Of a DNA stretch of 64,000 bases, positions 1 through 64,000 are shown one piece after another. The stretch is taken from contig OX597827.1 in assembly GCA_951406725.2 (NCBI GenBank), forward strand, positions 3,038,001 to 3,102,000, given 5' to 3'. The stretch is from Octopus vulgaris. Taxonomy: Eukaryota. The notes below the pieces were generated by a model that was given only the letters and a program-made list of their open reading frames with translations, had not been told where the DNA came from and did no database searches. The first letter of the stretch is position 1. Each line of letters starts with the position of its first letter. The position numbers and the translations under genes were made by a program.

Positions 1-53
1 TTCCGATGATACAGAGCTGTTGTCAATTTATCGCTGGGATTGGGTTCCGACAT
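1..53 (-). CDS. Candidate start of a minus-strand host-gene ORF (MSEPNPSDKLTTALYHR...), running off the window edge
   Basis: Minus strand reads (ttta)n-tttacag|TATCAG at 89/88, a good acceptor. Only one frame stays open to the window edge; it starts at ATG 53-51 after in-frame stops. The sequence is non-repetitive. Protein not recognised. Confidence 0.35.
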   Translation of the reverse strand, partial: MSEPNPSDKLTTALYHR

Positions 54-538
54 TTACTTTTACATCGAACACTTTGTACTATCTGATACTGTAAATAAAT
101 AAATAAATAAATGAATACAGAAAAAATATTCACTTTTTTTTGCATAATTGGTTTGTCTGTTTGTCATAACCATTTTGTGTTTTTTCCTTTTTTTCTCTCT
201 CTTTTATCTTGTTTTTCTCATTTTCCCTGAAATTGCCCAGTTATTTTGTCAGCCCATTTGATTCTTTGGCAAAATATTATTCTTGTTTTTGTTCATGTTT
301 ACTGATAATATATAAGGGAAATTAGCAGCCCTACCATTTCCTCTGTTTATACATTTATTTATTCATTTATTTATCATATAGTTTTTTGTGTGTGTGTTCT
401 TGATCTTTTTGTTGTTTTTACTTATTTGTTTCGTAGTCTTGGTTGTGCACCAACTACAATTAAAGTGCTTGTCATTCAACCATCCTTCTCTGCTCTACAA
501 TCTCTCCACTTACACAAACTTCCTCTATTTGCTTCCCT

Positions 539-575
<37 letters not shown>

Positions 576-1236
576 CTCCATATAAACATTACATTGCATT
601 ATTCACTCTCTTCTTAACCAACTAACCACTGTTATATAATATATGCCTGTGCATTTCCTGTGTCTATTGATGAAGTAAGAGCCATCCAGCCAGTCAGTCA
701 TCTATCTACCATCGATCTATCAATCTTTCCATTCACCTAGCTCTACATTAATCCATCAATCTACTCTCTTCATACCTCCATCCACTTATCTACTTTTTGA
801 TCCATTGATCCATTTAACCTATCCAACCATCCATCTTGCCATCCACCCATCCAACCATTTATCCAATCATCCATATCTTTTTCCATCTATGCTCTGGACC
901 CATCTACTTACCAGTCCAGCCATTTTCCATCCACCCGATCATCTCTCTGTCCATCCATTTATTTCTCCAATCCATCCATCAATCAATCCATTAATCTTAC
1001 CACCAATCTGGCCATCCTCTCATCCAATGATTCTTTGATCCATCTGTCCCTGCTTAGTGCAATGACATTACCTGGTTTCTATATCAGTGGCTAACAGAGA
1101 AGAGAGGGTAAAGTTTCCTCGACACACAGCTAGATGTTACCTCTCACTTGTAAACAGCTCATTTAGGCTACAAGACAGACATGCTGCCAACTGCATTTGA
1201 AATAACAATCCCATCTCCCTTAAATTACGCCATACC

Positions 1237-1470
1237 CATTTCTTTACAACCCACAAGGGGCTAAACACAGAGGGGACAAACAAGGACAGACAAATGGATT
1301 AAGTCGATTACATCGAACCCAGTGCATAACTGGTACTTAATTTATCGACCCCGAAAGTATGAAAGGCAAAGTCGACCTCGGCGGAATTTGAACTCAGAAC
1401 GTAACGGCAGACGAAATACGGTTACACTGCATTTCGCCCAGCGTGCTAACATTTCTGCCAGCTCGCCACC
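1237..1470 (-). mobile_element. SINE family B (tail type 1)
   Basis: Reverse complement of 13828-14058. Confidence 0.88.
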
Positions 1471-1774
1471 TTGCTGTCTTTAAAAAACAACAGAAAGAAG
1501 CAATGGATCATGTAGTCCTAGATATACAAAATGATGAAGCAGTCACGGATGAAATGTTTTATCATTGGTTAACTGAATCAAGTCTGACCTGGGGCATAGC
1601 AACAACAACAACAACAACAATAACAAAAAAGCTATTTCATTTTATTCCCATTTCATTCCCATTATAATAAACCATATATGACTGTAGCAAATTAATAAAT
1701 TTGATAGGGCAGTAATTTTTTTCTCTTGCACTTAATGTTCTGAATTTATAAACATTTATGGGAATGAAAAAGAA

Positions 1775-2890
1775 GTCTTTCAGGTGTGAGTTTTTCACAG
1801 ATTGGGCAGAATAAGTTGGACAAACAGGGAAACAAACACTGCAATACTAGAACAGCTGAAAGTCCAAAGGCCCTATTATTAAGAATCAAGTCCACAAATC
1901 TATCATATTTTGGACATACAATATGCTATGAGTTATTGCCCAAGTCCAAAAGCAGTCCTATCATTTCCTCTCTTAATATGATTATCTATTTATTTGTTTG
2001 CTTATTTATTTATTATATTTTTGTATGTGCACTTGTTCTTTTTAATTTTTACTTCGTTATTTCTTAGTATTAGCTGTACACCAGCTACAGTTAAAGTGCT
2101 TGTCATTCAACCAGCTTGGACACTGTACACAGTAATGAAGAAATAGAAGCCTTTGAGATGTGGATCTTTATCAGTTTGGGCAGAATAAGTTGAAAAAACA
2201 GGGTAATAAATACTGCAGTACTAGAAAAGCTGGAAACCCAGACAACTATTGTCGAGAATAAAGTTCACAAAAGCTATTATATTTTGAGCATAAAATGTGC
2301 CATGAGTAATTGTCTAAGACATCCTCACAGAGAGTATGGAGAAGAAGTGAGTAAGAGGCCATCTGAGATGTTTGTGGACTAGCAGCATCAAGGAATAGGC
2401 AAGGCAAAAGGAGCATGACTGACTGTATGCATATAGCATAGTAGAAAGGGGACTGAAGAGCCTTGACAAAGAGAACCCTGGACACAGGAAGGACACCTGG
2501 CTGGTGGTTGATGAATGCTCTACGTATTCAAACAAGTCTGGCAAACATGTCTATGTCTAATCAAAGACATCTGAAAGAAGGATACAGGAAACTATGTTCA
2601 TAAGCTTTTGTGGAAATTCTTTGAGCTTGTCTAGGAAATAACTTGGACAACATCACAAATGAAGAAGTTGGTGAAATTATCCTGCATTATATTAATGTCC
2701 ATGAAGACCCTCTCTCAACAGTGAAGAAAGTAAAAGTCAAAACTATATGACTATGTAACAAGGCCCAGCGGCATTGCTAAAACCATTCCTCAAGGAATCA
2801 TGGAAGAAAAGGAAAGGTGGACATAGGAAGAAAGTAGACACAAAACATCAAGGAATAGACAGGCAAATTATTAGTGGAGACATTAGTTCT
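1775..2890 (+). mobile_element. Fragmented RTE-clade LINE 3' region (duplicated segments)
   Basis: IEAFEMWI...RIS(W)..RV and LxYFGH-type motifs at 2140-2310, with a second copy at 1780-1945 and a further fragment at 2690-2890. Confidence 0.6.
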
Positions 2891-3094
2891 AGCACACCTA
2901 AGTCCTTCTTTGGCCTTTATCATCATTGGTCAATGTAGGGTCAGTAACTTCTTTCATTACCACCTCTGCCATACCTGGGCTGCTTCCAGGAGCTTCAACT
3001 CTCCACTCAGGGATACACCACAAAGGGAAGACAAGTTAATATATTCACAACATTCATAGCACTACAGGGGATGTCAGAAATTGGTTAAGTATAA

Positions 3095-3343
3095 AAGGGT
3101 TAAGAGCCCCTTTGGTCATGAATGACCATGGGATTGCAGCTAGACAGTTCCCCTCTGAGTCTGGGTAAGATTGTTTATGGAAGACCAGCAGTCACCTACA
3201 CATACCAGCCTCTACTCTCCACGAGCAAAGTGAAAATAAAGTGTCTTGCTCAAGAATGCAACACACAGCCTGGTCTGGGAAATAAACTCACTACCTCATG
3301 ATTGTGAACCTGACTTCCTAAACACTGAGCCATATGCTTCCAC
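3095..3343 (-). mobile_element. tRNA-derived SINE family F with 13-bp TSD
   Basis: Minus head TGGCTCAGTG..TTAG...GAGTTTATTTCCC, then GTTCTTGAGCAAGACACTTTATTT. TSD TGGTTAAGTATAA at 3082-3094 and 3344-3356. Related heads at 24590-24745, 49385-49500, 56430-56570 and 60030-60150. Confidence 0.7.
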
Positions 3344-3381
3344 TGGTTAAGTATAACCATATATATGGTTATACTTAACCA
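3344..3381. repeat. Perfect 38-bp palindrome
   Basis: TGGTTAAGTATAACCATATATATGGTTATACTTAACCA equals its own reverse complement. Confidence 0.95.
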
Positions 3382-4204
3382 TATATATCATTAAGTATAA
3401 CCATATATATTTGGCATATGGTTCCTCTCTCAAGATTTTCTGTAGGGGTTTACTCACCAAATCTTTTTAAAATAAGTTAGCACATGGGGCTGCAGAGGTA
3501 TGAATTTAGAGTTATTATTCTTCTAGACAGATGTCCCTAAAGAGGTTAATGTGTCTCATTTACCATGTCCATATACTAACATTTCCCACCCTCAGGCATA
3601 ACCTTTGGATTCACTCACATAACTCAACAGGTCAGTAAAGACCAGGTCCTGGGATGCAGCTGCAACCATACATGGCAACTACTAGGAGGCATATGTGAGC
3701 TAGATACTTGAATGAGAACCAAGAGATCTTGAAGGGAGCCCCAAAGAGGAGTGACTGCTCTTCACTGTGCAGTACTATCCTTCCTCTTGCAATGAGCACA
3801 ATCAGGACAACAGGTATTACGGTAGGTCACAATGACATCCTTCACTTCCACCAGAAGTTGAGGGCCCGAGCTAACTCTAACTGCAAGGAATGAATGTAAA
3901 ATGTCATTGCCAAGAACAAATATGTCAAAAATCTCATTTCTCTGCTCTCATACATCTGAAGCCTATTGATATTAAAATCAATAACAGAATCGATAATACA
4001 TTGAACACTGGTAGTTTTATTTATTAATGAGTATTATATTGCAACCTCAGGGTCTTCTTTGACTTTCATCTTCTGTAGTTCAATACAATAAGGTACCAGT
4101 AAAGCACTGGGGCTGATATAATCAAATAGACCCTCGAACAAATCTTATGGCATTGTAACCATATTTGAAGTCAATATTGTTGTTCTTTAACTGCAGGCTC
4201 CAAT

Positions 4205-6140
4205 TTCTAAAATTTGAAACCTGTTTTCATATACACTCAACAGATTAGACTGTTGGAGAAGAAAAGAATCCTAACATTGGGCTACAACAAGTAACCTTAG
4301 ATGCCAAGAACCTTCCTAAGTATCCTAGCTGTTCCTGGCCTATTTCCTCTATCTATCTGTTCAGATCTTTAGGGATAGTTCCCTATGCACCTATAACTAT
4401 TGGGATATATTTTACCCACATTTTCCATAGTCTCTGTAATTCAGATCCTGGTACTTTGCTATTTTTCTATACGTCTCTTATTAATGTTTTCATCATTTAG
4501 GACTGTAAAGTCAAATATCTGGCACTTTCTATTCTCTTTATCTACTACTACCAAACCAGGCCTTCTAGTTTCTATTACTCTGTCAGTCTGAATGTTAAAG
4601 TCCCATAACATCTTATATTTCTTACTTTCTAGTACTTTACTAGGTCCCTGTTCATACCATTTATCAGTATGTTCAAATCCTAGCTTTCTACATAACTCCC
4701 ACTGGATTACTCTCCCTAGATTGTCATGTCTTTACTTGTATTCTTTCTGTGCCAGCATGCTACATTCATACACTATATGAGTAACACTTTCCTATTTTGA
4801 TTTGCATAATCTACACTGGGAATCTACTTGGTTTTTGTCTATCTTGGCTTTTATCCAATTAGTCCTTAATGCTTGATCTTATGCAGCTATTAACAAGCTT
4901 TCTGTCTCCCTCTTCAGCTTTCCTTTCTGCAACCATAACCATATCTCACTAATACTATATGCTGCAACTATCTTTGGGAATCTACCATGCAACACCTTCT
5001 CTTGCCAGTCCGATAATTTCTGTTCTTTCTTCTGGTTTTTAAGTTTGTTGGGGTTTTTGGTCTCCCTATATCTTTATTTTAATAAACTTTCTTCACTATT
5101 ACCTACATAGGTGTTTATATCTACTCTAGTTAACTCCATACAGTCTTCTACTGATATTAACCCCCCCTCTTCCTCCTTCCTTCTAGGTAGGTATAATCTT
5201 GCTATTCCTTACATTTGTATTGAATTCTTTCCTAGTTCTTCTGTCTAGCTTTGCTAATTCAGTTTTTGTCCAATCTACAAAAGTTGCTGAGTATCCAAGT
5301 TTTTACAGCATTCACCAGATTCGGATCCTTTAGCCTTGACTTCAATAGCTTCCCCACCCTTCTGAAAGTACTCCTCAATTTTCTCAATTTGTGTTTTCAT
5401 TTCTGTAGTTAGTACCTTGTCAGATTCTAATACTCCTAAATATTTTTAGCTCTCTCCTCCTTTCAATGATTTTAATGTCTGGCCACCTATTAATTGGATG
5501 CCTTCATTGTTGACTACCTGTTCCCTTCTCATGACTAATTTTGCACACTTATCAATGCCAAATTCCATGCCTATATCTTTGTTGAAGAGTCTAACAGTCT
5601 GTATTAAGGAATCTATCACTTTTTCATTATTACTAAAAAGCTTCAGATCAAATGGTTATTTTTCCCTTGCTATTTCTGAACTGATACCTTGCTTTGCCTT
5701 CCCTAATACTAAACTGAGGGGGGTCAAAAGGAAGACAAATATTAAAGGGGACAACAAGTCCCCTTAGAAAGTTCCTCTTTTGATATTAACTTTCCCTAAC
5801 AGTATGTCACCTGAGTATAGATCTTCTTTCCGTTTCTTCATGCTAAAGCTAATTAATTCTCTTATGTTGTCTGCTATACTGAATATATTCAAACATTCAC
5901 TTATCCATGAGTATGGGATCATGTCTTAGGCTTTCCTATAATCTATCCATGCTATTGTTAGATTTTTCTTTCTAGTTTTTACTTCATTTAGAACTACTTT
6001 GTCATGCATTTCTCTCAGCTCTTTGCTACAACCTTTCTGTTCTTCTGGTAGTAAATAAGGGTTGTCAAAGGGCTTGTAAATGCTTTCTGAAAGAATTTTT
6101 GTAAACAGCTTCTACACTAATGGTAAGCAAGTAATTGCTT
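4205..6140 (-). mobile_element. Decayed R4/Dong-like site-specific (RLE) non-LTR retrotransposon, 5'-truncated
   Basis: Minus-strand conceptual translation with stops and frameshifts: ITCLPL, LPEEQKGC, WIDYRKA, GDLLSPL, GMEFGIDKCAK, KYLGVLE, LYLPRRKEEGGLISVE, CRLC...THIV.EC (CCHC), ILWDFNIQTD...RRPGL (RLE), GTARILRKVLGI* (stop 4297-4299). Confidence 0.85.
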
Positions 6141-6172
6141 GTGTCTATAGCAGAAAGAATTGTTATTATTAT

Positions 6173-6710
6173 TGAGTGAAAGAGCAATGCATGTCATCAA
6201 AGTGACACTGGGGTATAAATATACAAAGTCCAATATACCCATCATGACTATTCATGTGATAAGGGCACACCAGGCACATGCATCACAACCATATATGCAA
6301 GGCATGGTGATCTCAAATCAAGATAAACTGGACTTCACCTTGCAGGTGAGGACCAGTTAGGATTTTCTTTGGGTCAAGTAGCCCATCCAGCTCAAAATGT
6401 CCCGGAATAAGGTTTGTTCAAGGATGATAAACGAAACACTCATGTTTCCAGAGATGAATTATTCAGGCCCCAAAGAATCCTCTCAACACATGGCTATGAT
6501 GCTTCCCAACTACTTCTGCTCATGATCAGAGATGCACATATTGTCAGCCACTAAGGGACATTGTGCTCAACTGGTTAAGGTCAAGCAACTGATACAAAAA
6601 TCCGTGGTATTGAGCAGAATATTTACTGTAGCCCATCTTTTATACCAAGGCAAAATATATTCATTCAGTTAAGATCAGAAGCCATGAGAGCTACTGCTTA
6701 GTAGCATGTC
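6173..6710 (-). mobile_element. Non-autonomous element family D inserted in (TAA)n
   Basis: Reverse complement of 33518-34073. (TTA)n on both sides. Confidence 0.8.
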
Positions 6711-6762
<52 letters not shown>

Positions 6763-6969
6763 TTTATTTTTAAGGTGGCAAGTTGGTAGAACTGTTAGCA
6801 CGCTGGACAAAATATCTCATGGCATTTCATCCAACATTATATTCTGAGTTCAAATTTCCACAAGGTCGATTTTGAAGTCAATAAAATAGTTAGCACTTGA
6901 GCACTGGAACATAATCAAATACCACTTGTTTCCAAACTTTTGGGCATTGAGCCCATAGTAGAAAGAATT

Positions 6970-7335
6970 ACTTGCTTTAGTCATTAGACCGTGGCTACAC
7001 TGGAGCACCACTGGAAGAATTTTTAGTTGAAGGAATTGACCCCAGTTCTTATTTTATGTTAAGCCAGGTACTTCTTATTCTATTGGTTTCTTTTTGCTAA
7101 ACCTCTAAATTACAAGCACAAACACCCACCAACGCTGGTTGTCAAACCATGGTGGAGACAAAGATACAAAGACGCACACACATATGTATGACAGGCTTCT
7201 TTCAGTTTCTATCCACGAAATCCACTCACAAGGCTTTGGTTGGCCCAAGGCACTTACCTGAGGTGCCACACAGTGGGACTGAACCCAGAACCATGTGGTT
7301 GGGAAGCAAGCTTCTTTCTTACTACATAGCTATGC
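6970..7335 (-). mobile_element. SINE family A, older copy
   Basis: Diverged reverse complement match. Further partial or old copies at about 7570-7735(+), 15025-15240(+), 23340-23462(-), 26410-26570(-), 48758-49100(-), 51045-51195(-), 54230-54500(+), 57610-57765(-), 59080-59215(-) and 63883-64000(-). Confidence 0.75.
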
Positions 7336-8455
7336 CAGGAGATTGTTTTTCTTCTTTTTATTGCACCTGTGTCTACTTATTTACCTTAATGTTCTGATTT
7401 CAAATTTTAAGGGATTCACTTTCATGCCAGCTTTCAGTACAGATGACAACAACAATAAGGAGTTGCTGTTTAACCCTTGATCATTTCATACTGAGTAAAC
7501 TTATGCTCAAAATGGCCTGTTCCAACCATGGCCATTCCATAAATTAAAAGAATTTTTTTTTTTGTAATTAGAAGTGTGGCTGTTTGATAAGAAATTTGCT
7601 TCCCAAGCACATGGTGATGGGTTGTCTCACAGTGTAGCACAATGGGCAAATGTCTCCTACAATAGCCACAGATGAACCCAAAGCCTTGTGAGTGGATTAG
7701 GTAGACAGAAACTGAAAGAAGCCTGTCACGCATGTGTGTGTGTGTGTGTATGTGTGTGTGTGTGACTACAATTAATTAATTGAAACAGGTAACAGATATA
7801 AAGATAAAAATATTTAATGCTTTAGATACCAAACTGCCTGAAACCACTGGTTCTATAACACAATCTTCCTCTTTTAAACTGATTTAAATTAAAACCTTAC
7901 CTTCAAAATTGAACGTTAATTTATATTCCAAACTCCCAGCCAGATAATGACAAAGTTATTTTACTAAATTCTTCATTATTTTCAACCCCAGTACTTTAAG
8001 AAAGTGTATTTTAAGAAAAATACGGTAACAGAAGGTGAAGCCTACATTCTCCAAAATCTCCTGTTTCTTAAAATACAATACAATTTGAGAGAGATTTGAT
8101 TGCTATTAGTAGAAGGTTGAACAGCAGCATACAAGCTCTGTCAGCTCACGAAGAATACACTCTAAATAGTAATAGTCACATACTAAAGTCAATTCATTTC
8201 AAATCATAACCCTGCCATTAAAATATGTGACCTTGTGCTAAAGAGAAAAAAAAAGAAAAGAAAACGAACGCTGTTACCCTTACTATTGTGTAAGAATTCA
8301 TTGCTTAATGTAAAGAAACCATTACTCTCAGAAGAAGAAGAAGAAAAAACGATTGTCATCGTCATCGTCATCATCAGTGTTATTTGTATTTTAGTAGTCA
8401 TATTTTTATTGCATGTTTTCACTGCACAACATGCTTAGCTATGTGTGCCTTGGGT

Positions 8456-10540
<2,085 letters not shown>

Positions 10541-10549
10541 CACACTTAT

Positions 10550-10660
10550 TTTCACTTTATTGAAAATACTCCACATACTGTGTGTGTGTTCAGTGCCTAG
10601 TAGTGCTATTTTCTGCATGCTATATATAAAGTCTAAGTTGTGGGATTTTGTATTATTAAT
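10550..10660 (-). mobile_element. 3' end relic of an R4/Dong-like LINE
   Basis: Translates [11 protein letters not shown], matching the conserved QKxALLGTAHILR C-terminus of this clade. Confidence 0.5.
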
Positions 10661-11395
10661 ATTATCAACATTACTATTTTGTTGTTGTTGTTGTTATATT
10701 TAGAATTTTATTTTGAAATTAAAGAAAGATTAGAAAAAAAAATCTGTAGAAAAGAAGGCAACCTGCTCTGTAAAAATTTCTTCATTCGAAATCTTCGACT
10801 TGGAGAGATATTGATCCAAAGTTGAGCTGCTCCATAAGGCAAGAATCATTTATCTTCCTCACATGCACAAACTGCATGTCAGGAAAGCTGTGTCACATTT
10901 TCAATGCCTCTTCCATAATTTTTTTTTCCTCTCAAAAGGAGCAGAGCAGTAACCTGCTAGTATGCACACACTAGCTTTCCAGATATTACATTATGTAAGT
11001 GCGTGCGTATCTAAGCATGTACATGAATGTATATCTGAATATATGAATCAGTCTATCTATCTATCTTTCTATGTATCTATCAATCTATCTATCTATATAT
11101 CTATACACACACACACACATACATTTGGTTTCTATTATATATATATAAAATAGCGTTTATATGTGTGTGTAGAGAGAGCGGGGGAGAGACACAGACAGAG
11201 AGACAAAGAGAGATCTATGTATGTACACACCATAGAACTTCTGTTCAATACAGCACACTCTCCACAATATAGCTCCCTCTCTCCCCTCGACTCTTCATTT
11301 CCTCTCCTTAGTTTTACATTTCCTCTTTTCTTTTTCAAGTACAAATTCAGTCACCAACAGTGTTAATTTTACATATCTTCTAGGTCAATACGCAC

Positions 11396-11453
11396 TGGTA
11401 ATGCACTGGTGTTGGTTCAAATTTCACCTTCTCCTCATCGCAATCCACACATC
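11396..11453 (-). other. Candidate 58-nt exon of the minus-strand gene (UTR, or coding GCVDCDEEKVKFEPTPVHY in phase 1)
   Basis: Acceptor gtatttttgtag|GATGTG at 11454/11453 and donor CA|gtgcgt at 11396/11395. Unique, more GC-balanced island among repeats. Confidence 0.35.
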
Positions 11454-11884
11454 CTACAAAAATACAGCCATATTCCAATGTAAGAAATTATTATATCAAT
11501 GCATATTTCTGCTACTGTTGTTATTCTCTTAGCCTCCATTTTACCTGAGTAGGTCTATGAACATTCCATCCAGAGCCATCCTCTCCTTCTCTTGAGTATT
11601 GTGTATCTAGGAGTATATCATCCAATATGTCACCACTTTTGTCAAGAAAGTAGAGAGCAATTTGAGGGAGGATTTGCTCCTATTCTTAACAGGGTTGAGT
11701 GAACCTATACATGTCACCTTGTGGTTTTGTTGCTGTTATAATTCTTGTTGTATACAAGGGTTTATTCATCTGAATGTTTTCCTATTTCATGGTCTGTTAC
11801 ACATTGGGCTGCCCCTGGGGGGCTCCACCAGCAAATTAGTTTTCTTCTATGTGAAGAGGTTGCAAGTCCCTCATTTGATCTTTT

Positions 11885-12480
11885 ATCTTTTACTTATCTT
11901 TGTCATTGGACTGCAGTTATACTGGGACACTGTTTTGAAGAATTTACTCAAACAAATTCACCCCAGTACTTAGTTTTCTTTAAGTCTGGCACTTTTTCTA
12001 TTGGTCCCTTTTTGTCAACCCACTAAACAGGACATAAACACACTAACACCGGTTGTGGTTGTGGGGATCAAACACAAAGGCATACACACACACATATATA
12101 TATACAAAAGGACTCTATCAGTTTCTTATTCCTTTACTGCCCACAAGGGGCTACACATAGAGGGGACAAACAAGGACAGACAAATGGATTAAGTCAATTA
12201 TATCGACCCAAGTGCATAACTGGTACTTATTTAATCGACCCCGAAAGGATGAAAGGCAAAGTCTACCTCGGCAGAATTTGAACTCAGAACGTGGTGGCAG
12301 ATGAAATACTGCTAAGCATTTCACCCAGCGTGCTAACTATTCTGCCAGCTTGCCGCCTTATCAGTTTCTATCAGTTTCTGCCAACCAAATCAAAGATATG
12401 CTTGAAACTTGCCTAAGGTGCCACACAATGCAACTGAACCTGCAACCATGTGGCTGAGAAGCAAACCTCTTACCACAAAA

Positions 12481-12483
<3 letters not shown>
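11885..12483 (-). mobile_element. SINE A interrupted by a nested SINE B (12126-12358)
   Basis: Family A halves at 11885-12125 and 12361-12483. The inserted B copy is flanked by a TATCAGTTTCT duplication. Confidence 0.75.
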
Positions 12484-12523
<40 letters not shown>

Positions 12524-13599
12524 TAAATTAGAGATTTTTCCCTGTAAGTTTGGATTTATTCCCTAATATTTATTATTATATATATATATATATATATCCT
12601 TATATCTTAAATACTAAACAAAATGTCCTATTGTTGTTATTGCTTTCTACTGCATTACTTGTGTTTTGGCAGCCTCTTGACCCAGCATAAATTTCTATTG
12701 CATATTATAATTTGGACCGACAGACAAATGATGTATTAGAGCTGCTGTAGTCTCTTGAACTAAATATAGTAAATATTTCCAGTAGACCAATGGTGGAATA
12801 AAAAAAAATAACAGGCATGATTTGAACTTGGTCACACAACAGCAAAATAGATTACTGCTCAGCGCGTTACCATTTGTGCCACCTTTACAGACCTAATAAT
12901 AATAATATCACAATGAAGTGAATTAAGATAATAGCAACAATAATAGTTTCAGATTCTGGCCCAAGTTCAATAATTTTAAGGAGTGGAGTCAGTTGCATGA
13001 TTATGTATTTTGCATGTTTTTGAATTAAGTAAGGACTGGAGTTAAACAAAGTTTCATATTATATATTCAAGAGGATTAATAAAGTTCATTGATTAGTTAT
13101 CATTAGTTGTATTCATGCAACATCTTGCTGGAAGCAAATTAATTCTATGAGTGTTTCTCCAGTGCAACATAACGAGTGAACTTGCCTATATATATATGTT
13201 GTAATGTAAGAATTGTAAAGCATATACAAAAATATATTTTACATGGTACATGCATAATCTGTTACAGACCTCTCAATATGTTGGACAGGGTGGTTAGATG
13301 TACTCTTTATATAAAAAAGCTGGCAGTTAACCAAGTTTTGCCTTTGGTTGTTCATGACAGCTGTAAACGATTGGGGGTGAAACTCAGAATAGACGACCAG
13401 CTTTTGATATAAAAATACATCTATAGCCTTATAGATATAGAGAGACGGATAGAGATGCAGTTCAAGTATCTTTCCTTCCTGCATCTCTAGAGTACAGTGC
13501 TTTTGAGAAAGTAACATTGAAGCCCAAAGTTATCTTGAAAACTATAAGAGCTGCATGTGGCTCATGCACCACAGTTTGGCCACTGCTAGTTTATACATT

Positions 13600-16270
13600 G
13601 ATAGAGATGGTCATGGTGGGAACAATGGTTGTGATAGCTGTGGTTGTTCGGATGACGGTTGAGGCTGTTAAGATGGCGGTTGTGGTAGTTGTGATGATGG
13701 TTGCGGTTAGGGTTGTGGTTGTTGTTATGATAGTTGTTGTTTTGACAATGGTTGTTATGGCGACGGTTGTTTTGATGAGGGCTACAGTTGTTACCATGAT
13801 GGTGGTTGTTATGTTAATCGTATGATGACGGCGAGCTGGCAGAAACGTTAGCACGCCGGATGAAATGCTTAGCGGTATTTCGTCTGTCGTTACGTTGTGA
13901 GTTCAAATTCCGCCGAGGTCGACTTTGCCTTTCATCCTTTCGGGGTCGATAAATTAAGTACCAGTTACGCTCTGGGGTCGATATAATCGACTTAATACCT
14001 ATGTCTGTCCTTGTTTGTCTCCTCTATGTTTAGCCCCTTGTGGGTAATAAAGAAATAGGTATGATGACAGTTATTGGCTGTTGTGTTGTTTGTAGTTGTG
14101 ACTGTCACAACTATTACTACAGTACTTTTATGACCATCATTGTTGTGTGGCTATTACTGTAATAGTAACAGATGCAGTGGTGGGTGCTGCAGTGGTGGCT
14201 GCAGTGTTAGCAGTGTTGGGTTTATTATGGTTGTTGTAGTGGTGGTAACAGTCGCAGATATTTCTGTTGTGATTGTAGTAATGGTAGTGTCATTGTGGTT
14301 GTTGTTATGGAGGTAGTGGGGTTGCTATGTCTGTTGTTATGGTTACTTTTGTGGTGGTAACTGTTGTAGATGTACCTGTAGTGGTAGTACTGTTATTTCT
14401 GTTTTTACTGTGGTAGTGGTGGTGGTAGCAGTAGTAGTAGTGGTAGGTTGTTGTGGTTGTGGTAACAGTGCTGTTGTATGGTCAGTTGGTGTGGCTGTTG
14501 TTGCTGTTGTAGTGTAGGGCTAACTGTTCTAGTAGTTCTTGTTGATGGTTTGGTGGTAGTAGTGACATTGCTATGACATGTTGCCTGTTGTTGATTATGA
14601 GATCAAGATCAATTGAGCAGAGCCATAATAGCAAGGAGCTCCACTCATGACCATCCAGCCTTTTTCCCATTATTGGGCACTACATTAGCTAACGCAGTCT
14701 TCTTTATTTAAATTGGTAAAAAAAAATATGATTTGAGGCTGATTTGGTTGCTATTTGGCTGCTCCAGGTCAAGCAACCATCTAGGAGCTCCCTTCTTTCT
14801 GTAGCAGTAGCTGTTGTCGGTGGTGGTGGTGGTGGTAGTAGTAATTATTACTGTAGTAGTTTTGTATTTGTGGGTTTCCAGCCCCTGTAAAACCAACTTA
14901 GCTCCCCAATTTTGCTATGCAGCCTGTTATGGCCGCCATCTTCTTCAAAGCCTTTTTGCTACTGACATGGCTGCTGCTGTATATATTATGATTGCCACTA
15001 CAACTACTACTGCTTGTTGGTGCAGGCATGGCTGAATAGTTAAGACACTCACTTCACAATAACAAGATTACCAGTTCAATCCCACAGCACAGCATTTTGG
15101 GAAAAGCATGTTTTATGCCGTTTATTATATTATATTATATTATATTATAAGTATATAACATTGGGTTGATCCAAGATTTGGTGGCTGGATGAAATTTTGG
15201 GTAGATGGAAATTGCATGGAAGCCTGTTTGGGTAGATTATACATGTAATTTAAAGGTTCAGTTTTGTCGCAAATTGCGTCATGCTGAATCCTACCTGCAA
15301 ATTACATTAACGAGATATGTGTCTTTGAAATACTCAGCCACTTACACACTTATTTAATGAGCTGGTAGTTCAGACAATTAATTAAAACTACTTGAATACT
15401 CAATGTCAAAATGAAGAAAAATCCATTTACCTAGGACTACTACCACCACCACCACCACCACCACCACTACAGCTACTACCATCACCACCACCATCACTAC
15501 TACTGCTGCTGCTGCTGCTGCAACTACAACAACCCCTTCCACACTCCCACAGTCACCCTTGCCACTAGAATCCTATTGCTTCCACTTTCACTTTCTGTCA
15601 CAGATCCCTTATTATTGATGCTGCTGCTGCTGCTGCAAACTACTGCTGCTATCATCATGGTTACCTCCCTTTTTCATCCCCACTCCCTCCCCCCCACCAC
15701 AACCACTTTCTTTTCCTCCCCCTCCTGCTCTCAAAACTACTGTTACTACTTCTGCTACTAAATCAACAACTACTACTACCACCACCACCACCACCACTAC
15801 TACTACTACTACCACCACCACTACAACTACTACTACCACCACCACCACCACTACAACTACTACTACTACCACAACCACCACCACCACCACCACCACTACT
15901 ACTACTACTACTGCTACCACTACTACTACCATCACCACCACCATCATCAACATCACCACTACTACTATTTTTTAGCATTCCTGCTACTACTACTACTGCA
16001 ATGTAGTTAGCAGTCCTCCTTAAAAATTATCTCTATTAAAGATGATAGTGGTGGGAGCGATGGTGGTGGTGGTGGTGGTGGTGGCAGATAGCCATAACTG
16101 CACCTGGAATAATTATCATCAATACCACCAGCCTAATTAGCTTCTAAGCAATCATTTCCAAATTGTTTATCCTTGATCTGACAACAATGACAATTATGAT
16201 GATGCTGATGGTGGTGGTGGTGGTTTGGGTGGTGGAGATGATGGTGGTGGATGTGGTGGAGGTTGTTGTT
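13600..16270. repeat. Degenerate triplet arrays (GTG/GTA/GTT on plus at 13.6-14.6 kb, ACC/ACT at 15.4-16.0 kb)
   Basis: Direct reading. Generates the poly-V, T, G and S ORFs. Confidence 0.9.
13828..14058 (+). mobile_element. tRNA-derived SINE family B (tail type 1), near-consensus
   Basis: GGCGAGCTGGCAGAAACGTTAG (A box)...GAGTTCAAATTCC (B box), body GCCTTTCATCCTTTCGGGGTCGATAAATTAAGTACCAG, tail TTTAGCCCCTTGTGGG..AAAGAAATAG. Apparent TSD GTATGATGAC. Confidence 0.88.
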
Positions 16271-16399
16271 TATTTTGCTGAGGAGGAAAATCTCCCTCAT
16301 TCTGCCTCTCCATACTTACTACAGTTGTAGTAGTTTCCAGTGTGTCCCAACAATTGTAGTAATCCTTTAACTGGGAGCCCATCCCACCACAAATCCAAT

Positions 16400-16706
16400 C
16401 ATCTATCTATCTCTCCCTCTCTCTCTCTATATATATATATACAGAGAGAGAGAGAGAGAGAGAGAGACATGAATAGATAGATATATTGATATAGATAGAT
16501 AGATATCATTACCATCATTACAATATATATATTGTATAATATATACAATATATATATATATATATACATTCAATATATAGAATATATATATATATATATA
16601 TATATACACGTGTATATATATATACATACAATATATAGAATATATATATATATACGTGTATATATATATATGTGTATATATATATACACATGTATATATA
16701 TATACG

Positions 16707-16757
<51 letters not shown>

Positions 16758-16924
16758 ATATATATATATACGTATATATATATATATGTACATGTTTATA
16801 TATGTATATACACGTGTATATATATATGTGTATATATATATATATATATATACATGTTTATATATGTATATACACGTGTATATATATATATACATGTTTA
16901 TATATGTATATACACGTGTATATA

Positions 16925-16956
<32 letters not shown>

Positions 16957-17264
16957 CATGCATATATATATGATATACGTATATATATGTATATATATAA
17001 ACGTATATATATATGCATATATATTGTATATATATGTATATGTATATATATGTATATATATGTATATGTATATATATGTATATATATGTATATGTATATA
17101 TATGTATATATATGTATATATACATATATGTATATATATACATATATGTATATGTATATATATTTGTATATATGTATGTATATTTGTATATATGTACATA
17201 TATATGTATATATTTGTATATATATATATATATATATGCATATATTTGTATATATATATATATA

Positions 17265-17319
<55 letters not shown>

Positions 17320-17620
17320 CACACACACACATCATCATATGTGTGTGTATTCATTTTTATGCCAAGTTATAGAGTTTAAAATTAAACTGAAGAATTATTC
17401 AATATTTTTTGTAGAGTACACATTTATTATATTTTTACAGGAACAGAAACAGTGACTTTGAAGTTTTGACCTGCTACACACACACATATATACATATACA
17501 CATACACATATATATATACACATATATATATACACATATATATATATACATATATATATACACATCTATATACACACACATGCAAACATATATACACACA
17601 TTTAAATGCACACACATATA
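16400..17620. repeat. Compound (TA)n/(GA)n/(CA)n microsatellite with higher-order units
   Basis: CATGTTTATATATGTATATACACGTG repeated three times at about 16791, 16853 and 16893. Confidence 0.95.
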
Positions 17621-18969
17621 TATTCGTCTATATCTTTCTTTTCGTTTGTCTATGTATATGATATATGGGTTCATGTGTGTGTGTGTATCCATCAGTTTGT
17701 TCATGAGTCCAACAAGGTATTCATCAAAGCATCAGTCCTCCCAAACAGCTTATCTATTAACCCAGCCAGTCATCTCCAAAAAACCTATCCACCTTTGCAT
17801 TCAAACATCTAACAACCGTTGAAGCCACCCTTTTCATCAAACCTTCCATTTATCACCAAACTCAGTCTTTACTCAATCCGTTAATCTGTCTGACTGTCAA
17901 TCTATTCTTGCACCAAACCATTCATCCAATTCTCCTTCAAACCATTTGACTATTCAACACACCCATCCGGGACTGTTTACCTGGTCATTTGAACTCCAGG
18001 AAACAGGTGAAAAATATCTCTCAAAAAAACAAAAAAACACACAGCAAAGTCTTAAGTAAGGAAACAACATATTAGATATTGTAGTTCTAAAAACAAACCT
18101 TATAAAGACAGGGTGGTCACAGTTGGAGTACCTTTGATTGATCATAGATCTATTTAGGACAGAGTTAGTGTGGGAGGGGTGAAGAACTTCTGCATCCATC
18201 TATTATATATCCATTCATCCAGTTTACATCTATCTGTCTGTCTGTTTGTCTATCTACCTACCTATCTACCTGTTTATCTATTAATTTATTCATTCAATTA
18301 TTTATTTTTCTTCATCCATCCATCCATTTCACTGTCATCCGTCCATCCAGCCAGCCAGCCAGCCAGTCTTCTATATACTTCTCTACTCATCCATTCATCT
18401 ACCTACCCACCTATCCATCACTCTATCCACCCTTCATCTATTTGTGAATGAATCCTGTTACTCAAAATCTTACAAACACAACCAGCCAACCAGCCAGCCA
18501 GCCAACCAGCCGACTGACAGAGAAACCTTCACTGTTTATTATCTTTGAATTATGCTAATTTTATTCCACCATAATCCTTACTGTGTGCAAGTAAGCACAG
18601 TTGTTTACATTTCTCTCTGTCACATTCCTGCTGCTTCTTAAAGTGGGGGATTTCACCAATTCACTTACACGACCAGGAAACAGTGGTCACTCAAACTGCA
18701 AGAAATAGCAAACAAATCAATCTCTTATCCAAACATCACCACTATCATAAATATGGAGGGACACCTTGTGTGATATTGTGTAATGCTATATCTTCTGAAA
18801 AGACAGGATGGTCATGACAGGAATGTTTATGAATGAACATTGATTACTTCAATGAGAACTGACTCGGGGCTAATCAGCCATCCCCTGTATATCATCATCT
18901 GAAATCCAGATACAAACTGCTGTCCTTGAAAGCCCGTAGTTTATGCAACAAGGGGCATCTTTTTGACTC

Positions 18970-20320
18970 TTACGTCAAAAGTATCAACCAAGATTTATTC
19001 CTAACTCCAGCTGCTGTAATCAACTCATCGAGTTTCTTGAGGACGTTACCCAAATCACTGATCACGGATCCTGGGTGGATGTTGTTTACCTGGACTTTGC
19101 TAAGGCTTTTAACTCTGTGCAACACAAAAGACTTATGGTGAAGCTCTCTGCATTGGGTGTAAGAGACGAACTCTATAACTGGTTGAAGTCCTTTATTTTC
19201 GGCCGAAAAGAGGTTGTCACAGTTCTAGGACAGCACTCTTCGCCCTATGAGATGACATCTGGTGTACCACAGGGATCTGTTCTTGGCCCCCTTTTATTTG
19301 TTGCATATGTTAATGACATAGATGCCAACTTAAAGAATGCCACAGTGCTGAAATATGCAGATGACATCAAGCTGTACCTCGAAATAAAGAGGTCAGATCC
19401 TGTACACTATAAATCTCTATTGCAAGCAGACTTGGACACAATGTAGCAGTGGATCATGGACTGGCAACTCAAGCTGGCTGTGGAAAAATGTACCACCATG
19501 TATTTTGGGAAGAGAAACCCAGCGTCCACCTACTGCCTCCACAACACTAATCTCAAAAAGTCTTTGTGTGAACGTGACCTGGGTGTTACTGTCAACAGTG
19601 ATTTGCGTTGGACAAAACACATCGCTAAAATTGTCAAAAAGGCTGAGGGTGTCTTGGCATCACTCACCAAGTCCTTTGGGAGCCGCTCTCCGACTATCTA
19701 TCTGCGGCTTTATATAGCTATGGTAAGACCTCACCTGGAATTTGCATCACCAGTCTGGAACCCCTATCTTGCCCAGGATATCAATTGTCTGGAAGCCATT
19801 CAGCGATGTGCAACCAAAAGAATACCCTCCATCAGGCATTTGCCATATTCTGAACGCCTTACTTCTCTGGACACATTGAAACTCCGACATCTGGCAGCTG
19901 ACTTGGCAGACACCCATAAAATTATCAACCATCTTACAAACAATAACTCTGAGCACCTTTTCGAACTCCACCCGTCTAACACCCGTGGACATGTTTACAA
20001 AGTCAGAAAACAGCACAGCTCTCATGACTTTAGGAAACATTTTTTCACGCTGAGAGTTGCTGAAGTATGGAACAAACTGCCGGCATCAGTTGTTAGTTGT
20101 CGGAGCACTGCATCCTTCAAAACTTCCATGCTTCCTGAGATTCGCCAACACTACACTTGATTTTCTCCCCTCCATACACACGCAAGCATGTATCTGACTC
20201 ATACATTGTTCGCTTTCCAGACATTTGTACATTACTGCATATACTTTATACGCACTTTCTGACAAGTTGTGGTGCACCTGAGCACTGTATACAATCATTT
20301 CATTATTATTGTTATTATTA
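18970..20320 (+). mobile_element. 5'-truncated CR1-clade LINE: RT domain with one in-frame stop, plus 3' UTR and (TTA)n tail
   Basis: ORFs 19075-19446 and 19456-20160 are in the same frame: VYLDFAKAF, GVPQGSVLGPLLF, YADD, ERDLGV, VRPHLEFASPVWNP, FFTLRVAEVWNKLP. TAG at 19444-19446. 3' UTR ends GTGCACCTGAGCACTGTATACAAT(att)n. Confidence 0.92.
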
Positions 20321-20362
20321 ACAACAAATTCACAGCCAGCCCCTTGTCACTCATAACATTCA

Positions 20363-21445
20363 TTGGCAGAATTGTTAGCATGCAGGGCAAATTGCTCAAT
20401 GACATTTTGTCTATCTTTATGTTCTGAGTTCAAATTCCGTTAAGGTCAACCTTGTCTTTCGTTCTTTTGGGGGTGGATGAAATAAGTATCAGTTATGCAT
20501 TGGGGGTCGATGTAATTGACTAGTCTCCTCCCACAAAATATCAGGCCTTGTGCTTTTAGTAGAAAAGATTATTATTATTATTATTGCTGCTATTGTTGTT
20601 GTTTGGGAAGCTGGTATGCTGGGTGAAATGCTTAGCAGCATTTTGTCTGTCCTTACATTCTGAGTTCAAATTCTGGCAAGATTGATTTTGCCTGGGGTCA
20701 ATGTAATCAACTACGCCCTACCCCAAAATTTCAGGCCATGTGCCTGTAGTAGAAATAATAATAATTATTATTATTATTATTTGGTGAGCTAGCAGAATCA
20801 TTACCACACCAGACAAAATGCTGTGTGACATTTCTTCCAGTTTTACATTCCAAGTTCTAATTCTGCTGAGTTATACTTTGTCTTTCATTCTTTCAGGGTT
20901 GATAAATGAAGTACCAGTTGAGCACTGGGTTCCATGTAATTGACTTATCCCCTTCCTGAAACTTGCTGGCCTAGTGCCAAAATTTGAAACCATTATTATT
21001 ATTATTATTATTATTATTTAAAGTAGTAAGCTGGCAGAATTATTAGCATGCTGAGTAAAATGCTTAGTGGCATATTTTTCATCTTTAAAGTCTGAACACA
21101 AATTCTGCCAAGGTAAACTTTGCCTTTCATCCTTTAAGTACCAGTTAAGCACTGGAGTCAATGTCATCTGTTAAAATTCTCCCCTAAAATATGTTGGGTC
21201 TTGCACCTATAGGAGAAAATGTTATTAAGAGGGCAGTGACCTGCCACAACCAGCACTTCAGGCGAAATGCTTGGTAGTATTTCTGCCTCATTACATTCTG
21301 AGTTCAAATTCCACCAAGGTTGACTTTGCCTTTCATCCTTTTGGGGTCAATAAATTAAGTACCAGTGAAGCTCTGGGGTTGATGTAATTGACAAGTCTCC
21401 TCCCAACAAATTTCAGGCTGTGTACCTTTAGCAGAAAGGTTTATT
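20363..21445 (+). mobile_element. Head-to-tail array of about 5 SINE B (tail type 2) copies separated by (TTA)n
   Basis: Repeated GGCAGAAT..TTAGCA / GAGTTCAAATTC / CTTTCATCC / AGTACCAG / CAGGCCTTGTGCC..AGTAGAAAG(att)n units starting at about 20363, 20605, 20782, 21020 and 21230. Confidence 0.8.
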
Positions 21446-21826
21446 ATTATCATTATTATTATTTTATTTTATTTTTTTTTTGAACTGTATATAGTAATGT
21501 TTTTTGCTTTTCAGAGACTGATTTTAATTAGCTTTTGTTATTTTCTGAGTGATATTAGTCCATGTTAAATCTGCATCATTTCAAAAAGAAGAAGAAAATT
21601 TATATCTTTTTCTGATTAAATTTTTATTGATTTATTCAGAAATAAAAAGTCCCTTGTGAAGAGATAGCAGAATAAAGATGGTAGAGACTGGAAGCTTTAA
21701 CAGTATGATGGGGATAATGTGTGTTTTGTCACTGATCTAGAATTACAAAATTTTAGTGATAAATACTAGCAACATGTAACAAAATATAATAAACATATCA
21801 TCATTAAAATATGAGTGTGTACATGC

Positions 21827-21866
<40 letters not shown>

Positions 21867-22098
21867 CTATTCATTTTGAGCAGGTGTCTTCAACTCTAGC
21901 CTCAGGCAGACCAATATCTTTTGCTTGAATTTGGTAGGCAGGAACTAAAAGTCCGTCTTGTGTGAAAGTGCTCATGACCTTTTGATGGGGTGCAGGTATA
22001 CAAATATATATATAAATATATCATAATATGTACATTATGTATATATATGTTAAAGTGTTTGTGTGTATTAAGCATGCATATATGTATGTACATATACA

Positions 22099-22151
<53 letters not shown>

Positions 22152-22375
22152 CTATAAATATATATAATCAGTATTCATATATCCAAAAGCACAGTAATAT
22201 ATATTTCTTAGGAAGTTAAAAGTTAAGATCAGCCAAAGAGTGAACATTGCTTTCACACCTATAAAGCACTTAGCAGTATGGGTGCAAAACCAACGGTCAC
22301 TCTATGATGGGCCCTAACTTTTAACTTACTAAAATATATATATATATATATATATATGTGCATATGCAAACATAC

Positions 22376-22442
<67 letters not shown>

Positions 22443-22789
22443 ACAAGAGAGAGATACATATATACAGAGACACACTCAAAATCTGTATACAAATAAACAT
22501 GTATGTGTGTGTGTATATATATATATAATTAAAATCCTGGTCGCTTACGTTCATAGCATGCTAAATTCTTCTCAAGAACAATTCTTAGTGGTTCAGACCC
22601 ATGCGGATCTATTTTTAGCGTTAGAGCTTCCACATAGTGGATTTTCTCTCATATTTGTGTGTGTATATATATATATATAGACTCACAAATATACATACAA
22701 ATGCATGCAACATATACACATACAAATACACACATGACCCCCTGATGCACGTATTCATGCATCTTAACAGAATTATATTGATATGCAAA

Positions 22790-22885
22790 TCGTTTATATA
22801 TAGCTGTGCCACACCTAAGCATTGTTGTGCACCTGAGCACTGCATACAATAAGCTTATTATTATCATTATTATCATTATTATTGA
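22790..22885 (+). mobile_element. 3' UTR end of a related CR1 copy
   Basis: TTGTGCACCTGAGCACTGCATACAATAA(tta)n matches the 3' terminus at 20270-20320. Confidence 0.6.
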
Positions 22886-23283
22886 TAGAAATTACTTTGT
22901 TATCATTTTCACTGTTTACACACATTTATTTATGTAGCCCTTCATTGTATTGTCCTATACTGTCCGTGATGTTTTTGAGAACCCTTAATATTAAATAAAG
23001 AATGCATGATTATTATTATTATTATTATTATTATTATTGAGGGAGTGAGCTGACAGAATCATTAGCATGCTGGCCAAAATGCTTAGCAGCTGAGGTTGAT
23101 GGAAGCAACTTACCCCTCCCCTTAAATTGCCGGCCTTGTATCAAAATTTGAAGCCATTCTTTCATCTTCACATTCTGAGTTCAAATTCCACTTTGCCTTA
23201 AAATTTAACAAAACTGCCCGACAAACGGAAACGTGAAACTCCGATTAACAGCTTTTGTTATATTTCTGTTGCTTTTAAATAAA

Positions 23284-23328
<45 letters not shown>

Positions 23329-23883
23329 AACACACACACGATGGGCTTCTTTCAGTTTCTGTCTACAAAATCCACTTGCCCATGGTACCATGCAGTAGGA
23401 CTGAACCCAGAACCATATCATTGAGAAGCAAGCTTCTTACCACACAGCTACTCCTGCACCTATAAAAAATTACATGCCCCAAGAAAAGCACATTTTTGAT
23501 TGATGACTACACCATTCATTACCAATCATTCCTCTTGAGCTACCATATTTAGACATAGGGAAATGGATACAAAATACCAATTAGACCAATATATCTGGAA
23601 ATTTAAGCTAACACAATGTTATCAAGGCAACCCCAAAAACTCTAAATTAAAAATGTGATTTTTCCCCATTCATATCATCATATACACCAGATTCCTTGAA
23701 ATTTCTCTTAAGCCATAATTGGATTTACTTACCATACACAAAAAATTACCTAAGAAGTTAATTCTATTTAAATTCATTAGTGTCTGACTGCTTGATAAAT
23801 TTAACCGAGTTCACTTAATACTGAGGGTTTTCTAGAAATCTGCCTGGATTTATTAATCCCTTTAACCTTTTGTCATATATATA

Positions 23884-23989
<106 letters not shown>

Positions 23990-24003
23990 CACACGCACAC
24001 ACA

Positions 24004-24373
24004 CGCGCAGAAGTGGCTGTGTGGTAAGTAGCTTGCTTACCAACTACATGGTTCTGGGTTCCTTCCCACTGTGTGGCACCTTGGGCAAGTGTCTTCTACT
24101 ATAGCCTCAGGCCGACCAAAGCCTTGAGTGGATTTGGTAGATGGAAAATGAATGAAAGAAACCCGTCATATGTATGTGTGTCTGTGTTTGTCCCCCCAAA
24201 ATCACTTGACAACAGATGCTGGTATGTTTACGTCCATGTAACTTAGCGGTTTGGCGAAAGGAATCGATAGAATACGTACTAAGCTTACAAAGAATAAGTC
24301 CTGGGGTCGATTTGCTTGACTAAAGGCGGTGCTCCAGCATGGCCTCAGTCAGATAACTGAAACAAGTAAAAGA

Positions 24374-24375
<2 letters not shown>
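24004..24375 (+). mobile_element. SINE family A
   Basis: Colinear with 26653-27058. Confidence 0.85.
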
Positions 24376-24414
<39 letters not shown>

Positions 24415-24745
24415 CACATATATATATATATATATACCTATTCACAATGATGGACTTTCCTGTTGAAGATGATGTATCAGCGTTCAGCTTTTGCCGAATG
24501 ACCTGCACAACTGATTTGTTTATAGAGATCAAATGTTCATGCCACACATTAGCTCACTCCCTCCATCAAATCGACTTTGTCTCAACAGGTGTACTGTGTA
24601 CCATGCGTCAGGTGTCAAAGTGATCACAGAGCAACATGAGACGAAGTGTTTTACTCAAAAACAAAATATGTCACTCAGTCTAGGAATTGAAATCACAATT
24701 GCTGAATCATGGGTGCAACACCCTAACCACTTGGACATGCACCCT

Positions 24746-24785
<40 letters not shown>

Positions 24786-25469
24786 ATTTCAATGAGAAAT
24801 CTTTCTTGAATGAGTGATAGCAAATGCTATATCTTCCTTCATGCTAAACATCTCTTTAGATTTCAGTTGAGATTAAATGATGGATATTAATTGTATAAAC
24901 ATATACGTCCATTATGGAAACTTATAAACAATGATTATTTAGATAAACCCTTTCAAATGCATGCACACACACACACACACACACTGCTTTTCTACTGTTT
25001 TCAATAGCTAAACTTCACTGACAACTTATTGGTTACCTCAATAAGTAAATGTCTTCTCCATTAAAGTCCTGTAGATTGGGAATGAAATCAGAAATACACC
25101 ATGGCAGGGCAAACTTTTAATCAAGCACTATGACTACCCCTATAGATATGTATGTGTGTACATACATGCAAATATACAGAGCAATGAACACACAGGTTAG
25201 ATACATACATACATGCATACATATATACACATTATATAAAGTATTATTGATTCACCAATATCTATATGGATATATGGATCTATACATAATAAGGTAAACA
25301 GCTGTTTTAATGGAGATATCATTTCACGAATATTTATGGATATTTTGATCTTTCTAGAGTAACAAAAGAAAAGTTATTCTATTTATATAGCTTTCTTTAC
25401 TGATATATAGAAGTTGAATGCAGGATCTTATGTTCATATATGTAGAAAACAGTCCATACACTACACTTG

Positions 25470-25525
<56 letters not shown>

Positions 25526-26652
25526 ATGTATGTATGTCTGCTTGTGTAAATACATTTATATGAACATACTTGTATAAATGGTTTTGCATGTATATGTGTG
25601 TATAAATATGTATGTGTGTGTGTGCATATAAAAAATATATATGTATGCATGTATATATAAATTATATTTATATGTATATACTTGGGTATACACATATATG
25701 TATAGCTTAATGTGGGTAGAGCTTCTGAAAAAGACATTGGGTAGATACAAGTGTGTATATAAAATAATTTCATTTGGGTATTAATCTTGGAATTTACCCT
25801 AGTAAGCTCATCCAGGTGTTCAAGCTATCAGACTGATGGTAATCCATATATGTTTGTTATATCAAGCACATGCCTGAAAATCATGATGCCTCCAGCAGGC
25901 AAAAAGAGGATGACACTCACCTCTCCCCCCCCTACACTTCCCCTCTTGTACTTCCTCTTTCGGTCTGCCTCTTGACCATTGACGTCATGACCCTCTTCTT
26001 CTAGCTCATCCCCCCCTCCCCACCTGATCTCAAAGATCACTTCCTCACTTCATGTCAAAATCTACCACTCACCCAGGTGGGTGCCTTGCACATTGTGATC
26101 TTCTTAAGCTGGTCAGCCCCTTGACCATTGATGCCATGACTCTCTTCTTTTGGCTCATCCCCACAGATGGGAACTTCAAACATCCACTTTTCTATGCTTG
26201 CATGAGTTAGACAAAATTTTGTTGAGGTGAATTTTCTACAGCTGGATGTCCTTCCTGTTGCAAACCCTCACTCGTTTCCAAGTAAGCAAATAATTCCACA
26301 CAGACCATCCATGAAGAAAGGACACCACTTGCATGGTGGTAGCATTCATTTACAACTATTACGAGTTGTCAAGGCAAAGGACAGTAACACACACAGTAAA
26401 ACACACACACAACAAGCTTCTTTCAGTTTCCATCAATGAAATCCATTCACAAGGATTTAGTCAGCCAAGGGCTATAATAGAAAGCACTTGCCCAAGGTAA
26501 CATACAGTAGGGCTGAACCTGGAACCATGTATTTGGAAAGCAAACTTCTTGCTACACAGCCAAACCTGTTCCTTTGCATGTGTGTGTGTGTGTGTGATAT
26601 AAAATAATGAAATATAAAAGGATGTAAGATGAGAAAAAATAAGTGGTCCATA

Positions 26653-27058
26653 TAGGCGCAGGAGTGGCTGTGTGGTAAGTAGATTGTTTACCAACCACAT
26701 GGTTCCGGGTTCAGTCTCACTGCGTGGCATCTTGGGCAAGTGTCTCCTACTATAGCCTCGGGCCGACCAAAGCCTTGTGAGTGGATTTGGTAGACGGAAA
26801 CTGAAAGAAGCCCGTCGTATATATGTATATATATGCGTGTGTGTGTTTGTGTGTCTGTGTTTGTCCCCCCTAGCATTGCTTGACAATCGATGCTGGTGTG
26901 TTTATGTTCCCGTTACTTTGCGGTTCGGCAAAAGAGACCGATAGAATAAGTACTGGGTTTACAAAAGAATAAGTCCCGGGGTCGAGTTGCTCGATTAAAG
27001 GCGGTGCTCCAGCATGGCCGCAGTCAAATGACTGAAACAAGTAAAAGAGTAAAAGAGT
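26653..27058 (+). mobile_element. tRNA-derived SINE family A (CORE-like), near-consensus full copy
   Basis: Head AGGCGCAGGAGTGGCTGTGTGG (A box)...GGTTCAGTC (B box), CTTGGGCAAGTG core-like motif, internal (TA/TG)n, tail GACTGAAACAAGTAAAAGAG repeats. More than 15 copies in the window. Confidence 0.9.
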
Positions 27059-27544
27059 ATCCCCCAAATATTTAGAATATGCTACTTCAAAAACGAAAAG
27101 AGCAAAGGCAGGGTAATCATAGGGTTCTCCTCTATATTGTAGCATTATGGCAGTGAACAATGAGAAATCTTCTTGGAAGAAATATTCTTACAAGTTTCAC
27201 CAATATCAGTCTGTTTGAATTTATAGACCACTTCATTGCTTAGTTATGGTTACTTTAGCGAAAGCAGTTTTGAGGTTATTAAGTGCAATGTTTGAATTAT
27301 ATCGACTAATTGGTTTAGGTTGTTGTTGTGCAAGTAAGGTGGGCCAAGACATTTGTAGTTGGCTTTAAATATAGTAATCTGCTTTATCTTATTCTATAAG
27401 CCATTTTCATGTTTTCTGTAATTGAAGTGTATATATATATATATATACAATATAATAATGTAATAAATAAAATATATGCATACATACATATATGTACCTA
27501 CCTACATCTACATGTATATATACATGCATATATAAATATATGTG

Positions 27545-27826
27545 AGTACAGGACACCACAAATAGACATAGAACTCAAGGAGAAACGAAAACATAAAAAC
27601 AAGGGAACGGACTTTTTTTAACAACGAAAAAACAGGACAAACAACACACGGAACATTCCCCTTCATCAGCTGTCCCCGGTTCGACTCCATGCGTGTTTCA
27701 ACGGTAAGGACAGGACACGCTTGTCGGACCGATCCTTCCTGCGAGGGAATTAAATAAAATTCCCTTGCAGAGGGGTAAAAACAAGGAAAGAAAAAAATGT
27801 GACAAGAACAGGACGTTCCCAGTATG

Positions 27827-27830
<4 letters not shown>
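27545..27830 (-). mobile_element. Probable Penelope-like terminal-repeat relic with degenerate hammerhead pieces
   Basis: GC-richer island next to (TA)n. Minus strand carries TGAAACACGC and CTGATGAAGGGG. Strong hairpin CTGCGAGGGAATT-aaataa-AATTCCCTTGCAG at about 27739-27770. Confidence 0.4.
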
Positions 27831-27882
<52 letters not shown>

Positions 27883-27896
27883 CACACACATACATA

Positions 27897-28110
27897 TAAG
27901 AGGGTTGCTGAAAAGTTCCTTTAGTAAAAGAAAATAGAAGAGGAACAGTTGATTATGATTTCATTGAACATATACCACCTCTGAGATTCACACACTTATT
28001 GCATTGGTCCTTCAGGTTCTTGAAGCCCTGTAAAAGATCTCAAAAGGTTGAGCCTCCAACCAGGCCTTTCCTGATACCCTTAAAACGAAGAATTTTCAGC
28101 ACCCTCTCAT
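27897..28110. mobile_element. Mariner-type MITE
   Basis: Inverted termini AGAGGGTTGCTGAAAAGTTC / GAATTTTCAGCACCCTCT next to TA. A lone similar TIR occurs at about 53270. Confidence 0.6.
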
Positions 28111-28117
28111 TCATATA

Positions 28118-28149
<32 letters not shown>

Positions 28150-28211
28150 AAACATTTATTTGTGTGTGTATGATATATATGTAGAATTCTGTATAATTTC
28201 TGAGTATATAC

Positions 28212-28410
28212 ATTCTTTTTATTCTTTTACTTGTCTCAGTCATTTAACTGTGGCCATGCTGGAGCACTGCCTTTAATCGAACAAATCGACCCCAGGTCTT
28301 ATTCTTTGTAAGCCTAGTACTTATTCTATCGGTCTCTTTTGCCGAACCACTAAGTTACTGGGACGTAAACACACCACCATCGGTTGGGGGGGACAAACAG
28401 AGACACACAT

Positions 28411-28456
<46 letters not shown>

Positions 28457-28619
28457 GATGGGCTTCTTTCAGTTTCCATCTACCAAATCCACTCACAAGG
28501 TTTTGGTCGGCCCGAGGCTATAAGTAGAAGACACTTGTCCACGGTGCCACGCAGTGGGACTGAACCCGGAACCATGTGGTTCGTAAGCAAGCTACTTACC
28601 ACACAGCCACACCTGCGCC

Positions 28620-28621
<2 letters not shown>
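28212..28621 (-). mobile_element. SINE family A
   Basis: Reverse complement of the 26653-27058 consensus. Confidence 0.88.
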
Positions 28622-28669
<48 letters not shown>

Positions 28670-29087
28670 ATTTATGTGTGTATAATATATATGTACATGT
28701 CTATATAATTTCTGAGTATATATATATATTATATAATACTCTTTTATGTATTACTAGTATATATTTGTGTAGCCAGTCTTTGCATGTGTATCTATTCTTA
28801 TAATACTCCCTTTTGTTTTGGAATAAATAGACATAATAGAATGTCCACTGGCTGATGCATGTCATTTTTGTATTCCCTCCATCTTCTTTTTGCCATATAA
28901 ATTAAGGGTAAACCATTTTTTACCCCTGCCCATATATGGCATTCGTTGGCAAAATTGCCACGCAATAACCAGCACTTGGGTATTAATAATTGGGTATACT
29001 ACCAGCAGTATATTGGATAGGTACTATCCCTTAGTTGGTTGGTTTCCCGACCTCTAACTCTTAGAGAAATATATATATTTATAAATA

Positions 29088-29777
29088 TAGGGGTTGGACA
29101 AAATAATGGAAACACCTAGCATCATAGTATCATAATTTTGAAATATCTATAAAACCATCAAAAGCTTGTTTATTTTTATGTCTTTTGATTTATTATTAGT
29201 GTTGCTTAATACGTTTTGTTAAAATTGTTGTTTCTTTTCAGATATCATCAGAAAAAGGTAATTAAAATTAAGATGACAGATCTATCGGACTTTCAAAGAG
29301 GTCAAATTGTTGGTGCTCGATGGCAGGTGCTAGTATAATGGAAACAACCAAAATGTTTGGTGTATCAAGAAGTATTGTCTCAAAAGTAATGACAGCCTTT
29401 GAGGAAGAGGGGAAAAAGGGAAGCAACCCTTGAGGGTGATAATGCACCAATTCACACAACTAAAGTTGCTACAGAATGGCACAAGTTGCTACAGAATGGC
29501 CACCACAGTCCCCAGATCTCCATATTATTGAACATTTATGGTACATTTTAGAAAAACAAGTAATGAGTTGATATCCTCCACCATGACCACTACAAGAACT
29601 GGAGACTGTTTTAGCTGAAGAATGGAGAAAAATTCCTTTGGAAATAATTCAAACTTTGTTTGAGTCCATACCTCATAGGATTCAAACTGTAATTACTTCT
29701 AACAGTGGTCCTACCCCATATTAAAATAAATTTGTTTAAAATTTTAAGGTGTCTCCATTATTTTGTACAACCATCTA
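29088..29777 (+). mobile_element. Internally deleted Tc1-family DNA transposon
   Basis: TIRs TAGGGGTTGGACAAAATAATGGAAACACC / GGTGTCTCCATTATTTTGTACAACCATCTA flanked by TA. Translates MTDLSDFQRGQIVGAR..GVSRSIVSKV (HTH), DNAPIH and WPPQSPDLHIIEHLW (DD34E region), with the middle deleted. Confidence 0.9.
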
Positions 29778-29836
29778 TAAAATATATGTACAAGTCTGTA
29801 TAATTTTTGAGTAAAGATATATCATCATCATCGTTT

Positions 29837-29883
<47 letters not shown>

Positions 29884-29945
29884 ATAATATAACGGTTTTA
29901 TAGCCATTAGCTCAACATATATTTCTAAATGGTATATCCTAACTA

Positions 29946-30027
29946 TCTCTGATGAGATTCATCTTAAAATGATTTTAATTTTATAAATTAATTATCTAAA
30001 GGTTTCAGAATTGAAACAGCTGTCAGA
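29946..30027 (+). ncRNA. Minimal type I hammerhead ribozyme motif HH1 (GUC cleavage after 30024)
   Basis: TCT-CTGATGA(29949-29955)-GATTC...GAATT-GAAAC(30013-30017)-AGCT-GTC-AGA. Stem I TCT/AGA, stem II GATTC/GAATT with a 47-nt loop, palindromic stem III. Lies in a ~200-bp segment flanked by (TA)n on both sides. Confidence 0.7.
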
Positions 30028-30090
30028 GATGTTGTCATTTTATAATTAATAATTTTATTAATTACCTCTCCATTTTCTCCTTATTCTTTA

Positions 30091-30140
<50 letters not shown>

Positions 30141-30141
<1 letters not shown>

Positions 30142-30518
30142 TCTTTTACTTGTTACTGTCATTTCACTGCAGCCATGCTGGGGCACCACCTTTAATCAAG
30201 CAAATCGACCCCAGGATCTATTCTTTGCAACCCCAGCACTCACTCCATTGGTTTCTTCTGCCAAACCACCAAGTTATGGGGACGCAAACAAACCAGCATC
30301 TGTTGCCAAGTGATGGGGGGACACACACACACACACACATACGCACATATATATGACAGGCTACTTTTGGTTTCCGTCTACCTATTCCACTCACAAGGCT
30401 TTGGTCAGCCCGAGGCTATAGTAGAAGACACTTGCCCAAGGTGTCATGCAGTGGGACAGAACCTGGAACCATGTGGTTGGTAAGCAAGCTACTTACCACA
30501 CAGCAACTCCTGTGCCTA
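30141..30518 (-). mobile_element. SINE family A
   Basis: Reverse complement match with several T>C changes in the tail half. Confidence 0.85.
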
Positions 30519-30594
30519 CAATAAGCATATGAATAACATATGTGTATATGTGCATGTATAATGTATATATATATATATATAACATATATATATC

Positions 30595-30882
30595 ACTGTG
30601 ATCACATGACCGACCAGACCATCAGATGTTGCTACTTCGCATTGTTTTAGCCTTTAAATGACGCCACCCTGCTGGCTAAGCAAGCAGGCCAACAGAAGAA
30701 AGAGTGAGAGAAAGTTGTGGCGAAAGAGTACTGCAGGGATCGCCACCACCCCCTGCCGGAGCCTCGTGGACCTTTAGGTGTTTTTGCTCAATAAACACTC
30801 ACAATGCCCGGTCTGGGAATTGAAACCGTGATCCTACAACCACGAGTCTGCTTCCCTAACCACTGGGCCATTGCGCCTCCAC
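30595..30882 (-). mobile_element. tRNA-derived SINE family E
   Basis: Minus-strand head TGGAGGCGCAATGGCCCAGTGGTTAGGG...GGTTTCAATTCCCAGACC (A and B boxes). Inserted in (TA)n. Confidence 0.7.
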
Positions 30883-32010
30883 AATATATATATATATATA
30901 TACATACACATACACACACACACACACAGATTGATAGATAGATAGAGAGAGAGAGAAAGAGAGAGATGAATGTATGTACGAGTGAGTTTTGAATCAATAA
31001 CCTTGAGTCCAATATTTTGTTTTGCCCAATGGCTTCGCCAAGGACTGAATGAAATGATGCGGTTCAGTTGGTTGAATAAGGAACCAGGCAAAAGAATGAA
31101 AATATACATATATATATATATAAATATATATATAGTTAGAGAATAGCCGGATATAGAAAAAGCAGGGTGTGCTGGTGGGTGTGTAAACCAAGTTAGATGT
31201 GGTGGAGGAGAGGTAAGTATTTACAAAAGCTAGCAGTGATGGGCCATTGAAAATGACTGCAATCATATGAATTACTTATAGCAACCAATCAAAATATTGT
31301 GTATATTATTTATAAATGCATAACAAGGTATGTAAAGGATGTTTCTATTATTCTGTCAGAGGCTAGTATCAAGATTTGAGCATGAAATGAGATTGCCTGA
31401 TTTAGCTGTCAGAATTGACAGAGTATTATAAACAGCAGTGGTAGAGTATAAGAAAAATTGTGGTCTTTTTAGTAAATCTTTGTTTAAATCCCACAGTACA
31501 TTTGAATAAATATTTCAAAGAACAAATAAAAAATCCTTTAGACATATCATTGAAATAAACGATCTTCATTTAAGCCAATGAAGGTGACTGAGCTTCTATT
31601 TTTATGGGGAATTCAGACAATGACGGAAGCAATGTTCAAATCAAAGTACATTGTTATACTAAACAACAGCCAAAATACATGCATCACGCACAACAAACAC
31701 ATTCTGACATTGGTGTATCTCTCTAAAGTAGCACCAACACACAGCCATAATGTAAGAATAAGCATGCAGAGGTACCTATAAGTGTGTATTTATATCAGAT
31801 TTAATTTTCAAATGAATAAATCTTCAAATTTATTAGCAAATTGTAATTTGGAATCTCAGACATTTAGGATCCTTCTCAAGAGACATTTGGGGAAAAGTTT
31901 CTTTGCGCAAACAGATCAATAGATTCTAAGTTAAGATCTCACACTTAAATGCAAAAGGGAGACATACATAATTCAAGTTATACACACACATACATGTGTG
32001 TACATATGTT

Positions 32011-32044
<34 letters not shown>

Positions 32045-32071
32045 TGTTTGTGAGTGTATGTGCTTGTGTCT

Positions 32072-32455
32072 CTTTACTCTTTTACTTGTTTCCGTCATTT
32101 GACTGCAGCCATGCTGGAGCAGTGCCTTTTTTAATTGAGCAAATCGACCCCAAGTCTTATTCTTTGTAAGCCTTGTACTTATTCTATCAGTCTCTTTTGC
32201 CGAACCAGTAAGTTACGGGTACGTAAACACACCAGCATCGGTTGTCAAGCGATGTTGGGGGACAAACACACACACATATATATATATACGATGGGCTTCT
32301 TTTCAGTTTCCGTCTACCAAATCCACTCACAAGGCTTTTGGTCGGCCCGAGGCTATAGTAGAAGACACTTGCCCACGGTGCTACGCAGTGGGAAGGAACC
32401 CGGAACCATGTGGTTGGCAAGCAAGCTACTTACCACACAGCCACTCCTGCGCCTA
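32072..32455 (-). mobile_element. SINE family A
   Basis: Reverse complement match. Confidence 0.88.
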
Positions 32456-33517
32456 TGTGTAAGAGCACATGTACGCTTGCAGAAAGAGGGAGAGAGAGAG
32501 AGAGAGAGAGTAAGCAAATACACTGCTGAGCTGTGTTGACATGCTGAATCAGTGAGATGCTTTTCAGTCTTGATTACAACCAGCTCAATTCAATTATGTC
32601 CCTAATTCTTTTAAGACAGACATCATCATCATTACTAAGGCTTATTTAATTATTTTTCCCAAGAGAAAAATATTTGCTGAATCAATATATATGTACTTAA
32701 TGACGTTTAATATTGATTTCTAACATAGGTACAAAGCCTCAAATTCTGAGAGAAAGGCATAGTTGATTTAATTGATTCTAGCACTTGGTTGGCACTTATT
32801 TTATTGATTTTGGAAAGATGAAAAGCAATGTCGATCCCAAGATTTAAGCATAGAATGTGCAAAAAAGACATAACCAAATACTGCAAGGCATTAATTTGAC
32901 ATTCTACTGATTCTGCCAATCAACTTGGCCACAGTAGAATAATTCTTTTCAGTAAAAATCTGAAAAGAATTGTTGTACTCCTACACTGGCTTGACAGAAA
33001 TTCATTTAAAAAGTTATCATACCAACACATGAGTTCTTTATCAAATGCTGTTACAAAGAAAATAGAATTTTGCTTCTGAGGCATATCTCCTAAAAGAAAG
33101 ATAAGTGTAAATCTACAAATATTACATGGTTTGTATTGGACAAAACTCTCTGTTTAGTAATGATTCGAAATTATGCAATTTATTTTTGATAAGAAATATC
33201 ACATCATAAACCACTCACCCTGTCCAACCCTCTGAACCGCATCACTTCCATTTATTTCCTGTTACTTTGGAATAACAGAGGATATTCTCTGACACACCTT
33301 CATCACCATCTCTTTCTTTTCCAACTGGGGTAGCCATGTATCTTGTCTAAAGCCAGACATCTTTTTCTGTCCCTCTATCATAATTTAACCTTTCATCACC
33401 TGACACAAATCTGCCTCCAGCAGTACAGCTCCCTCTCCTCAGTTGAGGAGTCTGGCAAGTTACTTGGTGACCCCACTGATGCTGATGCCAATAATAATAA
33501 TAATAATAATAATAATA

Positions 33518-34073
33518 GCCCTCATGCGATATCAGGCAGTGGCTCTCATGGCTTCTGATCTTAACTGATTGGAAGTGTTATCAAGTACATTATTTTGTCT
33601 TGGTATAAAAGATGGGCTACAGCAGATATTCTGCTCAAAACCACAGATTTGCTTATCAGTTTTTTTGGCCTTAACCAGTTGACCATGTCCCTTAGTGGTT
33701 GACAATATGTGCATCTCTGATCACGAGCAGAAGTAGTAGGGGAGCATTATAGCCATGTGTTGAGAGGGATTCTTTGGGGTTTGAATAATTCACCTCTGGA
33801 AACATGGGTGTTTCGTTCAACACCTTTAAACAACCCTTATTCAGGAACCTTTTGAGAGGGATGGGTTACTGGACCAGAAGAAAATTCTAACTGGGCCCCA
33901 CCTGCAAGGTCATGTGCTGTTTATCTTGATATGAGATCACCATGTCATGCACACATGGTTATGATGCATGTGCCTAGTGTACCCTTATCAGACGAGTAGT
34001 CATGATGGGTATACAGGGCTTTGTATATTTTACCCCAGTGTCACTTTGATGGCATGCACTGCTCTCTCACTCA
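33518..34073 (+). mobile_element. Non-autonomous element family D inserted in (TAA)n
   Basis: About 550 bp, matches 6173-6710 in inverse orientation. (AAT)n at 33490-33517 and 34073-34110. Confidence 0.8.
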
Positions 34074-34569
34074 ATAACAATAATGATAATAATAATAATG
34101 ATAATCATGATTATAATATACATCTACATATATATGAAGAGAAGAACTTTAAATTGTTTTACTTCAGCCATTGTCAAAGTTTGGGAAATAAGATTTCTTG
34201 TACAGTTGTGTTATATTTACCTTTGCAAAATGACATTATATTCCAATATCACTGAACTTCACACACACACAAAAAAACTTGCACTCAGGTATGCCAGCAT
34301 TTGAACACACATGTAGCATATACATACACCAAGAAATACACATAGCTCATGTTTTATTTTTTAATATATTTCAGCTTTTATATATATTTATTTACTTTTT
34401 ATGTAATTTCTAAAAAGAGTAATCCAGAGAATTCTTCACAATAAAAAAAAATGGAAATTGTATTCTCTATATTAGGATACACACATACACACACACACAT
34501 GCATATATAGTTATTATGTGTACATATACACACTCATACACACAAATAGACATTTATGTAAACATTTTA

Positions 34570-34744
34570 TGTATATGTATGTGTTAAGATGTATGTGCAT
34601 ATAAATGTGTGTGTATATTTATGTGTATGTGCAATACATGCACATATATATATATACATATGTGCATATATATGTATATGCATATATCTACATATAAGTA
34701 TATATGTATGTATATATCTATATATCTATCTATCTATATATATG

Positions 34745-34793
<49 letters not shown>

Positions 34794-35220
34794 GTACATA
34801 TCTATGCACATATATATACATGTATATAAAGCATAAACTTGCATATATGTGTGTTTGTGTATATATATATACACACACACTTATATATCAATAATGCATA
34901 AACATCCATGTATATATATGTATATAAAATGCATAAATATGCATTTATATATATATATATAATGTATAAATATGCATATATATATATAATGTATAAATAT
35001 GCATATATATATATAATGTATATATATGCATATATATATATAATGTATATATATGCATATATATGTGTATATATATATAATGTATATATATACATATATA
35101 TGTGTGTGTGTATATATATAATGCATAAATATGCATATATACATATATATATATATATATGTGTGGTTCATATGCATGTATGCAGATATCTATATATATA
35201 TGTGTATAAATGTATAGAGA
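34570..35220. repeat. (TA)n-based microsatellite with repeated AATGTATAAATATGCATATA units
   Basis: Direct reading. Confidence 0.9.
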
Positions 35221-36662
35221 GTAAAAGAGAGAAGGAAAGACAGACAAAGAGAGAGCTATATACTGTGAAAGATTTGAATGATTGTATATTATACAATCAC
35301 ACAAAAACACACATACACACACAAGATCAAATCATGCATAAATATATACCTGCATATGTATGTGCATGTACATGTATGTATATGTTGTTGAAGAAACCTT
35401 CATTATTCTCACACTGTGATACTAGTTTTTCACATCCCAGCAATATTATCCATTTTTCTTCTCAATATTAATTCTTTTTAATATTCTACATATGTCTAAA
35501 ATTGAACTCTATGGAACAATAACACACATAAGCATGCATGCACTCACAGAAACAGAGAAACAGATGCACTCAGACACACACACACATACATACAAAACAT
35601 ACAAGCATGTACACACATGCAAACACATGAGTATACATACAGAAGCATGTGCATGTAGAAATATACGTACGTTACAAATATGCACACAGCTAAATAAGTG
35701 TGTAAATATATGTGCTAATATAAGCTTACAATATTTCGAAGATACTGAGATGGCAGAAATGTATGTAATTTATATATATATATTTTTTTTAACTTACTAT
35801 AGTTAGATTTACTGTTAAATCATCTTAACTTAGTTATCGAGTAGAGATAAAAATAGGCTTTAAAATACAGAAAAAGCATTTATCTCATTCCTAAATTAGG
35901 AAGAAAGATTGATAAGTGCTTTGTAGTAGGACACGGTTAACTGGTCAAGCAATTTGATATGTATTTTGAATGCCGCCAATTCGTCTTTTCTTTCCCATAA
36001 TCATTTCTCAGAAATTTTTTTTACATTAATATCAGAGCAGATAATTCATAATTTTGATTCAAAGATTTATTCTCATTACAAATGTAGCACCAAGATAGGA
36101 TACTTCACTATGTTGCACACAAATGACTGGTGAATTATTTTGGTCAGGATATGAAAGTACAGTTAAAATAACAGGAAGAACTTCCTACGTCTCATTGGCA
36201 GAATCTTTCAATCAAAAATCTAGTTCTGCTTATTTTTGGTTTACTGTACTCTAAATGCAAATTCTGCTCTGGTCAACTTTGATATTTGTTTTTGTAGTAT
36301 CTTTTCAGGTTTCGGATCCTAGTGAGAGCCATGTCCAGGATAATGAATTGACAGTATTGTTAGGATGTTAGATTAGATGTCTAGCTTGCATGGGTTTTAG
36401 ATCTATATGTACTAAGTTCAAATTCTACCCCTGTACAGATGCTTTGTGCCAACCATTTTACCATGAGAGCACTCCTGTCTAAGCAGCAATTGGGCAGCAT
36501 GGTTGGTTAGATCTACAAGTAGAGAGAAGTTGGCTGGGGCCAGCTGAGATTTGACCCAACTATGGAATAATAATAACTAATTGTAATGAAATGGAAATTT
36601 AAGGAGATTGAATGATAGATATACTATTAGAGTAATTGATAATACAGTTGCATGACAGATGC

Positions 36663-36875
36663 ATGATCCAAGTCCCAACTGTATTTATGTGATAGTTTCA
36701 TGGCTCAAGTCCCAACAGTAAACCTGTTACTGACAAGTAAATAGGTTATGGCTCAACTCCAAGGAGTAAACCTTTCACCAACAAGTGAATAATCATGGCT
36801 CAATTCTCAATAGTAAACTTTTCACTGACAAGTGATAGGTTGATGGCTCAAGTCCTGTCAGTAAACCTGTTACTC
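36663..36875 (+). repeat. 47-48-bp minisatellite, about 4.5 diverged copies
   Basis: Units start ATGGCTCAA at 36700, 36748, 36795 and 36843, each with AGTAAAC; the three complete units also carry ACAAGT. Confidence 0.85.
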
Positions 36876-37164
36876 TTTCCAGTTTCAAATTCCTGCTTAC
36901 TATATCTAATATAATTTATACAACAAGCAGATTTAGAGGAAGGAAATGACACACCTGTTCCTTTTGTTGTTTTAATATCTTTTAGACAAGTAAGTTGTAA
37001 ACATTCTGATATCAAACATTTCCAGAGTTAATTCTTGACCTATGATCAAAGATATTCAACCACCATGCTCATCCTATTTGTAAAGTAAGGCTACATTAAA
37101 CACATTTTTTTTCTAAAGATGGTAGTGTATATTCTGAGAGGAATTTGGTTGCTATTCATTGACA

Positions 37165-37332
37165 AGTTGATTACATCAACCTCAGTGCCTGAATGGTACT
37201 TATTTTATCAACCTCTAAAGGATGAAAGACAAAGTTGACCTCAATGGAATTTGAGCTCAAAACATAAAGAACTAGAAGAAGTGTTGTTAAGTATTTTGTC
37301 CAACATACTAACAATTCTGACAGCTTCCCAGA

Positions 37333-37364
<32 letters not shown>

Positions 37365-37925
37365 TTACTAAGAATTTCGCTCAGCAAGCTAATGATTCTG
37401 CCAGCTTGTCACTTTAATAATGATTAATAATAGTAATCCTTTTTACTGGAAGCACAAGGCCTCGAATTTGGGGGAGAGGGATAGTCAATTACATCGACCC
37501 CAGTACTCAAATGGCACTTAATTTATTGACTCTGAAAGGATGAAAGGCAAAGTCGACCCTGATGGAATTTGGACTCAGAACAGAAAAAATACCACTAAGC
37601 ATTTCACCCAGCATGCTAACGATTCTGCCAGCTGGCTGCTTTGATGATGATGATGATGATAATAATAATAATAATAATAGTTTAAAATTATGGCACAAGG
37701 CCAGCAATTTTAGTGGGAGGTGTACTTATTTAATTGACCCCAAAAGGAATCAAAGGGTAAGATGATCTTGCAGCACAAGACCTCAGAATATAAATCTGGA
37801 AGGAATGTCATGGAACATTATGTCTGACATGCTAACGATTCTGCCAGCTTGCCACCTTAATAATGATAATGTAATTGATGAACCCCTGCCTCCAAATTTC
37901 AGGCCTCGTACCTATAATAGAAAGG

Positions 37926-37957
<32 letters not shown>

Positions 37958-38179
37958 CATTATTATTTTAGCATTCTCAGTGAAATGCAGAATCTTTGGT
38001 ACACCAGATGAAATGCTTAGCAGCCCTTTCATCTGTTTTTATGTCCTGATTATAAATTCTGCCAAGGTCTACTTTGCCTTTCATCCTTTTAGAGCCAATG
38101 AAATAAGTACCAGCTGAGAGTTGATGTCATTAACTCCCCCAAAATTTCAGGCCTTGTACCTATACAAGAACGAGTTATT

Positions 38180-38217
<38 letters not shown>

Positions 38218-38790
38218 AATTATTACATGCTATTCTGTTTAGTGGGCATCATGAGGTTTTGTAACAAGATTCCTCGAATTTCAAGAATCTTTCTTAAGAC
38301 TCTGGCAGAATAAAGAATTGCTCTTTGCTGCAAGTTAACAATATGACCCCCAATTCCAATATCCTTCAGTTTCCTAGGTAAAGTTTGGGTGTTGTGTAAA
38401 GTCCACCATTTACCATAGGTATAATTGACATCTTGGTCTTCCACAATCTCTTCATCTATTTGACTCAGTTCTAGCATTTCTCAATTTCTTTCATATCCAT
38501 TCTATTATCATAGAGTATTGTAAAGCCTATGGGGTTTTTTTTTTTGTCTTTTTGACTTTAATCATACATGGTCTTCTTGCTTCAATATTATGAATATAAA
38601 ATTGAGCTGGCAGAATCGTTGGTGGCATTTCATCCATCTTTACCCTCTATGTTCAAATTCCACCAAAGTCAATTTTGCCTTTTACCCTTTCGGGGTCAAT
38701 AAAATAAGTACCAATTAAGCACTGGGGTTGATGTAATTGACTTACTCCCTCCCCTCGGAATTGCTGGGCTTGTGCTAAAATTTGAAATCA
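37165..38790. mobile_element. Second cluster of SINE B copies (three minus, then two or three plus) within (TAA)n arrays
   Basis: Minus copies at about 37165-37330, 37435-37635 and 37680-37860. Plus copies at about 37995-38180 and 38604-38790. Confidence 0.75.
38222..38400 (-). mobile_element. 3' end relic of an R4/Dong-like LINE with (TAA)n tail
   Basis: ORF 38223-38477 contains LQQRAILYSARVLRKILEI, the typical C-terminus. Followed on minus by (TAA)n at 38180-38215. Confidence 0.55.
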
Positions 38791-39717
38791 GTATTATTGA
38801 TATCACAATGAAGATGATAATGATGATGGAACAGTGATAGAGGCCTGCGATTGCCATGGGCCTTACTCCTTCCTTGAAGCTCAGCTAATAAAAATAAAGT
38901 AAAAAAGAAACAACAACAACAACAACCATGGAACAAGGATACTACATTGGTGAATCTAAACTATGGAAGGCTGGAATGATAGAATTATGCCTAGTCTAAG
39001 AGGCCACCATAATAACCATCGGTAATACAAGCTAAATCCATTGACCTGTCAGGCAACAGTTCGTAGTTCTTACACTTGAAAAACTAATAATATCCCTTCA
39101 CGACAAAAGATTCCTCTGGCTTCAATTATCTGGGATCTCTGTTAGCAATGCCAAAGAAAATATTCATTCATGTAGCAATTTCCCCCCAAACCTTCCAGAA
39201 GATTAGTTGCTTGACATAGGGAGCCGCTAATGGATATCTGATATTGCTTTACGATGTCATTTGGGGAATTTGTTTCAGAATAAAAGAAAAACAGAGAAGG
39301 AAAAAATGGTAAAGAAAAGAGAAATAAAAATCCAAATCTGCTTCAATACACTCACAAATTATGTCATTCCTCTTGCTCTCCACACTCTTCCTCTACCCTT
39401 TCTCTCTATATCTCTCTCTCTCCTCTTCTATCCTCTTGTTATTTTCATATAGCTGTCTGTCAGTTCCTCTCATACAAAATTCACCTGTCTCTTTCCTTTT
39501 CTAAATTCTATCTCAGTGTCTCAATCAATCTGTCTGTCTGTCTGTCTGTCTGCCACTCTTCTTTTATAATCTCTGCCTTTATGTCTGTCTGTCTGTCGGT
39601 CCCTCTCATACACGGATTCACCCGTGTTATTTTTCAAATTCTGTCAGTCTTTTTGTCACACACTCTCTCTCACACACTATCATATAAACAAACATCCCTC
39701 TTTCCATCTCTCTCTCC

Positions 39718-39768
<51 letters not shown>

Positions 39769-39919
39769 ATCACATCCTATATGTCTATCACTCCTTTTCC
39801 CTGATACACACATACACAGATGTAAATACATAAAATTTCCCAAATTCCACTGAGAGGGTTGTATATATATATATATATATATATATATACTAGTAAATGT
39901 AAATATAGGTATTACAAAC

Positions 39920-40026
39920 CTGACAATCAGTAGCCATATTGGAAAGATGTTGGGATCACATCGACAAAGTACCATCTTGCTCAGATCTAAGATCCGGTGA
40001 AGTAAGTTATAGAATTATTCAGAATC
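39920..40026 (-). other. Candidate 107-nt exon of the minus-strand gene (5' UTR with upstream ATGs, or first coding exon MVLCRCDPNIFPIWLLIV)
   Basis: Long polypyrimidine tract ttttttttctttccccttcttttcaaag|G at 40027/40026 and donor CAG|gtttgt at 39920/39919. Unique sequence. Confidence 0.5.
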
Positions 40027-40217
40027 CTTTGAAAAGAAGGGGAAAGAAAAAAAAAAGATATGAAAATAACATGAATAAATAAATAAATAAGAAAATTAAA
40101 TTAAATTAAATTGAAAAAAAACATACAAAAAATAAAATAGAAATTTGCTCCCTTATTTAAAAAATTACAATAAAAAAATAAACAACACAGAGAAACGGTA
40201 AAGTTGGTGGCATTTAC

Positions 40218-40645
40218 TTTCCTTGGCTCATGAAACCCCTTCCATCTTTACCTACCCCTAACCCACCCATGACATTTTGCATTGTTGTTGTTACTGCTGC
40301 AGATGTTGTTGTAGTTGTTGTTGCCAATGCAGCTTTTAATGGTAATTGGTTGTGGTTGTGGTAGTGGTGGTAATGGTAATGATGAAGCGCAGGGGAGTAG
40401 GAGAAGAGGGATGAGGTAAAACAAGATGAAGGCAAATGATGGTAGCAGTGGTGGTGGTGGTTGTGAAAGAGGCGGAAGAATAAGAAAGCGGTGGGGGGGG
40501 AGGGGTTGAAAACGGGGGGGGGCGAAAAGAAAGCAGAGAACAGGGTTGTCAAAAATATGCGGAATGTCAGACTCTCCCCCCCCGACCCCTTCCCCCTCCC
40601 TCCCTCCCCCCACTCATCCACCGCCATCACCATCACCATCACCAC
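40218..40645 (-). other. Candidate GC-rich 5' UTR exon
   Basis: Acceptor tactctctttctcag|GTGG at 40646/40645. Donors TAG|gtaaag (40251) or AAA|gtaaat (40217). Poly-G/C and triplet low-complexity sequence of the kind often seen in 5' UTRs. Confidence 0.3.
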
Positions 40646-40829
40646 CTGAGAAAGAGAGTATATGCAAGCATCTCATCACTCATCACACAGTGTTCAGTGT
40701 TTAGTTCCCAAGAAGTCAAAACAATGCAATTTAAGAAGAAAAAAAAATAATAATAATAAATATGAAACAAGTAACATGGCTCCCCACCCCATCATTCGCT
40801 CTCTCTCTCTCTCTCTCTCTCTTTCTCCT

Positions 40830-41100
40830 CTTCTAGGTGCAATCGACGCAGTAGGGATGCCGTTCCTAACGGAAGTGTGCAGCAAGACTAAGATTATTTT
40901 ATGCCTTTGCAGCAGCTAATTCTGCAACTGTTATTTCCGGAATTGTACTTGATTTCTTGGGAAAGCTTATTGATTTTCTTTTTTTTGGTTCCTCTTCAGA
41001 AAATCAGGACAACCTGCAGCCAATCCAGTTTATAGCATCTCAACCAGATGTTGCTGGCATTCGATAACTTTTACGCTCATTCTTCCATTATGACTCCACT
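40830..41100 (-). promoter_or_regulatory. Putative promoter/first-exon region of the minus-strand gene
   Basis: Unique, locally CpG-containing island upstream of the candidate exons. CTATAAA on minus at 41035-41029, GCCAATC at 41019-41025, E-box CAGATG at 41045-41050. Confidence 0.3.
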
Positions 41101-41223
41101 CTAATGAAATATATAAGTACTTTTGTGCATTTAAGGGGAGAACGCTCAAGTAGCGAATGCACACTTTCTGAATTGATACAAGATGCATACAGGCACACAT
41201 ACACAGGTTCTGATAGATTCATA

Positions 41224-41266
<43 letters not shown>

Positions 41267-42095
41267 GTTGTTTGTGTTTGTGTTCATATATATATATATA
41301 TATTACACACATATATATATATGTTGTTTGTGTTCATATATATATATATACATATATTTATTTACATACACACACACATAGAGAAACATGTACTATGCAT
41401 GTTTCTACATGTTCAGTTATATTTATAATTATATCTACGTGTACGTGTCTAAATCTATATTTGCTCCTCAATCACACGTGTATGTATATGATATATATGT
41501 GTGTGTGTGTGTGTGTTTGTGTGTGTGTGTATTTCTATATATATGGAGAGAGAGAGAGGTGGTCAAACAAGTGTTATAAGACAAAGAAAGGAGCAATCAT
41601 TATCTAAATAGATCGAAATGTGTTGGGAGTCATTTGCAATGCTGTCAAACTATGAAGATTTTAGACTCAGAAGACATGTTCATTTGATTCAAACCTATAT
41701 GATTTTTTTGCTAGCATTTATCTGAAGTATGGAGTAACATGCTTTGACTTATTCCAAGCTGTAATTTCATAAAGATACACACACACACACACATTTATAT
41801 ATAATAAATGCAGGATTTAAACATTAGCTATTATAAGTTTCATGTTCAGATAGTACAGTAGTCAGACAAGCTGTCTTCATGTGCTGTGAACTATCCTGCA
41901 ATTGTTCAAGCTCAAAACGAAACATGGCATGTTATACAAGTTCATCTAATTACTGAAGTATCTGAGTATGAAGCTTATAGTAGCCCACATTTAAATCCTG
42001 TGTTTATTAAATATTTATTTCTAATTGGATGGAACCCTTTTTTTTGCTGAACCCACAAATAATGAAACTGAACAATATATACAGATGTTGCATGA

Positions 42096-42208
42096 ACTCT
42101 GAAGATGATGGCATTTGTAAAGGTCATTCACCTTTTCAAATCACTCGACTGGTTGAGTAAATGGAACTATGAACGCACCTAAAATGCATGTCAGAAACAG
42201 CTGTAAGT
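42096..42208 (+). ncRNA. Minimal type I hammerhead ribozyme motif HH2 (GUA cleavage after 42205)
   Basis: ACT-CTGAAGA(42099-42105)-TGATGGCATTT...AAATGC(A)TGTCA-GAAAC(42194-42198)-AGCT-GTA-AGT. Stem II is 11 bp with one bulge; stem I ACT/AGT. Followed by AATAAA. Confidence 0.7.
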
Positions 42209-42483
42209 CTATTACATACAAATAAATAAACGTGTAAAATCCATAATTTATGCTTTTCTTTGTATATCACTCTGTGAAAACATACCATGTTAACTTGGTA
42301 ATGGAACCGTGTATTTGCAGAGTCAACTGGTGATGGACTTCAACTTCAGATCTTGCCTTTGGACCACCTGGAGTTCTGTACCAATCAGAAGACTTTTGTT
42401 AGTCTGATGTATTTGCATCAGCAGAGAGCTTAAGGAGTATTTTGCCCAGATTACTAATCCCTTAGTAATTCTTTACACACACA

Positions 42484-42546
<63 letters not shown>

Positions 42547-42939
42547 AAACACACACATGAAAAGGTTGAACACATGCTAACCTGGAAACAGCCATAAGAC
42601 TCTATTTATTGGATTCATTTGGGACTTCCTTTTTGGATTATTGCAAACTGTTATCTCATCAGCTTGGACATCTTAATTTATCTGTATGCATTTATGCAAT
42701 TACTTATCCGACTTTGATTTGGGCCAAAAATGACACTATTACATGTATATATATGTTTTTGTATGTTATCTGCTCAGCTGCTTATAATGGCTTATATATG
42801 CCCTCTGTGTTTAGATATGTGTCGGTTTTGATGAGGAGTATTATTGACCTTGGAACTTGTCTCTTTCAAATTAATACTTTAATGTAATCCCCCAATAAAT
42901 CGAGGCCTATGCTGTTACTTCTTGAATAGAGTATATATA

Positions 42940-43650
42940 TATGATTGAAAAGAAAGTGTTGTCCCATTTTTGACATCATTTTGAGGCTACTTATTCAACA
43001 CTTTTGGTAAAATTTTTACATCCTACTCTTTGCTTTCTATCAGTCATTGCATGTTTTATGGAACCTAAAGGGTTCTCTCCAACAACGAAAGCGGCAAGAA
43101 ATATTTGTTGCATCTATGGAAATGAAGCTTGAAGTGTCCAGAAATGCCAACAATGGTTTGTCCGGTTTTGCTCAGGAAATTTTTCTCTTGCAGATCCCCC
43201 TTTGATTTGGACAATCAAGTTCTGTCGACACTGGACTTCCAAGGCAATCTGCATGAAAACTAGCAAAACAGATCAAATCAAGTCACATTTTAATCATAAG
43301 GTACTTTCATGAACAAGAAAAAGTGACTAAATTTGCTGAGTGGGTCCCCTATCATCTAGGCGCTTTGCATCTTAACCAAAGTGTTGCTCTCAGCTCATCA
43401 TTGAAACCTAGACTTGCTACTGAACCTTTCCAAGACAGTGTCTTCACATATAAAGAAAAGTGAGTTCTCTATAACTATATTCAATGAAAATAAGGGTTAG
43501 CATGCAATAAAAAAAAAACAGAGCACATCCTCAAATCAGGACAACACCCCAAGATCAAGTTAATTTCTGTGTTCAGTGAGATATGAAGTGTGTCATCTAT
43601 AATGGAATATTAAACTGAAATGAAAGAATAATTGCAGAGAAGTATTGTCA
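42940..43650 (+). mobile_element. Degenerate mariner (Hsmar1/SETMAR-like) transposase relic
   Basis: AARNICCIYGNEA*SVQKCQQWFVRFCSGNFSL at about 43090-43195, WVPYHL at about 43341 and EK*VLYN at about 43455. Confidence 0.7.
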
Positions 43651-43933
43651 TAAATTGACATCATGTGATTGTTTTAATGAAGCATCACCATCATTACAAG
43701 CAATGTTCTTTGTTTCCAGTCTTCCATGGTCATAAAGAAATATTACCTCACCTGGAATTAGGTGAAGCCTGGCAATGGGAAGGGCATTTGGCCATAGAAA
43801 ATCTGCCCTAAATTGTGTCTCAATCACACAACATAGAAAATGGTCATTCAATGTTTATTGATTACATGCACCTACACATATATGAAAAAAAGAGAGAGGA
43901 AGAGAGAGAGAGATGTACTCACAAACACACATG

Positions 43934-43972
<39 letters not shown>

Positions 43973-45392
43973 ACTTCACATACACATATTCATTCACACA
44001 CAACCACACAGTTTTTGATTTCCTAGTCTAATGTTTATGACCTCTTTCACTCACATTCAAATACACACACACACACACACACATGTACGTACGTATGTAT
44101 GTATGTATATATGTAGGTATGTACATGTGGGAGTGAGAGAAAAAAGAACACAATCATTAGACAAGTAAATCAAAAATTCAAAAGAATTTGATGCTAATTA
44201 CAGACGGTACAGTATTTATTTACATTTTCATTAAAAAATGCAATTTGTTTCAGCTATTAAAAATGCTCTTCAGAGAATTGCAGAAGGAATATTTGAACCC
44301 ATCACATATATCTATAGATACATTCTAGGATTCCTGCAAAATTACCAGATTAACTAAATAAGTAAAAAATAAAGGAATGGCAAAAAATATCTCTAGCGAA
44401 CACCATATATTAATGCCAATATGGGATGGGGAAATGATCTATATGGAGAAATATTGTAGAACATATATAACTATAAGGGGTGGAGTTAATTGAATAAAGA
44501 AATATATAAAAACAGTAAATTCAATCATATCACAAAAAAATGTTTTGGGAAAAATGCAACGTCAATAAGTGAGGTGTTTAAATTAGGGATATTACAGGAA
44601 AAAAGGGAAATAACCATTGCAAGAATTCATAGAATTCGGAGATAAAAGGGAGACAGTGATGTAAAATAAAGGGAAAAAATAAAGAAATTAATGAAGGATC
44701 AAAGAGGTACACAGACATGCATGTATATGTGTGTATACATATGCACACACATATATGTATGTATATGTGTGTGTATATATTTACGCACATATTTGCATGC
44801 ACAAATATGTATATGTGTGTGTGTGTGTGTGTGTATATATATACACATACACACACACACACACAGACACACATATATATATATAAGAAAATATACATAT
44901 GCATACAAGCATAAGAATGCATGTATACACTTAGGCACAAACCAGGCAATTAAAAGCTAATTATCACACACTTGCATATGTACAACAACAGCCAACCTTA
45001 TTAGCGCATCCATACTTAATAACATCCATAATTTATATAAGAAAAAAAATGCTTACAGGAAATATATATGTCCAAAAACATCAAGTCCTAATTACTTATG
45101 CATAAAATCAAACTCTAAATGATAATGATGAAAGATAACTGTAATATAAAGTGTTACATTATTTCACTTCATTTCCTATTAAAGATATTTTAAATCATAA
45201 CATCCATCTGAAATTGTTTAAAATGTAATAGTTAAATTTTAAACTGGTTGACACTTTAAATTCCGTTAAAGTACTTCATAATATTAAAACAACAGGAGGA
45301 AAAGTCCCGTACAAATGAGATGATATGAAACTTACTATCAGCTATAATTCTACATATATATATGTGTGTGTTTGAAAAAGAGAGAGAGGGAG

Positions 45393-45445
<53 letters not shown>

Positions 45446-46199
45446 ATACAGTCTAGTGGTTATGGTGTTACACTCTTGATAGCAAGATAATAGGTTCAAT
45501 TCCTGGACTGGGTGCTGCATTATATTTCTACTTTTGCTTCAGGCTGATCAATGGCTTGTAAGTGAACCTGGTTGATGGAAACTGTGAGGAAACTTGTGTG
45601 TGTGTGTGTGTGTGTGTTTGCAGTTATGCCTGACTCCCACAACAGCTTGATATTCCTGCAACCTAGTGGTTTGGCAAAAGACATTGATAAACTTATTACC
45701 AGACTTAGAATAAATATGAGGGTCAATTTGTTTGACTAAAACCTTTTAAGGTAGTGCCCCAACATGGCTTCAGTATAATGAATGAAACACATAAAAAATA
45801 GAGATGCATCAACGTTAGAGTAAAATGAAAGACAGAAGCTTTGGGTAAACAGATCGGGTGATTAGTGGAATTGGGAAAGTCAGAAATACTTATTGAAATC
45901 ATGAATAGAGATGGAGAGTAAGATACAGGTTAAGTGTTGGTTATGCAGATCCTCAGTGTGAGGATGTAACATGAGAAGAAGTGGTGGCCACAAAGAGATT
46001 GTCTGACATATTCATTCCTGAGTAAGCATGAAAGAATTACTAAATAAATTAGATTAGGTAAAAAAAAAAGTAAAAAGAAGTAACAGATGAATTTAGCAAT
46101 AAAAAAAATGGAAATTACACGAACGTATATAAACAAGAGATACAAATATTACAGGCACTCCCCCCCCACACACACACACTAACTAAACATAGACACACA

Positions 46200-46430
46200 T
46201 AGAGATATACGCATGCGCAAATGAAGACAAATACAATAGAAATACAAAATGGCTGACGGTTAGTAAGGAGAGACACACAAATAAGAAAGAAGAAAGCAAA
46301 GGACCACTGATGCGGTCACAGAAGTGTGACGAAAGAACTCTGACCGAAATAAGATTAAGATTAATGTAAAAAGTGAATAACACTGAAGCAAAGTAACACC
46401 AAATATATAGTGCGTGTGTTTTTATTGGCT
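46200..46430. promoter_or_regulatory. Cluster of promoter-type motifs (NRF1-like, YY1-like, CCAAT)
   Basis: ACGCATGCGCA 46209-46219, CAAAATGGCTG 46245-46255 and ATTGG 46424-46428 in a CpG-containing island. Could instead be a Penelope-like terminal repeat relic. Confidence 0.25.
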
Positions 46431-49400
46431 AAACTGGCAAAATGACCTTTCCTAAATACAACAATAAAACGGAAATTATTGTATTGAATAGAACATTAAA
46501 AAATTACATATAAAAAATTGTCAGTCATGAAATGGACTGATACCACTGTAACTGGCCTATCAGCAAAGTATAGACATTAAGTATAATACTCAGATAGCTA
46601 TTTTAATTTAATACAGCCTCAATTGCATATTTAGGATTTTTATTCAGCTATTTGTGAATGCTTTATTTATTGTTACCTATATCAGGACTGGTGAATTTTT
46701 ATCCAGGTACATGACTGGCTGAGTACATGTCACTGAAAAAGCCCCAAATATGTATCTGGCATTTTCAATGATCATTGTAGGTGTGATTTTTTTTTTTTGC
46801 TTTCCTCTGATTATTAATTTTGTTTTTAACAAAGCATATCCATAAGTGATGTTATCTCAGGACAGACACTACAATAACTGGCCTATCAATATACACTAAA
46901 TATGATATATATAGATGTGTGTAAAAAAATTGATTAAATATATATGTGTGCCGTAAATCAGTAAATGGCAAAAGTAATACAAGTCAAACAGGAAGCTGAA
47001 ATTTTCTACTTAGATATTTACCTGTGGGGCAAAGAAAGATTCTGAAAATATCTGTCCTGAAATTTTATGATGGCACAATCCTATTCTATATTGAGGGCCT
47101 ATTAAGTTTGAGGATTTTAGCAAAGACTATTTCATAAGCCTCTGTGGCACAGAGATTGCATAGTTTTCTATTCCTTGCAAATAATTTAGAGCAAGAAATA
47201 ATTTTTCAGGTTTAGCTATTTTGTGCATTTGAAATCTTTAAATTCTAAGCATAACTAGAAAGTGAAACAGAAGTGCTTCTGGAGATTTTCTTGAATGAAC
47301 AGGTATGTTGATTGTAGTGAAATATGAAGGAAATACTTGTAAGTGCAGTATATGCACTAGTGGGGTTAGCTGTTTGTACTTAATATTAATACATTATATA
47401 CTTTATTGAAAAGAGCTCAAAGGGTATTTTTAGGGAATGTATAATTACAGTTAAAGTGAGTAGTAGAGGTTGTATTAGTTAGATTAATTTCAGCAAGGTT
47501 AGGACAAGCAAAATCAAGTGCAAAGCCTAGGGATGTAGAATATAAAAATCTTTATAGTACTCATATGAAAAATTCTGTAATATTTATGCTGTTGTGGAAG
47601 ATTATTTTAAGTAAGCTAACAGAAAAAAAAAAGTTGCTATAAGCATGGCTACTTCTAAGTTAAGTGCCATTATCAGTATTTTCAGAATTTTTTTAGAATA
47701 CTCTATTTCTTACTTTATGCAAGCAGTCCTCATTGCTTTGAACCTTAGTTAAACAAGTGCATTAGGACAAAAACCTCAGGCCATTGAGAAAATATGTTAA
47801 TAAAACATCAGTTAATAAACCATATTTTGCAGTTAATAAAACATACAACTAGAAAATGCCTTGCAGTATTGAATTATGCCTTCTTTTACATTCTGAATTC
47901 AAATCCCACTGGAATGAAACATTAATTTCATCAATCCAAGGTTGATAAGAAACAGTACCAGTCATTTAATGGATATCAATAAAATAAGGCATTCGTCAAA
48001 AACTGGAGTTGATTTAATCAGCTATACCACTCGATTTAGGGTCTTGTTTCAGTAGTGGGGACCAATATTGATGATGATAATGATGAAGACAACAACAAAA
48101 GATGATGATGACAATGATGATGATTAAATTGTAGATTATTTCAGAAAAATACTACCAGTATGTTCAGCAACCTGCTGCCAAATTTCAGATGGTTTTGGTA
48201 AATAAAAGTTTAAATTTAAAATGCAAAGAAAAATTTTCAAAAATAAATGTATGATAGAATAAATAAAAAGTAGCTAGATAAATATATTTATTCTCTCATT
48301 TTTCCCAACTACATTCTTAGAAACACCATTACACCCTCGTTATTAAACTTGCCCCACATACAACCCACTGCACCACTCAGTTACTAAAACTGTTTCAGTG
48401 ATGAGGTTTCTACCTTCGAGATAACACAATCCCATCTCTACTTCACCCATTTTATTTTCATATACTTATGAAGGATGAGGAAGAGGAGGAAAGAAAAAGA
48501 AGAGGATGAAGAAGAAAATAAAGAGAAACAAAAAAATTTCTTTTAAATAATGAAAATTTCAAGAATTACATAAACTCAGCTATTTATTTCCATTGCTATC
48601 TTTAATAGAGATGAAGAGTGGGGGATTGAAGAGGAGCAAAAGGAAAGAGAAAATAAAAGAGAGATGACAGAGACAGAGAAAAGATGCAAGAAATAAGGAA
48701 GAGTGAGTAAAAAGATAAGCAATTTTAATGGAAAGACAACTCTGTTTACCATCTCTTATCTTTTACTTATTTTTGGTTTTGGACTGTGGCCATGCTGGGA
48801 TAGCACTTGAAAGGGTTATTGGAACAAATCAACACTAGTACTTATTTAGATGCCTGGTACTCATACTTATTCTATCCAACCTCTTTGCTGAACTGTTCAG
48901 TTAAGGTGATGTAATGAAAACAAACCTTGGTTGGCAAACAGTGTGGGAAAACACACACACACATGTGAGGCTTCCACACAGTTTCTGACAGCCAGCTTCA
49001 TAGTCAAGGCATTGATTGACCAAGATTTATAGTAAAAGACACTTGCCAAAAATGCCACACATTGGGAGTAAGTCTGAAACGGCAAAGCAAGCTTCTTAAC
49101 AATGTCGCTGTTGATGCAGTTTTCAAGTCAGTGCCACGATGTGAAGATAGTGGAATGGTAAATCCTTAGAGTACTGAACAAAATGCCTCGTGATAGTTCT
49201 TCAGGCTCTTTACACTCTGAGTTCAGATTCCACCAGGGTTAGCTTTGCCTTTCAACTCTTCATGGTTGATGAAATAAAATAACTGGCACTCCATAGGATA
49301 TGATGATATCATTTGATCCACAGAACAACTTATGAAATTATCTGGGAGTTTCAGCATGGCGCAGAAAGTGACAAGGCCAGCCCTGACTGGAGCAACATGA

Positions 49401-50697
49401 AATAAAGTGTCTTACTCAAGGACACAACACACTGCCAGGAATTGAACTCACAACCTTATGATCATGAGCCAAATACCTTAACCACTAAGCCATTTGCCCA
49501 CTGATCAAATAAAGTACCATTCAAGTATTGTAGCTGATAATAATGAATATCCTTTGCCATCAAATTCACTGGCCTTGAGTTTTTATCAGAAAGAATTATC
49601 AGCCTTCCAAAGTGAGAGAGAGAGAGAGAGAGAGACCGTTTTGTTATTTTGTTCCATGAAGTAATCACAGGGAGAAAGGGAAGAGACACAAAAATATTTT
49701 AAGATCTCCAAGACTGGAAGAGAGGAAGGTATCCTCACCCCAGACAGTAGGCTTATTACAGAATGGACTTTGCTAAAGGTACTCATGGACCAAGTGACAG
49801 AAGCAAGCAAGTTGAATTATTAAATCTACAAACGAGGCTTTCACATTTTCGCTCTACAAAATTTCTCTCGCAGAGAATTACTGAAACAGAGGAATGGTAA
49901 AAACTGCAGACACTTGCATAAGGCACCACAAATTCAGATCAAATCTGAAATCTCATGATATTTTTATCAGCTTAAAAAGTCTTTGAGCAATACAGATGAA
50001 ATATGTAAGGTGATGTCAATAAGCTTGACTTTCTCACCAGAATTGTGCAAAGGTTTTTTTAAACAGTTATATAACTTTTATGTAAGGGCAAGCATTGCTG
50101 TGTGGATCAGAAGCTTGTTTCCCAACCATGAGGTTTTACCATTCACTTTTTCATGTTTGCATGGATCAGACAGACTTTGTTGAGGCAGATTTTCTACAGG
50201 TGGACATGTATACTGTTGACAACACTGACCTGTTTTCAAGCAAGGTAATATTTGCCCATAGCTGGACATGTTTGCATGAATTGATTGAAAATGAAAACCA
50301 TCGCCTGCATGATGGTGACAATTATCTACAGTAATCATGCAATGTCAAGACAAGGTGATGCCTACTCACACACACATACACGGCCATATACTTAAATATA
50401 TATGTATATACATAAATATACATACACATAGATATATATAATATATATATATATGTGTATGTATAACGGCCTATCTCTTACCTCATACATATATCTTTTG
50501 TATGATGTAAAAGGATAAAATCTCTTTATATGTATTAGTCGATGTTTTTGCACATGTATGTATATGCATATGCATGTGTTTGTTACCTGTGTATGTATAT
50601 ATATATATAGTCAATATATATATATTCATTCTTGTGTGTGTGTATTTTGTTTCATATTTATATTTGCATTTTTATATTTTTATAATTATACTTTATA

Positions 50698-50827
50698 ATC
50701 TCTGATGAGGCCTTGAGATATATATATATATAAGTAACTCATTTTTAACTGCATATTATCTCAATACATATGACTAATATAGGCAAAATGAGATACATTT
50801 ATCTACAGGCTGAAACAGCTGTAAGAT
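50698..50827 (+). ncRNA. Minimal type I hammerhead ribozyme motif HH3 (GUA cleavage after 50823)
   Basis: ATCT-CTGATGA(50702-50708)-GGCCT..AGATA...TATCT..AGGCT-GAAAC(50812-50816)-AGCT-GTA-AGAT. Stem I ATCT/AGAT, stem II GGCCT/AGGCT extended by AGATA/TATCT. Embedded in TA-rich microsatellite. Confidence 0.72.
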
Positions 50828-50993
50828 CCATTTTATATGTATCATTTTTATGGTATTATCTTACTTATTGATGTATACTGTTTTATTTTGTTGGATTTGG
50901 ATGTTCCTATTTATGTAGTTAATAAATAATATGAAATGATAATATCAGTAAGTCGATGAATGAAATTAATCTGTTCCTCCAGTTTCTTATTTG

Positions 50994-51030
<37 letters not shown>

Positions 51031-51449
51031 GACATACATGCACACGATAGGTTTCTTTCAGTTTCCATCTGCCAAACCCATTCATGACCTCTTGGTTGGC
51101 CCAGGGCTATTATAGAAAACACTTGCTCAAAGTACCGCACAGTAATATTGAACCCAAAATCACATGGCTGGGAAGCAAGGTTCTTAACCACACAGTAACG
51201 ACTGTTATGTATATTAACTTCCAATCAGTATTCTATTATTATCAACTCCTCACTATTTTTGCTTTCGTATTTTTTTTTTAATGCAAGTGAAAGGTATCAA
51301 TGGTGCCAACTAATACAATGGTAGACTGTAAAACTGAAAGCTTAAGCCTAGTGTAACTAGTAAGAAAATTATTTTTGAAACTAATTTGTTGCGTATGTAT
51401 TCTTTTCCTTTCTAATTCGTGCATGCATATAAGTAGTGGGGTAGATAAA

Positions 51450-51485
<36 letters not shown>

Positions 51486-51769
51486 GGATAGGAGAATCGT
51501 TCTAAAATAGTGTTACGTTTTTTTCAGTGTCATTATCTGAGATACAGATATCATCTATCACTTAGTTTTATGCTTTATGGCTTATTGAGTATGTTTAGTG
51601 GTGCCATCTGCTCTGAATGCAATGGATTAATTTACACAAATCCATATTATACAATCTCTGTTGTGTCATCGCGTTTTAATATATTGTTACATTAAAAAAG
51701 AATCAAGTCATAGATGTATGCTTGTAAATGTGAATGCATTTGTAAATGTGTGTGAATGCATGAATATGT

Positions 51770-51840
<71 letters not shown>

Positions 51841-51841
<1 letters not shown>

Positions 51842-51904
51842 ATAGAAATAAAGCAGTTACATTTGAATGTATATACACTCGAATATAACTGCTTTATTTC
51901 TATC
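51841..51904. repeat. 64-bp near-perfect inverted repeat (hairpin)
   Basis: 19-bp perfect outer arms GATAGAAATAAAGCAGTTA / TAACTGCTTTATTTCTATC. The inner 12 bp have three non-Watson-Crick positions. Confidence 0.92.
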
Positions 51905-52083
51905 ATTTAACAAGTAAAATAATTTATAAAAAATAGCACTTCTTAAGTTATTATTGATATATTTCAGATACTTTCAGTATTAATCAGACACAAAACACAT
52001 TATTAGCTCATACTCAGAGTTTCTCGCTTTAAGAATAGAAATGGCTGTGTTTCCAGTTTATTTCAGTCTTCATTGGTTTAACC

Positions 52084-52698
52084 CAGTGAATCTCAACCAT
52101 TTTTTTGCCTATTGGCCCCTTTGATCCCCATTTAACTCTAATGGACCTCTATAACCATTTGCTGAGTATAAAAAAAAACCCTGCTGTGTTTTTATACTCT
52201 TTTACTCTTTTCAGTCATTTGACTGTGGCCATGCTGGAGCACCGCCTTTAGTCAAGCAAATCAGCCCCAGAACTTATTCTTTGTAAGCCTAGTACTTATT
52301 CTATTGGTCTCTTTTGCCGAACCGCTAAGTTACGGGGACGTAAACATACCACCATCGGTTGTCAAGCGATGTTGGGAGGACAAACACAGACACACAAACA
52401 TATACACACACATACAGATATATATATATATACAAATACACGATGGGCTTCTTTCAGTTTCCGTCTACCAAATCCACTCACAAGGCTTTGGTCAGCCTGA
52501 GGCTATAGTAGAAGACATTTGCCCAAGGTGCCATGCAGTGGGACTGAACCTGGAACCATGTGGCTGGTAAGCAAGCTACTTACCACACCACCACTCCTAC
52601 GCCTATTTATAATTAAATTTTATTTGGAATTGCATGAAAAAAAATTAAAATAGATTTTAACAACAAAATTTTTTCTGGACCACAGTTGAATACCACTA
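52084..52698. mobile_element. hAT-type MITE with 8-bp TSD, carrying a nested SINE
   Basis: Termini CAGTGAATCTCAACC / AGTTGAATACCACTA. Perfect TSD GTTTAACC at 52076-52083 and 52699-52706. Confidence 0.8.
52195..52605 (-). mobile_element. SINE family A (nested in hAT MITE)
   Basis: Reverse complement match. Confidence 0.88.
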
Positions 52699-52844
52699 GT
52701 TTAACCAAGGCTACTAAATTTAGTATAATAACGGAATGGAACTTCACCTCCAAATAGTCTTTACCAAACACAATGAGTATTCTTCTTCCTGTTCATACTC
52801 TCAAAATATACACTTTTTCATTACTTTTATACATCTGTTTTCCT

Positions 52845-53242
52845 ATTCTTTTATTCTTTTATTTGTTTCAGTCATTTGACTGCGGCCATGCTGGAGCACC
52901 ACCTTTAGTCGAGCAAATCGACCCCACAACTTATTCTTTGTAAGCCTAGTACTTATTCTATCGGTCTCTTTTGCAGAACCACTAAGTTACGGGGGCGTAA
53001 ACACACCAGCATCGGTTGTCAAGCGATGTTGTGGGGACAAACACATACACAAATATATATATATATATACATATATACGATGGGCTTCTTTCAGTTTCCG
53101 TTTACCAAATCCACTCACAAGGCTTTGATTGGCCCGAAGCTATAGTAGGAGACACTTGCCCAAGGTGCCATGCAGTGGGACTGAACCCGGAACCATGTGG
53201 CTGGTAAGCAAGCTACTTACCACACAGCCACTCCTGTGCCTA
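52845..53242 (-). mobile_element. SINE family A
   Basis: Reverse complement match. Confidence 0.88.
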
Positions 53243-53798
53243 TGTTAACATTTGTTAGATGAATATAGGAAGGGGTGCTGAAAAGTGTGTATGTGTGTTG
53301 GCCCATAGCTACAGTAGAAGATACTTGCTTGGGATGCTGCAGAGTGGGACTGAACCCAAAATGGCATGGTTGCAAAGCAAGCTTCTTAACCACACAGCCA
53401 TGTCTGCTCTTTCAGAGGAAATTGTTAATTTAAAAAGATTGATTTAACCCATTGGTATTCAAACTGGTTGAGTATAAATTACTATAAAGGTATTTTTATT
53501 GAAATTTGTCCAGATTAAGTTATCGTCGGTGCCCAGAAAATGCAAACGTATGTTGCACAGGAAATCACTTTTCAATAATAGCAGCAACAGGGTATACACA
53601 AGATACAGGAATTAGCACTTAAAGACACGACACACATACTACAGAGAGTACTTCCAATTGAATAGAAAACCGAAAAGCAAACAAAAACACAACATGTACT
53701 CATGGCATGTAGAGCTATGCTCAGCAGCGCAGTGAAAACAAGCAATAAAAGTAAGCCTACTGATTAATAATATAATAATATTAATCATGAACATAAAC

Positions 53799-53853
<55 letters not shown>

Positions 53854-54523
53854 TTAATAGCAGTGGTGTTAATAATGAAAACACTTGCCTGTTTTCATTA
53901 TTTCTATGTGAACATATCAACACATCAAATACCATTAGAATTATGAATGCTAACAGATTAATGGAATATTTCAGAAGAGCAGTTTTTGATTTGTCATTGC
54001 ACAGATATGGGAGTGAGACAAATTAAGGTATGCTACAATATACCAGATCAATAAAATAAAGACCAATAAAAGTGAATAGTCAATTTGATTAGTTATACAT
54101 GTCTCCTCAACAGTGATTGGTCATTTGCCCATTTAGAGGAATATCCTTGTATCACTACTTGAAATCTCAAATGTATATTGATTAAGGGTAATTTATACCT
54201 ACAATTTTATCTTCTTTGAGATAGTGTTTTCTACTGTATCCCTGGGTCGACCAAAAATTTGGGAGTGAATTTAGTTGATGAAGACTGTGTAGAAATCTGT
54301 TGTGTGTGTTTGTGTTTGTCCCCCTCACTGCCTCATAACCAGTATTGGTTTGCTTATGTCCACATAACATGGCAATTCTGTGAAAGGGACCAACAGAACA
54401 AATACCAGACTGTGAAATAGATAAGTACTGGGGTCAATTTGTTTGGCTAAACCCTTTAAAGATAGCCACAGTCCAATGAGTGAAATGCGTAAAAGATAAA
54501 TGGTAAAATTATATATGCATGCA

Positions 54524-54557
<34 letters not shown>

Positions 54558-55207
54558 TATATATATATATGTTTGTGTGTGCCTGCACATCTTGACATCA
54601 TGTGACAGTTGTAAACCATTCACAAGATGCTATTCGTTTGCAGTCATCATGACCTAACATATCTGGTCACGGGGAGGAAATATTACCAAACTTGGAAACA
54701 AGTAAAGATTGGTGAAAGAAAGGGGCACCCAGCAATAGAAAATCTTCTCCAATGAATTCCATCTGACACATGCAAGCATGAAAAAAGTGGATGTTAAAAC
54801 AACGACGATGACAATGTGGATGATGATGATGATGAGGAGGAGGAGGAGATGGTGGAAGAGGAGGGGACTATTATATGCTTGCTGTGGTCAGGATAATGTT
54901 ACTGTTAGGGTTGTGCAGACGTTTACGACTGAGTGGTGCAGAAGTTTACTTCAAAGCTGTTAGGTTCCAGATGAAATTTTAGGCAAGTTGTCTTTTACCT
55001 TAACTATGAGTCAACCTGAAGCTTGTGAGCAAAATTGAGAATAGATGGAAATTATGTCAGAGGGACTGTACATGCAATATAGAAGCCTGGTCTCATCTTA
55101 TGTTGGGTCATGCTGATGTGGCTTGTGAATTACGTTAAATGTATACGTTTATAGATCGCTAGCCACTACACATTCTTTATTTTCTCTCCTTGTTTCTTTC
55201 TGTGTTC

Positions 55208-55243
55208 CTTTCTGTGGAAGAGCGTAGGCTCGAAACGTTAAAG
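55208..55243 (+). ncRNA. Variant ultra-minimal hammerhead-like motif (Penelope-type, no stem III loop)
   Basis: CTTT-CTGTGGAA-GAGC-gtag-GCTC-GAAAC-GTT-AAAG. Stem I CTTT/AAAG, perfect stem II, palindromic AACGTT. The core has T where A6 is expected. Confidence 0.45.
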
Positions 55244-55555
55244 ACTTTTTCATTTCCTGAGCGTTAAACTAATACATCTGTTTGTTGTCTACACCACCTG
55301 TCTTCATCCTTTGTTTTTTTTTGTGAATTCTCCTTATATATATTTATAAAGACATATATATATATATATATAAATTGAGATAGGGGTTGTGAGTGCAACC
55401 CACCATGGGATAACATATATCCAATACACTGCCGGTAAAGCACCCAACAAAGTTAATACATAAATGTTCTATACTATATGTAGTGGGTTAATAAATTATA
55501 TGATTGGGTATTATCTGATAGTTGATTATTGATTAAGGTGTATTTCTCCATTTTC

Positions 55556-55592
<37 letters not shown>

Positions 55593-56610
55593 TATATATA
55601 TATATGTTTATATAGATATGCATCTAAGGATGTGTGTGTGTGTGTGTAGGCACATATATGTATGTAAGAATCTATGTGCCAGCTAGTATGTATGTATACA
55701 CCTTTATCATTAGCAACAATAGTTATCATTTATGAGAATCAAAATTATGTATTTCTTTAATACAGAAACCAAGGTGGTTATGTATGCAAGGGTGGCTCTG
55801 TGCGTGTATAAGTAAAGCCACATTTAACATAACATTAAAGCTGAAATGCTGCTTTTCTTGTGAGACAGTTGGCGCAATATTTCCTCTTTTTTTTTTGTGT
55901 GTGCAAAAAACCTCACATTTCATGGCTGAATGGTTGATGTTTGAAAGAGCATCCAGTCGTGTAAAATAAAATAGATTTAGCAGTTGCAACAAAGCATGGA
56001 AAAGAGTAAAAACAAAACATCTAGACCTTTCTAGCTTGGAAAAATAACATGTGTAAACAGTTATGAGTAATAACCATAAAATATTATAAAACATTCATCC
56101 TAACTCAACCTGTTTTATTATATTTATTACAGAAGCACTTAGTATGACATTTCTAGAAGAAGGATAAACTAAAGATTTAAATGTTGGGGGTAAAGACAGA
56201 ACATAGCACTCAATGTAGGTTTATTGAGTCAAAGCATGGGGAAGAAGTTTTATTCTGATTGAATATAAGGGCAATTGAAACTGTATGATTAAAAAACTCA
56301 CTCTATAACCATGAGGTTTGGGATTCAATCTTACTGTGTGACATCTTGAGCAAATGATTTTTTTCATACAGCCTCAGATTAATCTTCTGAGTGAAATTGC
56401 ATTCATAGAAACTGTACAGAAGCCCAATACAGCTTGGCACCTGTGAACTGGAGCAATGTGAAATAAAGTGTCTTGCTCAAGAACACAACACACTGCCTTG
56501 TCCTGGAATCAAACTCACTACCTCGTAACTGTGACCGGATGACCTAACCACTGAGCCATGTGCCTTCACATATATGCACATATATGTGCATGTATATATA
56601 TATATATATA

Positions 56611-56934
56611 TCATCATCATCATCATCGTTTAACGTCCGCTTTCCATGCTAGCATGGGTTGGACGGTTCGACCGGGGATCTGGGAAGCCAGAAGGCTGCA
56701 CCAGGCTCCGGTCTGATCTGGCAATGTTTCTACAGCTGGATGCCCTTCCTAACGCCAACCACTCCGTGAATGTAGCGGGTGCTTTTTACGTGCCACCTGC
56801 ACTGGTGCCAGGCAAGGCTGGCATCGGCCACGGTCGGATTGGTGCATTTTACGTGCCACCGGCACGGAAGCCAATCGAGGCGGCACTGGCTTCGGCCACG
56901 ATTCGGATGGTGCTTTTTATGTGCCACCGACACC
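56611..56934 (-). mobile_element. SINE family C (GGAAGGGCATCCAGCTGTAGAAA motif, (GAT)n tail), 5'-truncated
   Basis: Tail (CAT)nCGTTTAACGTCC on plus. Three internal ~65-bp repeats containing TTTTA(C/T)GTGCCACC. Related copies at 60841-61165(+), 60470-60620(+), 61801-61985(-), 58710-58860(-), 50150-50350(-), 26180-26375(-), 43650-43840(+) and 54590-54810(+). Confidence 0.8.
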
Positions 56935-56974
56935 GATTGATATATATATATCAATTGATATATATATATCAATC
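56935..56974. repeat. Perfect 40-bp nested palindrome
   Basis: GATTG(AT)6CAATTG(AT)6CAATC. Confidence 0.9.
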
Positions 56975-58455
56975 AGTATATAATCATCTAAGTATGTGTG
57001 TGAGTAAATGTGTGTAGACATATACATGTATGTAGAAATGTATTTATGTGCTTGAAGGGTTTAGTGAAAGAAACCAGTCCCAGTACTTATTTCTGAAACC
57101 TATTCTGTCTTCTTTCCTGAATCATTAAGTCATGGGGATGTCAATAACTCAACACCAGTTGTCAAGCAATAGTGGGGGAAAGATACAAACAGACACATGC
57201 ACATAGATGCACATAGTCAACAGAGGAGATCCAGAGATTCTCAGTATAGAAAACACTTAGTAGTGCTCAAATGACTCAAACTTAGATTCCAATGTGTTTA
57301 CAGGTGATCAATTCCACAGGGTGAAGAATGGCTATAAGAGGGATCAAGTTGAGCAGATATGGAGGCAATCATGCTGATAAACAAATTAGACATATTAAAT
57401 ATAGCAGTTTGGGTATGAAATACAAAATATGCATAAATGTATACATGCAAAACGAGAGAAAGCAAAAAGTGGAGGTTTTCAGATGATGAATATTTAAGTA
57501 TAAATAAATATATAGATATTTATATTAATAGATCACACATCTAACTTGGTTATCCGCATAATTACCTCCACATAGATATGACATACATATATATAGACAT
57601 ACTTATATACAATGGGCTTCAATACAGTTTCTGTCAAGCAAATCCACTCAAAACGGCTTTGGTGAGCCTAAGGCTATAGTAGAAGATACTTGCCCAACGT
57701 GCCATACAGTGAACTGAACCCAGAACTATGTAATTGTGAAGCAAACGTTTTGCCACATGGCTACATCTCTCAGCAAATATTTATTGACTGATCTCTGATG
57801 CCAATACCATCTTATCTTATTCTATGTTCCATTTATCCATTCTTGTCGATGGACGATGCCACATAGATTTCTTCTCATACAAATAGCATCTGATTTTCTG
57901 GATCTTCATACTAAATTAAGAAACTGGATTTTTTCTTAGCTTTTTTTTTTCTTATTAGTTTACTTCTTTAGATTCTGAACATTAAGTACAATAAGTGCAT
58001 CTATGTGTGTGAGTGCTTGTGTGTGATTGCGTGAATGCATGTGTGTTTGTATGTGTGCATATCTGTGTGAGTACGGATATGTGAATGTGCATGTGTGTGA
58101 GTCTGTCTTTTGTACAGCCATGAGTTTATGTGACTCACAAATCATCTGATTATGAGTCCCTCCCCACCCCCTTTCCGTTCATTCTACTTGTAATGTCTGC
58201 TATATTCAATAAGCTCCTTTCTTTCTTCATAACTGATTTATGTAAAGCCTTTTTAAATCTTTATCCTTATAAATCTTTATCTAAATATTTTATTGCTAAA
58301 GAAAATTATGAAGAAACTGCTTATATATATTTTTATCTCCTGTGTTTCCATATTATCAATAGCAGTTCATAAATATGTTGCTTAGCTCTGGAATGAGAAG
58401 TGTTAAATAGTTGAGAGAGAGATAAATCTTCCACTGGATGAGAAGCCAGTCTACA

Positions 58456-59465
58456 ATAGGTAATAAATATTCTTTAGAATCCTGTTCACCTAAGTGAACT
58501 GAGAAAGGGGCATAGAATATCTTGCTACCCCAAAACACAAAAGAAGATTCCTCAAGTGCATGTGATCATTTAATCTACCTAAAACATCGACATAAATAGA
58601 TAAAGCATTGGAATAACTGACATGGGAGAATTTACCACGAATACCTTCCTGCATGAAAAATGTATAGTTAAAGTGAAGTGGAGGGCTAGCATATGTGCTA
58701 AAACGTGATTGATCATCATCATCGTTGCTTTAACATCCATTTTTTTATGCTCACTTGGGTCGGATGGAATTTGTTGAGGCAGATTTTCTACAGCCAAATG
58801 CTTTACCTGTTGCCAATCCTCTCCAGTTTCCAAGTAAGGATATATTTCCCCTTGATCAAAAAAATCTAAGAAAATGTGATGAGGCAGCTTCCCACCATCC
58901 CCAAAAATGAGTTCCAGGAATGCCCCCATCAATGGAAACAAGGCTAGATAAATTATGTGGCTTTGGAAGGGGATTAAATGCCAAACTGATATGTTTTGTA
59001 GTTTTCTTTTTGTAGCACCAGTCTCAATATTTTTTGATCAAACCTCACACACACACACACACACATACATTCACAACACACAATGGGCTTCTTTCAGTTT
59101 TTCGGTTTCCATCTACCAAATCAACTCACACGTTTCTGGTTGGCCTGGAGCTATAGTAGAAGACACTTGCTCAGAACCATGTAGTTGGGGAACAAACTTC
59201 TTATTGCACAACCATTAGGTAATAAATATTCCTTAGAAACCTGCTCACTTACGTGAACTGAGAATAAAGCATAAAATATTTTGCTGCCTCAAGACACAAC
59301 CGAAAATTCCTCAAGTGATGTGATCATTTAATTTACCAATAGCATTGAATATAAATGTTAAGGCAATGGAATGAATGACAAAGAAGAATTTTCCAGGTAT
59401 GCCTTTCTGTATGAAGAATGACAGTTAATGTATATTGGGGGTGGCTAGCGTACTTGCTAAAGTAC
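58456..59465 (+). repeat. Old ~250-bp direct duplication (58456-58705 and 59216-59465)
   Basis: Both begin TAGGTAATAAATATTC and share GTGAACTGAGAA, ATTCCTCAAGTG, TGTGATCATTTAAT and GGCTAGC...TGCTAAA. Confidence 0.8.
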
Positions 59466-59599
59466 CAATCTAGATTGGAGGATTGGTAGAAACATTAAAG
59501 AAAGATGTCTTGTAGGGGTGGAATCCCTTTATGAAAATGGCAGATAAGTATTTCGCAACTTCTTGTTGAACAACCTACACAGTTGATTTGTTTATAGGA

Positions 59600-59937
59600 A
59601 GGGTTTTCAACCATTTTTTTATCTATGGACCCCTTTGATTACTATTTCATCCTGGTGGATCCCATAGCCATTTGATGTTTAAAAACTAGTTTTATATGAA
59701 CTTCTTTCAACATACCTTTATTTTCTTCTATAAATTAACCTGTGTAAGTTGAACTATGTCAAACATTGAAGAAAGAAACCTACCTGTTTCTTGCAATACA
59801 TACCAATACATGCATTGAAAGCAAATTTTTTTTCAGGGGCCCCTAATATACTATTGTGGATACCCAATTTACTGGTTTGTTACATGGACCCCACAAAATC
59901 TTATATGGACCCTCAGGGGCCGTATGGACACCGGTTT
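59600..59937 (+). mobile_element. Second copy of the same hAT-type MITE family
   Basis: GGGTTTTCAACCATTTTTTT..TATGGACCCCTTTGAT resembles 52084-52160. Repeated ATGGACCC subterminal motifs near the 3' end. Confidence 0.55.
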
Positions 59938-60798
59938 ATAGTGATCAAATGTTTGTGCTGTACAATAGCTCACTCTCTCCATCAAATTCACATTTCCTGT
60001 ACAAGTGCATGATGGTCCACATAATCATAGAAAAATCTGAAATGAAATGTTTTGCTCAAGAACACAATGAACCACCTAGTTCTGGAATCAAAACCATGAT
60101 CTTGGTGCTGTGAGTGCAATACACTAAACACTAAGCCATGTGCCCTCACAGACATTGCAGTACTGTTTTGGGGTTCTGTTTTTTTTTTTGCATTCTGACA
60201 ACAGTCCAACTGGACAACCATTTCCTTGGATAAACATTGGTGGTGCATGCATCTGTGTCTCTCTAAAAATCACAGAACTACAAGCAGTGATGTTCTTTTC
60301 ATTTTTCCTAGAAATCGTAAAACAATATCTTAATAATGTACAATAATATATTTATCTCACCAGTGTTAGTGTAGAAAAACAGTGGTAAAATTATGTGTAT
60401 ATATATATAGACACACACACACATATAGATACTACATATATATTGTGTATGTGTGTGTGCAAACTCTTTGGAGTGGTTAGCATGAGAATGGGCTTCCAGC
60501 CATAGAAGCTAAGCCAAAACAGACAATGGAACTTGGTGTGGTTCCTGGCCTTGCCAGTTCCTATCAAGCTGTCCAACCCATGCCAGCATGGAAAACGGAC
60601 ATTAAATGTTTATGATGATAATGATTATATGGTTATATATATTCTCTTTATATTGGTTGAGTTAGTCTCTTGCTACTCTGAGTTTTGCCTGTGAGTGTGC
60701 AGGGTCTTCAGGCTAATTACAATTCCTATAGTATCTGTATAGTACCAAGTACTTTTCCTTCCAATAATCAACACTTTGTGTGTATATGTGTGTGTATG

Positions 60799-60840
<42 letters not shown>

Positions 60841-61200
60841 TGTTACCAGCGTCGCCTTACTGGCACATGGAAAAACAACATTCAAGCAAGTTTGTTACTA
60901 GTGCCGCTGGACTGGCTCCTAGGCAGGTGGCATAGAAAAAACACCATTTGAGCGTAGCCAGTGCCAGTACCACCTGACTGGCCCTCGTGCTGGTGGCACA
61001 TAAAAGCACCCACTATACTCTCGGAGTGGTTGGCGTTAGGAAGGGCATCCAGCTGTAGAAACTCTACCAGATCAGATTGGAGCCTGGTGCAGCCATCTGG
61101 CTCGCCAGTCCTCAGTCAAACCATCCAACCCATGCCAGCATGGAAAGCAGACGTTAAAGGGTGATAATGATGATGATGACGATAATGATGAGATGATGAT
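60841..61200 (+). mobile_element. SINE family C
   Basis: GGTTGGCGTTAGGAAGGGCATCCAGCTGTAGAAA...CCAACCCATGCCAGCATGGAAAGCAGACGTTAAA(gat)n. Confidence 0.8.
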
Positions 61201-62537
61201 GATATATATATAAAATATGTTATAGGAAGGGAAAATCCTTTCATTTAATAAACAACAAGAGTCATTCTCAGCCTAAGAAATTTTTACATCTCAAACTACA
61301 CTGATTAACACCTCTTTTGTTTTAGCCTTTTTTCACTATTTTTCTTGTTTTAATCTCTAATCCAATTTATACTAACATGCAGACCATCGTCACTAGCCTA
61401 CCAATTCTAGTGGCTATCCTTGTTTGCTGCCAACTCTCGTCACTCTGTTGTGATTGACTCAATCTCAACAACCAGCACTGATTAAGGTTGCCTAAGTAAC
61501 AGAACTTACCTCCCACTTATATTGATCCATTAAAGCAAGCCTTCATTGTCACACATGAATTGGGTGCTCTGGTTGGCTTCTAATAGTGGTTAATCTATTT
61601 TGTACAAATGTCAGTAGCTGTTGATTATGAAACCTAGGTCAGTCCTGACTTCGCTGACTGACAATATAAAAAGTAATCTATCCGTAACCACTCTATCTTT
61701 CTAATATATCCAGGACTACACTGTCCACTGTCCTATAGGTCTCTTTGTTTTCAACATGTTACAGATGTATGTATGTATATAAATATATATATATATATAT
61801 CATCATCATCATCATTTAACATCTGTTTTCCATGCTAGCATGGGTTGGACAGCTTGACAGGAACTGGCAAGGTCAGCGGCCACACCCAGTTTCATGGTCT
61901 GTTTTGATTCAGTTTCTATGGCTGGATGCCCTTCCAAATACTAACCACTTTATACAGTGTACTGGGTGCTTTTATGTGGCACCTTATAAACACACACACG
62001 TGTGTGCGTGTGTGTGTGTGTGTGTGATGAAGGGACTGGCATTAGAAAGGGATTAGGCCAAACAGGCACTGGAACTCAGTCCTGTCCTCTGGTTCATCAG
62101 TTTTTATCAAAACATTCAACACACACCAGTATGGAAAACAGATGTGAAATGATGATAATGACAACGAGAATCATTGCACTTATCTATTCTGATATTTCTC
62201 TTTTATTTTGCAGCAAACTTTTATGAAGAACAGCATCAATATTGACAGGTTCCTTTCAAGTCAATCAGTTCATTCCATTTGCAAAGCAACAGTGACAAGG
62301 AAGTGTCTGGAATTCAATGAACAGCATTTCATTTGAAGAGCAAAATATTCCATACTGTTGTTTATAGCTTACACCAATATATATCAGCAATATGTGCCTG
62401 TGTCTATGTCAATATAAAACTAAAGTTAAATTTCTGCCTAGTTCTTCAATGAACAGCTCTGTATTCAGCCATGGGAAGATTGTAAGCAAATGACAGTTTC
62501 TATGAATGGTGACTGAGTTTCAATCAAAATGGTTCTA

Positions 62538-62950
62538 GGCACAAGCTTGGCTGTGTGATAAAGTATTTCGTCCCAACCACATAATTCTGGGTTCAATCCC
62601 ACTGCATGACACCTTGGGAAAGTGCCTTCTACTATAGTCCCAGGTTGATCAAAACCTTGTGATTGTATTTGGTAGATGGAAACTAAAAGAAACTTGTCAT
62701 ATATATATATATATATGTGTGTATGTATTTAAAATGTGTGTGTGTTTTTGTCTGTTTGTCTCCCACCCCCGTACTACCATTTGACTACCAGTGTTGGTGT
62801 ACATCCATCTCTGTAACTTAGTAGTTCAGTACAAGAGACCAATAGAATAAGTATCAGGTTTAAAAAAAAAAAACAAGTTCAGGGGTTAATTTGTTCGATT
62901 TAAATTCAAGGTGGTGTTCCATCATGAACTCAATGACACAAATAAAAGAT
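62538..62950 (+). mobile_element. SINE family A, older copy
   Basis: Colinear with the consensus, more diverged. Confidence 0.75.
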
Positions 62951-63349
62951 AATACACACACATGTATACACTCACATATGTATACAAATTTTCCCTCATA
63001 GTACATCATTCTTTATTAGAAAACAAGAGCACATTGGATAAAGTAGTATCAGTTGTAGTGTGCTGTGCCTAGAAAAATGGCAGAATGGTTACAGTTGGAA
63101 CACTTTTGATTAAATTTCTGCTGAATTAGTGCTGACCTGGTGCTAAAAAAGAGCACAAAATAGTAACATCACATATTTTGGATAACAAAACAGCAATAAC
63201 AACATTGATAGCAAACAACTTCTATTGCATTATAAGACTTACATTTATAATTCCTTGCTCTTAACATAAGCACTTTTTTCCCCGTTTGTAGATTTGCAAT
63301 GAAGAGATTAATCTATGAATCCATCAAAGATAAAACACATAAGAAATAA

Positions 63350-63817
63350 TCTATATCTCTAAAACAGTCCTTGGACGAAAATTGTATTCACATTTTGCTT
63401 TGACGGTTAATGGTGGTCAAACCGAGGCTAGGATCGAGCTGAAATTTGGTAAGGATACTAAATGCATGGTGAGGATGAGTCCCGCGATGGTTAAAATTTG
63501 CAAGCTATAAAGATGTGGTTGCTATGGCAAAAAGAGTGATTTTTTATCGATTCAAGGGGGCCTAGAGCCCCTCTAGGTTTGTGCTATTGGCTTTTAATGC
63601 AAGGCAGCATGCACTGCAGGCTGTTGTGCTTAATAAACATACATTTTGTTGCAAAATTCCAGCTACTAGGAAACAATTTTTCATTGTGAAAAATCAAGTG
63701 CTTTTTGCCCTCATTTTCTTTTTAATTTTTGATAAAATTTTCGTTTTCTTTTTTTAAATTCCTCATCTTTAAAATGTGGCCTGAGTAGACCTGAATGAAA
63801 TCGGGTTATAATACTAG
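63350..63817 (+). mobile_element. Non-autonomous Helitron
   Basis: Inserted between A (63349) and T (63818). 5' TCTATATCTCTAAAA, 3' CTAG preceded by hairpin ACCTGA-atgaaa-TCGGGT (63789-63806). Confidence 0.7.
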
Positions 63818-64000
63818 TATATATGTAAACTCAAATATTAATTCACAAATATTCACTCATGTCCATATTTGTAATTGTCTATCTTTTACTTGCTTCACTC
63901 ATTGGACTGCAGTCATGCTGGGTGGGTGGGGGGTCACTTTGAAGGGTTTTAGTTGAACAGATCAAAAATAGTACTTATTTTTTTAAAGTCTCTTTTGCTG

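Follow-up and report, generated by a model that had tools for sequence, protein, structure and literature searches.

Three type I hammerhead motifs lie on the forward strand of the 64-kb window, the whole stretch of Octopus vulgaris DNA that was analyzed (Table 1). Each of them has CUGANGA, GAAA and NUH in the order expected of type I, together with both stems, I and II. A generic scan for this type, which asked for both halves of the core, at least 3 bp in each of the two stems and no more than 200 nt between the halves, returned exactly these motifs and none on the reverse strand. Local dinucleotide shuffles (n = 200) gave on average 0.22 loose and 0 strict matches, compared with three in the real sequence. 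The positions, strand and cut sites proposed in the initial annotation of the window are thus borne out by the sequence and the scan, and the comparison with shuffled sequence, which it had named as a possible refutation, agrees with it.

Table 1. Hammerhead motifs and the repeat copies around them, in window coordinates
Feature	Positions	Strand	Core halves	Stem II domain	Predicted cut	Remarks
Hammerhead A	29946..30027	+	29949-29955, 30013-30024	57 nt	after 30024	
Hammerhead B	42096..42208	+	42099-42105, 42194-42205	88 nt	after 42205	
Hammerhead C	50698..50827	+	50702-50708, 50812-50823	103 nt	after 50823	
Copy A, probable pseudo-LTR piece (3' end, truncated on its 5' side) of a Hydra-clade Penelope-like element	29891..30089	+				pile-up boundaries; flanked by (TA)n on either side
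Copy B, 3' end from an old family, dispersed and Penelope-like in anatomy	42090..42474	+				ends in (CA)n; no ORF linked
Copy C, probable 3' end, truncated on its 5' side, of a Hydra-clade Penelope-like element	50464..50996	+				ends in (TA)n

An Rfam search of the window with E values up to 1 yielded no hammerhead among the matches listed (150 of 285), all of them microsatellites resembling microRNA and snoRNA models; at gathering thresholds there was no hammerhead match in 12 loci. Readings of the repeats as intron-hosted snoRNAs or as E-box elements were dropped, since the families are dispersed on both strands. At the base of helix II (the G10.1-C11.1 position) copies A and C have a G-U pair, and B has a G-C pair one step in. 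The same position is G-C in 9 of 15 aligned motifs that are either C-type or of the type found at a related locus, L292.

Genome matches confirmed that the copies belong to three distinct dispersed families, as had been supposed. For family A 665 first-look candidates were collected (best copies 84-90% identical), for family B 360 candidates (most matches 71-83% identical) and for family C 1,567 (best copies 90-94% identical). An inverted second copy was present at 13 of 29 loci of family A, 8 of 29 of family B and 5 of 29 of family C. Copy C has lost ~400 nt from within its 3' UTR, where a TA run now lies (near 50592-50628), and its two blocks match a long copy, L190, at 87%.

Genome-wide, there are 18,001 matches to the 3' core and 32 to the control. 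Both core halves are present in 6,396 genome matches and in none of the controls; by our own arithmetic, about 100 co-occurrences per spacing bin would be due to chance. The further copies that the initial annotation proposed to look for thus exist in thousands. In two thirds of these matches (4,257 of 6,396) the halves are 46-105 nt apart, whereas the published descriptor allows at most ~25 nt. The density of two-half motifs is one per 438 kb (6,396 in 2.8 Gb), from which we calculated a Poisson expectation of ~20 windows out of 43,750 with three motifs by chance; the sharing of one strand by all three is a 1-in-4 event. The high density that had been read into three motifs in 64 kb is therefore unremarkable. 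When sampled cores were put to a similar intact-motif test, 26 of 89 passed, and 11 of these 26 have C instead of U at core position 4.

The segments between the core halves of A, B and C each fold as a long irregular hairpin, rather than as the AT-rich loops enclosed by stem II that had been described. Compared with shuffles, these domains are only weakly more stable (z of +0.7, -1.4 and -2.3, respectively). The median z is -5.0 for stem II of the L292 family and -0.2 for that of family A, which is no stabler than shuffles. In only 7 of 12 families did the two arms of stem II pair best with one another. In an alignment of the 15 C-type and L292-type motifs, whose rows amount to about three lineages and from which the structure itself was derived, 95.5% of stem II cells are paired, compared with 32-44% in slid controls. 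Changes on both sides were seen in 7 of 27 pairs, a count no better than that of shuffles, 104 of 500 of which reached it. The arms of A, B and C are unrelated to one another, as stated originally, but that of C has a homolog in the arm of an intact relative. Related families carry arms of 21 nt to 105 nt on one common core, and the core is kept across lineages whose endonucleases are 33-46% identical. In the parent elements, we infer, selection maintains the long stem II as a folded extension, which likely has a structural role or serves as a binding site for the element's protein.

Stem I is 2-4 bp long across the motifs. The self-complementary 3-bp stem I noted earlier is indeed present in copy A but is not a trait of its family, as only 3 of the 26 copies scored have it; 12 of them show the commonest form, with two contiguous pairs. 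Among two-half motifs of family A, only 4 of 22 have a stem I of 3 bp. The 8 nt of helix III form a perfect palindrome, with computed energies of +2.4 kcal/mol as a hairpin and -11.1 kcal/mol as a duplex. The recognition of a palindromic helix III, and with it of a type I hammerhead of the Penelope kind, was thus correct, and this helix is predicted to be unstable in the monomer. In each of the 12 motifs considered, the active fold of the monomer is 3.5-17.6 kcal/mol less stable than the best fold, the largest difference being that of copy A. The published minimal descriptor specifies a helix II of 3-7 bp, a loop 2 of 3-10 nt and no loop 3. The window copies fall outside it, as their core halves are 57, 88 and 103 nt apart and loop 3 has 4 nt; therefore, they represent a variant, and the expectation that short-motif scans would miss such a long stem II holds.

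An upstream walk from family C reaches a reverse transcriptase (RT) and a GIY-YIG endonuclease. In L190 the sequence is continuous from hammerhead C to the endonuclease, 3.15 kb upstream, and to the RT, with a broken ORF. Two loci, also with broken ORFs, extend family A: in L254 its tail joins a start codon and an RWK motif without a microsatellite between them, and in L253 a decayed ORF is followed by the family A UTR on the same strand. L292, a relative of family C, is a 5.58-kb unit (5,579 nt) with an intact ORF of 947 aa and hammerhead-bearing repeats, 98% identical, at both ends; it is an RT/GIY-YIG locus with hammerhead-bearing terminal repeats, of the kind that the initial annotation had suggested seeking. 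Motifs RWR, DKT, YRDD, CxCX5C, CxxC and CxH are located in its frame at positions 50, 151, 389, 822, 920 and 948. A single ORF with RT and C-terminal GIY-YIG endonuclease is thus present intact in L292 and as broken copies in families C and A. Neither Pfam nor a PDB sequence search named the 960-residue frame, whose putative identity comes from its motifs and from similarity to Hydra-type proteins.

All nine relatives picked for a frame of >640 aa (L292-L300) carry the common 3' core 2.1-2.5 kb past the stop codon, and so do 11 of the 20 loci fetched in total. Endonucleases of 38 of 50 relatives (>640 aa) were arranged in a quick, midpoint-rooted tree that does not test monophyly. The full element, a 5.6-kb unit, consists of one RT and GIY-YIG ORF with an Asn-rich insertion, a 3' UTR of 2.1-3.1 kb, the hammerhead and a tail of ~65-375 nt. 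Elements are inserted in (TA)n, often with an inverted 3'-end copy or a partial tandem; (TA)n targets, pseudo-LTRs, inverted 5'-truncated copies and an optional tail are traits of the Hydra clade, and all were observed in the octopus elements.

For family B, four upstream walks linked no ORF: the first was swamped by a SINE in the query, and later ones gave 3 and 4 matches without an ORF. No ORF was found at three B-like loci. Hydra ORFs adjoining B copies in L312 and L387 were rejected as nested neighbors, as was a young 717-aa Hydra family that lies beside a family C copy and has another hammerhead. Within the window itself, tblastn with two Hydra-type proteins detected no Penelope RT, and the sole RT that Pfam revealed in 150 of 255 filtered ORFs was LINE-type, in line with the statement that no Penelope-like RT is present here.

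Minimal type I hammerheads of metazoan Penelope-like elements are reportedly also the subject of work by Lunse et al. in 2017. Those described by Cervera and de la Pena in 2014 (PMC4209133) share with the octopus motifs a type I core, a short helix I, a palindromic helix III and a pseudo-LTR location, as well as occurrence as thousands of mostly single copies, with some inverted pairs and many families per genome. As described there, they have no loop in helix III, whereas the octopus palindrome has a 4-nt loop. The Hydra clade of Craig et al. 2021 (PMC8557442), including Hydra-1_Obim, is presented as having a C-terminal GIY-YIG, (TA)n targets, a hammerhead near the 3' end and motifs RW(K/R), DKT, CxCX5C, CxxC and CxH, all as found here, and in several of its listed hammerheads helix III begins with ACAG and ends with CTGT, again as here. 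Its described members are generally <3 kb and the Hydra rows of File S2 have a loop 2 of 3-10 nt; the octopus branch differs in its 5.6-kb unit, long stem II, Asn-rich insertion and 3' UTR of 1.2-3.1 kb. Hydra-1_Obim carries a different hammerhead from the families studied here. Naiad elements marked HHR_half_core in File S1, including one octopus and one squid family, resemble our families in cephalopod hosts, (TA)n targets and core halves lying beyond the descriptors (35-50 nt apart in Naiads). Naiads have an N-terminal endonuclease and the octopus elements a C-terminal one, a distinction drawn from the description of Naiads. A text search of File S1 for the 3' core gave no match, although line breaks in that file could hide one. 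Metazoan non-LTR retrozymes (Cervera and de la Pena 2020, PMC7229834) also have type I hammerheads, thousands of copies in a mollusc genome and a likely Penelope origin, but they are ORF-less ~300-bp tandem repeats yielding circular RNA, whereas the octopus families are dispersed truncated ends of long coding elements. Penelope hammerheads are already known; the long arm, the perfect 8-nt palindrome common to divergent lineages and the long-UTR Hydra branch are new.

We consider it probable that the three motifs are type I hammerheads in the 3' ends of 5'-truncated retroelements, A and C being Hydra-clade Penelope-like elements and B likely one, and that cleavage is weak and occurs only in pairs, through the shared 8-nt palindrome. 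Reverse transcription would start downstream of the hammerhead and usually stop early, so that hammerhead-bearing stubs such as A, B and C, which are likely inert, would be scattered. A lone hammerhead would have an unstable helix III of 2 bp, closed by a 4-nt loop; a pair of them, for example one at either end of a tandem transcript, would form an 8-bp helix III and cut. Such paired cutting would free an RNA of unit length that starts ~510 nt ahead of the start codon. Since the copies contain sequence from either side of the cut site, their RNA template must have been left uncleaved there or joined again. Monomers of minimal Penelope hammerheads are described as inactive, and dimers as weakly active (PMC4209133), and inverted second copies are among the features described for Penelope-like elements (PMC8557442). 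Against this picture, the ribozyme of an anole Penelope element is reported to cleave in vitro without being required for insertion, and RNA-seq ends were absent at its cut site (PMC11167929).

The initial annotation took the motifs for non-autonomous ribozyme-bearing retroelements mobilized in trans; on this reading they would be retrozymes, or elements resembling SINEs, that depend on the enzyme of a Penelope element elsewhere. Most copies are indeed short and ORF-less. Families A and C nevertheless continue into RT-endonuclease ORFs, so their window copies are truncated copies of elements with an enzyme of their own. The 5' ends of copies vary continuously, as expected of truncation, and a second same-strand copy within 3.2 kb was found at only 1 of 87 loci, for which reason, together with the ORFs upstream in A and C, a tandem retrozyme identity was rejected. 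Borrowing in trans is thus quite unlikely as a general account, although family B, which lacks a linked ORF, may be non-autonomous. In its favor are also a 1.6-kb direct repeat of another family (L488) with no match to Penelope queries and the reported derivation of animal retrozymes from Penelope ends (10.64898/2026.07.22.740005).

It is also unlikely, in our judgment, that the motif is no longer a ribozyme and is kept as a protein-binding or dimerization signal for the RT, with the catalytic core as a by-product. Except at position 4, the letters of the core are conserved, as is the NUH triplet, among lineages so far diverged that their UTRs do not align. In the reported analysis of an anole Penelope element (PMC11167929), the ribozyme cleaved in vitro and core mutations abolished activity. 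The same element also provides an argument for the signal: hammerhead mutants of this other clade were unimpaired in insertion in vitro. The short stem I, the cost of the active monomer fold and the frequent C at core position 4 point the same way. Host co-option, with the three copies acting together in one transcript of the locus, appears highly improbable: chance alone would produce clusters of this kind, no host gene was identified among the window ORFs given to Pfam, and the copies differ from their families by 7-25%, as other stubs do. In favor of it, all three share a strand and have both core halves intact, when only 26 of 89 sampled cores passed a test of this kind.

A bolder extension of the preferred reading, which we put forward as an improbable conjecture, is that the palindrome shared by many divergent Penelope lineages acts as a common dimer code. 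Any family's transcript could then complete helix III of any other, pairs of stubs in one host pre-mRNA, as in the window, could cut it, and the family-specific stem II arms would be specificity or protein-docking modules.

Thousands of hammerhead motifs in one animal genome thus lie outside the published minimal descriptor and, judged from 12 loci, below Rfam thresholds, and therefore counts in other genomes may be too low. The family that has been active recently, with its intact ORF and long, covarying stem II, together with relatives whose arms range from 21 to 105 nt, constitutes a natural series for the roles of the arm and of the palindrome, and this series bears on what the hammerhead does in Penelope-like elements.

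The three type I hammerhead motifs reported by the initial annotation are present in the window as described, and the observation is real: a generic type I hammerhead scan returned these three matches and no others, with none on the other strand, with no strict match in 200 local dinucleotide shuffles.

Features in the window and at two genome loci
Feature	Sequence	Position	Strand	Remark
Motif A	window	29946-30027	+	
Motif B	window	42096-42208	+	
Motif C	window	50698-50827	+	
L292-tail-like fragment	window	28980-29082	+	73% identical to extreme 3′ tail; without hammerhead
L292-tail-like fragment	window	55356-55468	-	84% identical to extreme 3′ tail; without hammerhead
Broken LINE-type reverse transcriptase	window	18967-20157	+	Pfam RVT_1, E 2e-22; sole confident protein family match among 150 window ORFs scanned
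Long AT-rich microsatellite-like array	window	8300-10700		GC 0.14 within 8001-10000; source of many spurious Rfam microRNA matches
717-aa Hydra-clade family (L138, L145 and others)	C17	75342098-75345640		
L488	C1	51645000-51652500		two long-armed motifs

The genome searched comprised 2.8 Gb in 227 contigs, with the window at 3038001-3102000 of contig C14. The 3′ half of the hammerhead core with two flanking bases gave 18,001 matches versus 32 for a reversed control, or 46% of the 38,813 matches obtained with any 4-nt loop allowed (control for the latter, 17,343). Counted without a pairing requirement, an exact 5′ core lay upstream of the 3′ core at 2,139 (16-45 nt apart), 1,424 (46-75 nt) and 2,833 (76-105 nt) sites; controls gave 0 in every bin, and chance co-occurrence of both halves was estimated arithmetically at about 100 per bin. 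A sample of 89 core sites, all in the first 13 Mb of C1, grouped into 11 clusters plus 8 singletons; 26 sites had the 5′ core and both stems, and in 10 of these the halves were separated by more than 45 nt. At this genome-wide scale three motifs in one window are nothing unusual: chance alone predicts about 20 windows of this kind, and the high density noted for this one is not special. On contig C1 the same core frame also encloses other palindromic 4-nt loops (GATC, GGCC and TCGA), in one case as an inverted pair; these likely mark additional Penelope families, each with a palindrome of its own.

Each window motif belongs to a separate dispersed family, here given the same letter. With 40 candidates scored per family, the best copies are 84-90% identical in A (665 candidates) and 90-94% in C (1,567), and identity is mostly 71-83% in B (360). 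Copies share a common 3′ end, terminate at microsatellites, mostly (TA)n, and vary in upstream reach; the flanks resemble an octopus SINE. Within 3.2-kb loci the tail was present a second time in inverted orientation in 13/29 (A), 8/29 (B) and 5/29 (C) cases, and a second time on the same strand in 1/29, 0/29 and 0/29. This anatomy is that described for Penelope-like elements (PMC8557442) and unlike that of tandem retrozymes (PMC7229834).

An upstream walk from family C arrived at a long copy, L190, which, going upstream, leads without a break from the hammerhead across a 3.15-kb 3′ UTR into a GIY-YIG endonuclease, then an Asn-rich stretch, then a reverse transcriptase (RT). Its endonuclease, used as a genome query, gave 150 scored relatives. 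Twenty were fetched, nine of them picked for open frames >640 aa, and the same 3′ core lies 2.1-2.5 kb past the stop in 9/9 of these and in 2/11 others. An intact relative, L292 (947 aa counted from the first Met; unit of 5,579 nt), has hammerhead-bearing repeats at both ends, 98% identical, and terminates in (TA)n. Recent activity is suggested by the many equal-score matches and near-identical motifs. Family A belongs to the same branch as C and L292. At one locus (L254) its tail directly adjoins a start codon and RWK motif; at another (L253) an A-type UTR comes after a decayed ORF of the same strand, one insertion separating the two. The earlier view of these families as non-autonomous is thus not supported for A and C, which are linked to coding elements; for family B, which is old, no ORF was found in four upstream walks adding about 400 nt of sequence. 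Penelope protein queries gave no match at L488, where the motifs form a direct repeat 1.62 kb apart (98% identical); this locus is either an incomplete tandem or a derivative that is truly non-autonomous.

The motifs that Craig et al. (PMC8557442) list for the Hydra clade (Penelope-like elements with a C-terminal GIY-YIG) are present in the L292 frame. It shares 37% identity across 503 aa with an ordinary Hydra-type element from the same genome, and Pfam and PDB sequence searches gave it no name. It differs from described Hydra-clade members in length, in an Asn-rich insertion (21% Asn, residues 521-820) and in its long UTR. In a quick endonuclease tree, lineages bearing the palindrome (the 8-nt self-complementary helix III) fall outside a 37-row group (SH-aLRT 93) that includes two octopus elements with short UTRs; A, C and the L292 family cluster together (support 81), and the short-armed family is separate. 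The tree, which is no test of ancestry, is compatible with shared ancestry of the palindrome-bearing lineages. The RT region of L292 is 39% identical to an Argonauta hians 'GATA zinc finger domain-containing protein 14-like' (P0003), which is likely a Penelope-like element under a wrong name.

Among families with this core, the commonest (L007, L354-L383, L412; 31/89 sampled sites) is short-armed, its stem II being 20-29 nt with an extra base on each side; core position 4, in hammerhead numbering, is often C for U, the UTR has a repeat of roughly 78 nt, and a Hydra-type endonuclease lies 1.2 kb upstream (L412). The 717-aa Hydra-clade family is very young, 134/150 scored copies being identical across 181 aa of endonuclease. 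Many copies form tandem or inverted pairs, the 3′ UTR is 240 nt, and the hammerhead is of its own type: core position 4 is C, and the palindrome has an odd length. A neighbouring Hydra family resembles, by eye, Hydra-1_Obim.

The sequence between the core halves is predicted to fold back on itself into a long, irregular hairpin. In the best fold, stem II is closed at its base for 14/22 (A), 4/4 (B), 34/34 (C) and 8/9 (L292-type) motifs, with median z against shuffles of -0.2, -0.5, -2.0 and -5.0, in a sample where some loci overlap and a few motifs are possibly counted twice. In an alignment of 15 C-type and L292-type motifs, amounting to about three lineages, 95.5% of cells are paired and 7/27 pairs are altered on both sides, all within stem II; the count of both-side changes is not above shuffles (104/500 as high), whereas the covariation score is (0/500). 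For helix III, computation gave an unfavourable hairpin and a favourable 8-bp duplex. The published minimal descriptor allows 3-10 nt in loop 2 and no loop 3 and would therefore miss all three motifs, in agreement with the expectation that long stem II arms escape standard scans.

Hammerheads on Penelope-like elements, including octopus Hydra elements, are already known. No description of this branch, with its long arm and long UTR, was found in the open literature searched. Lunse et al. 2017 may cover longer variants, and the supplements of 10.64898/2026.07.22.740005 may list octopus families. The main text of the 2026 octopus repeat annotation (PMC13282606) mentions neither hammerhead, ribozyme nor Hydra.

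The anatomy, the coding linkage of A and C and the core conservation are direct observations, beside which a mechanism may be proposed. Minimal Penelope hammerheads were reported to show no activity as single units and weak activity as dimers (PMC4209133), and in an anole element reverse transcription begins at an internal RNA position 3′ of the hammerhead, whose cleavage was dispensable for insertion in vitro (PMC11167929). In a tandem transcript, two hammerheads would pair via the palindrome and cut weakly, and the predicted cuts would trim element RNA out of read-through transcripts. The RNA being copied would either have escaped cleavage at its 3′ hammerhead or have been re-ligated, and early stops in copying would leave stubs such as A, B and C of the window.
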